Shown here: one piece after another, positions 1 to 57,023 of the stretch
How the letters are laid out: every line of letters begins with the position of its first letter
Numbering within the stretch: position 1 is the first letter of the stretch
NCBI GenBank assembly: GCA_041821565.1
Contig: JBGUEB010000001.1
Span: 1-57,023, forward strand
Origin: Gammaproteobacteria bacterium
GTDB lineage: Bacteria > Pseudomonadota > Gammaproteobacteria > GCA-001735895
Length of the DNA stretch: 57,023 bases
Reading direction: 5' to 3'
Made by a program: the position numbers and the translations under genes
The notes under the pieces: model-generated
The model's input: the letters and a program-made list of their open reading frames with translations, nothing else
Told to the model about the DNA's origin: nothing
The model's database searches: none

Positions 1-415
1 CCCAATGTGACGATAAAGATGCTAAATTCCGTGTCGTGGAACTAAATATACCTGTTGCAGTGTATGAGAAATGGTTGGATTCTATTATCAGAATTTCCGG
101 AGATATTTCTTTAATTCCAGTTTTTCCTTTATGCACCATTTGGCACCTGTCCCACATGGGGTGTGATGTAAAGCCGGGCGCGATATATTCAATAAGATGA
201 TTTGAAACTAAGTTTATTTCACATAGAAAGAGATTGCTCTCATTTTTAATTATGATTTCTATACAGGCATCCTTCTCTGAATGCTTTCCAACTGAAACAA
301 ATAGATCATCGAAATAGCGAGTCTCTACTTGAGACATTATCTTCTGTATTGACTCTCCGACAATCTGGAGCTCATTCTTCTTTGGAGGAAACAATTTTCT
401 TAGCAACTTCTTCAT
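1..415 (-). CDS. Hypothetical protein (cassette ORF, runs off the left window edge)
   Basis: Own translation of the - strand: ATG at 415 (alternative in-frame ATG at 337), 12 nt after the GTTAAG end of attC copy 1. The frame is open to position 1 (138 codons). It is absent from the ORF track because no stop lies in the window. No motif recognised. Confidence 0.5.
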   Translation of the reverse strand, partial: MKKLLRKLFPPKKNELQIVGESIQKIMSQVETRYFDDLFVSVGKHSEKDACIEIIIKNESNLFLCEINLVSNHLIEYIAPGFTSHPMWDRCQMVHKGKTGIKEISPEILIIESNHFSYTATGIFSSTTRNLASLSSHW

Positions 416-427
416 CAGTATGTTCGC

Positions 428-485
428 TTAACGCTTCGCATCAGCGGCGCGGCTCTGCCGCGTCCGACTGCATGCGTTTGTAATG
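428..485 (-). repeat. attC-like site, copy 1 (its ORF-proximal box reads CATTAC instead of CATAAC)
   Basis: ttaacgcttcgcatcagcggcgcggctctgccgcgtccgactgcatgcgtttgtaatg. Same family as 1328, 2085 and 3113. Lies 3' of the OsmC-family ORF. Confidence 0.7.
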
Positions 486-626
486 TGGCAAGGGTATATT
501 CCTAACACAAAAAGACGTCAATATGATTAAATTGTATTTACTAGCATGGATGATCGTGCACCAATAATTCGTAACTGGTTTTTGACAAGGGTGTTTTTCA
601 AATTGAATTCTGGCGGTAAATCAAAC

Positions 627-1148
627 TTAAGACAGTTCTATTTTTACTGATACTGCCCGACTTAAGGTGTGGCCTACTGGCGACGTTTTGGTGACTTTTT
701 TGTGCAAGGCTTCGAGGTCCGCTGCTGAAGCATCGCTGTCAATCTTCACCTTCACTGAAATGCCGCTGTAGCCCGCATTGCTATCTGAAAGGCCAAGAAA
801 AGTGTGTAGATCGATATCACCTTCAAGGTCGATAGAAAGATCTCTAATTTCAATGCCTGCAACAGTCGCATTTGCGGCATACCCTACTGCCAAACAATTA
901 CCCAAAGCCGCGAGGACTTGCTCTACTGGATTTGGACCTGTGTTACTACCACCTAGCGCTGGCGGTTCGTCTGAGGCTAATGGTTCGAAATCTCGAATCG
1001 TCGCTTCAGACCGAAATCCACCCTTCCATTTCACCTGTGCATTCCATTTGGTGTTCGCGACTTCCGGCTCTTCCTGAATTTTCCCCACCAGACTAGCCAC
1101 TGAGTCAATATCAACATCATTTAATTTAGTTTCTTCAGCTGTAGACAT
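627..1148 (-). CDS. OsmC/Ohr-family peroxiredoxin-like protein
   Basis: 173 aa. The 'GPNPVEQVLAALGNCLA' segment and overall length are typical of the OsmC family. Single ORF in a cassette-sized unit. Confidence 0.85.
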   Translation of the reverse strand: MSTAEETKLNDVDIDSVASLVGKIQEEPEVANTKWNAQVKWKGGFRSEATIRDFEPLASDEPPALGGSNTGPNPVEQVLAALGNCLAVGYAANATVAGIEIRDLSIDLEGDIDLHTFLGLSDSNAGYSGISVKVKIDSDASAADLEALHKKVTKTSPVGHTLSRAVSVKIELS

Positions 1149-1204
1149 TTTCGAGTACCTTCGCAGTGGGTAGAATAATCGAAGTTACTCCAATTAAAGA
1201 ATGA

Positions 1205-1240
1205 TGACAATGTTCAAAAGAGACCGGTTGAACAATGTCA
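1205..1240. promoter_or_regulatory. 13-bp inverted repeat (tgacaatgttcaa-N10-ttgaacaatgtca) in the 5' leader of the OsmC-family cassette
   Basis: 12 of 13 positions are complementary. Located 57-92 nt upstream of the ATG at 1148, within a ~180-nt leader. Confidence 0.3.
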
Positions 1241-1327
1241 AATCATTTGATTGTTTAGACTCGTGGAGGGCTCAGTTGAAATCTGGGGTCAGGATATGCA
1301 CCAGTTGAGTCAGCTGCTGTCGTGCCA

Positions 1328-1386
1328 CATAACGCCTCGCATCAGCGGCCCAGCTTTGCTGGGTCCGACTGCATGCGATTGTTATG
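1328..1386 (-). repeat. attC-like site, copy 2
   Basis: cataacgcctcgcatcagcggcccagctttgctgggtccgactgcatgcgattgttatg. The terminal cataac/gttatg boxes pair perfectly. Confidence 0.75.
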
Positions 1387-1438
1387 CGCAAGATACGTAG
1401 TAATTTCAATAACTACCGTACAGGTTACTAAGTACCAT

Positions 1439-1684
1439 TTATTTGGCATTATCCCGGCGGGATTGCTTTACAAATGTAGAAATATACAAATCTTCCACCT
1501 TATCTCTGGCCCATTGGGTTTTACGCAAAAACTTCAGTGATGATTTTACTGATGGATTACTCTTGAAACAGTTTATGTCGACTCTCTGAGCCATTCCATC
1601 CCAGCCGTAATGCTCTACTAACCTCGCTACAACTTTCGCGAGCGTTAGACCATGCAAGGGATTATTCAATTGTTCACTACTCAT
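1439..1684 (-). CDS. DUF2132 / VF530-family small putative DNA-binding protein
   Basis: 81 aa. '[17 protein letters not shown]....RV.INCF...[23 protein letters not shown]' matches the DUF2132 signature as I recall it. Confidence 0.75.
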
Positions 1685-1776
1685 AACATTCGATGCACCT
1701 ATATTACTCTGAATGTTTTTGGTCGATAACGCGAAGATGAGAGGTGCCGTTTGCGGCGTCGATTTTGACGATCATA

Positions 1777-2025
1777 TTATTCCGTTTTGTTTACAGCTCT
1801 TTTGACACGAATCTTATTACTGGCAACAGTCATATTATTCAAATTTTTCATTGCTACCTTGGCTTCTCCTGGTTTCGGCATTTCCACAAAAGCAAAACCT
1901 TTGGATCCACCGGTGGTTTTATCTGACACTAAATCACAAGATTGTACGGTGCCATATTCCTGAAAAAGAGCCTTTACCTCTCCTTCGGTAGTGCTACGAG
2001 CAAGATTACGAATTATCAATTTCAT
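1777..2025 (-). CDS. RRM (RNP-1) domain RNA-binding protein
   Basis: 82 aa. RNP-2-like 'KLIIRNL' and RNP-1-like 'KGFAFVEM' motifs at the typical spacing. Confidence 0.85.
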   Translation of the reverse strand: MKLIIRNLARSTTEGEVKALFQEYGTVQSCDLVSDKTTGGSKGFAFVEMPKPGEAKVAMKNLNNMTVASNKIRVKRAVNKTE

Positions 2026-2084
2026 AAGTTAATAAGCCATTAAGTGGCAAGTGAATGTGCAGAATTCCATTTTACTGTTTTGCG

Positions 2085-2143
2085 TATAACGCCTCGCATC
2101 AGCGGCGCGGCTCTGCCGCGTCCGACTGCATGCTATTGTTAGG
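2085..2143 (-). repeat. attC-like site, copy 3
   Basis: tataacgcctcgcatcagcggcgcggctctgccgcgtccgactgcatgctattgttagg. Lies 3' of the DapB-like ORF. Confidence 0.75.
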
Positions 2144-2233
2144 CGATATTTTGAATTCCATGCCGGATGGCTGTAATGTGCCCAGTCCAAACGAAATATC
2201 CATCTAGTATATCGCGGGATAGTCCAAGAGATT

Positions 2234-3034
2234 CTATTTGTGTAGCATGTCATCCATGCTGTAAAAGCCTGGTGGTTGGTTGCTGATCCACACTGCGCCA
2301 TCCAGAGTCGCCGGAGCGAAGGCTTTTTGATCGGTAACTCTGCTCGTAATTTCAAGACGTTGACCGGAACCCGCAAAAAATACTGTATTCTCGCAGACGA
2401 CATCACCACCACGCAGTGATGCGAAGCCAATTTTTCCGCGCTCTGGTTTTCCAGTTTCCCCATCACGCGAACGGAGCATTACATCAGACAATTTGACACC
2501 TCTTCCAGTAGCAGCATACTCGCCAAGTTCCAATGCAGTCCCTGATGGCGCGTCAATCTTATTCCAGGGGTGAAAATCGAATATCTCAATATCAAATTCA
2601 TCGTTCAGCATTCCCGCCGCTGTTTTTATCAGCTCATACATGACCATAACCGATACGCTCATGTTCGCCCCTAATATGATTGGCAAAAACTGGCCGGCCT
2701 CAACTAGCTTTGTGTGCTGTGACTCCGTAAATCCTGTTGTTGCAACCATTAGAGGAGTCTGTTTCTCGACTGCCGTTGGTATCAAACTCATAGTGGCCGA
2801 TGCTGCGCTGTAGTCAACAACGACATCGGATTCCTCGCATAAGGCACCAACATCGTCGGTGACCTCGATACCGAGCGGTATTAACCCCGCTAGTGTACCA
2901 AGGTCCTTACCGAGCTCGGACGACCCGGGTCTCTCGCAACCGCCGGCAAGTGTGCACTTGTCGCTTTCATGGATTGCCTTTATTAGTATCTTGCCCATAT
3001 GGCCTGCCGCGCCGAATAGTCCTATTTTCGTCAT
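2234..3034 (-). CDS. 4-hydroxy-tetrahydrodipicolinate reductase (DapB)-like protein, divergent paralogue
   Basis: N-terminal Rossmann 'KIGLFGAAGHMG', 'ATTGF' and 'DAPSGTA' align with E. coli DapB. Start moved to the ATG at 3034; the track used an upstream TTG at 3067. Confidence 0.8.
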   Translation of the reverse strand: MTKIGLFGAAGHMGKILIKAIHESDKCTLAGGCERPGSSELGKDLGTLAGLIPLGIEVTDDVGALCEESDVVVDYSAASATMSLIPTAVEKQTPLMVATTGFTESQHTKLVEAGQFLPIILGANMSVSVMVMYELIKTAAGMLNDEFDIEIFDFHPWNKIDAPSGTALELGEYAATGRGVKLSDVMLRSRDGETGKPERGKIGFASLRGGDVVCENTVFFAGSGQRLEITSRVTDQKAFAPATLDGAVWISNQPPGFYSMDDMLHK

Positions 3035-3112
3035 TTTCTTCTCGCTTTGGTTAGGGGGAATAGACAAAGATTATACGAAAGCTGTCATTGTGTGTAGGCT
3101 GTTTCGATATCG

Positions 3113-3170
3113 CCTAACGCCGGCATCAGCGGCCCAGCCCTGCTGGGTCCGACTGCATGCGTTTGTTATG
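3113..3170 (-). repeat. attC-like site, copy 4
   Basis: cctaacgccggcatcagcggcccagccctgctgggtccgactgcatgcgtttgttatg. Lies 3' of the methyltransferase ORF. Confidence 0.75.
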
Positions 3171-3177
3171 ACCTGGC

Positions 3178-3738
3178 TTACAGTCGTGCGTAATTATAAA
3201 CATTGCTTTGTTCGTGAGTTTGTTTAAACAAATTCGATTGAACGATGAGATTTGGTATCCAGTTATGGATTAAAGGAGGAAAGAGCCATATTGACATGGT
3301 AGACCCAGGTTTAAGAACTCGATACATTTCTGGCAATAATTTATCCAACGGTAATAACGGGAAAGGGATAACACCAAACAATAGGGCCTTATCGATGCTC
3401 TCATTTTCTAGCCCGGTATTAAGAGCGTCTCTCTGCAAGATTGTGACGTTTTTTAAATTAGCCGCTTGTACTTTTTTAGCTACTTCTTTGAGAAATCCTG
3501 AAGATGCATCCAATGCTATTATTTGTCCTCGGTCACCCACCATTTGTGCAGCAGGTATGGTGAAAAAACCTGTGCCACATCCTACCTCCAAAACAGTTTG
3601 ACCCGGCTGAATATCCGCAATTCTCAGTTGCTTCACAGGATCCATAATCCATTTTCTTACTCTACTCCCCATAAGTAATCCGGACGGTTTGAAAATTAAA
3701 TTTATTATTCTTGAATTACCTAAATCTTCTGTTTTCAC
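3178..3738 (-). CDS. Class I SAM-dependent methyltransferase
   Basis: Motif I 'VLEVGCGTGFF' and 'ALD' (post-I), with later 'PGS' region. GTG start at 3738 preceded by AGGGTG. ATG alternatives exist at codons 23 and 32. Confidence 0.75.
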   Translation of the reverse strand: MKTEDLGNSRIINLIFKPSGLLMGSRVRKWIMDPVKQLRIADIQPGQTVLEVGCGTGFFTIPAAQMVGDRGQIIALDASSGFLKEVAKKVQAANLKNVTILQRDALNTGLENESIDKALLFGVIPFPLLPLDKLLPEMYRVLKPGSTMSIWLFPPLIHNWIPNLIVQSNLFKQTHEQSNVYNYARL

Positions 3739-3754
3739 ACTAGTTCACCCTAAG

Positions 3755-3791
3755 GCATAACAGCCTATTTAAAAGGTCGTTGACCTTTTAA
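3755..3791 (-). other. Candidate attI / first cassette boundary: GTTATGC box (- strand) next to a perfect 10-bp inverted repeat
   Basis: rc of 3755-3761 is GTTATGC, the same box type as the attC ends, 17 nt before the GTG at 3738. ttaaaaggtc-gtt-gaccttttaa lies at 3769-3791. Confidence 0.3.
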
Positions 3792-3984
3792 TATATATTA
3801 GCGAGTCGACTTGATAAATTGGGAGTGGGTAATTAGAGATTTTCATCGCATTGCTTCCTCTCGGTTTTTACTGCGGTTAATATTTTGTTCTTTATTATCG
3901 AGTCAATGACTTGATAATACTCTTGAATTTCTCGGAGTTGTTGGTTAAGTTGTTTCGAATAGTTTATCGAAAGGACTCGTTACT

Positions 3985-4711
3985 ATGCCGACTCGAACTC
4001 AATACACTTCTCCATTTTTGCAATCAGTCTCTAATTATATGGCGGTGCGTCGATATAGCAAACGCACAATCAAGTCGTATCTGTACTGGATCAAATATTT
4101 CATTGTCCAACAAAAAAAGCGGCACCCTAAAGAAATGGGCGCGGTAGAAATTGAAAAGTTTTTAACCTATCTTGCAGTTGAACAAAAAGTGTCGATCGCC
4201 ACTCAGAAGCTTGCCTTGAACGCTCTGGCTTTTTTATACAACCGGGTGCTTGAACAACCACTGGGTAATCTGGGCGAGTTCAATCGAGCCAAGCGGCAGC
4301 GTAATTTACCGATTGTTTTAACACGTCAGGAAGTTTCGCTATTACTATCCCGAATGAAGGGCGTAGACCAGCTGATGGCATCAATGATTTATGGTTCAGG
4401 ATTGAGGCGAACCGAGGCAGTACGCTTACGCGTCAAGGATGTAGACTTCGATCATCAGGAATTACAAATATGGAATGGCAAAGGTTCTCATAATCGGTTG
4501 ACTACTCTGCACTTGCTCGAATCGGGAGCTGGCCGGTTTTTGCTCCGAAACGTCGGACCGCTGCAAAGCCGGCATACACTACATCCATGTAGATAACATT
4601 CGCACGGTGCAAGAGCAACTCGGTCACCAGGATGTGAAGACTACAGAAATCTACACCCATGTTTTAAAGCGAGGCGCGCACGGGGTGCGTAGCCCGTTCA
4701 GCGATTTGTAA
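3985..4711 (+). pseudogene. intI: Integron integrase (IntI) pseudogene: in-frame internal deletion plus frameshifting 64-nt insertion
   Basis: The N-terminal 175 aa align by eye with VchIntIA/IntI1 ('YSKRTIKSYLYWIKYFI..KRHP..MG..EIEKFLTYLAVEQKVS..TQ..ALNAL.FLY', 'GSGLRRTEAVRLRVKDVDFD', 'IWNGKGSHNR'). The ORF jumps straight to 'HLLESGA' and stops at 4596. In the +1 frame it continues '[37 protein letters not shown]', ending at 4711. Confidence 0.8.
4532..4595. repeat. 64-nt palindromic insertion interrupting intI
   Basis: Removing 4532-4595 restores '[17 protein letters not shown]'. The insert contains the hairpin gccggtttttgc..tccga-aacg-tcgga..gcaaagccggc and a ctacatccatgtag motif. Boundaries are ambiguous by a few nt. 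Confidence 0.5.
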
Positions 4712-4773
4712 ATAGTGTTCGTTTCGATTACTTCCGGCGTTATATAATTCGTTTTTTTTGCAGGATTCAATTT

Positions 4774-5448
4774 ATGACCGATTCACCGCTTGTTATTGAG
4801 ACAGGGTCGCAACCACCCGACAGTTGCGTGATCTGGTTGCATGGCCTGGGTGCCGACGGCCATGACTTTGAACCGATTGTGCCGGAGTTGAGACTGGATC
4901 CGGGTCTCAATACTCGTTTTATCTTCCCGCATGCGCCGATGATCCCGGTGACGATTAACCAGGGCTTTGTGATGCGGGCCTGGTACGACATTCGCGAGAA
5001 CAGGATCGAGGCCGAACAGGATGAAGCGGGTATTCGACAATCGGCGCAAGCCCTTGTGCAGTTAATCGAAGAGCAGGTTGAGTCGGGGATTGCCACCGAA
5101 CGAATGGTACTGGCCGGGTTTTCACAGGGCGGTGCGATTGCCCTGTTTACCGCGTTACGTTATCCGCGGCAACTCGCCGGGGCGATGGTGTTGTCGTCTT
5201 ATATGCCCTTGTCACAAAGCCTTGAAGCCGAGAAAAATGAGGCCAATAGTGACATGCCGATCTTTCTTGCGCATGGCTCCGATGATCCTGTAATACCGGT
5301 TGATCTGGCTTACCGCACACGTAGTCAACTGGAACAACAGGATTATACGCTGAACTGGCATGAATACGCGGGCATGGCGCATAGTGTATCGGCACAGGAA
5401 ATCTACGATATTGCGGAGTGGTTACAGCAAACCCTGGCCCCGGCTTAA
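4774..5448 (+). CDS. Carboxylesterase / phospholipase-family alpha/beta hydrolase
   Basis: 224 aa. '[12 protein letters not shown]' and the nucleophile elbow 'GFSQGGA', with later 'HG..D' residues. Confidence 0.85.
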
Positions 5449-6833
5449 TGCGCGATTAGTTTGCGGCAGGCGGCAACCTGTTTTCGAACCTGTTCGGGTG
5501 CGGTGCCGCCGGTAATGTTCCTGGCATTCACCGAACCCTCGAGCGACAACAAATCGAATACATCGGCTTCTATGCGTCGTTCAAACGAGTGCAGCTCCTG
5601 CAGTGTGCATTCGCTTAAGTCTTTCTGTTTTTCAATCGCGTAAGCGACCGCGCTGCCGACTACTTCGTGGGCGTCGCGAAATGGCAGGCCCTTATTGACC
5701 AGGTAGTCGGCGAGATCAGTTGCGGTCGCGTAACCTTTTTTTGCCGACTCGTACATCGCCTCACGATTGACACTGAGATTTGGCACCATGTCGGCAAATG
5801 CGCGCAGGCTGCCACCCAGTGTATCGAGCACGTCGAACAGGGGTTCCTTGTCTTCCTGGTTATCCTTGTTGTATGCCAGTGGCTGCGATTTCATCAGGGT
5901 GAGTAGACTCACCAGGTGTCCGTTCACACGTCCGCTTTTACCCCGTACCAGTTCCGGCACATCGGGGTTTTTCTTTTGCGGCATGATCGACGAACCGGTG
6001 CAGTAGCGATCAGGCAGGCGAATAAAATTGAACTGTGCAGTCGACCAGATGACCAGTTCTTCGGCCATTCTCGACAGGTGGGTCATACAGATGGCCGCGG
6101 CCGCACAGAATTCGATGGCGAAGTCACGATCACTCACTGCATCGAGCGAGTTCCTGGCCGGTGCGTCGAAACCCAGAAGCTCGGCCGTATAATCCCGATC
6201 AAGCGGGTAAGAAGTGCCCGCCAGTGCGGCCGCCCCGAGCGGCATGATGTTCATGCGTTGCTGGCAATCTTTGAAGCGGTCATGGTCGCGCTCGAGCATT
6301 TCAAACCAGGCCAGCATATGGTGGCCGAAGCTAATCGGCTGTGCGACCTGCATGTGCGTAAAACCCGGCATGATGGTGTCGGCCTCGCGTTCGGCAAGAT
6401 CGAGCAGGCCGTGTTGGAAGGTCCTGATCTGTTTCAGGCACGGGTTGATCTCTTCGCGCAGGTAAAGCCGAATATCGGTGGCGACCTGATCGTTTCGGGA
6501 ACGACCGGTATGCAGTTTCTTGCCGGCGTCACCGATCAGCTCGGTAAGCCGTGCTTCTATATTCATATGCACGTCCTCAAGGCTTACCGACCAGTCAAAT
6601 TTACCACTGGTGACCTCTTCGCTGATCTTTGCCATACCCTGTTCGATGGCAGCATGTTCATCATCATCCAGGATACCGATCTTGTGCAGCATTTTTGCAT
6701 GCGCAAGCGAACCCTGTATGTCGACCAGGGCAAGGCGTTGATCAAACTCGACCGAGGCGGTAAAAGCCTCGACAAAGGCATCGGTGGGTTCGTTGAATCG
6801 ACCGCCCCACATACGGGTATCTTTCTTAGTCAT
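5445..6833 (-). CDS. argH: Argininosuccinate lyase
   Basis: 462 aa. 'MWGGRF' N-terminus and fumarate-lyase signature '[12 protein letters not shown]'. The start could be the internal ATG at 6812. Confidence 0.95.
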
Positions 6834-6979
6834 AAAATCATAAATGGTCTATATATATAAGGTGTAATCTTTGCCGATCCTGCGGCCGACGCGGAAAAAT
6901 GCGCCTTGCCAGGTACCGTGGAATGCCCCTGGGGGCATTGCCGTATGCTTACAGCGCTAGTCAAACAAATCAATAGTTT

Positions 6980-8035
6980 ATGTCTAATCAACCCGAAAAA
7001 ACGCAATCAATGATCAAAAATGACAGTTATCTGCCCAATTTTTGCGATGTTTCGGTATTTTTGCGCGTATTGCTGGTGATCCAACTAATCGCGATCGTGT
7101 TTGCGTTGGTCAGTTATCGCAGTGGCAGCCTGTACGTGTTAATTGCCCTCAACTCGGTTTTTATGCAATGGATCGGCCTGAGTGTTGCAGGGATTCTATG
7201 CGGTATCAAGCGCCTCGGCTACCTGCGTGATACGCGGCTATCGACTATTGTGGCAATGGGTGTGACCCTGGTTGTAACCCTGCTGGTGAGCTGGTTGAGC
7301 GAGTATTTCTCAGAAATGCTGCGCCTCGAATCACAATCACAGGATATCGGCTTTACGTTGTTGCGCAACGCGGCCATAGCGATGATCTTGATTGGCCTGG
7401 CATTACGCTATTTTTATGTTCAGTACGAATCCGAAAAAACCCTCGAAATTCAGGCTCAGGCACGACTGCAAGCCTTGCAGGCACGCATTCGGCCCCATTT
7501 CCTGTTCAATAGTATGAATACTATTGCCAGCCTGACCCACGACCACCCCGACCTTGCCGAGCAGGCTATCGAAAACCTGTCGGATTTGTTTCGCGCCAGC
7601 CTCGCTGCCGAAGCCAGTATTCCACTGCAACAGGAACTGGAATTAACCCGTAGTTATATACAACTCGAGTCACTGCGCCTCGGCGATCGGCTATTCGTTA
7701 AATGGCACATGCCCTACGATGATATCGAGGTTTCGTTGCCTGCCCTGACGCTACAACCGCTGGTTGAAAATGCTATCTACCATGGTGTTGAGCCGTTATC
7801 GGAGGGTGGCGCCATCGACATTACAATCGACCGAGAGCATGATTTTACCCGCATTGTAATTTCTAACCCATTACTCGAAGACCGCACCGAGCAGCATCGT
7901 GAAGGCAATCAAATGGCAGTCGATAATATACGAGAGCGTCTGCAAATTGCGTTTAGTGGTGAGGCCACGATGCAACAGGTGGAAGACGATGATCGGTTTA
8001 CCGTTACCCTGAAGCTTCCGGCCAACCGGGCCTGA
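6980..8035 (+). CDS. algZ: LytS/AlgZ(FimS)-type sensor histidine kinase
   Basis: Multi-TM N-terminus, His_kinase motif 'RIRPHFLFNSMNTIASL' and ATPase 'ENAIYHG'. Sits in argH-algZ-algR-hemC synteny as in Pseudomonas. Confidence 0.8.
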   Translation: MSNQPEKTQSMIKNDSYLPNFCDVSVFLRVLLVIQLIAIVFALVSYRSGSLYVLIALNSVFMQWIGLSVAGILCGIKRLGYLRDTRLSTIVAMGVTLVVTLLVSWLSEYFSEMLRLESQSQDIGFTLLRNAAIAMILIGLALRYFYVQYESEKTLEIQAQARLQALQARIRPHFLFNSMNTIASLTHDHPDLAEQAIENLSDLFRASLAAEASIPLQQELELTRSYIQLESLRLGDRLFVKWHMPYDDIEVSLPALTLQPLVENAIYHGVEPLSEGGAIDITIDREHDFTRIVISNPLLEDRTEQHREGNQMAVDNIRERLQIAFSGEATMQQVEDDDRFTVTLKLPANRA

Positions 8036-8044
8036 GGAATCGTG

Positions 8045-8776
8045 ATGAAAGTTTTAATAGTTGACGATGAAAGACCAGCACGCGACCGTCTGACGCGAAT
8101 GCTTGGTGCTTTATCGGATTGTCAAATAGTCGGTGAGGCTGTTAACGGAACCGAGGCCCTCGAAAAAGCCGAATCACTTGGCCCCGATGTTGTATTAATG
8201 GATATCCGTATGCCGCGCATGGATGGCATACAGGCCGCGCGCCACCTGTCACGACTATCACGGCCACCAGCGGTAATTTTTACCACCGCCTTCGCCGATC
8301 ATGCGCTCGAAGCTTTTGAAACCCATGCGGTTGACTACCTGTTAAAACCAGTGCGCAAAGAGCGATTGGCCGCAGCACTCAAAGCGGCAAGTAAACCAAA
8401 CAGGGCACAGTCAACCCAAAATGAAACCATGTTATCTGAAATCGAGGTGCGCCAGCATATTTGCGCACGCGTACGAGGCAACCTGGTGTTGATTCCTGTT
8501 GATGGAATTTATTATTTTCAGGCAGACCAGAAATACGTCACCGTGCGCCATAGTGACGGTGAGGTGTTGATTGAAGATCCGCTTAAAAACCTGGAAAAGG
8601 AATTCGGTGAGCGTTTTTGCCGAATCCATCGCAATGCCCTGGTCAGTCTCGACAAGATTTGTGGTATGAAGACTGAAAACGATAGCCAGCAGGTTATCTT
8701 CAGGAATATCGACGATACCCTCGAAGTCAGTCGGCGTCACTTACCAGGTATTCGTAAAATCATAAAAAACCTGTAG
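8045..8776 (+). CDS. algR: LytTR-family response regulator (AlgR-like)
   Basis: Receiver domain 'KVLIVDDE...[10 protein letters not shown]' followed by a C-terminal LytTR domain. ATG at 8045 (the track used GTG at 8042). Confidence 0.85.
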
Positions 8777-8861
8777 TATTCTGCGAATATTAATCAGAAA
8801 CGAACCTCCCTGCGGTTGCTGCCGTTTGGCCAGTTCGTTTCGTTACAGGTATCGTTCGTCA

Positions 8862-9794
8862 ATGCAAACTAGACTCTCCGAATTACGTATCGCTACACGC
8901 AGTAGTCCGCTGGCCCTGTGGCAGGCTGAAGAAGTCGCGCGACAGCTCAAGCCGATTTATCCCGATCTCAAAGTTTCGCTCGTGAAACTAAAAACCAGGG
9001 GCGACAAGTTGCTCGATGCACCACTCGCCAAGGTTGGCGGTAAGGGCTTGTTCGTCAAGGAACTCGAAGTCGGTATTCTCGAGGGCAAAGCCGATATTGC
9101 GGTGCACTCGATGAAAGACGTCCCGGTTGTATTCCCCGATGGACTCGAACTGGCGCTCATAATGGAACGCGAAGATCCGCGTGATGCCTTTGTTTCTAAC
9201 CAGTATGATTCACTCGCGACCATGCCTGCCGGAACCCTGGTTGGTACCTCCAGCCTGCGCCGCCAGACCCAGATTCGTGAGCGTTATCCGCATCTCAGGA
9301 TCGACTGGCTGCGCGGCAACGTTAATACGCGCTTGCGCAAACTGGATGACGGTGAATACGATGCCATCATCCTCGCCTGTGCCGGATTGATAAGGCTGGG
9401 ATTTGAACAACGCATCACCATGTCGCTCGAGCCCGAGGAATGCTTGCCGGCGATAGGTCAGGGAGCGGTAGGAATTGAAGTTCGTAGCGATGATATCGCC
9501 GTGAAAGAGTTGCTCGCTCCGCTTGGGCATGCGGAGACTGCCAGTCGAATTGCCGCGGAAAGGGCATTGAATGAAACCCTGAACGGTGGGTGCCAGGTGC
9601 CAATCGCTGGTTATGCGGTTTTAAACAATGGTGAGATTTACCTGCGCGGGCTCGTCGGTGAACCTGACGGTAGCCGCATACTGCGCGCCGAGGCCAGCGG
9701 TAAAGTCGAAGATGCTGTCAGTATCGGCAGGGCGCTGGCCGAGGATTTACTTTCGCAAGGGGCCGGCCAAATTCTTAGCCGACTGCATGACTGA
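8862..9794 (+). CDS. hemC: Porphobilinogen deaminase (hydroxymethylbilane synthase)
   Basis: '[16 protein letters not shown]', '[11 protein letters not shown]' and 'RGNVNTRL'. Start set at the ATG at 8862. Confidence 0.93.
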
Positions 9795-9796
9795 GT

Positions 9797-10591
9797 ATGC
9801 CTGCGCACCCGTCAAAACTGCGCGGTCAATGCATCCTCAATACGCGGCCGCTTCATCAGCTAAACGGATTGACATCCCTGCTCGAGGCACAGGGCGCATG
9901 CGTTCTCGCATTTCCGGCGATTGAAATTGTCGAATCTGAAACCACCGGGTTTCATCGTAGCCTGGCTGAAAATATTAAACATTATCAAATCGCCCTGTTT
10001 GTCAGTCGCAATGCGGTGGATGGCGCCTTCGGTTTCCTGGCCGGAGCATCGCTACCCGCCGATTTGCAATTGGGGGTAATAGGTCAGGGAACTTATACGG
10101 CGCTTGCAGATCGAGTAGATGATCTGGATCAACATCTAATTCTCGGGCATCCGTATAATAGTGAGGGCTTGTTAGCCTGTGCAGCATTACAACAGGTGAA
10201 GGGTCGCAATATACTGATCTTCCGCGGCCAGCAGGGTCGAAATTTACTCGGCGATGAACTGCGCGCTCGCGGCGCCACGGTAACTTATTGCGAAGTTTAC
10301 CGGCGCAGGGCGCCAGATTACGAGGCAGATGCTTTTGAACGATTGACTGCCGGGCAGTTTCCGACCCTGGCTGTTTTTACCAGCAACGAGAGTATGCACA
10401 ATGCGCTGGCAGCCATACATGGTGAAGCGCGAGATAAAATGCTCGCGATTCCCTGGTTATTGATCAGCGAAAGAATGCGTGAATCGGCGCTGAATCTGGG
10501 ACATAATGGTGTCATTCTCATCGCCACCGACGCGAATGATGAAGGCATAAGACGAACCATTAATGAGTGGGCAAGCAGTCTGAAGTTATGA
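9797..10591 (+). CDS. hemD: Uroporphyrinogen-III synthase
   Basis: 264 aa located between hemC and hemX. HEM4-like pattern ('ILNTRP', 'VSRNAV'). Confidence 0.8.
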   Translation: MPAHPSKLRGQCILNTRPLHQLNGLTSLLEAQGACVLAFPAIEIVESETTGFHRSLAENIKHYQIALFVSRNAVDGAFGFLAGASLPADLQLGVIGQGTYTALADRVDDLDQHLILGHPYNSEGLLACAALQQVKGRNILIFRGQQGRNLLGDELRARGATVTYCEVYRRRAPDYEADAFERLTAGQFPTLAVFTSNESMHNALAAIHGEARDKMLAIPWLLISERMRESALNLGHNGVILIATDANDEGIRRTINEWASSLKL

Positions 10592-11991
10592 GTAAAAAAC
10601 AACCACCCGGCAAAAAAGAGATCAGCGAAGACCCCGTGCTTACTGATAAAACACCAACAGCCCCCGTGCCTGCTGATAAGGCCCCGGTTAAAAGTGATGT
10701 GGCCAGTAGTGGCGACGATAAGCCGATTGAAGCAAAGGGAGAACATAAGCCGGAAGCTGAATCGGTCGCAAAGTCCGATACAAAACCAGCAGATGCGGAA
10801 GCAAAGTCCGATACAAAACCAGCAGATGCAGTAGCAAAGCCAGATACAAAACCAGCGGATACGGCGAAACACAAGGCAGAGATAAAACCAGCCGCAAAAG
10901 CGCCAACAAAACCACCACCTGCCCCGAAGGCTAAAGAAACACCGAAGCCAGGCAGAGGTTTTCCGGTTCTTGGTTTGCTCAACCTGGTGTTAATCGTCGG
11001 TATCATCGCGGCTGCTGCCTGGTACTGGCAAATGCAGCAAAAGCTTGAACTGCAAAGACAGGAAAGCCTGTCGGCATTTCAGCAACAGCTCAAACAACAA
11101 CTCAGTACCAAGGCGGATCAATCGACTACACAGCAAATTCAACAACGCCTGCGGCCACTGGAATCCGTTATCGGCGATTCGGCAAACCAGATCGGTGAAT
11201 TGCAGGACCAGCAGCAGGCGCTGCTGGAATCTACTGAAAAGCTTTACGAACTTTATGGCCGTGACGAAAATGGCTGGCAACTGGCCGAGGTGGAATACCT
11301 GATGCGTGTTGCCCAGCACAAGCTGATTCTGGAGAATGATTTCGAAGGCGCGGCTATGACCCTGCAGGCTGCTAGTGACAAAATTGCCGCCACCGCGGAT
11401 CCGGGACTGTTACCGGTGCGGGTGCAAATTAGCGATGAAATCGCCGGCCTCAAAACCCGTTCGCGTCCGGACCTGGTCGGCATGACCTTGCTGCTGGCAC
11501 AGTTGAGTAAACAAATCTATGCACTCAAGCCAGGTTATGAACCGCGCGTCGATACCAGCACAAAAGTTATTGAATCCGTGCCAGCCGATCCCTCCACGCT
11601 CAGCCTCGAAGAACGCGTGATGGATTTTATTACCTCGTTGGTGACAGTGAGTAAAAGCGAAACCATGCCGACTCGAATCGAAACCCTGACAATTGATATC
11701 GAAGAGCTACTGGAAAATAATCTCAAGCTCACGCGCTGGACCGTACTCGAGCGTGATGCTTTCCAGTATAAGCGTCTGATGGATGAAAACGTCGATTATT
11801 TCAAACAGTATTACGACCTGGATAACGCGGCGAACCATGATTTTTACTCGCAGTTACTGCAGTTGCAAAAGTCCCAGATCAAACCGGAAAAGCCGAATAT
11901 CAGTGGGTCACTGGAAATGTTGAGACATATTATTAGCCGACGGCAACTGGCCCCAGGCAACGACCTGGAACAGGAGGCTGGTGATGTTTAA
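10588..11991 (+). CDS. hemX: HemX-family membrane protein with a repetitive low-complexity N-terminus
   Basis: ATGA overlap with the hemD stop. K/P/A/D-rich N-terminus, one TM segment, then a coiled-coil/HemX-like C-terminus. Position in the hemCDXY operon. Confidence 0.8.
   Translation: MSKKQPPGKKEISEDPVLTDKTPTAPVPADKAPVKSDVASSGDDKPIEAKGEHKPEAESVAKSDTKPADAEAKSDTKPADAVAKPDTKPADTAKHKAEIKPAAKAPTKPPPAPKAKETPKPGRGFPVLGLLNLVLIVGIIAAAAWYWQMQQKLELQRQESLSAFQQQLKQQLSTKADQSTTQQIQQRLRPLESVIGDSANQIGELQDQQQALLESTEKLYELYGRDENGWQLAEVEYLMRVAQHKLILENDFEGAAMTLQAASDKIAATADPGLLPVRVQISDEIAGLKTRSRPDLVGMTLLLAQLSKQIYALKPGYEPRVDTSTKVIESVPADPSTLSLEERVMDFITSLVTVSKSETMPTRIETLTIDIEELLENNLKLTRWTVLERDAFQYKRLMDENVDYFKQYYDLDNAANHDFYSQLLQLQKSQIKPEKPNISGSLEMLRHIISRRQLAPGNDLEQEAGDV
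10768..10866 (+). repeat. In-frame 33-bp x3 tandem repeat inside hemX (AKSDTKPADAE-type 11-aa units)
   Basis: 10768-10800, 10801-10833 and 10834-10866 are near-identical. Confidence 0.9.
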
Positions 11992-13192
11992 GTTCCTGTT
12001 CTGGATTCTTTTCCTGACCGCCCTGGTATTGGGGGCGATACTGCTAGTGCAAGAAGACCCGGGTTTTGTTCTGGTCAAGTACGGTGATTATTCGATTGAA
12101 ACCACACTCGCCTTCGGCATCATAGCCGTGGCAGTTGCGACCGTGTTGATCCACTATCTTTTTAAGGTATTGATGGGTGTCTGGCACATACCGCGTGCGG
12201 TAAAAAACCAGTCGAAAGGTCGGCGTTTTAGCAAAAGCCGCAAGCTCTTAAACCAGGGTTTAATTGACCTTGCCGAGGGGCATTACGATAAGGCTGAAGC
12301 CAACCTGGTGAAGATGGTCGACTATAGTGAAAGCCCGTTACTGCACTATCTCGCCGCCGCCCGTGCGGCCCAGCTCCAGGGTCGTTACCAGGAACGAGAC
12401 AAGTATCTGAAGGCAGCGCATGAAGCCAGACCGGAAGCGGAGTTTGCGATTGGCGTCACCCAGGCCGAATTACAGCTGGCGCACCAGCAGACAGAAGAAT
12501 CACTGGCGACATTAACCCATTTACGCGGTATCGCACCGCGTCACGATCACGTGCTGAGATTGCTTGCACGGGTTTACCTGGAACTCGAAGACTGGTCGTC
12601 CCTGATTGAAATATTGCCTGATGTCCAAAAGAAAAAACTGCTCAGTGAGCATCTATTGAAAACCATGGAAACAAAGACTTACCAGGGTTTTCTCGCGACG
12701 GCCAGGAACGATCAGCAAACGCTGGAAAAAGCATGGAACAAGATTCCGAAGACAGCACACACCGATGCCGACCTGGTGGTTTACTACATTAACCTGAGTA
12801 ATCAGGCAGCATCGAGTAGTAGTAATACAGAACAATTGATCGTCGGCTCACTTGGCCAGAAATGGGATAACCGGTTGATTGAGGCCTATGGCCTGTTCAG
12901 GGCCAGCGATCCGAATGAGCAGTTGAAACAGGCAGAAAAATGGCTCGATGATTATGCTAAAAACGAATACCTGCTGCTTGCCCTGGGTCGAATTTGCATC
13001 CGGGCGAAACTCTGGGGCAAGGCTCAAAGTTACCTGGAAGCGAGTATTGGCGTAAGAGCCATGCCAGCCAATTGCCTGGCGCTTGCCGAACTGTTGAGTG
13101 ATCATTTGCAGCAAAAAGACAAGGCGTCAGAGTACTATCAGAAAGGGCTGAGGCTTAGCCTGAGCGAACCGGCTTCGGCAACCAGCATTTGA
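11984..13192 (+). CDS. hemY: HemY-like TPR membrane protein
   Basis: Two N-terminal TM segments plus TPR-like repeats. Overlaps the hemX stop and takes the last position in the hem operon. Confidence 0.8.
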   Translation: MFKFLFWILFLTALVLGAILLVQEDPGFVLVKYGDYSIETTLAFGIIAVAVATVLIHYLFKVLMGVWHIPRAVKNQSKGRRFSKSRKLLNQGLIDLAEGHYDKAEANLVKMVDYSESPLLHYLAAARAAQLQGRYQERDKYLKAAHEARPEAEFAIGVTQAELQLAHQQTEESLATLTHLRGIAPRHDHVLRLLARVYLELEDWSSLIEILPDVQKKKLLSEHLLKTMETKTYQGFLATARNDQQTLEKAWNKIPKTAHTDADLVVYYINLSNQAASSSSNTEQLIVGSLGQKWDNRLIEAYGLFRASDPNEQLKQAEKWLDDYAKNEYLLLALGRICIRAKLWGKAQSYLEASIGVRAMPANCLALAELLSDHLQQKDKASEYYQKGLRLSLSEPASATSI

Positions 13193-13276
13193 TCTATCCC
13201 CGGGGTATGTACCTCATCGCATAAAAATGGCAACATGGTTAGTCCCCGTGTCCAGGCAAATCGATGGAGGTGAACC

Positions 13277-13909
13277 ATGGCTAACAAATCAGTCACTATC
13301 AAGGCGGCGCAAGACGGTCCTTATATTGTCAAGGATTTACAGAGTTTGAATAATCGCAATGGCACACTCGATTGCAAGGAGGCCATGGGCCTGTGCCGCT
13401 GTGGTGCGTCGGCGAATAAGCCCTTCTGCGATGGTTCCCACAAGAATATTGGTTTCAGCAGTGAAAACCAGCTCGATCCGGAGAAGGATAGACTGGATAC
13501 CTACGTGGGTAAAAAAATAACCATTCACGACAATCGCAGTATCTGTGCGCATGCCGGATACTGTACTGATGGCCTCCCCGCCGTATTTCGCCTGCAAGAG
13601 GAGCCATTCGTTGATGCCGATGGTGCAAGTGCCGAAGAGATCATCAACGTTATTAACCAGTGCCCGTCGGGCGCCCTGAGTTATAGCGTTGAAAATGTAA
13701 ACGAATCTTTGGAAGCCAGCGAGGCGTTTATATTTATTGCGCCAAATGGTCCCTACGTGGTGAAAGGCGAGGTCGATTTGCTGGAGACGCCCAGGGGCAA
13801 GGGAGCTTCGGAAACCAGCATCACCCTGTGTCGTTGTGGCGCTTCTAAAAACAAACCCTATTGCGATGGTTCACACTGGACCATTGAATTCACCGATGAT
13901 GATAACTAG
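13277..13909 (+). CDS. Protein with two CDGSH iron-sulfur domains flanking a Cys-containing central domain
   Basis: Two copies of 'C.CG.S.NKP(F/Y)CDGSH', at roughly residues 40-55 and 184-199. The central segment contains 'ICAHAGYC' and 'CPSGA'. Confidence 0.85.
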   Translation: MANKSVTIKAAQDGPYIVKDLQSLNNRNGTLDCKEAMGLCRCGASANKPFCDGSHKNIGFSSENQLDPEKDRLDTYVGKKITIHDNRSICAHAGYCTDGLPAVFRLQEEPFVDADGASAEEIINVINQCPSGALSYSVENVNESLEASEAFIFIAPNGPYVVKGEVDLLETPRGKGASETSITLCRCGASKNKPYCDGSHWTIEFTDDDN

Positions 13910-13972
13910 CAAGCCGTCTTCACGGCCCCAGATTCCGGCACAAATCCAGCCTAACGAATTAACGCCTTCGGC

Positions 13973-14040
13973 CCCGTCATCCCGGCCCCCGAGCCCGTCA
14001 TCCCGGTCCCCGAGCCCGTCATCCCGGCCCCCGAGCCGGG
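13973..14040. repeat. 21-bp x3 tandem repeat ending in a 7-bp-stem hairpin
   Basis: Units of cccgtcatcccgg(c/t)ccccgag at 13973, 13994 and 14015. The last unit completes tcccggc-ccccga-gccggga. Confidence 0.9.
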
Positions 14041-14068
14041 ACCCATTCCCTAACAAACAGAGAGAATC

Positions 14069-14428
14069 ATGACCAAACATTACGAAGGCTCGTGCCATTG
14101 CGGCGCGATCAAATTTTCCTACGATGGTGAAGAGATCACCAAAGGCTTGCGTTGTACCTGTTCTATTTGCTCACGCAAGGGCTCGATGATGTCACCCGAG
14201 GCGATCCCGTTGGAAAATCTAAAAGTTGAAGCCGACCCGAACGACATAGGTCTCTACCAATTTGGCAATAAGGTGGCGAAACACTATTTTTGCAATAAAT
14301 GCGGCATTTATACCCACAATGAAATGCTGCGTATGCCGGATCATATGCGTGTCAATATCGGTTGTATTGAAGACCTCGACACTACTGATTTCGAAGTCAT
14401 CGTGTTTGACGGCAAAAATTTGTTATAA
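14069..14428 (+). CDS. GFA (glutathione-dependent formaldehyde-activating / CENP-V-like) family protein
   Basis: 119 aa. 'GSCHCGAIKF' and 'C.CS.C' zinc-binding Cys pattern. Confidence 0.8.
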   Translation: MTKHYEGSCHCGAIKFSYDGEEITKGLRCTCSICSRKGSMMSPEAIPLENLKVEADPNDIGLYQFGNKVAKHYFCNKCGIYTHNEMLRMPDHMRVNIGCIEDLDTTDFEVIVFDGKNLL

Positions 14429-14464
14429 ACCGCTGTTCCCAGGTCAACATTGGGCAAATCATGG

Positions 14465-14698
14465 TTAAGGAGTCTCTGATTAATTCTGAGTCATACAGAT
14501 GCGCGGTTAAAATGCCGAGACGTCGGACCGGTCAGATCAAGGCGCGAATCGCAGCGAAGACCCAAAGCAATCGCTTCGCTCATGGAGCCGGCTCTAGTCA
14601 ATCTATTCGTAAGATTTGCAACGAAGAGATGGACGGTCCGGCGCCCCGGTATTTTAACCAGCAGCTGTTGATTCATGAATTGATCAGAGGCTCCTTAA
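14465..14698. mobile_element. MITE-like 234-bp palindromic element with 22-bp terminal inverted repeats
   Basis: Left TIR ttaaggagtctctgattaattc (14465-14486) against rc of the right TIR gaattgatcagaggctccttaa (14677-14698): 20 of 22 match. Further internal arms also pair (gcgcggttaaaatgccg.. / ..cggtattttaaccagc). Confidence 0.6.
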
Positions 14699-14702
14699 GT
14701 AA

Positions 14703-16262
14703 ATGAATTCTGAAAAGCAGCATATTCTGATTGTGATGGCTGACCAGCTAACCGCGCTGGCGCTTGGTAGTTACGGAAATACTGAAGTTAAAAGCCCCAA
14801 TATTGATCGGCTCGCGCAACAGGGCGTTACTTTCGACTCGGCATATAGCAGCAGCCCGTTGTGTACCCCGGCGCGTTATGCGTTTATGACGGGTCAGAAT
14901 ATCTCACAGTGTGGCGGTTACGATAATGCAGCCTATATGCCGTCCACGATGCCAACCTTTGCGCACTATATGCGGCTCATGGGCTACAAAACCTGCCTCT
15001 CGGGCAAGATGCATTTTGTCGGACCGGATCAATTGCACGGCTTTGAAGACCGGGTCACTACCGATATCTATCCCGCAGATTTCGGCTGGATACCGGACTG
15101 GACCAAACCCGATGAGCGCATCGATTTGTGGTACCACAATATGTCCAGTGTTAAACAGGCTGGAGTTGCCGCGATTACCAATCAACTGGCCTACGACGAC
15201 GAGGTCGGTACCCAGGCAACACGCGCGATTTTCGACCATGCGCGCAGCGAAGATGAGCGTCCATTGTGCCTGGTAACCAGCTTTATCCATCCTCACGACC
15301 CTTACGTCACGCGCCAGAAATACTGGGATCTCTATGAGGATGTCGATATTGCGCTGCCGACAGTGAGGCGCCCACCGGCCGATCAACAGGATGCGCACAA
15401 CAAACGCCTGGAGCAGGCCATCGCGCTGGATGCGGTATCGATCAGCGACGACGAAATCATCAAGGCACGGCGCGCCTACTATGGCAATGTGTCATATATT
15501 GACGAATGGCTCGGACGTTTGCAGGAGACCTTGCAGGCATGCGATATGGCGCGGAATACGACGATTATCTTCACCTCCGACCATGGTGACATGCTCGGTG
15601 AATACGGGCTCTGGTATAAAATGTCATTTCGTGAGTGGTCCTGTCGAATTCCCATGATTGTCTATAATCCGAGCCGCTTCGAGGCGCGTCGCGTATCACA
15701 ACCGGTGGCCCAGGTTGATGTATTACCGACCCTGATCGATATCGCCCACGAAGCTACTGGTGTTTCGAAGCCGTCAGTAATAGACCCCTTGAACGGTCGT
15801 TCGCTGCTGCCATTATGCGACGGCGATGCGAACCAGGATCCCAATGCCTGTGTTAGCGAATACCTGGGCGAGGGTACCGGTGCGCCGATGTTGATGATTC
15901 GACGCGGTCAGCACAAGTACATTTCCTGCATCACCGATCCTGATCAGTTATTTGATCTGCAGGCTGATCCGAATGAGTGCGATAACCTCGCGGCAGACGA
16001 CCCAGGTGAAATTCTTGACGCCTTTCGGCGCGAGGCTTCTGCATATTGGGATGCAAAAGAATTGCAGCAAAAGGTGATAGCCGATCAGAAACGCCGCCGT
16101 GAGGTGCATGCGGCATTGCGTATCGGTCGTTACCAGTCCTGGGACTTTAATCCAGAGCGTAATGCTTCAGAGGAATACACGCGTAGTCATATGGATTTAA
16201 CCCGTTTCGATATTACCTCACGCTATCCGCAGCCGGTTGAGTTTAAACCCGACTCGAAGTAA
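14703..16262 (+). CDS. betC: Choline-sulfatase
   Basis: 519 aa. Sulfatase 'SSPLCTPAR' formylglycine motif. Long collinear similarity to my recollection of Sinorhizobium BetC ('SGKMHFVGPDQLHGFEDRVTTDIYPADFGW', 'HPHDPYV', 'SDHGDMLGE'). Confidence 0.88.
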   Translation: MNSEKQHILIVMADQLTALALGSYGNTEVKSPNIDRLAQQGVTFDSAYSSSPLCTPARYAFMTGQNISQCGGYDNAAYMPSTMPTFAHYMRLMGYKTCLSGKMHFVGPDQLHGFEDRVTTDIYPADFGWIPDWTKPDERIDLWYHNMSSVKQAGVAAITNQLAYDDEVGTQATRAIFDHARSEDERPLCLVTSFIHPHDPYVTRQKYWDLYEDVDIALPTVRRPPADQQDAHNKRLEQAIALDAVSISDDEIIKARRAYYGNVSYIDEWLGRLQETLQACDMARNTTIIFTSDHGDMLGEYGLWYKMSFREWSCRIPMIVYNPSRFEARRVSQPVAQVDVLPTLIDIAHEATGVSKPSVIDPLNGRSLLPLCDGDANQDPNACVSEYLGEGTGAPMLMIRRGQHKYISCITDPDQLFDLQADPNECDNLAADDPGEILDAFRREASAYWDAKELQQKVIADQKRRREVHAALRIGRYQSWDFNPERNASEEYTRSHMDLTRFDITSRYPQPVEFKPDSK

Positions 16263-16359
16263 CAGGTCAGGGAGAAATTACCTGTCAATTTTGCGGATGC
16301 AGATGACGGGGCGAAACATACAATGGCTGCACACTATTACTGCAAATGACCGATAACCG

Positions 16360-17427
16360 ATGATGAACGAGCAAACCATTCCCGACGAAGATTTCATGTA
16401 CCAGGCGCTTGTTAACCGCGATAGCAGCCTGGAAGGCATATTTTATTTCGGTGTGCGGACCACCGGCATTTTCTGTCGCCCTACCTGTAGTGCGCGTAAG
16501 CCCAAAAAAAAGAACGTTGATTATTTCGATTCGGTGCAAAGCGCGCTCGATTCCGGTTATAGACCCTGTAAGGTATGTACGCCCTTAACAAAGGCGGGGG
16601 AAGCACCCGACTGGTTGTGCAACTTACTCGACGAGGTGCACGCGGCTCCGGAGGAAAGTTACAAGGACGAAGACCTGCAAATGCGCCAGATTGATCCGGC
16701 CCGAGTTCGACGCTGGTTCCAGAAACACCATGGCATGACTTTTCACGCCTATATCAAGGCGCTGCGAGTAAACCGAGCCTTTGAGAAGATGAAAAATAAC
16801 CACGATGTTACCAGTACGGCCTTCGACAGCGGTTACGATTCACTCAGTGGGTTCCACCAGGCGTTCAGCGACACCACCGGTTTCAGCCCATCGCAATCTA
16901 AAAATCAATCATTGGTGAATATCACGCGGTTGAGTACACCGCTAGGACAAATGTATGCCGGTGCCAGTGAACAGGGCCTGTGCCTGTTAGAGTTTATCGA
17001 TCGCAAAATGATCGATGATCAGATTGCACAGTTGCAAAAGCAATTGAAGGCTCGCTTCGTCACCGGGGTTAACCAGCATCTGACGGCACTGGAGACGCAA
17101 CTGGCTGAATACTTCGCGGGTAAACGGCGTAAGTTCGATATTCCTCTCGATGTGCGCGGCAGCGAGTTTCAACAAAAAGCCTGGCAGGCTCTGCAGCAGA
17201 TTCCCTATGGTGATACCCGTTCGTACCAGCAACAGGCTGTCGCTATCGGCAATGAGAAAGCGGTACGGGCTATCGCCAGTGCGAATGCAAAAAACCGCAT
17301 TGCAATTGTCATTCCCTGCCACCGGGTGATCGCAAAAGACGGCGGACTCGCTGGCTTCGGCGGGGGTGTCTGGCGCAAAAAATATTTACTCGATCTGGAA
17401 AAACAAAATAATAGCGAACAAGCTTGA
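16360..17427 (+). CDS. ada: Bifunctional Ada-type regulator / methylated-DNA--protein-cysteine methyltransferase
   Basis: N-terminal Ada Zn-Cys motif ('FCRPTCSARKP..C..C'), a central AraC-type HTH, and the C-terminal active site 'IPCHRVI'. Confidence 0.88.
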   Translation: MMNEQTIPDEDFMYQALVNRDSSLEGIFYFGVRTTGIFCRPTCSARKPKKKNVDYFDSVQSALDSGYRPCKVCTPLTKAGEAPDWLCNLLDEVHAAPEESYKDEDLQMRQIDPARVRRWFQKHHGMTFHAYIKALRVNRAFEKMKNNHDVTSTAFDSGYDSLSGFHQAFSDTTGFSPSQSKNQSLVNITRLSTPLGQMYAGASEQGLCLLEFIDRKMIDDQIAQLQKQLKARFVTGVNQHLTALETQLAEYFAGKRRKFDIPLDVRGSEFQQKAWQALQQIPYGDTRSYQQQAVAIGNEKAVRAIASANAKNRIAIVIPCHRVIAKDGGLAGFGGGVWRKKYLLDLEKQNNSEQA

Positions 17428-17447
17428 ACGTTCGAAATTCACTCTTT

Positions 17448-17554
17448 CCCCTCACCCCAACCCTTGCTATGCCCTCGGGTGCTCCCCGGAGGGGCGAGGG
17501 TGAAAACAGCAATGTCGTCGACAAAGTCAACACCTTCTCCCCTGGGGGAGAAGG
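17448..17554. repeat. REP-like palindromic units (family shared with 25190-25366)
   Basis: 17448-17502 is cccctcaccccaacccttgctatgccctcgggtgctccccggaggggcgagggtg. 17533-17554 is the perfect palindrome ccttctcccc-tg-ggggagaagg. Confidence 0.8.
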
Positions 17555-17730
17555 CATGGATGAGGGGGTAAAGCAATCGAAACTAGTAATAGTGATTAAC
17601 CCTCTGATCTACCATATATCCCATCACTCCAGTCCAGTAAACTCGATTCAGAGATAGCGGCCAGTATCAAATAATGTTCAAATAAGCTAAGCATTAGAAA
17701 CTAAATAAAACTCCAGTTCGAGGATCAGGT

Positions 17731-19182
17731 ATGGCCGAAGAAAACCATAATTATATTGCAGGCGAATGGGTTGCCGGGGCGTCTGAAATTGCCAATATCA
17801 ATCCCTCCGATTTATCGGACACTGTCGGACTGTATGCGCAGGCTGATAATGTGCAACTACAGAATGCGCTGGACGCGGCGGCGGTTGCGCAGATCGCCTG
17901 GAGTAAAACAGGTTTGGAGGCGCGATATACCGCTTTAATGAATATAGGCAACGAGTTAATCGCCAATTGCGAGGAACTCGGTACTTTGCTCGCGCGCGAG
18001 GAAGGCAAACCCCAGGCCGAGGGCAAGGGTGAGGTTTACCGTTCGGGACAATTCTTTACTTATTATGCCGCCGAGGTATTACGCCAAATCGGTGACAACG
18101 CTGACTCGGTTCGTGATGGTATCGAAGTCGACGTACGACGTGAACCGGTGGGCATAGTTGCAGTCATTTCACCGTGGAATTTTCCGATGGCTACGGCCGT
18201 GTGGAAAATTGCGCCCGCACTCGCGTTTGGCAATGCGGTTATCTGGAAACCAGCGAATATTGTGCCGGCCTCGGCCGTGGCTTTAACGCGCATCATCGAC
18301 AAACAGAATCTACCCAGTGGCCTGTTCAGCCTCGTAATGGGCTCCGGCAGTACTGTGGGTCAGCACTTGATCGAGAGTCCCATGGTGAACGCGATCAGTT
18401 TTACCGGCTCGGTGCCCGTCGGGCGCGGTATAGCCAAATCGGCGATTGAAAATTTCACCAGGGTACAGCTCGAAATGGGTTCCAAAAACGCGCTCGCGAT
18501 TATGGATGATGCCGACATGGATATCGCAGTTGCCTGTGCCTTGAACGGTGCCTTCGGCAGCACCGGGCAAAAATGCACGGCTTCATCAAGGCTGGTGGTG
18601 CACAGCAAGATTCACGATGCTTTCGTTGATCGCCTGGTAGAAGCCGCGCAATCAATGGTGGTGGGTCATGCGCTCGAAGCCGGCACCCAGATCGGGCCAG
18701 TCGCGAGCGAGGCGCAATTGAAACAGAACCTGGACAATGTGGCGCTGGCGAAAAAAGAAGGCGGTGAACTGCGCTGTGGTGGCGAACAGGTTGAGCGTGC
18801 CACGCAGGGGTATTTCATGACACCGGCGGTTTTTAGCGGTACTCAAAACGACTGGCAGGTGAATCGCGAGGAACTGTTTGCGCCCATGGCCTGCGTGATC
18901 AAGGTCGATTCATATGAAGAAGCCCTGCAGACCGTGAACGATACCCGCTTCGGTTTGACCGCGGGCATCATCACTACCAGTCTTGCGCGCGCCGCAGATT
19001 TTCGGCGTAAGGTGCGAACCGGGTGCGTAATGGTCAACCTGCCGACCGCGGGTACCGATTACCACGTGCCATTTGGCGGTCGAGGTGAAAGCTCTTACGG
19101 TCCGCGCGAACAGGGGCAGTATGCGAAAGAATTTTATACCCACGTGAAAACCGCTTATATCGCCTCTGGCCTGCCCGCCTGA
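17731..19182 (+). CDS. NAD(P)-dependent aldehyde dehydrogenase (alpha-ketoglutaric-semialdehyde-dehydrogenase-like subgroup)
   Basis: 483 aa. 'SPWNFP', 'LEMGSKNA' (catalytic Glu region) and 'GQKCTA' (catalytic Cys). Resembles B. subtilis YcbD-type ALDHs more than BetB. Confidence 0.88.
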   Translation: MAEENHNYIAGEWVAGASEIANINPSDLSDTVGLYAQADNVQLQNALDAAAVAQIAWSKTGLEARYTALMNIGNELIANCEELGTLLAREEGKPQAEGKGEVYRSGQFFTYYAAEVLRQIGDNADSVRDGIEVDVRREPVGIVAVISPWNFPMATAVWKIAPALAFGNAVIWKPANIVPASAVALTRIIDKQNLPSGLFSLVMGSGSTVGQHLIESPMVNAISFTGSVPVGRGIAKSAIENFTRVQLEMGSKNALAIMDDADMDIAVACALNGAFGSTGQKCTASSRLVVHSKIHDAFVDRLVEAAQSMVVGHALEAGTQIGPVASEAQLKQNLDNVALAKKEGGELRCGGEQVERATQGYFMTPAVFSGTQNDWQVNREELFAPMACVIKVDSYEEALQTVNDTRFGLTAGIITTSLARAADFRRKVRTGCVMVNLPTAGTDYHVPFGGRGESSYGPREQGQYAKEFYTHVKTAYIASGLPA

Positions 19183-19194
19183 GGAGATTTCATA

Positions 19195-20181
19195 ATGCGG
19201 GCTAACAGTTATCGAATCGATGCTTTGCAGTACGCCAACTGGTCGAAGAAAATTTTTCGACAAATGCGCGAGGGTAAGGTAGATGCAGTGCATGTCACCA
19301 TTGCCTACCATGAAAACTTTCGTGAAACAGTGGCTAACATCGAAGCCTGGAATAGCGATTTTGAACGTTTTCCAGATTTGATTTTCCAGGGTAAAACCGG
19401 AGAAGACGTGCGCCTCGCGCGCGCGACCGATCGTACTGCTATTTTCTACGGCTTTCAAAATCCGTCCCCAATGGAAGACGATATTCGCCTGGTCGAGATT
19501 CTGCATACCCTGGGCGTCCGCTTCATGCAGCTAACCTATAATAACCAGTCTTTGCTCGGTACCGGATGTTACGAGAATAACGATTCCGGCATTACGCGCA
19601 TGGGAAAGGAAGTGATCGAGGAGATGAACCGCGTCGGACTGGTCGTGGATATGAGTCATTCCGCCGAACAATCGACATTGGAGGCGATAGAGATCAGTTC
19701 GCGTCCGATAGTCATTACGCATGCCAATCCTGGATTCTGGGAACCGGCTTTACGAAACAAGTCCGATACCGTACTGCGCGAACTTGGTGCATCAGGCGGC
19801 ATGCTCGGTTTCAGCATGTACCCGCATCATTTAAAAGGCAAAGGAGATTGCACGCTACAAAGTTTCTGCAAAATGATTGCGGCGACTGCCGAGCTGATGG
19901 GTGTCGACCATATCGGACTCGGCTCTGACCTGTGCCAGGATCAGCCGGATTCGGTGGTCGAATGGATGCGCGTCGGTCGCTGGACCAAAAAGATCGATTA
20001 TGGTGAAGGCTCGGCCGGCAATGCTGGTTTTCCGCCGATGCCGAACTGGTTCAATGATAACCGCGATTTCGGCAATGTTGAGCAGGGCCTGCGAGATGTA
20101 GGTTTCAGTGATGAAGATACTGGAAAAATAATGGGTGATAACTGGCTTCGATTCTTTGATGAGAATTTCGGGCCCGAATGA
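19195..20181 (+). CDS. Membrane(renal)-dipeptidase family (peptidase M19) protein
   Basis: 328 aa. 'DMSHS', 'ITHANP' and 'GLGSD' motifs. GAGGAG RBS 7 nt upstream. Confidence 0.8.
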   Translation: MRANSYRIDALQYANWSKKIFRQMREGKVDAVHVTIAYHENFRETVANIEAWNSDFERFPDLIFQGKTGEDVRLARATDRTAIFYGFQNPSPMEDDIRLVEILHTLGVRFMQLTYNNQSLLGTGCYENNDSGITRMGKEVIEEMNRVGLVVDMSHSAEQSTLEAIEISSRPIVITHANPGFWEPALRNKSDTVLRELGASGGMLGFSMYPHHLKGKGDCTLQSFCKMIAATAELMGVDHIGLGSDLCQDQPDSVVEWMRVGRWTKKIDYGEGSAGNAGFPPMPNWFNDNRDFGNVEQGLRDVGFSDEDTGKIMGDNWLRFFDENFGPE

Positions 20182-21881
20182 ACACTAACTCACAGAAAGA
20201 TAATCGGTTCGACTGTGCGCATCTAAACCCGATGCCAGAGGCAGCGGCTTACCGGCGCCCGCCAGAAGTGGTCATGCGCCTGGCGCGCATGGGCAGTTTT
20301 CATCAAACCAGGCTGTCCTTCATGCGTAGCCTGTTGCGCCGGCTGAAGAAAGAAAAGTGGCGATTCAAACGCCCAGTCTGGGAAATTGGAGATGAAGGAT
20401 ATGGGCGTGCCGTCTATACCGTCATAGGCCCGCAACGTAGTTATTCACTGGTCGCATTTTCGCATAAGCTAGCCGATGACATGCGTTCCGACCGGGTTAT
20501 AGCCACCGCCTGGGACGCAACCTTTGCCCTGTTCGATGGGGTGCCGACCAGTGACGATCTGGATCGATTGCAGGAAAACGTTCCCAGGCAGGAAGCCGGT
20601 CGCATCAGCGATAGCGAGTTGAGCCTGTCGCGGGCGAACCGTTCGGTGCGATTATGGAAGCATGTCATCGACAGTCTCGCGGCAGGGCGGCAACCCGATC
20701 GCCAACAACTGGAGTCGGTCGGCTACCTGGTGCGTACTACTGCGGTTTATGGTTCAGGGAAATTTGGCGCCGCCGATCGATTGACGATCTGCGATCGACC
20801 CGAGCTCAGCGGCCCGTTCCAGGCGGAAATGTTATCGGTCTGGCTCACGCGCGCGTTTTCAATCGACCTGGTTGAACATATTGCGAAAGCCGTCGGCGGC
20901 TCAAAAGCAGTGGTAATAGATTCGGATTTACGCCGACGCATTGGCGTCGGTAATTCAACCGGTTTGGGTATGGCGCCATTTTTAATTAACCATCCGGTCC
21001 TGCTCAATAACTGGATGTTCGCGCGTGAAGAGGCGCTGGCCAGGGTACGCTCGCTTGCCGAGACCAGCACAGGGGCAATTGAAGTTTTCAAACAGCAGCT
21101 CGGCCAGGCAAAGTTTAATGTCTCGCAATGGCATTCCGAACACCCGATACAAATACGGAAACTGCAGCAACTCGGTGCAGACCTGGAAAAGATGACGGCT
21201 TATGTTGAAACCGAATCGTTGAGCGGGAATCATCCCTGGGATCGTTTTTATCGTTGGGCTGAAGAGCAGCTGTCACTGGAGGGGCAGGAGCAGTTGCTGT
21301 CATTAATGCTGGAACCTTACGGTGAGATGGTAGACGGACTGACACAGTGCATGGATGCCGACGAACATCGCAGCTTTTTTATCGATGGTTCGATGGGCAT
21401 AGGCCGTATGCGGGAAATTATTGAAGACCAGTGTGACTGGGCAATCTCAGTTGACTACCAGGAAAACAAAAATCGAGCCCGATTCTGGTACACCTCGGTG
21501 GAAAAGCTTGAACCGCGCGTGGGGGAACGATTCGAAGAAGCGGGTGCGGAGTATGAACAACCCCTCTGTATCGGCTATTTTATACGGCAATTGTACGATG
21601 ACTTGCTCGAGTGGGATCGCGATCAGAGCATTGCCGGATTTTTACTCGCCCATCCGCAGCACCGTCATACAGTCCGACGCGTCCAGACCCTGGTATCACA
21701 TCCCTACTCCGAGATACGCGATAACCTCATAGCTGCCGACATGCTGCCAATCGATTTACTGCGCTGCAAGCTGTCGTTCTTTGGCGCCACCAAATTTGAT
21801 CCGCGCTCCGATCGTTGGGTGCGTATCTGCATGTATCAGGACGCGCCCTTCCCACACGAGTTGTTGGCTAGAGTCGAATGA
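20178..21881 (+). CDS. Conserved-looking hypothetical protein, 567 aa, no recognisable domain
   Basis: Long uninterrupted ORF. ATGA overlap with the dipeptidase stop indicates translational coupling. No motif I can assign. Confidence 0.7.
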   Translation: MNTNSQKDNRFDCAHLNPMPEAAAYRRPPEVVMRLARMGSFHQTRLSFMRSLLRRLKKEKWRFKRPVWEIGDEGYGRAVYTVIGPQRSYSLVAFSHKLADDMRSDRVIATAWDATFALFDGVPTSDDLDRLQENVPRQEAGRISDSELSLSRANRSVRLWKHVIDSLAAGRQPDRQQLESVGYLVRTTAVYGSGKFGAADRLTICDRPELSGPFQAEMLSVWLTRAFSIDLVEHIAKAVGGSKAVVIDSDLRRRIGVGNSTGLGMAPFLINHPVLLNNWMFAREEALARVRSLAETSTGAIEVFKQQLGQAKFNVSQWHSEHPIQIRKLQQLGADLEKMTAYVETESLSGNHPWDRFYRWAEEQLSLEGQEQLLSLMLEPYGEMVDGLTQCMDADEHRSFFIDGSMGIGRMREIIEDQCDWAISVDYQENKNRARFWYTSVEKLEPRVGERFEEAGAEYEQPLCIGYFIRQLYDDLLEWDRDQSIAGFLLAHPQHRHTVRRVQTLVSHPYSEIRDNLIAADMLPIDLLRCKLSFFGATKFDPRSDRWVRICMYQDAPFPHELLARVE

Positions 21882-21897
21882 AGTTGGTTCGTATTGA

Positions 21898-22551
21898 ATG
21901 AAACAGAAACACCCGCTTGCTGAAATCGAATTCTATTTGCGCAAGGCGGCACAGGCGGTGGGACTGGGCTGGGGACTTTCTGAAGAGGCAGGCAAGGCAG
22001 CTCGCTGGCTGTCCGCGTTTGGGTTGCCCGGTGCCGAATTCATGCTCGCGCATTTGCAACAACTGGATGGTAAAGATTACAGGCAGTACCAGCCATCGAA
22101 CCTGAATCATGTCTGGCAGGCACAGGGTGAGTTTCTATGTCCCGTTATTACCGGCGCGGCGCTCGCAGATCGATCAGATCAGATGTTGAGCGGGACAGAA
22201 TTCAGGCTTGGCGCGGTCGCCTATCCCTTATTGCTGGTGGCGATAATTGGGCAAGCGGCCAGATATCACCGTACCACCTTTACCACTAGCTGGGCCGGGG
22301 TTAGTATTAGTTGTTATGAAAATGGCATAAGAGTCGAAGGCAATAGAGATGATCTGTTAGTCACCGGGACTGATTCTGTGAAGTGTGTACAATCAAAGGA
22401 TACAAACCCGCAGTCTCTGCCGTCGACCCTGGCCTGTGATATCGATAACGATGCATGGGCAGCTATCGATAAACTGGCATTTAAAACCTATGCGCCCGCA
22501 ACTGCGGAATCACGCGCCGGTGCGGGTGCGGGTTTGACGGATAACGACTAG
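21898..22551 (+). CDS. DUF3726-like protein
   Basis: 217 aa. 'GLGWGLSEEAGKAARWL' near the N-terminus and C-terminal 'GAGAGLTDND', which I recall as DUF3726 hallmarks. Confidence 0.6.
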   Translation: MKQKHPLAEIEFYLRKAAQAVGLGWGLSEEAGKAARWLSAFGLPGAEFMLAHLQQLDGKDYRQYQPSNLNHVWQAQGEFLCPVITGAALADRSDQMLSGTEFRLGAVAYPLLLVAIIGQAARYHRTTFTTSWAGVSISCYENGIRVEGNRDDLLVTGTDSVKCVQSKDTNPQSLPSTLACDIDNDAWAAIDKLAFKTYAPATAESRAGAGAGLTDND

Positions 22552-22597
22552 TAACTGGTAACTGGTTGTGTGGCTTAAATAAAGTAAGGAGAAGATT

Positions 22598-23056
22598 ATG
22601 CCCTGGTGGGGTTGGATAATATTTGGTGCGTTTTTGTTTGGCTCGGAGCTGTTGTTAGTCGATGCTGCCTTTTACCTGGTTTTTATTGGCATCGCGGCTA
22701 TTGTCACTGGCCTGGTTGGTTTGGCCGGATTGCAGCTGGAACACTGGGCTCAATGGCTGCTGTTCGCCGTCCTGTCGCTGGGTAGCATGGTGTTGTTTCG
22801 CGAAAAACTGTATAAAAAAATTCGTGGTGGTGGGCCAGGGTTTGATGCCAGCCCGAACGGTGAAATTTTAAAGCTGCAAGAAAGCCTGCAACCCGGTGAT
22901 CGCTGCAGAATGGAACATCGAGGCACCAACTGGACGATATTGAACAGCAGTGCGGGAGTCATCGAAAAGGGTAGTAATGTGCAGGTTACCAGTGTCGAGG
23001 GCCTGACCTTAAAAATAGGACCAATTAAAAACCAGTCAATCGAGGAAGAGAAATGA
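22598..23056 (+). CDS. NfeD-family membrane protein
   Basis: 152 aa. N-terminal TM helices and a C-terminal OB-like soluble domain. ATGA overlap with the SPFH gene (classic NfeD-stomatin pair). Confidence 0.8.
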   Translation: MPWWGWIIFGAFLFGSELLLVDAAFYLVFIGIAAIVTGLVGLAGLQLEHWAQWLLFAVLSLGSMVLFREKLYKKIRGGGPGFDASPNGEILKLQESLQPGDRCRMEHRGTNWTILNSSAGVIEKGSNVQVTSVEGLTLKIGPIKNQSIEEEK

Positions 23057-23997
23057 TTATTTTTGAAAATATAAGTTTCTGGGTAGCTATCGCTATCGCA
23101 ATTATCGCGATTATTATAATCGCCAAGACCGCGGTGGTAGTTCCTCAGCAAAGTGCCTACGTCGTCGAAAGCCTGGGTAAATACAGCCGAACGCTTCGAG
23201 CCGGTTTCAGTATATTAATCCCGTTTATTGAAAAAGCGGCTTACAAACACAGCCTCAAGGAACTGGCCCTTGATATACCCGAACAGATTTGTATCACCAG
23301 GGACAACGTGCAGGTTGGTGTCGACGGTGTTTTGTACCTGCAAGTGCTCGACCCAGAGCGGGCCTCGTATGGAATTACCGATTATGCCTTTGCCATTTCT
23401 CAGCTCGCACAAACCACGCTGCGCAGTGAAATGGGTAAGATAGACCTGGATCGTACCTTTGAGGAAAGGGCTTCGATCAATGCCAATATCGTTGCCGAAC
23501 TCGACAAGGCTTCGGATCCCTGGGGCGTAAAAGTCTTACGTTACGAGATAAAAAATATTAATCCGCCTACGGATGTTCTCAGTGCGATGGAGAAACAGAT
23601 GCGTGCGGAGCGAGAAAAGCGAGCGGTGATATTGACTTCGCAAGGTGTAAGAGACGCCAACATTAACGAGGCCGAAGGCGAGAAACAGAAGGTAATCAAG
23701 GAATCTGAAGCAAACAAACAACAACAGATTAATGAAGCCGAAGGCCAGGCCGAAGCCATTCTTGCGATAGCCGCCGCCACCGCGGAAGGCCTTAGTAGAG
23801 TGGCTAAAGCGCTCAACGAAGAGGGTGGTCAGTCTGCGATGCAACTCCGCGTTGCCGAGAATTACCTTGAGCAATTCGGCAATATTGCGAAACAGGGTAA
23901 TACCCTGATAGTACCGGCCAACCTGGCCGACATTGCGTCGATGATTTCGCTCGCAACCAATATTGTTAAGAAGGGATCGGCCGAAGGACAAGCTTAA
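23053..23997 (+). CDS. SPFH/Band 7 (stomatin/paraslipin-like) protein
   Basis: 314 aa. N-terminal TM segment, SPFH core ('ITRDNV.V.VDGVLY.QV.D') and a Glu/Ala-rich coiled-coil tail. Confidence 0.9.
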   Translation: MIIFENISFWVAIAIAIIAIIIIAKTAVVVPQQSAYVVESLGKYSRTLRAGFSILIPFIEKAAYKHSLKELALDIPEQICITRDNVQVGVDGVLYLQVLDPERASYGITDYAFAISQLAQTTLRSEMGKIDLDRTFEERASINANIVAELDKASDPWGVKVLRYEIKNINPPTDVLSAMEKQMRAEREKRAVILTSQGVRDANINEAEGEKQKVIKESEANKQQQINEAEGQAEAILAIAAATAEGLSRVAKALNEEGGQSAMQLRVAENYLEQFGNIAKQGNTLIVPANLADIASMISLATNIVKKGSAEGQA

Positions 23998-24017
23998 CCC
24001 GGTAACCACCGGGCGTT

Positions 24018-24521
24018 ATGAAGACCTTCCGATCACCCAAAATAGAAGTTCGTGACGACACACTTTGTGGTCGTGGTGTTGTCGCGCTTGAACATATAAG
24101 CAAAGACGAAATTGTCGCGATTAAAGCTGGTCATGTAGTTAACGCCGAACAACTGGTGAAAATCAGTGCCGAGGTGGGGGATTTTGCCCTGCAAATCGAT
24201 GACGATTTCTATCTCTCGCCGACTTGTCCTGAAGAAGTCGACGACATGACTGTATTCATCAACCATTCATGCGACCCAAACGTTGGTTTCCTGGGGCAGG
24301 TGATCTATGTTGCGATGCGCGACATTAAGCTGGGTGAAGAATTATTCCACGACTATTCGATGGAGCGTTCGGATGGCTACTTTCTCGAATGTCATTGTGG
24401 CAGCCCAAAGTGTCGCCACCAGGTGACGGGGAAGGACTGGCAATTGCCGGAATTGCAGGAACGCTACGGGCGCTACTTTTCCATTTACCTGCATCAGAAA
24501 ATAGATGCCGGCAAGTCCTGA
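24018..24521 (+). CDS. SET-domain protein (putative protein-lysine N-methyltransferase)
   Basis: 167 aa. 'INHSCDPN', 'ELFHDY' and post-SET 'C.CGS..CR'. Confidence 0.85.
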   Translation: MKTFRSPKIEVRDDTLCGRGVVALEHISKDEIVAIKAGHVVNAEQLVKISAEVGDFALQIDDDFYLSPTCPEEVDDMTVFINHSCDPNVGFLGQVIYVAMRDIKLGEELFHDYSMERSDGYFLECHCGSPKCRHQVTGKDWQLPELQERYGRYFSIYLHQKIDAGKS

Positions 24522-25170
24522 TTTAATCATTTTTGATTGTGACGGTGTACTGGTAGACAGCGAGCGTATCGCCAACCGTGTTTTTGCGCGGGTGCTTGAA
24601 GAAGAATGTAGTTTAATTCTGTCGCTGGAACAAATGTTTGATCATTTCGTCGGTCACTCGCAGGCACAATGCCTGGCAATAATAGAAGAAATGACCGGAA
24701 CCCCGCCACCACCAGGCCTTGGTGAGCGTTATCGAAATGAAATCAACCGCGAGCTGGCCGAGTCAGTGGTCGCGGTAAATGGAATCGAGGTAGTTCTGGA
24801 AGCTCTTGATACACCTTATTGTGTGGCATCCGGTGGTTCGCATGAAAAAATGCGAACCACGCTCGGCAAAGCTGGCCTGGCAAAATATTTCGACGGCAAC
24901 CTGTACAGTGTTTCCGAGGTTGCCCGCGCCAAGCCCTTCCCGGATGTATACCTTCACGCGGCGCAGTCCATGGGCGTTGATAATCCAGAAAAATGCCTGG
25001 TAATAGAGGATAGCCCGGTAGGGGTTAGCGGTGCAGTCGCGGCACAGATGACAGTGTTTGGCTACTCTGAATTAATGAAAGCCGACAAGTTACTTGCCGC
25101 CGGTGCTCATCATACATTTGATCAGATGGATAATCTGATGGAAGAGATTATCAGATATAGACAGAATTGA
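24505..25170 (+). CDS. HAD-superfamily hydrolase (subfamily IA phosphatase-like)
   Basis: 221 aa. Motif I 'IFDCDGVLVDSE'. Overlaps the SET gene by 17 nt. Confidence 0.85.
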   Translation: MPASPDLIIFDCDGVLVDSERIANRVFARVLEEECSLILSLEQMFDHFVGHSQAQCLAIIEEMTGTPPPPGLGERYRNEINRELAESVVAVNGIEVVLEALDTPYCVASGGSHEKMRTTLGKAGLAKYFDGNLYSVSEVARAKPFPDVYLHAAQSMGVDNPEKCLVIEDSPVGVSGAVAAQMTVFGYSELMKADKLLAAGAHHTFDQMDNLMEEIIRYRQN

Positions 25171-25189
25171 AGATATTGTGCATGTTTTA

Positions 25190-25481
25190 CACCCTCTCCC
25201 CTGCGGGGAGTACCCGAGGGCATAAAAGGGTCGGGGTGAGGGGGAATAGGGGTAACCCCCTCAAGCTTCCGCTCCTGCTCACGCCCCTTACCGGAACGCC
25301 GCCCGCACCATCCATGTAGGCAATCCCTGCCTTCTGCGAGGCGTCGCACCGCCCCAGGGGAGAAGGAGTTAAGTACCTTGGAAATTCCGCCACCAGATAC
25401 CGACTTCGAATATCGACTGCTCACATGGTATTTCGTGACCAAAAGCGCTAGAATGCGCGCCCTCGCCTACATGGATGTAGG
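25190..25481. repeat. Cluster of REP-like palindromic units upstream of mnmG
   Basis: 25190-25243 is the reverse complement of the 17448-17502 unit. 25352-25366 is the rc of ccttctcccctgggg. catccatgtagg (25309-25320) and cctacatggatgtagg (25466-25481) form an inverted pair. Confidence 0.8.
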
Positions 25482-25529
25482 TGGTAGAGCAATGCAGGAG
25501 CAATTGCCGAATTTGGTTAGCATGGCATA

Positions 25530-27425
25530 ATGGATTTCAACAGGCGTTTTGATGTCATTGTAGTAGGCGGCGGTCATGCGGGCACCGAGGCCTCGCTTGC
25601 GGCTGCGCGCATGGGTGCGAGTACGCTGCTATTGACTCATAGCATCGAAACCCTGGGACAAATGAGTTGTAATCCTGCCATCGGCGGCATTGGTAAGGGC
25701 CATCTGGTCAGGGAAATTGATGCACTCGGCGGCGAAATGGCACTGGCTGCCGACACGGCCGGTATCCAGTTCCGCACACTCAATCGACGCAAGGGCCCTG
25801 CGGTTCGGGCCACGCGAGCACAGACCGATCGACAACTTTACCGGGTCGCGATCCGGGAAAAACTCGAAAATCAGGTCAATCTTTCTATTTTTCAGCAACC
25901 AGTGATTGATTTGATTGAAAATGACGATCGAATCGAAGGCGTCGTCACTCAAATGGGGCTTAGATTTTATGCGCCGACGGTGGTGCTGACCGTTGGTACC
26001 TTCCTCGATGGCAAGATACATATCGGTGATACCAATTACAGTGGCGGTAGAGCGGGTGACCCGCCAGCCACGGCGCTGGCTGCGCGCCTGCGCGAACGCC
26101 CTTTCCGGGTCAGCCGGCTAAAAACCGGCACACCTCCGCGCATTGATCGCAAAAGCATCGATTACAGTGTTATGCAGGAACAACCGGGCGATGATCCCCG
26201 ACCGGTTTTTTCAACCATGGGTTCGATCGATCTGCATCCGCGCCAGATCAGTTGCCATATAACCCATACTAACGAAAAAACACATGACATTATCCGTGAT
26301 AATTTACATCGTTCGCCGCTTTTCAGTGGCGCGATTGAGGGCACGGGTCCGCGCTACTGTCCGTCAATCGAAGACAAGGTAGTGCGATTTGCCGACAAGA
26401 CTTCACACCAGATTTTTGTTGAACCCGAAGGTCTGAATCTGTCCGAAGTTTACCCTAACGGAATTTCAACTAGCCTGCCTTTTGATGTTCAACTAGCGCT
26501 AGTGCACAGTATGACTGGCTTTGAGCAGGCCCATATAATGCGACCTGGTTACGCGATCGAGTATGATTTTTTCGATCCACGCGACCTTCGTGAAACACTT
26601 GAAACCCGGTTCATTCAGGGACTCTATTTCGCTGGCCAGATTAACGGTACCACGGGTTATGAAGAAGCCGGAGCGCAGGGCTTAATTGCCGGCGCCAATG
26701 CTGCCGCAGCGGTACAGGGAAAAGATTCAATCAAGCTCGGCAGATCGCAGGCTTACATCGGGGTTTTGATCGATGACCTGATTACCCGCGGTACCAGTGA
26801 ACCTTATCGCATGTTTACCTCCCGAGCAGAGTATCGCCTGATGTTGCGTGAAGACAATGCCGATTTACGCCTCACCGAAATCGGCCGTAAATTGGGCCTG
26901 GTCGACGATGCTCGCTGGTCTGCGTTCGAGCAATATCGTGAACAACTGGAACGCTTAAAGCAGAAATTGAACGACCAATGGCTGCAACCTGGCAGCAAAC
27001 AGGCGCTAACGCTTTCGAGCGCGTTGCAAAATCCTATAACCCGCGAGTTTCGTCTGGTGGAGATTTTAAAACGTCCGGAGATTCAAATTACAGACCTGAT
27101 GCCCATGCTTGGCGAAGATGCGCAATACCTGGTGCGCGTACAGGAGCAGGCTGAAATCGACGCCAAGTACGCCGGCTACCTGTCGCGTCAGCAACAGGAA
27201 ATTGACAAGGCAATAAAGCACGAGCAAACCTCCCTGCCAGAGTCACTCGAATTTTCTGATGTTCGTGGACTTTCAAACGAAGTTTGTCAGAAGCTACAGG
27301 ATCATCGTCCATCGACTATTGGTCAGGCCGGTCGTATTTCGGGTGTAACCCCGGCGGCAATATCATTGTTGCTGGTTCATTTGAAACGACATGTGCCCGG
27401 GCCTGAAATCCAGAAATCGGCTTGA
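25530..27425 (+). CDS. mnmG: tRNA uridine 5-carboxymethylaminomethyl modification enzyme MnmG (GidA)
   Basis: 631 aa. FAD motif '[13 protein letters not shown]' and '[13 protein letters not shown]'. Confidence 0.97.
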
Positions 27426-28048
27426 ACCTGCGAACCCGGTTACAGCAGGGGCTTATCGGTATTGAGCTGCCCCTGGATGAAGCTCAGGTCGATAAATTGC
27501 TCGATTACCTGGCATTACTGGGTAAGTGGAACAAAAGTTATAATCTCACCGCAATCACTGATCCGGTGAAAATGATTTCCTATCATTTACTCGATAGCCT
27601 GGCTATCTTCAATACCGTGAAATCGGCCAGTACCGCGCTTGACGTTGGTACGGGCGCCGGTTTACCTGGTTTGCCGCTGGCGATCGCGATGCCCGATTCG
27701 AAATGGACCCTGCTCGACAGCAATGGCAAAAAAACCCGGTTTTTGCAACAGGTAGTGGCGCAATGCAATATTAACAATGCTGAAGTTGTGCAGTCGAGGG
27801 TTGAAGACTATCATGCCGCAAAACCATTCGATATTATCGTTAGTCGGGCTTATGCGTCTTTATCCAGTTTCGTTGATAGTGTCCAGCATCTGTCGCAGCC
27901 TGAAACCACGCTACTAACGATGAAAACCGGTCTTGACACCGAAGAAGCCGGGGTTTTAGACAGTACGAAATATCTGATTGAGGAAACTAGCTTGCAAATT
28001 CCGGGTATTAATTCAGGCCGAAGCCTGGTCAAGTTACGGCAACGATAA
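27422..28048 (+). CDS. rsmG: 16S rRNA (guanine527-N7)-methyltransferase RsmG (GidB)
   Basis: 208 aa. 'WNK.YNLT' and '[10 protein letters not shown]'. Putative TTG start overlapping the mnmG stop, so the start is uncertain. Confidence 0.88.
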
Positions 28049-28049
28049 T

Positions 28050-28835
28050 ATGAGCAAAAAGATTACCATTGCCAATCAGAAAGGCGGCGTCGGCAAAACC
28101 ACTACCACGGTCAACCTGGCTGCCGCACTGGCTGCGACCAAAAGGCGGGTATTGCTGATCGATATGGATCCCCAGGGTAACGCGACTATGGGCAGCGGCG
28201 TGGATAAAAATAATCTTTTGGTCAGTATTTGCGATGTGCTACTGGGAGATTCCACCGCTCGCAATGCCCTGATCAAGCTAACTGATGCGGGCTATGATAT
28301 TTTGCCCGCGAACGCGGATTTGACCGCGGCCGAAGTTCAGCTCATGACTCGTATCGGACGCGAACGTCAACTGGCCCTGGCACTGGAGCCGATCGCCAGT
28401 GAATATGACTATATTTTGATCGACTGCCCGCCTTCGTTAAATATGCTAACAGTGAACGCACTGGTCGCGGCAGATGGTATTTTGATCCCGATGCAATGCG
28501 AGTATTACGCGCTTGAAGGCCTGTCCTCGCTGCTCGATACCATCGATCAAATTCGGATCAGTGTTAACCCCAGCCTTAAGCTGGAAGGCGTACTGCGCAC
28601 CATGTACGATTCACGCAATAATCTGGCAAACGATGTGTCTTCCGAGCTCGCTGAGCATTTTGGCGACCAGGTTTATCGCACCGTTATTCCGCGTAATATA
28701 CGCCTCGCGGAAGCCCCCAGTTACGGTCAACCAATTTTACAGTATGACAAGAATTCCCGTGGGTCAATGGCATACCTGGCGCTCGCGGGTGAAGTTTTGC
28801 GGCGAGATGCCAAGCAAAGCGCCCATACCAATTAA
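28050..28835 (+). CDS. parA: Chromosome partitioning ATPase ParA (Soj)
   Basis: Deviant Walker A 'NQKGGVGKTTT'. Start set at the ATG at 28050, just after the rsmG stop. Confidence 0.95.
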   Translation: MSKKITIANQKGGVGKTTTTVNLAAALAATKRRVLLIDMDPQGNATMGSGVDKNNLLVSICDVLLGDSTARNALIKLTDAGYDILPANADLTAAEVQLMTRIGRERQLALALEPIASEYDYILIDCPPSLNMLTVNALVAADGILIPMQCEYYALEGLSSLLDTIDQIRISVNPSLKLEGVLRTMYDSRNNLANDVSSELAEHFGDQVYRTVIPRNIRLAEAPSYGQPILQYDKNSRGSMAYLALAGEVLRRDAKQSAHTN

Positions 28836-28843
28836 GTGCGAAT

Positions 28844-29710
28844 ATGAAGAAAAAGCGACTAGGCAGAGGGCTGGGTTCATTAATCGGTAATATTGATGAA
28901 GTTACCCATGTCAGCGAGCAAGACAGGACGAGCGGGTTTAGTGAAATCGATATTGATCGAATACAGCGCGGGAAGTATCAGCCCAGGCAAAATTTTGACC
29001 AGCAGTCGCTTCAGGAACTGGCCGACTCGATAAGATCGCAGGGTATCGTTCAGCCCATCGTGGTAAGACCCGAAGGCGGCCATTTCGAGTTAGTCGCGGG
29101 TGAACGTCGCTGGCGCGCCGCACAAATTGCAGGCCTGCAAAAGATACCGGCCGTAATACGTGATCTCGATAGTAAGTCAGCCGCGGCAATAGCACTGATT
29201 GAAAATATTCAGCGTGAAGATCTTAATCCGCTGGAACAAGCCCATGCATTTCTGCGCTTGATTGACGAGTTTGATCTGACACATCAGCAGGTAGCTGATT
29301 CGGTAGGACGCTCGCGGGCCTCGGTGAGTAACCTACTGCGCCTGCTCGACCTCGCAGATCCGGTCAAACAGCTGGTCAATCATGGGCAACTCGATATGGG
29401 CCATGCACGTGCACTGCTTGGCCTGATTCGACACGATCAAATTGAAGTTGCCAATATTGTGGTCAAGCGCGGGCTATCGGTTCGTGAGACAGAGGCACTG
29501 GTGAAGCAGGTACTCAAGGGTGGGTCCGGGAAAAAGGCGGTAGTAGAGAAATCTGACCCGGATGTCAGGCGGCTGGAAAACCGGATTAGCGAAAAACTCG
29601 GTGCTGCGGTCAAAATTAAATCGGGTAAACAGGGTTCCGGTCAACTCGTAGTCAGCTTCCATAACAGTGACGAACTGGAAGGAATTCTTGAACACCTGGG
29701 TTTAAAGTAG
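28844..29710 (+). CDS. parB: Chromosome partitioning protein ParB (Spo0J)
   Basis: 288 aa. 'LGRGL', 'QPRQ.F' and 'GERRWRAA' ParB box. Confidence 0.95.
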   Translation: MKKKRLGRGLGSLIGNIDEVTHVSEQDRTSGFSEIDIDRIQRGKYQPRQNFDQQSLQELADSIRSQGIVQPIVVRPEGGHFELVAGERRWRAAQIAGLQKIPAVIRDLDSKSAAAIALIENIQREDLNPLEQAHAFLRLIDEFDLTHQQVADSVGRSRASVSNLLRLLDLADPVKQLVNHGQLDMGHARALLGLIRHDQIEVANIVVKRGLSVRETEALVKQVLKGGSGKKAVVEKSDPDVRRLENRISEKLGAAVKIKSGKQGSGQLVVSFHNSDELEGILEHLGLK

Positions 29711-29729
29711 CGGGTATCAATGTCACTTA

Positions 29730-29840
29730 CTTAAGCCTGTCATTGCGAGCGTAGCGAAGCAATCTCTCAGGCCGGAGCCAGTTGTATGGAGATTGTTTCG
29801 TCGCTTTGCTCCTCGCAATGACGGTAGTTTTGGGCTTAAG
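29730..29840. repeat. 111-bp imperfect palindrome between parB and the atp operon
   Basis: cttaagcctgtcattgcgagcgtagcgaagcaatctc (29730-29766) pairs with gagattgtttcgtcgctttgctcctcgcaatgacgg..ggcttaag (29789-29840). Confidence 0.8.
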
Positions 29841-30101
29841 CAAGTGCCGTTGGTAACGGGCATATTTTTGTGCCGGGACGATTCTATGGGAATCGGTATT
29901 ACCAGGAACAATGATTAAGTAGTTGATTTTAAATATTTAAGCGGCTTAATTCTAACTATCAGAAGGGGTTCAGGGTTCTGCAAATTTGTAATTAATATGT
30001 ATATCAAATTATTCAATTCGGTGATTGATTATTAAGGTTTAACTACTTATACTCTGCATCCGAATTTGGGGGTGATAGTGTTGATTACTCCCGATAAGGC
30101 C

Positions 30102-31320
<1,219 letters not shown>

Positions 31321-31351
31321 TTTTTAACATAAACACACACTATCTATTTAG

Positions 31352-31591
<240 letters not shown>

Positions 31592-31632
31592 GCGCCCGAA
31601 GAAGCGATTTTAACTAGAACGAGGACAGCAAT

Positions 31633-32103
31633 ATGAATTTCAATGCAACGCTGATAGGGCAAACTATCACATTTATTGTGTTTGTCTGGTTCTGCATGAA
31701 ATATATATGGCCGCCACTCATGGCAGCGCTCGAAGAACGTAACGCCAGGATCTCCGCAGGTCTCGCGGCTGCCGAACAGGGTCAAAAAGATCTTGTGGAG
31801 GCACAGTCAAAAGTGAGTGATGGCCTCAAGGATGCCAAGCAACAGGCGCAGGAAATCATCAATCAGGCGCAAAAACGTGCCAACGAAATTGTTGACGAGG
31901 CGAAGGATATCGCGCGTGACGAGGCTGAAAAAATCAAGGTCTCGGCGACTTCAGATATCGATCAACAGGTTAATAGTGCGCGTGAGCAACTACGCAAGGA
32001 AGTATCCGGGATTGCACTGGCGGGTGCGGAACAAATTCTCAAACGTGAAGTCGACGCCAGCACCCATGCCGCAGTTCTCGATGAACTGGTCGCGCAGATC
32101 TAG
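31633..32103 (+). CDS. atpF: F0F1 ATP synthase subunit b
   Basis: 156 aa. N-terminal TM segment plus a long charged helix. Operon position. Confidence 0.93.
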   Translation: MNFNATLIGQTITFIVFVWFCMKYIWPPLMAALEERNARISAGLAAAEQGQKDLVEAQSKVSDGLKDAKQQAQEIINQAQKRANEIVDEAKDIARDEAEKIKVSATSDIDQQVNSAREQLRKEVSGIALAGAEQILKREVDASTHAAVLDELVAQI

Positions 32104-32114
32104 GCCCCGATCTT

Positions 32115-32666
32115 ATGTCTGATTTCGATACAGCAGCCAGACCTTACGCCAGGGCCATATTTGAGCTGGCTTCTGAAGAAGACAGCTTGCAGGCCTGGGG
32201 TGATTTACTGCAACTGGCCTCGGCCGTGGCGTCCGATGCCGATATGCAGACAATGTTTGAGCTACCGTCAATGCTGTCAAAGGATCAGGCCGAGCTGTTT
32301 TTGTCGGTCATGTCGGGTGTTAAAGACGCACCCGAACAAACCGCTAATTTTAAGAACCTGGTTGCACTGTTGGCTGAAAACGATCGACTCGCCGGGATAC
32401 CGGCAATTGCCACTAGCTTCGAAACTCTGAAACGAGAGGCCGAAGGCAAGATTGAAGTGCAGGTCACCTCCGCGAAAGAATTAAGCGCCGAGCAACAGGA
32501 AGCAATGGCGAGCAGTCTGGCGAAAAAGCTGGGTAAGGAAGTGAGTATGACAACCGAGGTTGATGAGTCATTAATCGCCGGCGCCATCATCCATGCAGGT
32601 GATATGGTGATCGATGGATCTGCACGCGGCCGCCTCGACAAGCTTACCTCTGTGCTCAACAAATGA
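32115..32666 (+). CDS. atpH: F0F1 ATP synthase subunit delta
   Basis: 183 aa. 'ARPYA.A.FE.A' N-terminus. Operon position. Confidence 0.92.
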   Translation: MSDFDTAARPYARAIFELASEEDSLQAWGDLLQLASAVASDADMQTMFELPSMLSKDQAELFLSVMSGVKDAPEQTANFKNLVALLAENDRLAGIPAIATSFETLKREAEGKIEVQVTSAKELSAEQQEAMASSLAKKLGKEVSMTTEVDESLIAGAIIHAGDMVIDGSARGRLDKLTSVLNK

Positions 32667-32681
32667 TTACGATAAGCCATT

Positions 32682-32713
32682 ATATAAATAATACGATATA
32701 TAAATAATACGAT
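32682..32713. repeat. Perfect 16-bp tandem duplication (atataaataatacgat x2) in the atpH-atpA spacer
   Basis: 32682-32697 is identical to 32698-32713. The spacer is 70 bp and AT-rich. Confidence 0.9.
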
Positions 32714-32736
32714 TTTAATGATTACGGGATAACGCA

Positions 32737-34278
32737 ATGCAACTTAATCCGTCAGAAATAAGCGAACTTATTAAAGATCGCATTAAGAATTTTGAAAGCG
32801 CTGCCGAAGCGAGAACAGAAGGTACTGTTGTCAGTTTGATGGACGGTATCGCACGTATACACGGTCTTGCCGATGTCATGTCGGGTGAAATGGTCGAATT
32901 CCCGGGCGACACCTTCGGTATGGCGCTAAACCTGGAAAGAGATTCAGTCGGTGCGGTAATCCTGGGTGCCTACGGACATATATCTGAAGGCGATACTGCC
33001 AAGTGTACCGGTCGTATCCTCGAAGTGCCTGTCGGCGAAGAATTACTGGGCCGCGTGGTGAATTCACTCGGTGAGGCGATTGACGGCAAGGGTGCGATCA
33101 AATCCAAAGATTTCATGCCAATTGAAAGAATTGCACCGGGTGTTATCCAGCGCCAGTCGGTAGATCAGCCAGTACAAACTGGCCTGAAGTCAATCGATGC
33201 CATGGTTCCGATCGGTCGCGGACAGCGCGAATTAATTATCGGCGACCGTCAAACCGGTAAATCCGCGGTTGCGATCGATGCGATTATCAACCAGAAGGGT
33301 ACCGGCATTAAATGCGTTTACGTCGGTATCGGACAAAAGGCTTCGACTATTGCCAACGTGGTGCGCAAGCTCGAAGAACATGGCGCCATGGAACACACCA
33401 TCGTCGTCGCTGCGAATGCTTCCGATTCGGCGGCACTGCAATATATTGCGCCCTACTCGGGTTGCACCATGGGAGAGTACTTCCGTGATAAAGGCGAAGA
33501 CGCGTTAATCATTTACGACGATCTCACCAAGCAGGCCTGGGCCTATCGCCAGGTTTCATTGCTACTGCGTCGTCCGCCGGGACGCGAAGCTTATCCGGGT
33601 GACGTTTTCTACCTGCATTCACGTTTACTCGAACGTGCGGCGCGAATTAACGCGGACTGTGTTGAAAATTATTCCGGCGGCAAGGTTAAGGGTAAAACCG
33701 GTTCGCTTACCGCGTTACCGATTATTGAAACCCAGGGTGGTGACGTATCGGCATTCGTACCAACCAATGTTATCTCGATTACTGATGGACAGATATTCCT
33801 TGAATCCGACCTGTTCAACGCCGGTATTCGCCCAGCGATCAACGCGGGCCTGTCGGTATCGCGTGTTGGCGGCGCGGCACAGACCAAGATTATCAAGAAA
33901 CTTGGTGGCGGCGTGCGGCTTGCGTTGGCGCAGTATCGTGAACTCGCGGCATTTTCGCAGTTTGCCTCGGATCTTGACGAAGCCACTCGAAAGCAGCTCG
34001 AACGCGGCCAGCGGGTAACCGAATTGATGAAGCAAAAGCAATACTCGCCATTATCGGTAGCCGAGATGGGCGTTTCCCTGTACGCGGCTAACGAGGGTTA
34101 TCTGGACGACGTTGATCTCAAAAAAATCGTGCCCTTCGAAGAAGCGTTGCACGCACACGTGAAGTCGAAAAATAGTGATTTGCTGGAGTCTATTAATGCC
34201 ACTGGTGACTACAATGATGAGATTGCAGGCAAGCTCGCTGCAGCCATCGAAGACTTTAAAGCTAACGGCGTCTACTAA
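32737..34278 (+). CDS. atpA: F0F1 ATP synthase subunit alpha
   Basis: 513 aa. Walker A 'GDRQTGKS'. Confidence 0.98.
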
Positions 34279-34290
34279 GAGTATCGACTA

Positions 34291-35151
34291 ATGGCTGGCG
34301 GCAAAGAAATAAAGACCAAGATCACGAGTATTCAAAATACTCAAAAGATCACCAAGGCCATGGAAATGGTGGCGGCGAGCAAGATGCGCCGTGCCCAGGA
34401 TCAAATGTTCGCGACCCGGCCCTATGCACAAAGAATGGCCACGTTGGTCAGCCATATTGCCAGTTCCCACCCCGAGTATAAGCACCCTTTCCTGATCGAT
34501 AGACCGATAAAGCGAGCCGGTGTCATTGCTATTTCGACCGACCGTGGCCTTTGTGGTGGTTTGAATACGAATGTGTTCAAGAGGTCATTGGACAAAATTG
34601 GCGAACTGGACAAACAGGGTATCGAAATCGAAGTGGTCACCTTCGGTGGTAAAGCGCTCAGCTTTTACAAGCGAATCGGTGCCAGGGTGGTTGCCGAGGC
34701 GAGTCATATCGGTGACAGGCCAGAAATGGCTTCTATTATTGGACCGGTACAGGTATTACTGAAAAATTATGCCGATGGTGAAATAGACGCAATCTACCTG
34801 ATTAGCAACGAGTTTGTTAATACCATGACCCAGGAACCAAAGATTACCCAGCTGGTTCCGGTTGTACCCTCGGAGGATACCGAACTCAAACATTACTGGG
34901 ATTACATCTATGAACCCGGTTCGAAAGAAGTGCTTGATAATGTCCTGGATCGTTATATCGAGTCTCTGGTCTATCAGGCAGTGGTTGAAAATGTTGCCTG
35001 CGAAATGGCTGCACGCATGCTGGCGATGAAGAATGCGACCGACAATGCGGGCGATATGATCGACGAGCTTCAATTAATCTACAATCGCGAACGTCAGGCG
35101 AGCATCACTCAGGAAATCAGTGAGATCGTCGGTGGCGCGGCCGCGGTTTAA
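34291..35151 (+). CDS. atpG: F0F1 ATP synthase subunit gamma
   Basis: 286 aa. 'I....[17 protein letters not shown]' N-terminus. Confidence 0.97.
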
Positions 35152-35180
35152 AACAAACGTAATAGAATTAAGAGGATTGA

Positions 35181-36563
<1,383 letters not shown>

Positions 36564-36574
36564 GGCAAAATCGC

Positions 36575-36991
36575 ATGGCTAATACCATAAAGGTCGATAT
36601 CGTAAGTGCCGAAGAGCAAATCTTCTCTGGTGAGGCGTACATGGTATATGCGCCCGCGGTAATGGGTGAAGTAGGTATAGCCCCACGCCATACGCCGCTT
36701 ATATCGCCGTTGAAACCCGGTGAGATAAGACTCGATATGGGCGACGGCAAGGAGGAATTCTTCTTTATTTCCGGGGGCATTCTTGAAGTACAGCCGCACA
36801 TGGTAACGGTACTCTCAGATACCGCAATTCGTGCGGCTGACCTCAACGAGGCAGCAGCGCTGGAAGCCAAGAAACGTGCCGAAGCGGCTCTCGCAGATCA
36901 GCAGTCTGACCTCGATGTTGCCAAGGCCCGGGCTGAAATTGCCGCCGCTGCCGCACAGATTGCGGCGATACAAAAGTTGAGAAAGAGATAA
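36575..36991 (+). CDS. atpC: F0F1 ATP synthase subunit epsilon
   Basis: 138 aa. Last gene of the atp operon. Confidence 0.95.
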
Positions 36992-37021
36992 TCCATAAAC
37001 TGCACAGTGTGACCAGGTTCG

Positions 37022-37051
37022 AAAAAGGAGGCATTAGCCTCCTTTTTTTTT
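37022..37051 (+). terminator. Rho-independent terminator of the atp operon
   Basis: aaaaaggaggc-atta-gcctccttttttttt: an 11-bp stem followed by a T-run, 30 nt after the atpC stop. Confidence 0.85.
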
Positions 37052-37101
37052 GATGTTGGTTTACAATAGTCGCAGAATCAGTGACCGCTACAGGAAGGGC
37101 A

Positions 37102-38466
37102 ATGCCACTTAGTATTATTATTCTCGCTGCTGGGCAGGGTACGCGCATGAAATCAGCGCGACCCAAGGTTATTCACCCGGTTGCCGGCAGACCTATGTTA
37201 CAACATGTCGTCGACACTAGCCTGTTACTCAAACCTGAGCAGGTGATAGTTGTAGTCGGTCATCAGTCAGAACAGGTACGCCAGCTAATCAATGGCGAGG
37301 GACTGATTTTTGTTGAGCAAACACAGCAACTGGGCACTGGGCACGCGGTCGTACAGTGCCTGGGCGAACTCAATGAGGGAAATGATGTCCTCGTCCTGTA
37401 CGGTGATGTTCCTTTAATTAAAGCTGAAACCCTGCAAGGATTACTAAGTGATACTGAGGGCTCAAGCATTGGAATTCTAAGCTTTGTCCCTGTGAATGCG
37501 CATGGTTATGGTCGAATCCTGCGAGATGAAGATGATAGCGTTAAAGCTATCGTCGAAGAAAAAGATGCAAGCAGCGAAGAGAAAAATATTCGTGAATCGA
37601 ATTCAGGCATATTGTTTATGAATGGCGCAAATCTCCACTCTCTAATCGAAAAACTGGACGATGATAATACCCAGTCGGAGTTTTATTTGACCGATGTGGT
37701 CAGGCATGCGGTCAACGCTAATTTGAATGTCTCGGCAACTATCTGTGCCAGTGCAGAAGAGGTATCCGGGGTAAACAACCAGGCTCAGCTCGCAGAGGTG
37801 GAACGGATTTATGCGCGCCGACAGGCTGATAAACTGATGCTGGAAGGGGTTAAATTATACGATCCAGATCGCATCGATGTACGCGGTAATTTACAGGTTG
37901 GGACCGATGTCGAGATTGACGTCAATTGTATATTTGAAGGCGATGTGACGTTAGCTGATAATGTTCGAATAGGCGCCAATTGTGTAATTCGTAATTCCAA
38001 GATTGGTACTGGCAGCATTATTTTGCCGATGACAACAATCGACGAAGCAATAACTGGATCTCGGGTTTCGATTGGTCCATATGCGAGGATCAGGCCAGGA
38101 ACCGAATGTGACGATGGCGTAAAGATTGGAAACTTCGTCGAAATCAAGAAAGCTAAAATTGGCGCGGGCAGCAAAGTCAATCATTTGAGCTATATTGGTG
38201 ATACAGATATGGGCAGTGGTGTGAACATAGGCGCCGGTACCATTACCTGCAATTACGATGGGTTTAATAAATTTAAGACCATTATAGAAGACGATGTATT
38301 CGTTGGCTCGGATACGCAACTGGTCGCGCCCGTCACGATTGCGAGGGGCAGCACGATCGGTGCGGGATCGACAATAACCAGGGATACGCCAGCGCACAAG
38401 TTGACCCTGTCGAGACCTAAACAGGTGACCCTGGAAAGTTGGAAAAAACCGACCAGGAAAAAATGA
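37102..38466 (+). CDS. glmU: Bifunctional UDP-N-acetylglucosamine pyrophosphorylase / glucosamine-1-phosphate N-acetyltransferase
   Basis: 'LAAGQGTRMKS' and C-terminal hexapeptide repeats. Start set at the ATG at 37102 (the track used GTG at 37081). Confidence 0.95.
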   Translation: MPLSIIILAAGQGTRMKSARPKVIHPVAGRPMLQHVVDTSLLLKPEQVIVVVGHQSEQVRQLINGEGLIFVEQTQQLGTGHAVVQCLGELNEGNDVLVLYGDVPLIKAETLQGLLSDTEGSSIGILSFVPVNAHGYGRILRDEDDSVKAIVEEKDASSEEKNIRESNSGILFMNGANLHSLIEKLDDDNTQSEFYLTDVVRHAVNANLNVSATICASAEEVSGVNNQAQLAEVERIYARRQADKLMLEGVKLYDPDRIDVRGNLQVGTDVEIDVNCIFEGDVTLADNVRIGANCVIRNSKIGTGSIILPMTTIDEAITGSRVSIGPYARIRPGTECDDGVKIGNFVEIKKAKIGAGSKVNHLSYIGDTDMGSGVNIGAGTITCNYDGFNKFKTIIEDDVFVGSDTQLVAPVTIARGSTIGAGSTITRDTPAHKLTLSRPKQVTLESWKKPTRKK

Positions 38467-38483
38467 AATAGAAAAGAAAAGTC

Positions 38484-38523
38484 AGAAAATTAGAGCCGAA
38501 AAATTAGAGCCAGAAAATTAGAG
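38484..38523. repeat. 14-bp tandem repeat (a/g)gaaaattagagcc, 2.9 copies, between glmU and glmS
   Basis: Units at 38484-38497, 38498-38511 and 38512-38523 (partial), ending 9 nt before the glmS ATG. Confidence 0.9.
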
Positions 38524-38532
38524 AATAAGTAA

Positions 38533-40353
38533 ATGTGTGGAATTGTTGGCGCCCTCGCGCAAAGAGATGTGAGTTCAATCCTGCTGGAAGGCTTACGCCG
38601 CCTGGAATACCGGGGATATGATTCGGCTGGAATTGCGGTTATCAATGAGCAAGGACTGGAACGCTTCAGGGCTCTGGGAAAGGTAAAGCAGTTAACCGAT
38701 CGGGTTCCGCAGGATCAGGCTGGCAAGATCGGCATAGCGCATACGCGCTGGGCTACTCATGGCGAACCATCCGAGATCAACGCACACCCGCATTTTTCGA
38801 GAGACCGCATCGCTGTAGTACATAACGGAATTATCGAAAATTACAGAGAGATTCGTGAAAATCTGCTCGCTTCGGGCTATGAGTTTACCTCTGAAACTGA
38901 TACCGAGGTGATAGCCCATCTGATAGAAAGCCACTACCAGGGTGATTTATTCGAGGCAGTAAAAAAAGCGGCAGACCAGCTCCGGGGGGCTTTTTCTCTC
39001 GGTATTATCGCTACAGATAACCCCCGAGAACTGGTTGCATGCCGTAGAGGTAGCCCGTTGGTACTAGGTCTTGGTATCCATGAGAATTTTGTCGCCTCGG
39101 ACGTTTCGGCATTACTGCCGGTCACGAATCGATTCATATACCTCGACGAGGGAGATTTTGTCGTACTCAATGATGAAGGCTATGCACTCTATGACGTGGC
39201 GGGCAAGTCAAAACATCTGGAAATCAATATTAGCGAGCTGAGCGCAGACTCGGCAAATAAAGGCAATTATCGCCATTACATGCAAAAGGAAATCCATGAG
39301 CAGGCACGTGCTATCACAGATTGCCTGGAAGGCCGAATAAATTCAACGACGGTGCTAGATTCGATCTTTGGGGTTAAGTCAGAAGCAATATTCACTCAAC
39401 TTCAGAATATCCAGATCGTCGCCTGTGGCACCAGTTATCATGCGGGGTTTGTCGCCAAATACTGGATCGAAGCATTACTCGGTATACCCTGCCAGATCGA
39501 AGTGGCTAGCGAATTCCGTTACAGGAAATCGGTAGTACCGAAGCATACACTGTTTGTGACCCTGTCACAGTCGGGTGAAACGGCAGATACCCTGGCTGCA
39601 TTACGAAACCTGTCGAGCGATAACTACTGTGGTTCGCTAAGTATTTGCAATGTGCCCGAATCGCCGCTGGTACGTGAATCCCTTCTGGTTTTAATGACAC
39701 GAGCCGGTCCCGAAATAGGTGTGGCTTCAACCAAGGCGTTTACCACTCAACTGGTGTCGATGCTGCTACTGGTGATTGCGATAGGCAAGCTGCGCAATCT
39801 GGAACAAGACGTGATTGCTTCAATCGTCAAGGAATTAATCGAATTACCGCGCCATGTTGAAGAGTTGTTGCGACTGGATGCGCAAATTGAAAAGATCGCG
39901 GAGGATTTCGTCGACAAGCAGAATGCCCTGTTTCTGGGCAGGGGTGAGCATTATCCAATCGCGATGGAAGGTGCGCTCAAGTTGAAAGAAATATCTTATA
40001 TCCATGCCGAGGCCTATCCTGCCGGTGAATTGAAGCATGGCCCACTGGCACTGGTCGATTCTGAAATGCCGGTTATCGTCGTCACCCCGAATGATGAGTT
40101 GCTGGAAAAATTGCAGTCCAATATGCAGGAAGTCAAAGCTCGCGGTGGAAAGTTATACGTATTTGCTCATCAGGGCGCTAAACTTGACGAAGAAAGCGAC
40201 GATGTTGTCGTCGAAATGAATTGCGAAACTAGCTGGGTGACACCGATCCTGTCAACTATCCCATTACAATTGCTAAGCTACCATGTCGCCGTATTGAGAG
40301 GTACCGATGTTGACCAGCCACGTAATCTGGCGAAGTCGGTTACGGTAGAGTAA
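38533..40353 (+). CDS. glmS: Glutamine--fructose-6-phosphate aminotransferase
   Basis: 606 aa. N-terminal 'MCGIVGA' nucleophile Cys, two SIS domains and C-terminal 'KSVTVE'. Confidence 0.98.
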   Translation: MCGIVGALAQRDVSSILLEGLRRLEYRGYDSAGIAVINEQGLERFRALGKVKQLTDRVPQDQAGKIGIAHTRWATHGEPSEINAHPHFSRDRIAVVHNGIIENYREIRENLLASGYEFTSETDTEVIAHLIESHYQGDLFEAVKKAADQLRGAFSLGIIATDNPRELVACRRGSPLVLGLGIHENFVASDVSALLPVTNRFIYLDEGDFVVLNDEGYALYDVAGKSKHLEINISELSADSANKGNYRHYMQKEIHEQARAITDCLEGRINSTTVLDSIFGVKSEAIFTQLQNIQIVACGTSYHAGFVAKYWIEALLGIPCQIEVASEFRYRKSVVPKHTLFVTLSQSGETADTLAALRNLSSDNYCGSLSICNVPESPLVRESLLVLMTRAGPEIGVASTKAFTTQLVSMLLLVIAIGKLRNLEQDVIASIVKELIELPRHVEELLRLDAQIEKIAEDFVDKQNALFLGRGEHYPIAMEGALKLKEISYIHAEAYPAGELKHGPLALVDSEMPVIVVTPNDELLEKLQSNMQEVKARGGKLYVFAHQGAKLDEESDDVVVEMNCETSWVTPILSTIPLQLLSYHVAVLRGTDVDQPRNLAKSVTVE

Positions 40354-40367
40354 CACCGCGAACACTA

Positions 40368-40545
40368 GCCCGCATTTCTCACCACCCTTCTACTGCGACG
40401 ACGCTATGCAGCACCCTGCATGACTTTAGCTCGGTCAGAGCGCTCAACATAGTGTCGACTATGCCTGCCCACTCTTCAGTCGCAAAAGACATGCAGGGCA
40501 CAGCCTTTCGCCGTCTCGCAACGAACGGTGGTGAGAAATGTGGGC
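40368..40545. repeat. 178-bp long imperfect palindrome (MITE-like or bidirectional terminator) 14 nt downstream of glmS
   Basis: gcccgcatttctcaccacc (40368-40386) against rc of ggtggtgagaaatgtgggc (40527-40545): 18 of 19 match. The inner arms gcgacgacgc..ccctgcatg / catgcaggg..gccgtctcgc also pair. Confidence 0.7.
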
Positions 40546-40575
40546 TAAATTTATCAGTGTGGGCGGGCGCCGTCG

Positions 40576-41406
40576 CTATTGATGTAAATCTTTTTGAAGC
40601 TGAGTCAGGTTTTCCCGCCAGGAAAATGCTTCACTAGACAGATTGATCACTTCAATGAGTTTCGAAACGCTCATAAAATCAAAACTTTTCTCGACCTCCG
40701 GCAGGTTATTGGCTAAAAATTCAATGGTAGGACTATGGGGATGGCCGATTGCGATCGCGAAGCCCTGCTCTTGCGCTTTTCGTAACCAGATATGAAACTG
40801 TAAACGAATCGATTCAACATTGCTGTAGTCGTTATCAAGAAACACGTCCCGGGAAATCGAATCGAGGCCAGAATTCAGTGCCACGTGCTGTGCGACGCTG
40901 CGAGGGGTGGTGAGGCTGTCGAGAAAATAGAGATTAGAATTATAAGATCGGATGCTATCCATAATCGGGCGCATAAAATAGTCGATTTCGGTTAAATGGC
41001 TGCCCATATGATTGTTGATGCCTTTGATGTTGGGCATCTCAGCTAACATGGTGTGCAGGTTTACTACGAGTTGATCCTCATTCATCGATTCATTGAGGGC
41101 ATTCGGTTCTCTGGCTGCTAATACGCTGGACGATTGTAGTGGGAGATGAAGGATAGTTTCCTTATCCATTTCGTTGGCCAGGCTTGCCAGCCTTTTGCTG
41201 TAGGTGGCGTCGGGGATTATGGCGTAGGTATGATCCCCCTCGAGATCGATCGCAGCCTGACCCTTGCTCAGGGAATAACCCAGATCATCGATAACCAGCG
41301 ATAAAATGGGCTTTTGATCTGCGTTTGCGACTGCTGCCAGGATCAGGCAGAAAAGCGGGGTAATTAAAAATCGCCGGCCCCTGGCCCGGTAGTTAGCTGC
41401 TTTCAA
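40576..41406 (-). CDS. Divergent polysaccharide deacetylase family protein (YibQ-like)
   Basis: 276 aa with a signal peptide. 'LSLVIDDLGY' and 'NHMGS' motifs. Synteny envC-ctpA-yibQ. Apparent TTG start. Confidence 0.75.
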   Translation of the reverse strand: MKAANYRARGRRFLITPLFCLILAAVANADQKPILSLVIDDLGYSLSKGQAAIDLEGDHTYAIIPDATYSKRLASLANEMDKETILHLPLQSSSVLAAREPNALNESMNEDQLVVNLHTMLAEMPNIKGINNHMGSHLTEIDYFMRPIMDSIRSYNSNLYFLDSLTTPRSVAQHVALNSGLDSISRDVFLDNDYSNVESIRLQFHIWLRKAQEQGFAIAIGHPHSPTIEFLANNLPEVEKSFDFMSVSKLIEVINLSSEAFSWRENLTQLQKDLHQ

Positions 41407-42697
41407 GCTGACTCATGATGTGCAGGCCTTTAAGAAGATTCAGCGCTTCGTAAAGCTGGAAGTCGGTTTCGGCCAGTTTTTCCGATCCTGGTTTGTCTTT
41501 GGCATCGCTTTCAGGAGATTCACCATTTGGGTTGCTCAGGCGGCCATCAAGGTCTTTTTCTGAAAATGAAGCTCTTTCTTTTGTATCATTGGCTGAAATC
41601 TTCAAAGTGCTCAGCGTGATATCAGGAACAATACCCTTGGCCTGAATTGAGCGTCCATTAGGCGTAAAATAACGCGCCGTGGTCAGTTTCACGGCCGATC
41701 CATTGCGTAATTCCTGGATAGTCTGAACCGAACCCTTACCAAATGATTTGGTGCCCATGATTATTGCACGGTTGTGGTCCTGCATTGCCCCAGCGACAAT
41801 TTCTGATGCCGATGCCGATCCGCCATTAATTAAAACCACCAGCGGCGCACCATTCAGGCTGTCGCCTGGAGTTGCGAGGTATTTATGGCTTGAATCTTCG
41901 ATTCTGCCTTCGGTATAGACAATCATTCCGTTTTCAATAAAAGCATCGGAAACGCCAACCGCGCCATTTAGTACGCCGCCCGGGTTATTGCGTAGATCAA
42001 GAATCATACCTTGCAGGGTATTTTCTTTTTGCAAGTCAGAGATTGCTTTTAGCAGGTCGGTGGTAGTGCGTGACTGGAAATTGGTAATGCGGACGTAACC
42101 GTAACCTGGTTCCAGCATTCGGTTTTTGACGCTTTTAACACGAATGATTTCTCGTGTAATGGTTATCTCCAGGGGTTTAGATTCGCCTTCTCTAACTATG
42201 GTCAGTTTTATGTCTGTATTCGGTTTGCCACGCATAATCTTGACGGCGTCGTTAAGAGTCATGCCCTTGACCTGTTTGTCGTCAAGCATGATGATAAGGT
42301 CACTGGCCTGAACACCAGCGCGTGCCGCGGGTGTATCGTCTATCGGTGAGATAACCTTGACGAACCCGTTTTCCATGCCAACTTCGATTCCCAGTCCACC
42401 GAATTGTCCGGTAGTGCCGATTTTCAGGTCGCTGAATTCGCTAGTATTCAAATACGATGAGTGTGGATCCAGACCACTGAGCATTCCCCTGATGGCATCT
42501 TCAATCAGGCTTTTGTCGTCGACTCCCTCGACATAGTCGGATTTGATACGGGAAAAAACCTCGGTAAAGGCCTGCAGTTCCTCGAATGGAATATCCTGGT
42601 CTTCTTTCAGCGCATAAACGCTATGCCCGATAGCCAGTGAAAGACCGAGCACTATACCTACAATAAAGTAGGTTGATTTTCGTAAATTGTTAAGCAT
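41393..42697 (-). CDS. ctpA: Carboxy-terminal processing protease (S41 family)
   Basis: 434 aa. PDZ region and S41 'GGSASASE...KSFGKGSVQ'. GGAGA RBS. Confidence 0.92.
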   Translation of the reverse strand: MLNNLRKSTYFIVGIVLGLSLAIGHSVYALKEDQDIPFEELQAFTEVFSRIKSDYVEGVDDKSLIEDAIRGMLSGLDPHSSYLNTSEFSDLKIGTTGQFGGLGIEVGMENGFVKVISPIDDTPAARAGVQASDLIIMLDDKQVKGMTLNDAVKIMRGKPNTDIKLTIVREGESKPLEITITREIIRVKSVKNRMLEPGYGYVRITNFQSRTTTDLLKAISDLQKENTLQGMILDLRNNPGGVLNGAVGVSDAFIENGMIVYTEGRIEDSSHKYLATPGDSLNGAPLVVLINGGSASASEIVAGAMQDHNRAIIMGTKSFGKGSVQTIQELRNGSAVKLTTARYFTPNGRSIQAKGIVPDITLSTLKISANDTKERASFSEKDLDGRLSNPNGESPESDAKDKPGSEKLAETDFQLYEALNLLKGLHIMSQLESS

Positions 42698-42829
42698 TAA
42701 TTTCTCCGCATGCTGTGCGCTTATTGTAGACCAGATTTAAGTCAAGAAGTTGTAAACTATTGGTAACTTCATGAATAATCTTAAGATGGCTCCGAAAAAC
42801 CTGCAATCAAGTGTGCAGTTAACGCTTGA

Positions 42830-44014
42830 TCAGGAATCGAACCTGTTACCGGTCTTGCACCATCGTGTTGGGTTTTGTGGTTTACCCTTTTTTCTAATTT
42901 CGAAATACAAACCGGGCTTTTGCTGTCCGCCACTGCTGCCAATACTACCGATTATATCACCGGACTCAACCCATTCCCCGGCCGATTTAAATAATGATTC
43001 ATTGTGGCCGTAGAGTGAAAGGTAGGAATTGCCATGGTCAATGATGATTAAATAACCAAATCCTCGAAACCAGTCGGCGAAAGCGACGCGACCATGCGAG
43101 ACTGCCCTGACATGATTACCCGCCGGCGCATAGATCATAATACCTTGCCAAAGCAGGTTGGAAGGTCGTTTTTGTCGGCCGAAGAGTTTATCGACCTTGC
43201 CGTCAACCGGCCACGCCAGTTGCCCCCTTAGCCTGGCGAAAGCCCTTCTATCTACATTCGGGTCTGGTATCTCGACTAAAATTTCCTGAATCGAACTAAT
43301 TAGTTCCTGCAGTTGTGAAGCCTCGTCTTCCAGACGTACCAGATCCCCGCCCTGTTTTTTAATTTGCCGGTTTAGCGAGCTAATGATCTGTTCTCGTTTG
43401 GCCTTGTCTTTCTCGAGCTGGGCCTTTTGATTTTTTAACAATTGATGGCTATTTTCGAGCTCTAGTCTGGCTTTGTTGATGCTCGCCTCGGTTTCGAGAA
43501 TCTTATTGATATTAATCTTTACGGTTTCAATCAGGTTGGCACGGGCCTCAGAAAAATACTGGTAGTACACCAGATTGCGTTGCAATTCCCCTGGATTTTC
43601 AGGCGAAAAAAGCAGCTTAAGTTTCTCCTGTTTGCCCAGGGTGAATGCCGTATAAACCTGTTGGGCGAGAATGTCATTTTCCTGGAGGAGTTGCCGCTGT
43701 TGTTTACTACGTGATTTTTTCAGTTTTTTAATTTCAGCGCGCCTGGTATCAATCTTCTTTTTTGAGTCCCGGACCTTACGGCTGATGGTTGCGAAATTAA
43801 ATTCAATGTTTTTTAGCTGTTTGGTGTATTGGGACTTACTATCTTCCTTAACATCGATAGCCTGTTTCAGACTTCCAATCTTTTCCTGCAGTGCTTTGAG
43901 TTCTCCCTGTTTCTGGGTTTTTTCGCTGGCGTAGGCCGAAAGCGCAAACCAACTGCAGCCAAGCACAGTAATGATCAGGAGTCGGGTGAAGGGAGTGACA
44001 TATCTGGCGTTCAT
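42830..44014 (-). CDS. envC: Murein hydrolase activator EnvC-like (coiled-coil plus LytM/M23 domain)
   Basis: Signal peptide, long coiled coil and C-terminal M23 fold ('YGHN', 'G..G.SGG...PGLYFEIR'). Start set at the ATG at 44014. Confidence 0.85.
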   Translation of the reverse strand: MNARYVTPFTRLLIITVLGCSWFALSAYASEKTQKQGELKALQEKIGSLKQAIDVKEDSKSQYTKQLKNIEFNFATISRKVRDSKKKIDTRRAEIKKLKKSRSKQQRQLLQENDILAQQVYTAFTLGKQEKLKLLFSPENPGELQRNLVYYQYFSEARANLIETVKININKILETEASINKARLELENSHQLLKNQKAQLEKDKAKREQIISSLNRQIKKQGGDLVRLEDEASQLQELISSIQEILVEIPDPNVDRRAFARLRGQLAWPVDGKVDKLFGRQKRPSNLLWQGIMIYAPAGNHVRAVSHGRVAFADWFRGFGYLIIIDHGNSYLSLYGHNESLFKSAGEWVESGDIIGSIGSSGGQQKPGLYFEIRKKGKPQNPTRWCKTGNRFDS

Positions 44015-44213
44015 GATGGTTAAATTCGGGCCAGCCAATACACTTTATCGGGAGTGTGTTTCATGTCCTGAAATCATACTGGAATCGATCCGCATTGGCG
44101 AACCGAAGTAGTGGTCTAACAACTAAGGTATGATGATCGGGAACTCTATGGACAATCTTTTTGGATTCGATCATAATTAAACGCTAATATTATTGTTTGG
44201 TTATAAAGCACAA

Positions 44214-44546
44214 ATGAAGCCTGATTTGATTAAGTCGATCGACGCATCACAATTACTCGCCCGCGAAGAAGATATCGAGATTGCCTCGCGCTCGCTGAAG
44301 GCAATGTCACACCCATTACGCCTGAAAATTCTTTGTACACTCGGCGGTCAGGAAATCAGTGTTCAGGACATAGTTGACAATGTTGGTACATCGCAAAGTA
44401 ATATTTCACAACACCTCGCGATTTTACGCGATAAGGGTATACTTGCGTCGCGCAAAGATGCCAATCGAGTTTATTATCGTGTCGGTGATGCCCGCACACT
44501 GCGCCTGATTAGCATGATGCAAGAAGTATTTTGCTCGCCCACGTAG
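44214..44546 (+). CDS. ArsR/SmtB-family transcriptional regulator
   Basis: 'LKAMSHPLRLKILC.L....SV.DI.......QSNISQHLA.LR..GI' winged-helix signature. ATG at 44214 (the track used TTG at 44193). Confidence 0.85.
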   Translation: MKPDLIKSIDASQLLAREEDIEIASRSLKAMSHPLRLKILCTLGGQEISVQDIVDNVGTSQSNISQHLAILRDKGILASRKDANRVYYRVGDARTLRLISMMQEVFCSPT

Positions 44547-44581
44547 TCATTAATTTCTAAATTACCTGCCCCGATTAGATT

Positions 44582-45010
44582 ATGTTTACCCAAATCACTG
44601 AATTTTCAACAAATCATACCTTGTTGGTAGTTGCTTTTATCGCCTTGCTGGTTGCTTTGTTTTTCAACGAGTTTCGGCAGGCTACACAGAAATCTACCAG
44701 CCTGACGCCGGCAGGTGCGATTCAGTTGATAAACAATGAAGAGGTAACCTTGCTTGATGTACGTGAATCTGCCGAAACCGTGAATGGCAAGATCGCAAAA
44801 GCGGTCCAGATTCCGGTGAGTTCAATCAATCAAAGGATAGGTGAGCTGGATAAATTCAAGGACAAAAATATTATTGTTTATTGCAAAAATGGCAGCCGTG
44901 CTGGTATTGCCTGCAGAGCCTTGAGCAAAGCAGGATTTGATAATGTTTTTAACCTGAATGGTGGTATAACCGCCTGGCAGGAGGCCCATCTTCCAGTTAG
45001 CCGCAAATAA
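44582..45010 (+). CDS. Membrane-anchored rhodanese-domain protein
   Basis: 142 aa. N-terminal TM segment and active-site loop 'YCKNGSRA'. Confidence 0.85.
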   Translation: MFTQITEFSTNHTLLVVAFIALLVALFFNEFRQATQKSTSLTPAGAIQLINNEEVTLLDVRESAETVNGKIAKAVQIPVSSINQRIGELDKFKDKNIIVYCKNGSRAGIACRALSKAGFDNVFNLNGGITAWQEAHLPVSRK

Positions 45011-45105
45011 CCGGGCGGCACAGATAACTAGCTAACGGACATACTGACCACCAATGGTTGTCAGTTTCCATGCGATCCACTTATATTTAAAGAGTATTCA
45101 AAACA

Positions 45106-45627
45106 ATGGCAGAAGAGAAAACCCAACAACCCAATTTTTCGATTCAGAAACTATATGTTAAGGATGTATCCTATGAGTCTCCCGATACCCCTGAAACCTT
45201 TAAATTCACCAAATGGGATCCTAAAATTGAACTCAATTTGAATAATGCCCATAGTAAAATTGACGATAATATGTACGAGGCAATCCTGACTGTCACCGCG
45301 ACGGTGACGCATGAAGATAAGGTCGCATACCTGATCGAAGTACAGCAGGCGGGCATATTCGCTATCGTTGGATTTAACGAAAATGATCAAAATTATCTTC
45401 TGGGCAGCCAGTGTATGAATATTTTGTTTCCCTATGCGAGGGAAGCAATTTCTGATCTAAGCACCCGTGGCGGGTTTCCGCCATTGATACTTGCACCGGT
45501 TAATTTTGACGCCCTTTACCAACAGCATATGCAGCAAAAAACAACCAATCAACCGGATTCTGCAGCACAGGCTACCGAAATGGAGCAGGATAGCGAAAAG
45601 CCGGGTGCGGAAAACACCAGGCATTAA
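45106..45627 (+). CDS. secB: Protein-export chaperone SecB
   Basis: 173 aa. 'F.IQK.YVKD.S.E.P' and 'CMNILFPYARE'. Confidence 0.95.
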   Translation: MAEEKTQQPNFSIQKLYVKDVSYESPDTPETFKFTKWDPKIELNLNNAHSKIDDNMYEAILTVTATVTHEDKVAYLIEVQQAGIFAIVGFNENDQNYLLGSQCMNILFPYAREAISDLSTRGGFPPLILAPVNFDALYQQHMQQKTTNQPDSAAQATEMEQDSEKPGAENTRH

Positions 45628-45636
45628 GGACCATAT

Positions 45637-46638
45637 ATGCAAACCAGGGTCGCGGTATTCGGTGCAGGTTCCTGGGGCACGGCGCTGGCGATTCAACTCG
45701 CGCGAAATGACATTCAGGTTAATCTTTGGGGGCATGAAGCCAGTCATATCGAAAAGCTTGTACGCCAGCGTGAAAATGAGACTTATCTACCAGGCATTGA
45801 GTTAAACTCCAAAATTCACCCCGTCTCCTCTGTAGAAACATGCCTGCAGGACGCACAGGTAATCCTGATTGCAATTCCCAGTAAGGCGTTCAGGGGTTTC
45901 CTGCAATTGTTAAAACCCGTCCTGGCGCCACATATCAGCATTTTCTGGGCGAGCAAGGGGTTTGAAATTGAAACCGGCAAACTAATGCACCAGCTGGTTA
46001 CCGAGGAGTTGCCCGGACATCACTATGGTGTTATCTCAGGCCCGACATTTGCCGGTGAGGTGGCCAACGGCATGCCTGCAGCCATTACCTGTGCTGGTGA
46101 TGATGATTCATCAACTGCATTTTTAGCCGGTCTATTACACGGAAGCCGTTTTCGCTGTTATACCTCCAGTGATGTCGTCGGCGTTGAGCTTGGCGGCGCG
46201 CTAAAAAATATCCTCGCAATAGCAGTCGGCATTGCCGATGGACTGGGGTTTGGCGCCAATACGCGTGCGGCACTGATAACACGTGGTTTATCCGAGATGA
46301 TGCGTTTAGGTAAAATACTCGGAGCGCGAGAAGAGACTTTGATGGGATTGGCTGGTCTTGGCGACCTGATTCTCACCTGCACAGACGATCAGAGTAGAAA
46401 TCGGCGATTCGGGCTTGCCATCGGCAGGGGAATGTCGGTAGAAGAAGCGGAAATAGTGGTTGGCCAGACCGTAGAAGGACTTCGGGCCGCCCGTGCCGTT
46501 TTCAAGATGTCACAGGATCAGGGTCTCGAATTACCGATTATGGAGCAGGTTTACCAGGTACTTTATAAAGGGGTATCTCCGCTAGATGCGGTCAAATTGC
46601 TCGAAAATCGGCCGCAACGAGCCGAATGGGTCGACTAA
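45637..46638 (+). CDS. gpsA: NAD(P)H-dependent glycerol-3-phosphate dehydrogenase
   Basis: 333 aa. 'GAGSWGTALA', 'GALKN' and 'VEG' motifs. Confidence 0.96.
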   Translation: MQTRVAVFGAGSWGTALAIQLARNDIQVNLWGHEASHIEKLVRQRENETYLPGIELNSKIHPVSSVETCLQDAQVILIAIPSKAFRGFLQLLKPVLAPHISIFWASKGFEIETGKLMHQLVTEELPGHHYGVISGPTFAGEVANGMPAAITCAGDDDSSTAFLAGLLHGSRFRCYTSSDVVGVELGGALKNILAIAVGIADGLGFGANTRAALITRGLSEMMRLGKILGAREETLMGLAGLGDLILTCTDDQSRNRRFGLAIGRGMSVEEAEIVVGQTVEGLRAARAVFKMSQDQGLELPIMEQVYQVLYKGVSPLDAVKLLENRPQRAEWVD

Positions 46639-46680
46639 CTGACGCCAGATGCAACAAAATATTTGGTAAATTTCATATAT

Positions 46681-47136
46681 TCAATTAAAACCCTGCTGCC
46701 GCCAGGCCTCATAAACGGCTATCGACACGGTGTTTGACAAATTAAGGCTTCGCGAACTCGCGCGCATTGGAATCCTGAGTTTTTTGTCACTGTCCAGTGA
46801 ATTGAGTATTCCGGCCGGTAATCCACGGCTTTCAGGACCAAATAACAGGCTATCTTGCGGATTGAATCTCGCCTCTGCGTAAGACCGTTCTGCTTTAGTG
46901 GTAAATGCATATAACTGATTGATATTTGAAGATTTTTCATAATCTTCAAATGATCGATAACAGCGCACCTCCGCCCACTCAAGATAGTCCAGCCCGGCTC
47001 TGCGCAGCAACTTGTCATCTAGTTGGAAACCCATGGGTTCGATCAAATGTAATCGGCATCCGGTATTCGCCGCAAGTCGAATAATATTGCCCGTGTTAGG
47101 GGGTATCTCAGGCTCAAAAAGTACGATGTTGAACAT
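46681..47136 (-). CDS. trmL: tRNA (cytidine/uridine(34)-2'-O)-methyltransferase TrmL
   Basis: 'MFNIVLFEPEIPPNTGNIIRLAANTG' closely matches the TrmL (YibK) N-terminus. Start set at 47136. Confidence 0.92.
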   Translation of the reverse strand: MFNIVLFEPEIPPNTGNIIRLAANTGCRLHLIEPMGFQLDDKLLRRAGLDYLEWAEVRCYRSFEDYEKSSNINQLYAFTTKAERSYAEARFNPQDSLLFGPESRGLPAGILNSLDSDKKLRIPMRASSRSLNLSNTVSIAVYEAWRQQGFN

Positions 47137-47305
47137 TATTTCACTAATTCGGACAATTGACTTGAAATATAGCATTTGTAAGCTAAAATTTGTAGCAATC
47201 CCAATAAGTTATGGTTCTTTCCTTAAGAAAACTCTAGGATATAGAGCAACCATAACGGTTAAGTGCGGGACGCTAGAATAATTTAAAGCAATCGAGTGGG
47301 AGAAT

Positions 47306-48229
47306 ATGGTTAGCCTGTTTTCAGCGGCAAAGCAAGATAAACAGATCGGGGTAGATTTCCTGCCTGACGGCGTTGCTGTTGTACGGGTTCAGTCAGGAAA
47401 GAAGCAACCGGGACGCATCATCAGCAGCGAATACCTGCCCTCAGTCGGGCAGAAAGCCCAGGTTGAGGTCCTGCAGCACTGGGTGCATGACAATCATTTA
47501 GAAAAATCCCCCTGTATCTGCCTGGTAGCCATTGAAGACTGCGATACCCATCAGGTTGAGAAGCCCGATGTTGATGAAGCCGAATTAAACCAGGCGCTAA
47601 CCTGGAGAATCAAGGATTTGATTGATTACGACATCGGTTCTGCCGTGGTCGACAGCTATCCGATGCCAGATTCGAATAAAAACAATATGCCCCAGGTCAA
47701 TGTGGTATCCGCCCACGAGTCGGTGATTGGCTCCTATGTAGACAGTATTAAATCAACGGGACTAAACCTTGAGGCGATAGATATTCACGACCTGGTTGGT
47801 AAGAACCTGGCCTGTATTCAGCAAGGGGCAGGACAAACCCAGGCGATTCTTTCCCTGGTAGAAAATACTGGCCTGTTGAGTATCTTTCACGATACCGATT
47901 TATACGTTTCGCGTGACTTCAAAATTGGCATCAATCAGATCGTGCAGACTAGTAACGAAGACCAGGACGCTTATGATTCATTGCTGCTGGAAATTCAACG
48001 CTCGCTGGATTATTTCGAGGGCTTTTATAACCATGGATCGGTTTCCAGCATGCTGATTTATCCCCGGCTGCCAGCCACCGAAAAAATGGTGGTCTACCTG
48101 CAAAACGCTACCAGTTTTGAGATTGACTTTGTTGCATTTGACGAAGCGCAATCTGATGCGAACCCCCCAGGTCTTGAGCCGCATTGCTTTCATGCTTATT
48201 GTGCGGCATTGCGCGGGGTGTCCCAGTGA
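47306..48229 (+). CDS. mshI: MSHA biogenesis protein MshI, PilM-like N-terminal module
   Basis: 307 aa. First gene of an I-J-K-L-M-N-E-G-F ordered locus. GGGAGA RBS. Confidence 0.6.
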   Translation: MVSLFSAAKQDKQIGVDFLPDGVAVVRVQSGKKQPGRIISSEYLPSVGQKAQVEVLQHWVHDNHLEKSPCICLVAIEDCDTHQVEKPDVDEAELNQALTWRIKDLIDYDIGSAVVDSYPMPDSNKNNMPQVNVVSAHESVIGSYVDSIKSTGLNLEAIDIHDLVGKNLACIQQGAGQTQAILSLVENTGLLSIFHDTDLYVSRDFKIGINQIVQTSNEDQDAYDSLLLEIQRSLDYFEGFYNHGSVSSMLIYPRLPATEKMVVYLQNATSFEIDFVAFDEAQSDANPPGLEPHCFHAYCAALRGVSQ

Positions 48230-48828
48230 TACAGCAGCAGATCAATTTGTACGATGAGCGCTTCAAGGAAAAGAAACTACTCTTCTCTGCGGCCCAGGTG
48301 GCTAGTATCTTATTGGTGCTGTTGTTAGGCATGGGCGGCTGGTCATATAAGATTCAGACCAGCCTGGCTCAGGCGAAACAGGAAAATACAATGGTCAAGG
48401 CCAGTCGCCAAAAATTAACCAATGAATTAAACATGGCGAGTACCGAGCTTACCAAACTATTAGCAGATAGCCGCATCGATGAGAAGATTTCGAGTGTATC
48501 GAAAGCAGTCAATGCACGAAAAAAAATACTGGTTTTCGTCAGCGCAAATCAGTTCGGATCAGGCCAGGGATTTTCTTCCTACCTGGAGGCCCTGTCTGAA
48601 CTGCATGTCGACAATGTCTGGCTAGACGAAATTTCACTGGCTGAAAATTACGTCAAAATTCGTGGTAGCGCCCTGAATGCCGAGTTAGTCCCCGAATATT
48701 TTGGTCGATTTGGCGAGCAGGCAATTTTTCAGGGTAATCGATTTAATGTTTTTAATGTAACTCGCAAACAAGATACGGACTGGAAAGTGGATTTCGAAAT
48801 TGCCACCGACGAGACTATTAATGAATAA
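48226..48828 (+). CDS. PilN-like membrane protein (corresponds to the C-terminal part of MshI)
   Basis: GTGA overlap with the upstream stop. '(V)IQQQINLY' start followed by a single TM segment, as in PilN/MshI-C. Confidence 0.55.
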   Translation: MIQQQINLYDERFKEKKLLFSAAQVASILLVLLLGMGGWSYKIQTSLAQAKQENTMVKASRQKLTNELNMASTELTKLLADSRIDEKISSVSKAVNARKKILVFVSANQFGSGQGFSSYLEALSELHVDNVWLDEISLAENYVKIRGSALNAELVPEYFGRFGEQAIFQGNRFNVFNVTRKQDTDWKVDFEIATDETINE

Positions 48829-49489
48829 TTCATTGAAAATATCGGCACTGGAGACGGCGGCACAAAATTTTAATGCCCTCACGTTAAGGGAGCGGGTCCT
48901 GTTTGTCTTCACCATCCTGGTCTCGATCTCTGTTGTGTGGTGGTATTTCTACGTCGAGCCAATGCAGCTTAAGACTAAATCCCTGGTCAAAGAAAATAAT
49001 AGAATCAGCAATGAAATTGTAATCACGCGCAGAACCATAAATGATATTCGAAGCAGGATTGCGCAAGGCGTGGACCAGGATAAAACCCGAAAACTGGCAC
49101 AACTTGAGCTTGCGCTGGAAGCGGTGGATGAACGTTTGCGACTCAAAACAATAGAGTTGATTGACCCCGAGCAGATGTTTCAATTAATGACCCGTCTTGT
49201 TTACAAGGAATCTAAATTGAAATTGCTCAGCCTAAAAAGGCGCGAGGTAAAACAGGCAATAACGCCGAGTGAAAATCAGCCGGACGAAGCTGGCATATAC
49301 AGACATGTGCTCGAGGTTAAATTCTCTGGTAAATTTCTGGATATACTGAAATATATGCAATCGCTTGAAAAACTCGACTGGAAATTAATTTGGGATGAAA
49401 TAGAAATTATTACGGATGAATATCCACGTATCACAGTCAAGGTAGTGATTTCGACCTTAAGTACGCGCAAGGAATGGGTCGGTGTTTAG
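48821..49489 (+). CDS. mshJ: MSHA biogenesis protein MshJ (PilO-like)
   Basis: One TM segment plus coiled coil. Position in the locus. ATG at 48821 overlaps the upstream ORF. Confidence 0.55.
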   Translation: MNNSLKISALETAAQNFNALTLRERVLFVFTILVSISVVWWYFYVEPMQLKTKSLVKENNRISNEIVITRRTINDIRSRIAQGVDQDKTRKLAQLELALEAVDERLRLKTIELIDPEQMFQLMTRLVYKESKLKLLSLKRREVKQAITPSENQPDEAGIYRHVLEVKFSGKFLDILKYMQSLEKLDWKLIWDEIEIITDEYPRITVKVVISTLSTRKEWVGV

Positions 49490-49937
49490 GCTGCTTCTAA
49501 ATATTTGCTTTCTCCCTGGCACTGGAGCAAATCATGCTCGCGACCGCAAGATTGGCATAGTCACTATTGCCTCGCTTCTGGTGCTGCAGTTCGGCCCTGG
49601 ACAGGCCGCCGAAATCAAGGACCCAATGCGGCCGCCGGAATATGCGCTGCAAAAATTTCGTCTGGGAAAATATAAAAATTCGACTAAACCGGTGATAGCG
49701 GTAAAAATGCCCGAAGTCAAATCAATGAAGCTGACTTCAATTATATATTCACCGACTCGCAAGATAGCGATTATTGATGATCAGATGCTGAGCGTGGGTG
49801 GTATTATCAATGGTGCAAAGCTTGTCAGAATAGACAAACATGGCGCTCGTCTGGTTCGAAAAGGAAAAGTGATTCATTTGCGTTTGCCCGATGATTTGAC
49901 CGCGGTTAAGAAAACTCTTGTTGAGAGTGATACATGA
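49482..49937 (+). CDS. mshK: MSHA biogenesis protein MshK-like
   Basis: Small secreted protein between the mshJ- and mshL-like genes. Start uncertain (GTG at 49482). Confidence 0.45.
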   Translation: MFRLLLNICFLPGTGANHARDRKIGIVTIASLLVLQFGPGQAAEIKDPMRPPEYALQKFRLGKYKNSTKPVIAVKMPEVKSMKLTSIIYSPTRKIAIIDDQMLSVGGIINGAKLVRIDKHGARLVRKGKVIHLRLPDDLTAVKKTLVESDT

Positions 49938-51601
49938 TTAGGCCCCTTTTACTGATTCTATGCCTGTTATTTCTGGTGTCATGTGCGCCAAAAAATGTGG
50001 TAGAAAATACAAAACAAACCACGCAAAGCATTGCCGACGCAATGACAGAAGCTGGTGCGGTAATCATTGCCGATAACGAAGCGCCTTCGGACGATATTCT
50101 TGATGAACTGCTTCCAGGTAGTGGTATTGGCGTACCTGGCCTCATCGAAGATATTAAACAGGAAACCGCGTTCGATATGTCGGTTTCAAATGCCCCTGCA
50201 AAGTTATTTTTCATGAGTCTGGTTAGAGATACTGATATCAACATGGTGGTTCACCCCAGTGTCGAGGGTGAAATATCCCTGGATCTCAAAAATGTAACTG
50301 TGCGAGAGGTATTGGCCCTGACTCGTGAAGTTTATGGGTATGAATTTAAGGAATCCAACTCTGGATTTATAGTTTTACCGGCAAAAATTCAGTCAAAGAT
50401 TTTTACCGTGGATTACCTGAATGTGAATCGCAAGGGCGAGTCACTTATGTGGGTTAACTCGGGCCAGGTGAGTAGTACTGAGGTCCGGGATAATTCTGGC
50501 ATCGGTTCGTCAACGACGAAGACGAGATCGGATAACACCCAGTCGAGTAGCATAAACACTTCCATTACTTCCAACTTCTGGTTTGATTTACGCCAGACAT
50601 TGATAATGATTATCGGTGAAGGAAAGGATCGCTCGGTAATTGTTGACCCCAATTCCGGTCTCGTCGTGGTCCGTGCAATGCCGGGAGAATTGCGCGATGT
50701 TGAAGACTACCTGAGTCACGCCCAGGATAATTTACAACGCCAGGTTATTCTCGAGGCCAAGATTATTGAGGTCGTGTTGAATGATAGTTTCCAGTCTGGC
50801 ATCGACTGGAAGGCATTATCTTCAAGCGGTGAGGTAGGGGCACTTACGACAGGTGTTCTCAATGACCGAAACATAATACTTGATGGCGGCCTGTTTGAAA
50901 ATATTCAAATACCTAAAAATTCTGACACCACCAATATGTTTGCGGTAGGTGTAGATACCGCCGATTTCACCGGCCTGATACGCTTGTTGAGTACCCAGGG
51001 TGAGGTGCAGGTGCTTTCCAGTCCTCGAGTTTCTACAGTTAATAATCAAAAAGCGGTGATAAAAGTTGGTACGGATGAATTCTTTGTAACCGATGTATCG
51101 AGCAACTCAAACGCAAATATATCTGGAACCACTTTTAGCCCGGATATTACCCTGACCCCATTTTTTTCGGGTATTGCGCTTGATGTGACACCGCAAATCA
51201 GCGAAGACGGTCATATTATTTTACATATGCATCCAAGCATTAGTGATGTCCAGGATCAGAACAAGGAGATTCTCCTCGGTGAAACACAGCTGGTGCTGCC
51301 TCTGGCGCTAAGCACGATACGAGAGTCGGACTCTGTTGTCAGGGCGCAAAGCGGACAGGTAATAGTAGTGGGTGGATTGATGGAAAATATTAGCCAGGAT
51401 GAGGACGCAGGTCTGCCAGGCGTAAGCGATGTTCCGGGTGTAGGAGTGCTGTTTAAACAGCAGAACCAGCAAAATAGACGAACTGAACTGGTAATTCTAC
51501 TGAGGCCATTAGTAGTAGATACAAATAAAACCTGGTCAAAATATATCAACAAGAGCGCCGGCAGGATTGAAAAGTTGAAATACGATACCGAAGGTGAGTA
51601 A
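49934..51601 (+). CDS. mshL: MSHA secretin MshL (GspD/PilQ superfamily lipoprotein)
   Basis: 555 aa. Lipobox 'LVSC' and C-terminal secretin domain ('VLSSPRVSTVNNQKA.I.VG', 'PGV.D.P..G.LF'). Confidence 0.85.
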   Translation: MIRPLLLILCLLFLVSCAPKNVVENTKQTTQSIADAMTEAGAVIIADNEAPSDDILDELLPGSGIGVPGLIEDIKQETAFDMSVSNAPAKLFFMSLVRDTDINMVVHPSVEGEISLDLKNVTVREVLALTREVYGYEFKESNSGFIVLPAKIQSKIFTVDYLNVNRKGESLMWVNSGQVSSTEVRDNSGIGSSTTKTRSDNTQSSSINTSITSNFWFDLRQTLIMIIGEGKDRSVIVDPNSGLVVVRAMPGELRDVEDYLSHAQDNLQRQVILEAKIIEVVLNDSFQSGIDWKALSSSGEVGALTTGVLNDRNIILDGGLFENIQIPKNSDTTNMFAVGVDTADFTGLIRLLSTQGEVQVLSSPRVSTVNNQKAVIKVGTDEFFVTDVSSNSNANISGTTFSPDITLTPFFSGIALDVTPQISEDGHIILHMHPSISDVQDQNKEILLGETQLVLPLALSTIRESDSVVRAQSGQVIVVGGLMENISQDEDAGLPGVSDVPGVGVLFKQQNQQNRRTELVILLRPLVVDTNKTWSKYINKSAGRIEKLKYDTEGE

Positions 51602-52506
51602 TGTACGAACAATACTATGGCCTGTCCGAAAAACCTTTCAGTTTAACGCCTGATACTGATTTTTTTTACCAGAGTATTACCCACCAGGAGGCGCTCAACG
51701 TGCTACTGGTGGCAATCAGGTCCGGTGATGGATTCATCAAGGTGACCGGTGAAGTCGGTACCGGCAAAACCCTGATTTGCCGTAAGCTACTCGACGCCCT
51801 CGATACAGAATACAATACTGTTTACATCCCGAATCCCTATATGAGTTGCAATGCTTTGCTCGATGCAGTGGTGGCGGAAATGGGTATTAGCGATAAACTG
51901 GATAAAGAAAATTATCTCGCCTGCATCAATGAATACCTGATCGATTCGGCCCGGCAGTCAAAAACGACTGTGATCATCCTCGACGAGGCGCAGTCTTTGC
52001 CGGAAGAAAGCCTCGAAGCGATACGTCTGTTGAGCAATCTCGAAACTGAAAAGAAAAAACTGGTGCAAATTATACTTTTTGGCCAGCCCGAATTGGACGA
52101 AAAACTTGGCCGGAGTAGCATCCGCCAGTTGCAGCAACGAATTATGCATGCCTATCAATTGAAACCATTGAATCAATCATCGATTAACGCCTATATTCAT
52201 CATCGTATTCGATCGGCAGGTTATACCGGTCCTGAACTGTTTGATGCGGCTGCCCAAAGCCTGTTATTCAAGATAAGCCACGGTGTACCACGGGTGATAA
52301 ACGTGCTCTGCAACAAGGCGATGATGCTGTCCTATGCCAGCGGTGACTTTCATGTTCATAAAAGCCACATCGAGGCGGCCGCACTCGACAGCAAAGTTAG
52401 TGTGCCGGCCCAGTCTTCCTCTGGTCATAGTCATCACTATGGGCGGCAAATTGCGATGTTGAGTCTGGTAATCGCCGCGGTATTTATGGCGGGAAGTTTT
52501 CAGTGA
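51601..52506 (+). CDS. mshM: MSHA biogenesis AAA ATPase MshM (ExeA-like)
   Basis: 301 aa. Walker A 'GEVGTGKT' and Walker B 'IILDEAQ'. Confidence 0.8.
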   Translation: MYEQYYGLSEKPFSLTPDTDFFYQSITHQEALNVLLVAIRSGDGFIKVTGEVGTGKTLICRKLLDALDTEYNTVYIPNPYMSCNALLDAVVAEMGISDKLDKENYLACINEYLIDSARQSKTTVIILDEAQSLPEESLEAIRLLSNLETEKKKLVQIILFGQPELDEKLGRSSIRQLQQRIMHAYQLKPLNQSSINAYIHHRIRSAGYTGPELFDAAAQSLLFKISHGVPRVINVLCNKAMMLSYASGDFHVHKSHIEAAALDSKVSVPAQSSSGHSHHYGRQIAMLSLVIAAVFMAGSFQ

Positions 52507-53837
52507 GCATCATCAATAATGTGTTAAAAGACCTGGAAGCTCGACCCAGTCGGTTTGTGCCGATTGAAATTGCCTCGGTAGAGACAGCCGTTAGGGGTCA
52601 GGTCAAATCCACCAAAACACAGACAATTCTACTGGTGTTGGTTCTGTTGACGGGGGCGCTGGCTTACTGGTTTTTCCAGATACATCAGGATTCTGACGCA
52701 TTTGTCAGCCAGGCTGAGGCGATTGTCGATACCCCTACTACTCCGGTACCCTTAGCCGCCGCGATCGAACCGGTTACTCCGGTTAACCAGATCATTGATT
52801 TACAGATTAGTGAATCCGCCGAAAATATGAGTCTCGAGTTTTCGTTACAGACGAAGGTGATTTCTTATCTGAAAGAACGTGGCGAAAACAGCTTTGTGTA
52901 TTTCCTGAAAGATATTCGCAGTGAGATAGTAGCACCTGTGATTAACAATAACCGCTGGATTGAACAGCTCTCTATAAGCACCCTTGATGGAGGCATCGAG
53001 GTAAGCTTCCACACTGCCCCGGGAGTGCTGGTGGAAACACGGCAGCAGCCGGGGGGCGACACGCAAATATGGGCGATCAAGTTGAAGAAACCACCAGCAC
53101 CGATAGTGGTGACAAAGGATGCTGAAACTCCGATCAAGACTGTAGTCGAGCCACCGTCAGTTAAACCCTTGCCAGCAATAACGGTCGATACCAATGTGGA
53201 CCCTAAAATTGAAGTCGAAGCAGCCGAGCAACCAAAGGCGGTAAAACTTGATATTAAATCGAGTACCCCGGAGTTGACCGATAACGAGAAGTTACAAAAG
53301 GCCATCGATCTGCAAAAAAGACGACGCTGGCAGCAGGCGGAAACCGTATTGAAGTCATTAATTGATGGTACCGAAGATCTGGGTGCGCGTCAGAATTTGC
53401 TTTCGTTATACGAGTATCGGCAACAGGCGGGAAACTATTCGAGACTATTGCAGGAGTCTATCGATCTTTATCCACAGCAGCCAATATTCAAGACCAGATT
53501 TGCGCGCTCGCTGTACAAAACCGGTGACTATGCGGTGGTGATTGAATACCTGCAAAATACAGATAACGCGGACGCGATCCAGCTTGCCCTCATTGCCGCG
53601 AGTTATCAGCGCCTGGATCAACATGCAAAAGCGATCGAGTATTATCGGCAATCACTCGATAAAGAAAATCGGGATGCGAAAAACTGGATTGGTCTCGGTA
53701 TATCACAGGAACACACGGCCCAGTTAAAAGATGCCCTGCGGTCGTATCGTATCGCAGCCAGGCTCGGCAATACTAGTGCTCGACTACAGGCGTTCGTCGA
53801 AAAACGGATCGGCCAGCTCGTCAAGGCTATCAACTGA
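52503..53837 (+). CDS. mshN: MSHA biogenesis TPR protein MshN
   Basis: 444 aa. 'MSIINNVLKDLE' N-terminus, a TM segment and C-terminal TPR repeats. Confidence 0.65.
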   Translation: MSIINNVLKDLEARPSRFVPIEIASVETAVRGQVKSTKTQTILLVLVLLTGALAYWFFQIHQDSDAFVSQAEAIVDTPTTPVPLAAAIEPVTPVNQIIDLQISESAENMSLEFSLQTKVISYLKERGENSFVYFLKDIRSEIVAPVINNNRWIEQLSISTLDGGIEVSFHTAPGVLVETRQQPGGDTQIWAIKLKKPPAPIVVTKDAETPIKTVVEPPSVKPLPAITVDTNVDPKIEVEAAEQPKAVKLDIKSSTPELTDNEKLQKAIDLQKRRRWQQAETVLKSLIDGTEDLGARQNLLSLYEYRQQAGNYSRLLQESIDLYPQQPIFKTRFARSLYKTGDYAVVIEYLQNTDNADAIQLALIAASYQRLDQHAKAIEYYRQSLDKENRDAKNWIGLGISQEHTAQLKDALRSYRIAARLGNTSARLQAFVEKRIGQLVKAIN

Positions 53838-55573
53838 TGGCTTTTGCTAAAAAAATTCGGCTTGGCGATTTACTGGTTGAAAAAAACCTGATCACCGGGG
53901 ACCAGTTGCAACTCGCGATAAGCGAGCAAAAGAAACTCGGCCGCAACCTCGGCAGCACTTTGGTCGAATTGGGTATGATCGACGAAAACAGCCTGCTCAA
54001 CCTGGTATCCAGTCAGCTCGGAATACCGCTCATAGATTTTAATAACTACCATTATAGTGATGACGTCGCCAAGCTATTGCCCGAGGTAATAGCGCGGCGT
54101 TATCGTGCCATAGTGCTCGAGGACCGGGGTAAAGACTACCTGGTTGGCATGGTTGACCCTACCGATATTTATGCACTCGACGAAATCCAGGGCAAGCTCA
54201 GCAAGCCTGTCAGCCAGGCCATCGTACGTGAGGCCGCCCTGCTTGAAAATTTCGACCTGATCTATCGTCGTACCGAGGAAATTAGCGCACTCGCCGAAGA
54301 ACTGGGGCAGGACTTATCCGAGAGCGGTGTCGATCTTGACGATTTGCTGCAGGTCGAGATGACCGATGCGCCGGTGGCAAAGTTGCTACGTTCTATCTTT
54401 GAGGATGCGGTGCAAATTGGTGCATCGGATATTCATATCGAACCCGATAAAAACGTCATTCGAATTCGCCAGCGTATCGACGGTGTGCTTTACGAGCAGG
54501 TAATGAAAGAAACGCAGATTGCACCGGCGGTGGTAGTGCGACTTAAACTCATGTCGAATTTAAATATTTCGGAAAAGCGTCTGCCGCAGGATGGTCGTTT
54601 CAACATGGTGGTTAAAAAGCGAGAAATCGATGTGCGTTTATCGACCATGCCGGTACAGTACGGTGAATCGGTGGTAATGCGCATACTCGACCAGACCAGG
54701 GGAGCACTGGATATCGAAAAACTGGGCATGCCAGCGGAGATGCTGCATCGATTCCGTAAGAATTTCCACCTTCCGAATGGCATGATCCTGGTGACCGGGC
54801 CGACCGGTAGCGGTAAGACAACTACCCTGTATGCAGCATTGAAAGAACTCAACCTGGCCGCGTCCAAGATTATCACCGTTGAAGATCCGGTGGAATACCG
54901 GCTCGAACGCGTCAACCAGGTCCAGGTGAATCCGAAAATCGGTCTCAATTTCGCCAATATATTAAGATCTGCGTTACGCCAGGATCCGGATATCATCATG
55001 GTCGGTGAAATGCGTGATACCGAGACTGTCGAGATCGGTGTCGGTGCGGCGATGACTGGTCACCTGGTACTGTCCACACTGCATACCAACGACACCGTAT
55101 CGACCGCGACGCGCCTGATGGATATGGGGGTCGAGGGATATTTACTGGCGGCTACGCTACGTACCATCATTGCCCAGCGGCTGGTGCGCAAAGTTTGTAA
55201 AAGTTGCGCCGAAGATTATACGCCCGACGCATTTGAAGCTGGCTGGTTGCGTGAGGCTTTGGGCGTTAATGTTGCCGAGCATAAATACCTGCAGAGCCCC
55301 GGCTGCCAGCAATGCGGTATGACGGGCTACCAGGGTCGAATGGGTGTGTTTGAATTGCTCGATATGACCGCTGAACTCGCCGAGAAACTGCGTAACGATG
55401 ATTCACAGGGTTTTGTCGACGAAGCTCTAAAGACTCCTGGCTATGAACCCCTGGTCAGCGTCGCCCATGCGCACGCGAGCCAGGGTTTAACTACCATCGA
55501 AGAAGTGTTGCGCCTCGCCGGCCAGTTGCGTGATGAGGTTATCGATGAAGTGGCCTCCGCAGCCGAGGCCTAG
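53837..55573 (+). CDS. mshE: MSHA pilus assembly ATPase MshE (GspE family, with c-di-GMP-binding MshEN-type N-terminus)
   Basis: 578 aa. 'RLGDLLVEKNLITGDQLQLAISEQ' fits the MshEN motif. Walker A 'GPTGSGKTTT'. Tetracysteine 'CKSC...C..C'. Confidence 0.9.
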   Translation: MAFAKKIRLGDLLVEKNLITGDQLQLAISEQKKLGRNLGSTLVELGMIDENSLLNLVSSQLGIPLIDFNNYHYSDDVAKLLPEVIARRYRAIVLEDRGKDYLVGMVDPTDIYALDEIQGKLSKPVSQAIVREAALLENFDLIYRRTEEISALAEELGQDLSESGVDLDDLLQVEMTDAPVAKLLRSIFEDAVQIGASDIHIEPDKNVIRIRQRIDGVLYEQVMKETQIAPAVVVRLKLMSNLNISEKRLPQDGRFNMVVKKREIDVRLSTMPVQYGESVVMRILDQTRGALDIEKLGMPAEMLHRFRKNFHLPNGMILVTGPTGSGKTTTLYAALKELNLAASKIITVEDPVEYRLERVNQVQVNPKIGLNFANILRSALRQDPDIIMVGEMRDTETVEIGVGAAMTGHLVLSTLHTNDTVSTATRLMDMGVEGYLLAATLRTIIAQRLVRKVCKSCAEDYTPDAFEAGWLREALGVNVAEHKYLQSPGCQQCGMTGYQGRMGVFELLDMTAELAEKLRNDDSQGFVDEALKTPGYEPLVSVAHAHASQGLTTIEEVLRLAGQLRDEVIDEVASAAEA

Positions 55574-55582
55574 GCCGGAGCC

Positions 55583-56806
55583 ATGCCAAACTACGCATAC
55601 ACGGGCAGGGGCAGCAATGGACAGCGGGTCGACGGTGAAATAGAGGGTAGCAATAATACCGCGGTCGCAAACATGCTCGTCGATCAGGGCGTAACGCCGA
55701 TATCGATCACCGAGAAAAAACCGCAAAGCGACGTTATCGCGACAATCAACGAAAAATTTGGCCTGTACCAGGTCAGTATCGAAGAATTACTCATGTTTAC
55801 ACGCCAGATGAGTGGCCTCACCAAGGCCGGAATCCCGATAACGCGTGCGATCGCGGGGGTTCTCGAATCGATACAAAATCCACTCATGGTCAAGGCGTTA
55901 CGCGACATCTTCGAGCAACTCGAATCAGGCCGGAGTCTGTCGGTTAGCTTTGCCCGCCATCCGAAGGTATTTTCAAATCTTTATGTGAGCATTATCCAGA
56001 TCGGCGAAAGCACTGGCCGGCTCGATGAATCCTTCGCCTTGATGGGCGAATACATCGATCGTAACCGCCGCATCACGAATAATATCAAAACCGCATTGCG
56101 CTATCCGATCACCGTACTAATCGCGATCGCAATTGCGATGGTCATCGTTAATTTGTTCGTGATCCCCAAGTTCGCGATATTTTTTGAAAAAAACCAGTTG
56201 GAGTTGCCGTGGCAGACCTTGTTCTTGTTGAGTACCTCTAATTTTTTTGTAGAATACTGGATTTACATGTTGGGTCTGATAGTCGGTGGTTTCCTCGCTT
56301 TCAGGCGTTACATCAATACCCCGAAGGGCAAACTCTGGTGGCATAGACTCATCATCAAGGCGCCGATAATTGGTGAAATCTTACACCGTGCATTTATGGC
56401 ACGATTCGCGCGCTCCTTCTCGATGGCTTACAGTGCAGGCGTGCCGATCGTACAGGCGATGGGCGTGATTTCGCGCTCGATTGGTAACGCCTATATTTCG
56501 AGTCATGTGGATGGCATGCGTGAAGGCATCGAAAGTGGCGAGACACTGACGCGAACCGCACACAAGACAGGCATGTTCACACCGGTGGTGATGCAAATGT
56601 TCGCGGTCGGTGAAGAAGCGGGCAACCTCGATGAAATGATGGTCTATATCGCCGACTTTTACGAGGAAGAAGTAGACTACGACGTAAAAACCCTGGCCGA
56701 TAAAATTGAACCGCTAATTTACGTCGCTATGGGCGCGATGGTATTGATACTCGCGCTGGGTATATTCGTGCCCATGTGGGATGTAGCGCAGCTCGCGGGC
56801 CGATGA
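55583..56806 (+). CDS. mshG: MSHA pilus platform protein MshG (GspF/PilC family)
   Basis: 407 aa with two GspF repeats and three TM segments. Confidence 0.88.
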   Translation: MPNYAYTGRGSNGQRVDGEIEGSNNTAVANMLVDQGVTPISITEKKPQSDVIATINEKFGLYQVSIEELLMFTRQMSGLTKAGIPITRAIAGVLESIQNPLMVKALRDIFEQLESGRSLSVSFARHPKVFSNLYVSIIQIGESTGRLDESFALMGEYIDRNRRITNNIKTALRYPITVLIAIAIAMVIVNLFVIPKFAIFFEKNQLELPWQTLFLLSTSNFFVEYWIYMLGLIVGGFLAFRRYINTPKGKLWWHRLIIKAPIIGEILHRAFMARFARSFSMAYSAGVPIVQAMGVISRSIGNAYISSHVDGMREGIESGETLTRTAHKTGMFTPVVMQMFAVGEEAGNLDEMMVYIADFYEEEVDYDVKTLADKIEPLIYVAMGAMVLILALGIFVPMWDVAQLAGR

Positions 56807-57023
56807 AACAAATCGGCACCCCTCCCGGGGCTTTAAAATTCAGGCTTACCACCATCGTCATCCTGGTGCTTATTTTCATGCTAGCCTTTTTGAATTACAC
56901 CAACGGAATCTCGGCTTCGTTCGAAAAGGTCTCCATTCAGCAAACTAAGAACATCATAAATAGTACCCTTGCTGTCGTCTTTTCTACTTATACCGTAAAG
57001 GGCGAGCTGGGGTATTTGAACGA
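56803..57023 (+). CDS. MshF-like small membrane protein (3'-truncated by window edge)
   Basis: Own translation: ATGA overlap with the mshG stop, 'MKQIGTPPGALKFRLTTIVILVLIFMLAFLNY...', open to the end of the window. Named from locus position only. Confidence 0.4.
   Translation, partial: MKQIGTPPGALKFRLTTIVILVLIFMLAFLNYTNGISASFEKVSIQQTKNIINSTLAVVFSTYTVKGELGYLN

Follow-up and report, generated by a model that had tools for sequence, protein, structure and literature searches.

A decayed chromosomal integron whose integrase remnant carries a conserved two-hairpin element

The first 4,711 nucleotides of the 57,023-nucleotide stretch analysed here (the window) very probably belong to a sedentary chromosomal integron of an uncultured marine-type gammaproteobacterium and represent its end nearest the integrase, with cassettes inserted at attI and an inactivated integrase. 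The original prediction of a decayed chromosomal integron at 1-4711 is confirmed by an intI remnant, an attI region, four attC sites and unidirectional cassettes. As an integron it is unremarkable; what was not foreseen is a short, conserved two-hairpin element, borne by the integrase gene at precisely the codon that it occupies in many unrelated environmental intI genes.

The repeats noticed earlier near 3113, 2085, 1328 and 428 proved to be an imperfect palindrome of 60 nt, present in four direct copies that are 78-88% identical. All are attC sites that a covariance model (CM) matched on the plus strand: 3111..3172 (repeat 3113-3172; 71.3 bits, E 2e-24) for cassette 1, 2083..2145 (2086-2145; 80.3 bits, E 7e-28) for cassette 2, 1326..1388 (1329-1388; 86.3 bits, E 3.3e-30) for cassette 3 and 425..487 (428-487; 79.5 bits, E 1.4e-27) for cassette 4. 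The CM was built from 78 independent copies, all outside the window, and its matches in the 57 kb were exactly these four, at 71-86 bits (E 1e-24 to 1e-30) and in a single polarity. attC core patterns were likewise confined to the four sites in the 57 kb, with the observed counts reached by 0 of 100 shuffles. Across the 78 copies, pairing was retained in 91% of cells versus 24-34% with the partners slid, and double-sided changes numbered 97 versus 40 in shuffles.

The fold has the anatomy expected of attC, an imperfect palindrome with inverse core sites (AAC/GTT), bases that stay extrahelical and a terminal structure that varies. Its hairpin comprises the R boxes, an unpaired spacer, three bulged bases in the 3′ arm and a variable terminal stem. 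At 425..487 the bottom strand, the recombinogenic one, corresponds to the plus strand (R′ TTAAC ... R″ GTAAT) and folds as DNA into a hairpin with three single-base bulges in its 3′ arm. The site at 1326..1388 folds at -21.5 kcal/mol (z -7.4), and the one at 3111..3172 reads GTTAGGC as R′ on the top strand. The sites share a length of ∼60 nt, R boxes TAAC ... GTTA and the order R″-L″-13-nt terminal stem-loop-L′-R′ with what we take to be the layout of attC(aadA1). However, their L-box sequence (GCATCAGCGGC ... GTCCGACTGCATGC) makes them a subtype of their own relative to attC(aadA)-type 59-base elements, and they carry three bulged bases rather than two. It is widely distributed among marine-type MAGs from several phyla. 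Unidirectional arrays of this attC type occur at 83 loci (232 matches), and full-length intI matches lie alongside it in L044, L049, L050 and L070.

Placing the crossover at G|TT turns the unit sizes first estimated at ∼640, 1030, 760 and 900 bp into 643, 1028, 757 and 901 nt. As had been read from the sequence, every ORF from 3738 down to 1 lies on the minus strand; the array consists mostly of promoterless ORFs in a single orientation, divergent from intI. The expected AT-richness is also present, with a GC content of 0.38-0.50 over 1-4250 versus 0.52-0.58 in the neighbouring esterase and argH genes. Cassette 1 (3118..3760, 643 nt, minus) encodes a class I SAM-methyltransferase (ORF 3178-3738; Pfam Methyltransf_25/31/11). 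The whole of this cassette, and nothing beyond it, is 79% identical to positions 5264-5914 of L064, a Desulfobacterales MAG. Cassette 2 (2090..3117, 1028 nt, minus) carries a DapB ORF at 2234-3067, a 4-hydroxy-tetrahydrodipicolinate reductase (TIGR00036, 220.6 bits; cutoff 122). Cassette 3 (1333..2089, 757 nt, minus) holds an RRM ORF at 1777-2025 (RRM_1, E 1e-20) and a VF530 (former DUF2132) ORF at 1439-1684 (VF530, E 3.5e-34). One attC had been expected after each ORF; four attC sites were indeed found, but the two ORFs of this third unit have none between them, as the CM gave no match in 1685-1776 with filters off and the spacer folds no better than shuffles (z -0.42). Cassette 4 (432..1332, 901 nt, minus) encodes an OsmC-like protein (ORF 627-1148; Pfam OsmC, E 9e-19), an 82%-identical copy of which occupies a different array position in L112. 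Two Logan contigs of ∼900 bp (L001 and L002; 100% and 99.6% identical) span window positions 452-1353, with ends that fall inside the attC sites flanking this cassette. Pfam supports the predicted methyltransferase, DapB, RRM, DUF2132 and OsmC cargo. The predicted fifth cassette is only partial in the window, beside four complete ones: it occupies 1..431 (minus), is bounded by the attC crossover 432|431, and its ORF, which begins near 415, spans at least 138 codons up to the left window end and continues beyond it.

On the integrase side, the attI region (3755..3830, minus) has the top-strand core GTTATGC (3761-3755) with a crossover at G3761|T3760. Homology to two related loci, L087 and L112 (93-95%), begins at the TAAC of attI, where the first cassette of the window and theirs part ways; no break, whether with L087, L112 or L064, is more than 4 nt from the attI core. 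The region also contains a 10-bp hairpin (3769-3791) whose pairing is preserved by compensatory changes in L065. The spacer between attI and intI (3831..3984) has promoter-like hexamers in both directions and no LexA box: the best score was 11/20, versus 17/20 upstream of the intact Amphritea intI. The box is also missing at L065 and L068. A LexA box over the intI promoter, the mark of SOS-regulated integrons, is therefore lacking here. Two candidate Pc promoters lie on the minus strand, one (TTGCTA-16-TATAAT, 4061-4034) pointing into the array and a second at 3906-3879, among promoter-like sites no more numerous than in shuffles.

The ORF at 3985 had been described as the N-terminal two-thirds of an integron integrase with a frame-shifted C-terminus. 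Both parts do belong to the integron integrase family, but the damage exceeds a frameshift: the gene has suffered a 318-nt internal deletion and received a 64-nt repeat element. Residues 1-175 (3985..4509, plus), with the SAM-like N domain, the box I Arg and a GKG motif, match positions 1-165 of the NCBIfam profile TIGR02249 ('integron integrase') at 198.7 bits versus 55-60 bits for XerC/XerD, the outcome that IntI rather than Xer ancestry predicts. The closest solved structure is VchIntIA (2A3V; E 2e-47 versus 1.6e-14 for XerA). This part is 60% identical to residues 4-174 of the integrase of L065, a syntenic orthologue that itself scores 432 bits (cutoff 265). Window positions 3755-4509 align with 6849-7603 of the reverse complement of L112, and 4509-5267 with 7921-8679; the gap in the window is accordingly 318 nt. 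This in-frame deletion, with its junction at 4509..4510 (plus), removed residues 175-280 and with them the IntI-specific patch and the box II His-x-x-Arg. The label 'between complete and CALIN' is apt. Since the patch (..GVxLPxALxRKYPxA..) is gone from the window but kept in L065 and L112, the locus derives from a true intI, although none is encoded now.

Beyond the junction, 4510..4531 (plus) encodes HLLESGA and the first base of an Asp codon, with 19 of 21 nt identical to L065 2890-2910. The element follows at 4532..4595, and the C-terminal remnant resumes at 4596..4711 (plus) with the AC of the Asp codon, continuing ...IYTHV...SDL to a stop. This part retains the second His and the catalytic Tyr motif, matches TIGR02249 positions 277-315 (63.1 bits) and is 87% identical to L065 residues 288-325. 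A criterion of the kind used in PMC4889954, an intI C-terminal profile at >50% coverage, would probably miss this remnant.

The 64-nt insert (4532..4595, plus) is an expanded-loop variant of a conserved 49-nt two-hairpin element, and both hairpins show covariation. It splits the Asp codon of G-A-D-I-R-T-V-Q, shortly before the last catalytic block, and it is this copy, not a random indel, that places the C-terminus in the +1 frame. The same codon is occupied in L088, L089, L090 and 29 further metagenome loci. The element lies at this position in 33 metagenomic intI genes, all 33 in one orientation. Among the close homologues that could be scored, about half have it, often as the sole lesion. 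The window's copy is 92-95% identical to those in L096, L109 and L112. Outside intI, the element is REP/BIME-like: short, structured, intergenic and dispersed, in either orientation and in tandem arrays. Rfam 15 gave no match in the window at gathering score, and a tandem element array gave only sub-threshold ones (group-II-D1D4-3, 20.5 bits versus 32; RsmY, 14 bits versus 57).

The locus is embedded among housekeeping genes, in keeping with the sedentary, chromosomal character first proposed. The flank at 4774..6833 comprises a carboxylesterase (4774-5448, plus; Pfam Abhydrolase_2) and argH (5445-6833, minus), an order shared with L003, and the wider flanks include argH, hemCDXY, mnmG, parAB, the atp operon and glmUS. 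The intI-esterase junction recurs in related MAGs and metagenome contigs; it is common to L065, L087 and L112, with argH next in L065. Relatives thus hold the integron at the same locus, as expected of a sedentary one. Large arrays (>19 attC) or occurrence in every genome of the species are further marks of this class; the array extends past the window end, so that its four attC sites are a minimum. However, the attI-intI platform is 93-95% identical to L087/L112 where the adjacent esterase is only ∼77% identical, and third codon positions differ by 9.7% in intI versus 50% in the esterase. This disparity indicates that the history of the locus was not purely vertical. GC skew is positive over 5-57 kb, and the plus strand holds most genes. 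Judged solely from this skew, the lagging-strand template appears to carry the attC bottom strands.

We envisage that cassettes were inserted singly at attI, at G3761|T3760, as promoterless minus-strand units each ending in an aadA-like attC of 60 nt; the bottom strand of this site, the plus strand in the window, folds into the hairpin recognised by IntI. An element of the 49-nt type may have entered the Asp codon before the last catalytic block first, or at least earlier, and the 318-nt in-frame deletion would later have taken residues 175-280 with the IntI-specific patch and the box II His/Arg. With its resident integrase inactive, the array would be frozen unless an integrase were supplied in trans.

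Such a supply is conceivable, and an integrase encoded elsewhere, in a second chromosomal or mobile integron, could keep the locus exchanging cassettes as a CALIN. We regard this as a minority possibility. It would account for platforms that are 93-95% identical, with the element in all three intI genes (window, L087 and L112), and yet have unmatched first cassettes from the attI crossover onwards. It also fits attC hairpins that are intact and of a type present in many taxa, and an OsmC cassette recovered as a separate ∼900-bp contig in two runs. However, the first-cassette difference may be older than the intI lesions, repeats also break Logan contigs for assembly reasons, and no second intI lies within the 57 kb. 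Moreover, the second lesions differ among the three alleles and N-terminal substitutions fall mainly at third codon positions (5/2/17), which suggests a recent, independent loss of intI in each. Quite another reading would make the 60-nt repeats generic REPs and the 3985 ORF a decayed Xer/phage-type recombinase. The repeats do resemble REPs as imperfect palindromes downstream of genes, but we reject this reading. No further 60-nt copy occurs outside the array in the 57 kb, and the four share one polarity and cassette-sized spacing. Elsewhere the repeats form unidirectional arrays at 0.4-1.2 kb spacing, several of them adjoining full-length intI in other genomes; cassettes are modular between genomes; and IntI-specific scores far exceed those of XerC/XerD.

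What the element does to intI admits several readings. Tentatively, it could be a codon-targeting, site-specific mobile element, or else an excisable or bypassed switch that reversibly silences a costly integrase without SOS control. A related proposal, which we consider rather improbable, is that the element does not inactivate: intI genes with this sole lesion would still yield integrase through translational bypass or precise DNA excision, and the window would descend from such a gene. In its favour, the element is the only lesion in at least 17 highly divergent intI genes (identity to the L065 integrase 40-65%), which have an unbroken N-terminal part and an intact C-terminal part of 37-47 residues (LGH..IYTHV). 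Among close relatives, L112 has the element and P0105, P0085 and P0068 lack it, and a count by eye over the 45 nt directly past it gave ∼7 synonymous changes and 1 non-synonymous one between L096 and L104. Since the Asp codon is divided by the element as G|..|AY, exact excision would re-form it, and LexA boxes are missing from these integrons. Against this, the frame offset caused by the element is not constant (+1, +2 or 0), and no take-off/landing codon pair is common to all copies: some have GAC/GAU and others GGC/GGC, and neither pair holds in L094 or L146. The sole-lesion pattern is also expected from independent recent insertions. Further inactivating lesions have accrued in each of the three element-bearing alleles of the window's lineage, with a nonsense codon in the sister allele L112 and a 330-nt deletion in the sister allele L087 beside the window's 318-nt deletion, as relaxed selection after insertion predicts.

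As an integron, the locus is one more decayed sedentary array, useful but unsurprising, and it shows that cassettes with one attC subtype are modular across phyla. The element could have wider consequences. Surveys that recognise intI by ORF length or by a C-terminal profile will systematically misclassify a large clade, about half of the scored close homologues. A REP-like element with a single codon as its specific target would be a rare case. If the element is homing or excisable, it bears on the control of integrase cost. If it is such a mobile element or switch, many environmental 'intI pseudogenes' would be interrupted yet recoverable genes.

The locus resembles sedentary integrons with an inactivated intI, such as those of Xanthomonas and the CALIN with an intI pseudogene (PMC4889954), in its divergent intI, attI and one-way promoterless array, its homogeneous attC sites (78-88%), fixed position in relatives and decayed integrase, and its cargo of mostly uncharacterised accessory genes. 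Recognisable intI pseudogenes were found near only 15 of 279 CALIN (PMC4889954). Unlike these systems, the window's intI combines a 318-nt in-frame deletion with a conserved repeat element, and its platform is 93-95% identical to that of organisms with ∼77% esterase identity. The attC bottom strands belong to the leading-strand template for 25 of 30 sedentary chromosomal integrons (PMC5371416), so that the window, by its GC skew, apparently has the minority orientation.

The 49-nt insert finds partial counterparts in two other kinds of element. From translational bypass elements (the T4 gene 60 gap and the mitochondrial 'byps'), it differs by having neither a universal take-off/landing pair nor a stop codon after the take-off site. 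Nonetheless, it is likewise a hairpin insert of ∼46-50 nt in coding sequence, indifferent to reading frame, with related copies outside genes and with rare Arg codons (CGG, CGA and AGA) after the last in-frame sense codon. With REP/BIME sequences and with the palindromic mini-elements derived from IS200/IS605, it shares short hairpins, copies between genes that face either way, arrays arranged head to tail, a main stem with a bulged T, the lack of a target duplication and GTAG/CTAC motifs. Unlike them, it is only 49 nt long with two hairpins, and in 33 of 33 cases one subfamily occupies a single codon of a protein-coding gene and keeps to one orientation.

The left end of the window (1-4711) is an integron of a well-known kind, with four attC sites, an attI (crossover between 3761 and 3760) and a divergent intI remnant (3985-4711). 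The repeats on which the original prediction of attC sites was based are a real family. A repeat search of the window recovered four 60-nt copies (428-487, 1329-1388, 2086-2145 and 3113-3172) that share 78-88% identity and are spaced by 901, 757 and 1027 nt. Within 57 kb, the core patterns TAACGCNNNGCATCAGCGGC and GTCCGACTGCATGC are confined to these four repeats, and their counts were matched by 0 of 100 shuffles. Homologues were gathered by scanning one genome per species for CATCAGCGGC-N10-18-GTCCGACTGCATG, which yielded 83 stretches, most of them in MAGs of marine-type Gammaproteobacteria but some in other phyla. An alignment and a covariance model were built from 78 distinct copies, window copies excluded, with the attC structure imposed: an R box, an unpaired spacer, an L box (three 3′-arm bulges) and a terminal stem. 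Across these 78 copies, 91% of cells pair, versus 24-34% with slid partners. Double-sided changes number 97, versus 40±4.5 in shuffles. Nearly all of the variation is in the terminal stem; the L box is fixed by the search pattern and thus uninformative on covariation.

In an unfiltered run on the whole window, the covariance model recovers the four plus-strand attC sites with 71-86 bits (E 1e-24 to 1e-30); the only other matches at E <0.4 in the 57-kb window are weaker reverse-strand images of the same four. Because the plus strand of every site folds as single-stranded DNA into the expected hairpin, with T, A and C bulged on the 3′ arm, it is the bottom, recombinogenic strand, consistent with minus-strand cassette coding. 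In length and architecture, the sites appear to resemble attC(aadA1), as originally proposed. The model also found 232 sites in other genomes. In hit-rich loci (e.g. L021, L083, L084, L068, L038 and L080), attC sites share one orientation, at intervals of 0.4-1.2 kb, and full-length intI matches are present in L044, L049, L050 and L070. A REP family, the alternative named with the original prediction, was rejected on these one-orientation arrays, the full-length integrases and the confinement of the window copies to the array. A near-identical attC core occurs in MAGs (L004-L086) labelled Gammaproteobacteria, Desulfobacterales, Haliangium, Bacteroidota, Cyanobacteria, Spirochaetes, Actinomycetes, Thermotogae and others, which points to cassette sharing across phyla or to MAG mis-binning. 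In the most distant phyla there is a subfamily whose centre, GCGAGGTACGAGC, is not an obvious palindrome. attC types shared within taxa and environments have been described (PMC8352920).

As predicted, every ORF to the left of 3738 lies on the minus strand, opposite to intI, and the predicted cargo is recovered by profile searches: a SAM-methyltransferase (3178-3738), DapB (2234-3067; TIGR00036, 220.6 bits, cutoff 122), an RRM protein (1777-2025), VF530/DUF2132 (1439-1684) and OsmC (627-1148). The methyltransferase with this start codon is absent from the protein records searched. A further open minus-strand frame starts near 415 and extends past the window's left end. With the crossover set between G and TT of the top-strand R′, minus-strand cassettes 1 to 4 span 3760-3118 (643 nt), 3117-2090 (1028 nt), 2089-1333 (757 nt, two ORFs) and 1332-432 (901 nt), and a partial fifth runs from 431 to beyond the window. 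The 92-nt spacer between the RRM and VF530 ORFs has neither a covariance-model match nor structure. A hidden attC there was therefore rejected, and the third cassette is either a two-gene unit or the product of a fusion in which the middle attC is no longer recognisable through erosion.

The methyltransferase cassette is 79% identical to positions 5264-5914 of L064, a Desulfobacterales MAG, in a match that spans from attC to at most 4 nt from the attI crossover. An 82% identical copy of the OsmC cassette occupies a different array position in L112, a metagenome sister contig, and in two sequencing runs the cassette assembled by itself, as contigs of about 900 bp. The first cassettes of L112 and of a second sister contig, L087, have no match to that of the window, although the attI-intI platforms of both contigs are 93-95% identical to the window's; homology breaks at the attI TAAC. 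At the level of sequence comparison, the L064 match, the OsmC copies and the first-cassette difference show units that behave as cassettes. The first cassette of the L087 platform (1-150) opens with an ORF, reading MTVLSINLNKIALLRNSRGYDFPSV.., that by eye looks PdxJ-like. Adjoining the attI crossover, a 10-bp hairpin (3769-3791, AAAAGGTC..GACCTTTT) has a counterpart at 1845-1867 of L065, a syntenic MAG orthologue (AGAAGGCC..GGCCTTCT), in which compensatory changes keep the pairing; the hairpin is followed by TAATATATATTAGCG, and the plus strand scores as terminator-like. GC content is 0.38-0.50 over 1-4250 versus 0.52-0.58 in the carboxylesterase (4774-5448, plus) and argH (5445-6833, minus) flank, which bears out the AT-richness first noted by eye.

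Residues 11-175 of the ORF at 3985 match positions 1-165 of TIGR02249 (integron integrase) at 198.7 bits, and its C-terminus, in the +1 frame, scores 63.1 bits over positions 277-315. The XerC and XerD models reach 55-60 bits on the remnant, which places it with IntI, and the nearest solved structure is VchIntIA (2A3V, E 2e-47; XerA 1.6e-14). The L065 contig has the same order as the window, of attC array, attI, intI, esterase and argH. Its intI covers all 315 profile positions (432 bits, cutoff 265) with one in-frame stop. Comparison with L112 shows a gap of exactly 318 nt in the window (L112rc 7604-7920), corresponding to residues 175-280. Because this deletion takes the IntI-specific patch and the box II His-x-x-Arg, the window intI is predicted to be dead irrespective of other lesions. 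In the IntI homologues P0050, P0068, P0080, P0081 and P0120, in-frame internal deletions take out approximately the middle region lost from the window, starting after GKG..HR and stopping ahead of box II, with both ends kept. A LexA box (TACTGTATATAAACACAG) lies just ahead of the start of the intact Amphritea balenae intI (L070); none was found upstream of intI in the window, L065 or L068.

The unexpected result is a conserved 49-nt repeat that recurrently occupies a single intI codon. A search with residues 1-175 returned 1246 homologues at E≤1e-20, and the longest among the best 120 has at most 307 residues. Many share odd tails after HLLESGA that correspond to window frames 1 and 3 across 4531-4596. 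In three of these genes (L088, L089 and L090), the DNA has this insert at an identical position, and the C-terminal codons persist unbroken in a different frame. The frame-shifted C-terminus noted originally is thus real, and its cause is a conserved inserted element; the gene also carries the 318-nt deletion. This shared insert supersedes an interpretation in which 4510-4594 was either scrambled or derived from duplicated DIRTV codons. With these corrections, the original observation and its interpretation stand.

The element unit (49-50 nt) comprises hairpin 1, a CATACA linker, hairpin 2 and an ATA tail, and sits within the Asp codon of G-x-D-I-R-T-V-Q, with G before the element and AY after it. 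Hairpin 1 has an 11-bp stem whose sequence varies between copies with covariation (GGCCGGTTTT/AAAACCGGC, GGTCGG../..CCGAC, CAGGAAT/ATTCCTG, CTGGAAAT/ATTTCCAG and others) with a bulged T, and closes on GC-TCCT-GC. Hairpin 2 is CTACA-TCC(A/C)-TGTAG; among 59 distinct copies, 12 of the 13 with TTACA show the paired switch to TTACA/TGTAA, and one-sided variants were absent among pattern-matched copies. G.T wobbles number 12 on the plus strand and 23 on the minus strand, which is uninformative as to strand. The window copy (4532-4595) is a 64-nt variant with an additional small hairpin in the hairpin 1 loop. An attC remnant within intI had been considered at 4551-4571, where 18 of 21 positions match the attC top strand, a score reached by 5 of 2000 shuffles and 3 of 2078 genomic windows. 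This stretch belongs to hairpin 1, where it falls in the expanded loop and the 3′ arm, with near-identical copies in unrelated intI genes (L096, L109 and L112), and therefore gives no evidence of attC-mediated deletion.

A metagenome scan for the hairpin-2 module, by design biased towards the element, gave 75 matches in 70 loci. Thirty-three of the 75 lie in intI, all at the same Asp codon and in the same orientation. In at least 17 of these 33 genes, the element is the sole lesion between unbroken N-terminal and intact C-terminal parts; these genes are 40-65% identical to the L065 IntI, and most have a frame offset of +1, five of +2 and one of 0. Between intI genes, element copies average 86% identity and the 180-nt flanks 55% when compared ungapped, the element being more conserved in 402 of 406 pairs. 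The window variant shares 92-94% identity with its counterparts in the distant integrase genes of L096 and L109. Close homologues extending to the insertion site divide into 14 with the element and 14 without; among close relatives, L112 has it and the proteins P0105, P0085 and P0068 lack it. The other 42 matches are intergenic, in both orientations relative to neighbours (24 same, 31 opposite), some of them between housekeeping genes such as nuoI-nuoJ, and head-to-tail arrays occur (e.g. L095, 3 × 49 nt). Rfam gave no match in the window at gathering thresholds, and only sub-threshold noise for the element array at E-value thresholds. The element had no match in a plasmid collection, and its core 14-mers do not occur in the searchable literature.

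Its sharp boundaries, copies far more alike than their host genes, and presence or absence that differs between near relatives argue that the element is a site-specific mobile element that inactivates intI, a reading that, taken alone, we somewhat favour. The window, L087 and L112 alleles each have a different second lesion, which fits such inactivation: the 318-nt deletion, a 330-nt deletion extending into the element and a nonsense codon near residue 195, respectively. That the element is reversibly excised from intI or bypassed in translation is doubtful, even with these two readings taken jointly. REP or IS200-type hairpin elements can be excised reversibly, and precise removal would give back the Asp codon. 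Excision would also suit the integrons of the window, L065 and L068, which are without LexA control, given that the integrase is costly to its host (PMC3510236). Bypass is opposed by the want of a take-off/landing pair common to all copies; a gene-60-like hop fails likewise, as no codon pair is valid in every copy. Programmed or simple frameshifting was excluded because the required shift varies between copies. On the reverse strand, the element has two GGA-loop hairpins, and the reverse complement of hairpin 2 resembles the CsrA consensus, RUACARGGAUGU. A CsrA sponge was nonetheless rejected, as copies have no orientation bias towards neighbours and no significant Rsm/Csr score in Rfam.

The attI-intI platform (3755-4711) is 93-98% identical to L087 and L112, and the adjacent esterase (4774-5267) 76-78%; third codon positions differ by 9.7% in intI and 50% in the esterase. 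The L087 and L112 esterases are of one type (95.8% identical). Because platform identity exceeds esterase identity, these values suggest that exchange of the platform between lineages postdates the divergence of the flanks, or that the short L087 and L112 contigs are chimeric. The right-hand break of such an exchange would fall at the intI stop codon. Continuity of the window was confirmed by L003, an independent assembly. Between the window and L087, the 175 N-terminal intI codons differ by 24 substitutions; because these fall 5/2/17 over codon positions, the IntI protein appears to have been under selection until recently.

The gene order mnmG-rsmG-parA-parB-atp-glmU-glmS at 25.5-40.4 kb shows the region to be origin-proximal; a search for oriC in the window found DnaA boxes without enrichment or cluster and no skew switch. 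Among the housekeeping genes, a 567-residue ORF (20178-21881, plus) matches no Pfam family (E≤1e-5). A 33-nt tandem repeat in three copies (10768-10864), in a stretch of a HemX-like ORF (10567-11991) where AT skew reaches 0.40, probably encodes a repetitive charged linker.

The element's intergenic copies, in either orientation and in head-to-tail arrays, behave as a REP/BIME-like repeat family. CALINs have been described with a recognisable intI pseudogene nearby in only 15 of 279 (PMC4889954), whereas an intI remnant adjoins the window array. Because GC skew is positive over 5-57 kb and the plus strand carries most genes, the attC bottom strands are probably on the lagging-strand template, which is the rarer orientation and is linked with easier folding and smaller arrays (PMC5371416); in most sedentary integrons, the attC strands are placed the opposite way.

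Follow-up and report, generated by a model that had tools for sequence, protein, structure and literature searches.

The four 60-base repeats at one end of the analysed DNA (a stretch of 57,023 nucleotides, hereafter the window) are very probably ordinary attC sites, each at the end of a cassette in a sedentary chromosomal integron with a decayed integrase gene. They were found where the earlier note had placed them, at 428-487, 1329-1388, 2086-2145 and 3113-3172, with pairwise identities of 78-88% over 60 nt, and a pattern describing the 60-base repeat gave four matches in the window versus none expected from 100 shuffles. The features of the locus, with the bulged bases and structure model scores of the repeats, are as follows:

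2-415, - strand: cassette ORF of unknown function, which runs off the contig
428-487, + strand (bottom strand): attC copy 1, OsmC cassette; R' TTAAC at 428-432; bulges T463, A467 and C471; 76.8 bits
480-484, + strand: R'' of attC copy 1, GTAAT, with one mismatch to GTT
627-1148, - strand: OsmC-like cassette ORF
1329-1388, + strand: attC copy 2, VF530 and RRM cassette; R' ATAAC, R'' GTTAT; apical stem CCCAGC-TTT-GCTGGG; bulges T1364, A1368 and C1372; 84.4 bits
1439-1684, - strand: VF530 cassette ORF
1777-2025, - strand: RRM cassette ORF
2086-2145, + strand: attC copy 3, DapB-like cassette; apical stem CGCGGC-TCT-GCCGCG; bulges T2121, A2125 and C2129; 81.1 bits
2234-3067, - strand: DapB-like cassette ORF
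3113-3172, + strand: attC copy 4, methyltransferase cassette, the first in the array; apical stem CCCAGC-CCT-GCTGGG; bulges T3148, A3152 and C3156; 5' arm short by one base; 66.1 bits
3178-3738, - strand: SAM methyltransferase cassette ORF
3755-3761, + strand: candidate attI crossover box, GCATAAC on the + strand and GTTATGC on the cassette strand, of putative function
3985-4711, + strand: intI pseudogene, matched by the integron-integrase model at model positions 1-165 and 278-315 only
4774-5448, + strand: carboxylesterase gene, directly after intI

The cassette ORFs (2-3738) all lie on the - strand and the attC bottom strands on the + strand; five of the six ORFs matched a Pfam family. Each cassette ends in an attC, the VF530 and RRM genes sharing one; a scan of positions 1-5000 with the full model and no filters detected no further site of the repeats' family, including between these two genes. 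On the bottom strand of an attC, the two core boxes that can pair with each other are R', 5'-RYYYAAC-3', and R'', 5'-GTTRRRY-3', the latter at the 3' end. Inverse boxes are present in all four repeats, as ATAAC/CTAAC ... GTTAT/GTTAG in copies 2-4 and as TTAAC ... GTAAT, with one mismatch, in copy 1; among 123 related sites, no flanking columns are better conserved than AAC and GTT. In the predicted folds, the repeats form an imperfect hairpin in which an L box is separated from the R box by an unpaired central spacer. In the R box, YTAAC is paired with GTTAK, the 5' arm carrying the cleavage site between AA and C, and in the L-box stem CGCAT is paired with ATGCG. The unpaired spacer between them, GCC(T) opposite (N)TT, is about 3-4 nt long in the predicted fold, shorter than the 5-6 nt usual for the central spacer of attC (PMC5027507). 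A G+C-rich apical stem of 6 bp with a 3-nt loop represents the variable terminal structure. No Rfam family matched the repeats. The structure model (R1) was built from the repeats' own attC family, so its scores are no independent test of attC membership.

The + strand is the bottom strand of these sites, which follows from gene orientation, from the AAC/GTT core boxes and from the neighbouring intI remnant at 3985. On the + strand, 5'-AAC-3' belongs to the 5' arm and the bulges to the opposite (R''-L'') arm; the structure model scored 66-84 bits on the + strand versus 13-21 bits on the - strand. This assignment had been proposed before, together with the claim that the + strand folds better. 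When both strands were folded as DNA, as had also been suggested, the second claim did not hold: minimum free energies for the + and - strands (kcal/mol) were -18.7/-19.5, -21.5/-21.8, -19.1/-19.1 and -15.7/-16.6 for copies 1 to 4, and with other boundaries and two parameter sets the gap stayed within about 0.6 kcal/mol, in either direction. Strand choice by better folding of the + strand is thus ruled out, the energies being equal within 1 kcal/mol. Published attCs of mobile integrons have an average bottom-strand advantage of 2.1 kcal/mol and GAA loops; the bottom strand of the repeats has no folding advantage and pyrimidine loops (TCT, TTT or CCT).

Equal folding of both strands would also be expected if the repeats were generic intergenic palindromes, such as REP-like elements or transcription terminators, resembling attC. 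The G+C-rich hairpins do follow ORFs, and five of the family's copies in the source genome, which holds 12 full sites, are solitary ones outside arrays. Solitary attC sites are, for their part, a known category. The hairpin is bordered by conserved AAC and GTT boxes, all bulges fall strictly on one side, the coding strand has no T-run after the hairpin, and in the window as in related genomes the arrays have intI at their head and a single site for each cassette. Against these observations, the explanation by generic palindromes is extremely improbable.

The apical stem of the attC sites exists in two versions, CGCGGC-TCT-GCCGCG in copies 1 and 3 and CCCAGC-TTT/CCT-GCTGGG in copies 2 and 4. 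As the earlier note had read from the copies, two pairs change between these versions, each with compensation (G-C to C-G in one, G-C to A-T in the other), because pairing alone is selected there. Its view that pairing is what is conserved was borne out beyond the window. Among 33 sites of the class with a 15-nt terminal structure (three from the window and 30 from other genomes), the two varying pairs were GC in 22 and CG in 7 sites, and GC in 18, AU in 7, CG in 1 and UA in 1 site, respectively. The covariation score of this set was 0.151, versus 0.071 for shuffled alignments (none of 500 shuffles reached 0.151) and at most 0.074 for slid partners, and 88% of cells were paired. Among the 123 related sites, almost all of which come from the same genus, double changes were detected in 21 of 24 pairs and 86.8% of cells were paired; terminal structures in the family range from 15 to 42 nt. 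Each stem version is a widespread allele within a single large attC family.

DNA folding placed three single-base bulges, T, A and C, on the 3' arm of the + strand, both in the minimum-energy structure and in the ensemble. Their probability of being unpaired was 0.70-1.00, and at least 0.95 everywhere except for C34 of copy 4. Two bulges 3 bp apart had been described on this arm; the spacing and the arm were right for A and C, but the number was not, as the T is a third bulge. The T lies next to the apical stem and had been taken for the partner in a closing G-T wobble. This pair does not form: the probability of G.T was 0.01-0.02 and that of an unpaired T 0.98-0.99, the G pairing with the next C instead (0.98). 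Counted from a 7-nt R'', the bulges occupy positions 16, 20 and 24, i.e. C16, A20 and T24, and this count of ours agrees at all three positions with the published ones (PMC5027507), for which no numbering rule was printed. The interval from T to C consists of CCG and CTG, giving exactly 6 bp between the outer two bulges. T24 (463, 1364, 2121 and 3148) is the canonical conserved T, and A20 (467, 1368, 2125 and 3152) is the optional third, middle extrahelical base, as in attC_oxa2. The sole departure from a textbook site is the L'' base (471, 1372, 2129 and 3156), which is C instead of the usual G. Of the earlier proposal that A and C are flipped out in place of T and G, the exchange of G for C thus stands, while the T has not been replaced.

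The integrase gene that heads the array is not intact. The array adjoins an attI-like box, located 17 nt before the GTG start of the first cassette, and a divergent intI that is internally deleted and lacks about 112 residues, among them the IntI-specific domain responsible for binding the extrahelical bases. In the assembly, which is 98.65% complete, no IntI scored above the cut-off of the family. With intI reduced to a pseudogene and no such IntI in the assembly, the four sites may be fossils. The adjacency of intI and the esterase gene was observed in five relatives, whose esterases are 65-68% identical; in three of the five, an intact IntI lies beside attC arrays of the same family. From this shared neighbour, it can be inferred that the integron occupies a fixed chromosomal locus. 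Given this locus common to relatives and the high similarity of attC sites within the array, we classify it as a sedentary chromosomal integron.

These data bear on the suggestion that the repeats belong to an attC class of their own, co-adapted to the integrase of the lineage and recognised by extrahelical A and C instead of T and G. The bulging of A and C was confirmed, few attCs of clinical cassettes have C at the L'' position (only blaVIM-2 and dfrA1 were known to Larouche and Roy, PMC3053210), and one contact residue is changed, Y210 of VchIntIA being H in the intact 328-aa IntI of one relative, G033. We nevertheless consider a class of this kind very improbable. The T bulge sits exactly at the place of the conserved T, which is T in 107 of the 123 related sites, and position 20 varies freely (A in 82, G in 17, T in 13, C in 5, absent in 6), as expected of an optional middle base. 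A relative's IntI, with strong similarity to VchIntIA (E = 6e-111), retains P232, H240 and H241; its Pro/His/His pocket for the T is kept, as are four of the five contacts to G20''. The T pocket and the majority of contacts with the second base persist in the intact IntIs of relatives, and at the fifth G20'' contact three relatives, each with the same attC family, have H, F or Y. Co-adaptation to the local IntI can be rejected on the same grounds: the local intI is internally deleted and has lost the relevant domain, the pocket is kept in relatives, and the variable residue does not track the attC family. Furthermore, the same sites occur in genomes labelled as many phyla, and C at L'' is accepted or preferred by four unrelated IntIs. 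Nor are bulged A and C unusual, as had been supposed, since 40 of the 100 filtered sites from other genomes combine A20 with C16, which are thus already common.

As to the identity of the bulged bases, the literature describes T as conserved in the far position and L'' as 'usually' containing G (PMC5027507, PMC3053210, PMC2727003). Excision of T-N6-C sites by IntI1, IntI3, IntI2* and SonIntIA equalled or exceeded that of T-N6-G (Larouche and Roy 2011, PMC3053210), and in VCR the change G16C carried a 2.7-fold cost (Bouvier 2009, PMC2727003). As G is only 'usually' found and its substitution is tolerated, G in L'' represents a tendency and no requirement. Position 16 was C in 115, T in 5, G in 2 and A in 1 of the 123 related sites; elsewhere, C16 was observed in 77 of 100 filtered pattern matches from other genomes and in 22 of 36 neighbouring sites not selected by the pattern, these counts to be read with the knowledge that both model and search pattern were derived from C-rich examples. 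Across more than 100 loci of the family, labelled as many phyla, C16 was the majority state. As a variant, C16 is tolerated and common in related genomes, no local oddity but the family's normal state.

One could go further and propose that, within a canonical fold, C16 reflects a meaningful preference of the lineage, i.e. that the family's IntIs recombine C16 better than G16 and that the textbook G results from clinical and Vibrio sampling. Besides the prevalence of C16, this would fit the finding that C at L'' raised excision by IntI3, IntI2* and SonIntIA (PMC3053210). We regard such a preference as unlikely: G, T and A were also found at position 16 within the same arrays as C, the identity of this base alters VCR recombination less than 3-fold (PMC2727003), and its conservation can stem from common ancestry of all 60 nt and need not indicate selection on one base, to which the C-rich origin of our model and pattern is to be added.

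C16 as a normal state of the family is accompanied by a broad distribution. The family was matched in 30 of 36 congeneric genomes, with up to 68 matches per genome, and at no fewer than 118 loci elsewhere. Carriage by mobile integrons was considered and set aside, as a blastn search of a plasmid collection, of limited sensitivity owing to the short query, returned no match. Tentatively, and with considerable doubt, the C16 type might be viewed as the prevailing one in an environmental attC family of very large size, kept nearly letter for letter across phyla, including identical 15-nt terminal hairpins. This would indicate a common cassette pool across phyla if the labels of the metagenome-assembled genomes hold, and would make the textbook 'G and T' rule an artefact of clinical and Vibrio sampling, with integrases possibly tuned to C. 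In a previous study, attCs clustered by environment rather than by phylogeny (Ghaly et al. 2021, PMC8352920), and the cross-phylum spread of the repeats' family fits this. The attC families defined there (11 models) resemble that of the repeats in having shared sequence and structure that can be captured by covariance models.

Among known sites, attC_oxa2 of class 1 integrons is similar to the repeats in being short (about 60-70 nt) and in having three extrahelical bases at 16, 20 and 24, with A20 and T24, and a small terminal loop; by the description in the paper, on which this comparison relies, it differs in G16 (G16/A20/T24) from the C16 of the repeats (PMC5027507). The VCRs of the V. cholerae chromosomal integron (VchIntIA structure, PDB 2A3V) are likewise sedentary and highly similar within the array, and VCR2 also has three bulges, G16/T20/T24, with 6 bp between the outer two (PMC2727003). 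VCRs are, however, about 130 nt long with a long terminal structure and G16/T20, as opposed to 60 nt, a 3-nt loop and C16/A20 in the repeats. The attCs of dfrA1 and blaVIM-2 share with the repeats an extrahelical C on the L'' side, and dfrA1 also an A as the other base (PMC3053210); dfrA1 is read as A-N7-8-C, with ambiguous spacing and without the T, while the repeats have the canonical T and the exact 6-bp spacing.

By analogy with published work on other attC sites, on which our view of recombination, strand choice and integrase binding at the four sites is based, IntI of an active integron would bind the folded bottom strand, lodge T24 in its Pro/His/His pocket and touch the L'' base in trans. 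The side of the bulges relative to AAC would then fix the recombining strand and, with it, cassette orientation. The mechanistic import is small, as the established attC model accommodates the sites and C16 has been introduced and tested elsewhere before. A modest value lies in a corrected reading of which bases are extrahelical, and in a terminal stem whose compensatory changes are a clean example of such evolution in nature. Being abundant in the genus and present at more than 100 loci in other genomes, the C16/N20/T24 family could also be useful for attC models and as a source of natural sites for synthetic recombination systems.

The four repeats in the window are attC sites of an ordinary kind; they belong to a decayed chromosomal integron and show the three-bulge architecture already established for such sites. 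They are 60-nt direct repeats with a mutual identity of 78-88%, and a degenerate core pattern matched the window only at these four copies, with no match in 100 shuffles. The locus comprises:

428-487, + strand: attC copy 1, direct repeat
1329-1388, + strand: attC copy 2, direct repeat
2086-2145, + strand: attC copy 3, direct repeat
3113-3172, + strand: attC copy 4, direct repeat
3761-3755, cassette strand (-): candidate attI crossover box GTTATGC, 17 nt before the start codon of the first cassette
3985-4711, + strand (divergent): intI remnant, TIGR02249 match
4774-5448: carboxylesterase gene, directly downstream of intI

Judged by its sequence, the GTTATGC box could plausibly serve as the attI crossover point. 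Pfam matches were obtained for five of the six cassette ORFs (SAM methyltransferase, DapB-like, RRM, VF530 and OsmC), and none for ORF 2-415. Two small ORFs share the cassette at 1389-2085, one VF530 (DNA-binding) and the other RRM (RNA-binding), and a full-model scan of the gap between them found no attC of this family. The G+C content of the array (1-3760) is 43.9%, against 49.9% elsewhere on the contig and 49.5% genome-wide, which is consistent with acquired cassettes. As the window begins at a contig end, the array is cut off on its left.

The intI remnant matches the integron-integrase model TIGR02249 at positions 1-165 (4015-4509) and 278-315 (4595-4708); about 112 residues have been lost by internal deletion, the IntI-specific domain among them. 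No second IntI scored above the family cut-off in the assembly (98.65% complete), and tyrosine-recombinase matches on contigs C106 and C26 were far under the integron-integrase cut-off. The same esterase neighbour, 65-68% identical, is found 3' of intI in five congeneric genomes (loci L192-L196), indicating that the integron occupies a conserved chromosomal locus of the genus. In three of these five, an intact IntI ORF (328-483 aa) lies beside arrays of the same repeat family. We conclude that the integron is chromosomal and sedentary, with a fixed locus, and has decayed in the source genome.

The coding strand of a cassette array is its top strand, so the + strand is the bottom strand. The earlier note was right in this respect: all ORFs between the repeats lie on the - strand, and the bulges stand opposite the AAC arm. 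On the + strand, the 5' arm carries 5'-YTAAC-3' (R', cleaved between AA and C) and the 3' end 5'-GTTAK-3' (R''). In the predicted fold of all four copies, every bulge is located on the 3' (R''-L'') arm facing the AAC arm, exactly as described for bottom strands by Nivina et al. 2016 (PMC5027507). By our own count, from the 7-nt R'' loopward along the R''-L'' arm, the order is TT (8-9), AGCGTA (10-15), C (16), GTC (17-19), A (20), GCC (21-23) and T (24). According to the same study, the extrahelical bases of an attC site number two or three: one inside L'' at position 16, usually G, a furthest one that is a conserved T at position 23 or 24 and, in some sites, an extra one at position 20; a 6-bp stem is required between the two outermost. 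VCR2 (G16/T20/T24) and attC_oxa2 (G16/A20/T24) have G at position 16, whereas the window copies have C16/A20/T24. CTG and CCG provide exactly 6 bp between the outer bulges, and with these three bases the window sites are predicted to be canonical three-bulge attCs. The earlier note was right to place A and C on the 3' arm of the + strand with 3 bp between them, and took them for the two recognised bases; A is the optional middle base and C the L'' base, while the third bulge, the conserved T, was overlooked.

The G-T wobble proposed to close the central stem was not recovered. The T is unpaired in the minimum-energy DNA fold of all four copies, and the ensemble probabilities are 0.01-0.02 for G.T and 0.98-0.99 for an unpaired T, the G pairing with the following C at 0.98. 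Nor does the + strand fold better, as had been supposed: +/- energies are -18.7/-19.5, -21.5/-21.8, -19.1/-19.1 and -15.7/-16.6 kcal/mol for copies 1-4. With other boundaries or RNA parameters, the strand difference was at most about 0.6 kcal/mol, except for one copy at 2 kcal/mol (RNA parameters). The terminal loops of the bottom strand are pyrimidine-rich (454-456 TCT, 1355-1357 TTT, 2112-2114 TCT and 3139-3141 CCT, all +), and TTT and TCT predominate across the family. For mobile-integron attCs, GAA (purine) loops and a mean bottom-strand folding advantage of 2.1 kcal/mol have been reported, whereas the four window sites have pyrimidine triplets and the advantage is absent. A covariance model, built from sites of this family itself, gave the window copies 66-84 bits on the + strand and 13-21 bits on the - strand.

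The apical stems had been read correctly as CGCGGC-TCT-GCCGCG in copies 1 and 3 and CCCAGC-TTT/CCT-GCTGGG in copies 2 and 4, with two stem pairs changed on both sides. Taken from the window alone (two haplotypes, four copies), the evidence for covariation is weak; with the wider family it is solid. In a set of 33 sites with the 15-nt terminal hairpin, of which 3 are window copies and 30 come from other genomes, these two pairs were GC 22/CG 7 and GC 18/AU 7/CG 1/UA 1, a third apical pair CG 27/GC 5 and a pair at the foot of the L stem CG 20/GC 5/AU 1. The covariation score was 0.151, compared with 0.071 in column shuffles (0 of 500 reached the score) and at most 0.074 with slid partners. Since the arms of this set were fixed by the search pattern, a set of 123 sites found with the model, taken from arrays in 11 congeneric genomes plus one genome of the same class, says more about them: 86.8% of cells were paired, against 27-38% with slid partners, and 21 of 24 pairs had changes on both sides. 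The covariation extends beyond the window as well, and the compensatory substitutions are as predicted by the attC model. The window haplotype CGCGGCTCTGCCGCG recurs letter-identical in five loci of other genomes (L019, L036, L042, L064 and L086), and CCCAGCTTTGCTGGG in three (L049, L054 and L093).

The source genome contains eight further full-length family sites (contigs C321, C105, C53, C240, C26, C54 and C9). Three belong to fragments of cassette arrays on short contigs, which may be the part of the window array missing on its left, and five are solitary in ordinary chromosomal contigs. Their apical stems include:

C105 copy: CGCGGC/GCCGCG, pairing kept
C321 copies: CCCAGC/GCTGGG, plus CCCGGC/GCTGGG (G.T pair) at 1500-1564
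C9 copy: CCCAGC/GCTGGG, pairing kept
C53 copy: 8-bp stem CAAAGTGC/GCACTTTG with a longer loop, pairing kept

The G.T pair at C321:1500-1564 is a one-step intermediate between both window haplotypes at that position. Additional copies breaking the covariation, a case considered in the earlier note, are limited to that on C54, which is visibly degraded; pairing is kept on C105, C321, C9 and C53. Adjoining a cassette-array fragment, a half-site at C105:3724-3791 (L144) carries the family's 3' (R''-L'') arm together with its terminal hairpin, both inverted, with an unrelated 8-bp hairpin, GCTGACAG...CTGTCAGT, instead of the 5' arm.

Co-adaptation of the A and C bulges to the integrase of this lineage had been suggested. 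It is not readable from the local intI, where the relevant domain is deleted. The intact IntI of a congeneric relative (G033) gave a gap-free alignment with VchIntIA (PDB 2A3V; E = 6e-111). Among the contact residues of Larouche and Roy (PMC3053210), those of the T pocket, P232/H240/H241, are retained as P/H/H, which fits the conserved T24. Around the second extrahelical base, W157, K209 and W219 are unchanged, and K stands in place of Q145, as it does in IntI1. At Y210, G033 has H, G002 has F and G004 has Y, and each of these relatives carries arrays of this attC family. No consistent change pointing to a dedicated C-reading pocket was found in these three IntIs, and the retained T pocket and variable Y210 site speak against co-adaptation. 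In G004, the IntI frame (L193, G004:C40, 1447-2898, -) is open over 483 aa, with about 160 residues upstream of the model-matching region.

C16 is unusual among clinical cassettes: most attC sites have G at the L'' base, and C is cited only for blaVIM-2, besides attC_dfrA1 (A-N7-8-C) (Larouche and Roy 2011, PMC3053210). IntI1 excised T-N6-C sites equally well as T-N6-G, and IntI3, IntI2*179E and SonIntIA excised them better (PMC3053210). In VCR, G16A/T/C had effects of only 1.2- to 2.7-fold, and the nature of the base was judged not essential (Bouvier et al. 2009, PMC2727003). In this family, C16 is the rule:

Bases at the bulged positions. Pattern and model are biased to the source family, and the frequencies are not unbiased for attC sites at large.
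123 sites: position 24, T 107, C 10, A 2; position 20, A 82, G 17, T 13, C 5, absent 6; position 16, C 115, T 5, G 2, A 1
100 filtered attC-like matches among those listed (genome-collection pattern scan): position 24, fixed by pattern; position 20, A 46, G 22, T 19, C 13; position 16, C 77, G 13, T 5, A 5
36 neighbouring sites in pattern-scan loci, outside pattern selection: position 24, T 34; position 20, variable or absent; position 16, C 22, G 10, T 2, A 2

The genome-collection scan, which left positions 16 and 20 free, matched at least 118 loci. A20 and C16 occurred together in 40 of the 100 filtered matches among those listed, so A/C bulges, regarded as unusual in the earlier note, are common in public genomes. 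C16 is thus a known variant, experimentally tolerated in other attCs and typical of this sequence family.

Some mild interest remains in how widespread the family is and in the chance that 'usually G' at position 16 may be a sampling effect. Near-identical attC cores occur in the matched loci (L008-L125), and in some of them the 15-nt terminal hairpin is the same as in the window copies. The matches listed bear the phylum-level labels Gammaproteobacteria, Desulfobacterota, Cyanobacteria, Chloroflexi, Planctomycetes, Verrucomicrobia, Actinomycetota, Acidobacteria and Nitrospinota among others, and include the isolates Allochromatium palmeri DSM 15591, Tumidithrix elongata and Microbulbifer epialgicus. 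MAG labels are fallible; several matches nonetheless lie on contigs of 0.1-5 Mb. Clustering of attCs by environment, not phylogeny, has been described (Ghaly et al. 2021, PMC8352920).

Follow-up and report, generated by a model that had tools for sequence, protein, structure and literature searches.

A homDCBA operon in a gammaproteobacterial contig: probable catabolic core of homarine degradation, with an orphan ~560-aa protein

ORF calling in the window, the whole 57,023-nucleotide stretch of DNA analysed here, places four intact, co-directional genes on the + strand at 17731-22551 (Table 1), named below after the operon to which they are assigned. Their coordinates reproduce the intergenic gaps of 12, -4 (an ATGA overlap) and 16 nt given in an earlier note on this DNA, and Pfam confirms the NfeD/SPFH pair that the note had placed downstream. 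The REP cluster described upstream is likewise present in the 303-nt spacer between ada and homD: a GC-rich element of ~60 nt (17446-17505) has a second copy on the - strand at 25243-25184, and the interval 17533-17554 forms a perfect 10-nt hairpin. These REP-like elements have no specificity for the operon. The TTCAGA-17-AATAAT motif is a weak candidate for the homD promoter; the region holds 7 sigma-70-like sites against 6.4 expected from shuffles, and the promoter and terminator scans gave no excess over chance. Rfam detects no RNA family anywhere in the whole window. Further upstream, betC scores 698 bits with the choline-sulfatase equivalog TIGR03417, above its cutoff of 433, and ends 1.47 kb before the operon, in agreement with the ~1.5 kb originally noticed. 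The ada gene in between was ruled out as an operon regulator, being a complete, ordinary Ada with its PCHR motif intact.

Table 1. Genes and sequence elements at the hom locus (positions in the window)
Feature	Position	Strand	Remarks
betC, choline-sulfatase	14703..16262		
ada	16360..17427		complete gene
REP-like GC-rich palindromic elements	17446..17567	.	in the ada-homD spacer
sigma-70-like promoter candidate TTCAGA-17-AATAAT	17647..17675	+	~55 nt upstream of homD start
homD, predicted NAD(P)+-dependent aldehyde dehydrogenase	17731..19182	+	483 aa; Pfam Aldedh 486.9 bits
homC, M19-fold amidohydrolase-superfamily protein	19195..20181	+	328 aa; non-canonical 2i5g subfamily
homB, orphan ~560 aa	20178..21881	+	567 aa; no Pfam family
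homA, DUF3726 protein	21898..22551	+	217 aa; Pfam DUF3726 (PF12525)

The first protein, HomD, is assigned to the aldehyde dehydrogenase superfamily by its Aldedh match and by the predicted catalytic Cys (GQKCTA) and Glu (EMGSKN), both kept in 60 orthologues. Among the alpha-ketoglutarate semialdehyde dehydrogenase equivalogs of NCBIfam (NF042993 / NF052305), the best model is the KGSADH GucD, at 470 bits against a cutoff of 770, and the DioxValDh model gives 461 bits against 750. By these scores, HomD is nearest to the alpha-ketoglutarate-semialdehyde / 2,5-dioxovalerate dehydrogenases, below the equivalog cutoffs and not a member, and the label "KGSADH-like" given to it earlier is a fair one.

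For the second protein, HomC, Peptidase_M19 (PF01244) is matched at 248.8 bits (cutoff 26), the match beginning at profile position 28. The closest solved structure is 2i5g, an "amidohydrolase" (E 3.5e-56), with canonical dipeptidases reaching only 1e-11 to 1e-23. HomC has in common with peptidase family M19 (renal dipeptidase/dehydropeptidase I, Sco3058, GliJ) the TIM-barrel amidohydrolase fold, the two beta-site His residues and the catalytic Asp. In contrast, HomC shares with 2i5g the replacement of two elements of the binuclear zinc site, the HxD motif and the bridging Glu: relative to Sco3058 and DPEP1, which we take to represent the canonical ligand positions, the N-terminal IDGHND becomes IDALQY and the bridging Glu of GAEGGH becomes Gln in GFQNPS. 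All of these features, the retained residues as well as the replaced ones, are conserved in 64 orthologues. HomC lacks the canonical HxD and bridging-Glu metal ligands of M19, which makes a simple metallo-deformylase role uncertain. The renal dipeptidase of the family, "dehydropeptidase I", hydrolyses N-acyl dehydroamino acids.

The third gene, homB, is the most conserved and most diagnostic of the operon. Its homologues number more than 8000 (1523 clusters at 50% identity), and every one of them is named hypothetical; the RefSeq name of homB is still "hypothetical protein". Pfam has no family for HomB, 53 diverse members gave single chance matches only, and no PDB chain is matched by sequence; the same search with HomA gave nothing useful. 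Foldseek with the AF2 model of HomB (pLDDT 89.8, pTM 0.90) returns no PDB match at E<=1e-3 (best E 0.25, TM 0.10), and the protein-kinase-like folds that recur among the non-significant matches, at E>=0.6, were treated as noise. HomB has neither a Pfam model nor a solved structural relative, although its predicted model is confident, and the initial statement that no motif can be assigned to the 567-aa protein holds. The start of the 567-aa reading is fixed by the ATGA overlap with homC; conservation starts near residue 26, and residue M19 of HomB is a possible alternative start.

The fourth protein, HomA, matches DUF3726 at 47.4 bits (cutoff 22.1) over residues 7-65 only. The 'WGLSEEAGKAARWL' segment and the C-terminal 'GAGAGLTDND' singled out in the earlier note are present in the translation and conserved across 66 orthologues; a literature search under "DUF3726" found no paper. 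Natural HomB-HomA fusions, with HomA at the HomB C-terminus, occur in many Burkholderiales and others (P0121, P0125, P0129) and support a HomA-HomB complex, with HomA as the putative partner subunit of HomB. The AF2 model of fusion P0121 (pLDDT 89.3, pTM 0.90) yields Foldseek matches that do not appear in the search with HomB by itself. Of the 21 best, 19 are Ldh_2 structures, among them AllD, YiaK, ComC and DpkA, with probability up to 0.99 but E-values of at least 0.065 (0.065-0.5) and TM (target) of 0.27-0.40. The Ldh_2 family (PF02615) is the structurally nearest one to the DUF3726 domain in this fusion model, whereas HomA is ~120 residues shorter, has no Pfam Ldh_2 match, reaches only 13% probability over 57 columns in hhalign, and is gapped at the GxxSHG-type segment in that low-probability alignment. 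In the model, DUF3726 seems to resemble part of an Ldh_2 fold and not a recognisable flavin domain. The FAD-binding motifs that have been reported in HomA (PMC13236597) were not reproduced by Pfam here.

The conservation of the neighbourhood, which had been proposed as a check, is readily apparent from 57 loci with full flanks, centred on the 567-aa gene and with genes mapped by tblastn. An M19 gene stands beside homB in 55/57 loci, a DUF3726 gene adjoins it in 52/57, and an ALDH gene accompanies it in 51/57, two genes upstream, or three if a BCCT gene lies in between. A divergent LysR gene (homR) is near homB in 48/57 loci, a BCCT transporter gene in 30/57 and an Ldh_2 gene in 28/57; the full-length Ldh_2 gene flanking about half of the loci is probably homE. 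The order elsewhere is LysR (divergent), ALDH, M19, (BCCT), 567-aa gene, DUF3726, (Ldh_2), (BCCT), with the genes in parentheses being variable. This order is seen, among others, in Ruegeria, Leisingera and Shimia and on the annotated Phaeobacter plasmid pP72_a, where sarcosine-oxidase-like (mgd-type) genes lie directly upstream of the hom genes; mgd genes are not in view in the window. The window HomB is 57-66% identical to the genes at the homB position in these complete layouts (57-62% for the Ruegeria and Phaeobacter loci specifically). Collectively, these counts bear out a conserved catabolic module of four genes.

This arrangement corresponds to the homABCDER operon for homarine (N-methylpicolinate), described by Ferrer-Gonzalez et al. 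(Nat Microbiol, March 2026; PMC13236597) and linked to its substrate by knockouts and metabolomics. Homarine is an algal N-methylpyridinium betaine, which the operon converts to N-methylglutamate; an N-methylglutamate dehydrogenase encoded elsewhere then yields glutamate. In Cobetia sp. OBi1 the order of ACFLL8_11490-11520 is homE-homA-homB-homT-homC-homD-homR, and in Ruegeria pomeroyi SPO3188-3192 are homA, B, C, D and R, with HomC described as a peptidase and HomD as an ALDH (PMC13236597). SPO3187 is an Ldh_2-type "comC" and SPO3186 a BCCT transporter. Growth on homarine is lost in homB, homC, homD and homR knockouts, the homD deletion being that of SPO3191 / ACFLL8_11515, with which the window homD agrees in position and predicted function (PMC13236597). 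In the same study HomA and HomB were modelled as a heterodimer, their genes are adjacent in 97.7% of genomes, and of the HMMs, that of homB is long with high specificity, that of homA weaker and those of homC and homD non-specific.

The window shares with the published operon the core order, the predicted functions (ALDH, M19 peptidase, long orphan, small partner) and the taxonomic spread, namely marine members of the Gamma- and Alphaproteobacteria plus some carriers that are not marine. It contains the HomB-family gene, an adjacent homA, and homC and homD immediately upstream in the same direction. It differs in having ada and betC upstream and no homR beside homD: tblastn finds no LysR, BCCT or Ldh_2 homologue in the 57-kb window, hence no homR, homT or homE, the last two being variable auxiliaries also in the published set (PMC13236597). 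The window's lineage carries the homDCBA core alone. Orthology was judged from synteny, from the 57-62% HomB identity and from matching descriptions, SPO3188-3191 and ACFLL8_11495-11515 being compared by description only; no R. pomeroyi entry occurs in the 90% clusters to which four Ruegeria HomB proteins belong. On this basis, the four genes are very probably the catabolic core of the homarine operon, in the order homD-homC-homB-homA (probability about 0.85).

The scheme first proposed for the operon is partly upheld. Its conserved module, its quaternary or N-methylated amine substrate class (BCCT genes in many orthologous operons, homarine as the published substrate) and its two unknown proteins as candidate novel catalytic subunits (the published heterodimer model and the natural fusions) all agree with the results, and its ALDH/hydrolase logic is plausible. 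The module is not "undescribed", having been published as homABCDER in March 2026 (PMC13236597), and the link to choline-O-sulfate, considered below, finds no support.

The metabolic data allow a most likely route to be suggested, in which substrate, products and gene requirement are those of PMC13236597 and the assignment of steps is our own. There, 13C7 homarine gave 13C6 N-methylglutamate, which indicates that the methyl group stays while one carbon is removed, and the accumulating features were C7H9NO5, C6H9NO4 and C6H9NO3. In the first step, the HomA-HomB complex, with HomB as the presumed catalytic subunit, would open the N-methylpyridinium ring by cleaving C5-C6 with retention of the N-methyl group, leaving C6 as an N-formyl group and C5 as an aldehyde in N-formyl-N-methyl-2,3-dehydroglutamate 5-semialdehyde (C7H9NO4). 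HomD, a KGSADH-like ALDH apparently built for 2-substituted 5-oxopentanoates, would then oxidise the aldehyde to the acid (C7H9NO5); its nearness to 2,5-dioxovalerate dehydrogenases was counted as support for the mechanism. In the third step the M19-fold hydrolase HomC may deformylate the N-acyl dehydroamino acid to C6H9NO4 and formate, a role for which the action of dehydropeptidase I on such compounds was taken as support. Finally, the N-methyl enamine/imine would be reduced to N-methyl-L-glutamate, where present probably by HomE, since DpkA, which reduces imines and acts as an N-methyl-amino-acid dehydrogenase, belongs to the Ldh_2 family. The observed C7H9NO5 and C6H9NO4 equal two of the proposed intermediates, formulas that also fit other isomers.

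The same logic is known from an isomeric N-methylpyridinium carboxylate. Trigonelline (N-methylnicotinate) is reportedly degraded in Acinetobacter baylyi by the TgnABCDE pathway of Perchat et al., PNAS 2018. Its ring is opened without loss of the N-methyl group, the route passes through an N-formyl intermediate, the aldehyde is oxidised and formate is released hydrolytically, the end products being succinate semialdehyde and methylamine. In contrast, the hom pathway ends in N-methylglutamate, and the two systems have no homology. Neither HomA, HomB nor 53 HomB relatives match a flavin-reductase/oxygenase Pfam family, and no structural match of this kind was found.

In a second reading of the ring opening, HomA, HomB and HomC form one multi-subunit enzyme with new chemistry, HomC not being a deformylase and the system not being of the TgnAB flavin type. 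It is favoured by a distant cluster on a Sinorhizobium pSymB-type replicon, where a HomB-like gene lies with an IclR regulator, an ABC transporter, a class-III aminotransferase and an SSADH; beside it is a HomC-like protein, 40% identical, in which the IDALQ and GYQN motifs recur, and a small protein sits between the two. The presence of HomC-like proteins in this cluster and, as PA5396, in the dgc operon suggests that HomC may be a ring-opening subunit and not a later hydrolase, which fits with its loss of the alpha-metal ligands and bridging Glu, with the lack of a known fold relative for HomB, and with a HomA model that is closer to a partial Ldh_2 fold, as in NAD(P)H enzymes, than to a flavin reductase. 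However, the Foldseek E-values and hhalign probability for HomA are weak, the small Sinorhizobium protein has no detectable similarity to HomA, and FAD motifs are reported for HomA (PMC13236597). This reading is rather unlikely as it stands, and it refines the homarine assignment without offering another identity for the operon. A broader version appears slightly better placed, though still short of even odds: HomB and HomA, possibly with the metal-site-degenerate HomC, may constitute a new N-heterocycle ring-opening enzyme unrelated to TgnAB, with a catalytic HomB of no solved fold relative and an Ldh_2-derived HomA, within a wider module family (e.g., the Sinorhizobium pSymB-type with aminotransferase and SSADH) acting on other substrates.

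It is improbable that the module of this particular lineage has another N-heterocyclic or N-methylated compound as its substrate, for example a pyridinium betaine other than homarine. The dedicated regulator, the transporter and HomE are all missing from the window, and the HomB family is large; its distant branches, 28-33% identical, occur in other genomic settings such as that of Sinorhizobium, which indicates that substrate specificity varies within the family. The window HomB, however, stands with the complete hom layouts and is only ~29% identical to the divergent branch, the order of all four core genes is unchanged, and about one third of hom-carrying genomes, SAR11 included, lack homE, with transport being redundant (PMC13236597).

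The association with betC, in turn, does not extend beyond the close relatives of the window. The betC-ada-hom adjacency is limited to L083-L086; the next relatives (L001, L002) carry a different sulfatase, 26% identical and without the Choline_sulf_C domain, and a sulfatase match next to the operon was found in 0/80 GTDB loci. As this adjacency is lost outside the immediate lineage, betC was rejected as a functional partner. The earlier statement that PA5396 and PA5397 belong to the Pseudomonas aeruginosa dgc operon proved correct, PA5396-PA5397-dgcA-dgcB being one operon with PA5396 as a putative dipeptidase (PMC13492115). The dgc and hom operons are alike in that an M19-like "dipeptidase" lies within an N-methyl-amine catabolic operon, whereas dgc is listed without a homB or an ALDH and has DgcA and DgcB as partner enzymes. 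PA5397 is presumably a DUF3726 protein. Among the window ORFs scanned, no dgcA or dgcB lies beside the operon, whose neighbours are ada and nfeD/SPFH, and the window operon and the dgc-linked pair are paralogous but different systems. A choline-O-sulfate, glycine-betaine or dimethylglycine-related module formed with betC, for which the genuine betC nearby, the PA5396/PA5397 precedent (PMC13492115) and the non-canonical M19 protein 2i5g as the nearest solved structure to HomC can be cited, is thus highly improbable, given the unrelated ada in between, the lineage-bound adjacency, the absence of an adjoining dgcA, dgcB, gbcAB or sox candidate, and the genetics that tie the orthologous operon to homarine (PMC13236597).

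The operon therefore represents a known pathway, and what is new here is the orphan status of HomB, the HomB-HomA fusions, the apparent partial Ldh_2-like nature of DUF3726, the predicted ligand loss in HomC and the occurrence of homDCBA without homR, homT and homE. Homarine ranks among the most abundant small nitrogen metabolites in marine plankton, and the hom operon gives bacteria including SAR11, SAR92 and the roseobacters their route from it to glutamate. Recognition of homDCBA makes a correct annotation of the four genes of the window possible. Neither HomA nor HomC resembles what its family name suggests, and HomB has no recognisable fold; a solution of HomAB would define a new route of pyridinium ring opening.

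Four intact, co-directional genes make up the operon, in agreement with the earlier note, which had also placed it between REP elements and an NfeD/SPFH gene pair; both borders are confirmed, the latter by Pfam downstream of homA. homD and homC are separated by 12 nt, homC and homB overlap by 4 nt (ATGA), and homA starts 16 nt after homB. For the ALDH, the nearest NCBIfam models are alpha-ketoglutarate-semialdehyde and 2,5-dioxovalerate dehydrogenases, with scores well under their cutoffs. Two peptide motifs cited previously are both found in the translation, and both are conserved. A second palindrome follows either copy of the REP-like element, with a hairpin at 17533-17554, and Rfam returns no RNA families across the window. 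The remaining window genes are of housekeeping character (argH, hemCDXY, gidAB, parAB, atp and MSHA-type pilus genes, the last together with secretin and ATPase genes at 49.9-55.6 kb). GC content is 0.42-0.46 at positions 1-4600 and 42000-52000, vs ~0.51, and the ORF at 3985-4596 resembles a phage integrase and is apparently truncated.

Features of the probable homDCBA region and of a distant paralogous plasmid cluster
Feature	Position	Strand	Description
homD, ALDH	17731-19182	+	intact ORF, 483 aa; Pfam Aldedh
homC, M19-like	19195-20181	+	intact ORF, 328 aa; Pfam Peptidase_M19
homB, orphan	20178-21881	+	intact ORF, 567 aa; without Pfam family
homA, DUF3726 protein	21898-22551	+	intact ORF, 217 aa; Pfam DUF3726
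GC-rich REP-like element, ~60 nt, CCCCTCACCCC...GGGGNGAGGGTG	17446-17505	+	intergenic spacer ada-homD
Same element, second copy	25243-25184	-	intergenic spacer HAD-gidA
betC + ada	14703-17427		upstream of homDCBA
Paralogous cluster, Sinorhizobium meliloti plasmid pMl9	L088:7295-17704		IclR, HomB-like (29%), 242-aa hypothetical, HomC-like M19, ABC transporter, class-III aminotransferase, SSADH

Homologues of homB number more than 8000, all unnamed, and form 1523 clusters at 50% identity. The genome scan for the 567-aa gene gave 598 confirmed loci, the best 80 of which were analyzed by tblastn mapping; neighbors were counted over the 57 of these with full flanks. Co-conservation of the four genes, set beforehand as a test, is strong: of the 57 loci, 55 have the M19 gene alongside the 567-aa gene, 52 the DUF3726 gene and 51 the ALDH gene. 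A mostly divergent LysR gene is present in 48 of the 57, a BCCT transporter in 30 (at the far end of the operon or between the M19 and 567-aa genes) and an Ldh_2-family oxidoreductase in 28 (between LysR and ALDH, or after DUF3726), all three calls being upheld by Pfam. Carriers among the best 80 loci are mostly marine Gammaproteobacteria and Roseobacter-group Alphaproteobacteria; the gene is also present in records labelled Gordonia and in MAGs labelled Acidimicrobiales, Variovorax and Haliangium. The full layout is found on Phaeobacter inhibens plasmid pP72_a (RefSeq): LysR / aldehyde dehydrogenase, membrane dipeptidase, BCCT transporter, hypothetical protein, DUF3726 protein, Ldh family oxidoreductase. 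The stretch directly upstream of its homR (L087:1-788) holds genes for sarcosine-oxidase-like subunits that may be mgd (N-methylglutamate dehydrogenase). In P. inhibens DSM 17395, the 262-kb plasmid carries HomB-like sequence at two places.

This arrangement corresponds to homABCDER, the operon for homarine (N-methylpicolinate) catabolism (Ferrer-Gonzalez et al., Nat Microbiol 2026; PMC13236597). The gene order reported for Cobetia sp. OBi1 is homE, homA, homB, homT (transporter), homC, homD, homR, and SPO3188-3192 of R. pomeroyi are homA, B, C, D and R, with HomC a predicted peptidase and HomD an ALDH (PMC13236597). Papers independent of that study describe SPO3187 as an Ldh_2-type 'comC' and SPO3186 as a BCCT transporter. 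Read from homR, the published operon is an exact match to the seven-gene order seen in the mapped loci. Because published order and predicted functions equal those of the mapped loci, the window genes are very probably homD-homC-homB-homA (probability about 0.85), the match to the SPO and Cobetia genes being made through gene order and published descriptions. The same study modelled HomA and HomB as a heterodimer, with adjacent genes in 97.7% of genomes, and found the homB HMM long and specific, that of homA weaker and those of homC and homD non-specific; knockouts of homB, homC, homD or homR abolished growth on homarine (PMC13236597). The earlier interpretation therefore holds for substrate class and modular logic, whereas the system, having been published in 2026 (PMC13236597), is not undescribed.

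Nor does the proposed tie to choline sulfatase survive. The betC gene is bona fide and ends 1.47 kb upstream of the operon, with a complete ada gene in between. The order betC-ada-homDCBA-nfeD is common to the close relatives L083-L086 (HomB identity 83-91%). In slightly more remote relatives (HomB 76-77% identical) homR is present and the sulfatase downstream is another one, not of the choline type. The adjacency is lineage-specific synteny near the chromosome origin and, because more distant relatives differ, does not reflect a functional link. In one such locus, L001 (HomB 77% identical), the genes between homA and SET/HAD/NfeD (12336-15449) encode a PreATP-grasp protein and a sulfatase that is not a choline sulfatase. 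In the window lineage homR, homT and homE are missing within 57 kb, and no LysR, BCCT or Ldh_2 homologues occur anywhere in the 57-kb window.

The Ldh_2 genes that flank homA or sit between homR and homD are mostly from roseobacters (loci L005-L082; e.g. L040:12295-13305, L008:12300-13322; also L087:9385-10392). homE was reported absent in 94% of Alphaproteobacteria, and R. pomeroyi was likewise said to lack it (PMC13236597), yet SPO3187 adjoins homA and an Ldh_2 gene abuts about half of the mostly alphaproteobacterial loci. By identity these genes fall into three subgroups (71-81%, 54-56% and 36-39%), a split that may explain the mismatch.

Structure prediction, proposed earlier for the 567-aa protein, gave a confident AF2 model (pLDDT 89.8, pTM 0.90), and no well-characterized family was assigned: HomB has no Pfam family and no sequence relatives in the PDB, and Foldseek against the PDB returned no match at E<=1e-3. 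Among the non-significant matches, protein-kinase-like folds (IRE1, APH(3'), NahK, PINK1, CDPK1, Pan3, MLKL) repeat, with E of at least 0.6 and TM ~0.1; this sole recurring theme is probably noise. The invariant residues include many Arg, Lys, Glu, Trp and Tyr, and neither an invariant Cys nor a nucleotide-binding motif was found. Many homB cluster representatives are 760-940 aa long and carry a C-terminal DUF3726 domain after the 567-aa domain, fusions that connect the third gene with the fourth in Rosetta-stone fashion.

A natural HomB-HomA fusion was also modelled confidently (pLDDT 89.3, pTM 0.90). Foldseek matches of its DUF3726 part are nearly all Ldh_2-family (probability up to 0.99, E at least 0.065), and hhalign of HomA against Ldh_2 gives a weak match covering the N-terminal helices. 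On the predicted models, DUF3726 therefore resembles an Ldh_2 fold of reduced length. A FAD-domain signal was sought in HomA and not reproduced. HomC is closest to PDB 2i5g (E 3.5e-56) rather than to canonical dipeptidases; of the residues typical of the M19 binuclear site, the HxD motif and the bridging Glu are missing and the two His and the Asp are retained, a pattern shared by 64 orthologues.

The trigonelline pathway serves as a mechanistic analogue of homarine ring opening, and the step assignments proposed here derive from this analogy and from family assignments. HomAB would open the ring at C5-C6 to give N-formyl-N-methyl-dehydroglutamate semialdehyde (C7H9NO4), HomD would oxidize it to C7H9NO5, and HomC would remove the formyl group, yielding C6H9NO4 and formate. 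An imine reductase would then produce N-methylglutamate, the agent probably being, where present, the Ldh_2 protein HomE, which shares a family with the N-methyl-amino-acid dehydrogenase DpkA. Substrate, end products and the need for the genes have been shown experimentally: labelled homarine passes to N-methylglutamate, with one carbon lost and the methyl kept, and on to glutamate via N-methylglutamate dehydrogenase (PMC13236597). The proposed intermediates C7H9NO5 and C6H9NO4 coincide with two of the three unidentified features reported (C7H9NO5, C6H9NO4 and C6H9NO3; PMC13236597), formulas that other isomers share. The C6H9NO3 feature would be compatible with N-methylpyroglutamate or with the semialdehyde after loss of its formyl group.

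Replicons of the pSymB type in Sinorhizobium carry HomB-like genes of ~29% identity, and further distant matches come from Neorhizobium, Aminobacter and the archaeon Natrinema. The HomC-like protein of the Sinorhizobium cluster is 40% identical to HomC and has the same non-canonical motifs. The HomB/HomC pairing is thus older and broader than homarine catabolism, and HomC may belong to the core machinery. The HomB fold, the HomA likeness to Ldh_2, the HomC motifs, this distant cluster and the Ldh_2/homE mismatch go beyond the published work. The remaining interest lies in the chemistry of HomA, HomB and HomC: a new-fold, non-Tgn-type pyridinium ring-opening complex within a wider family is a tentative possibility.
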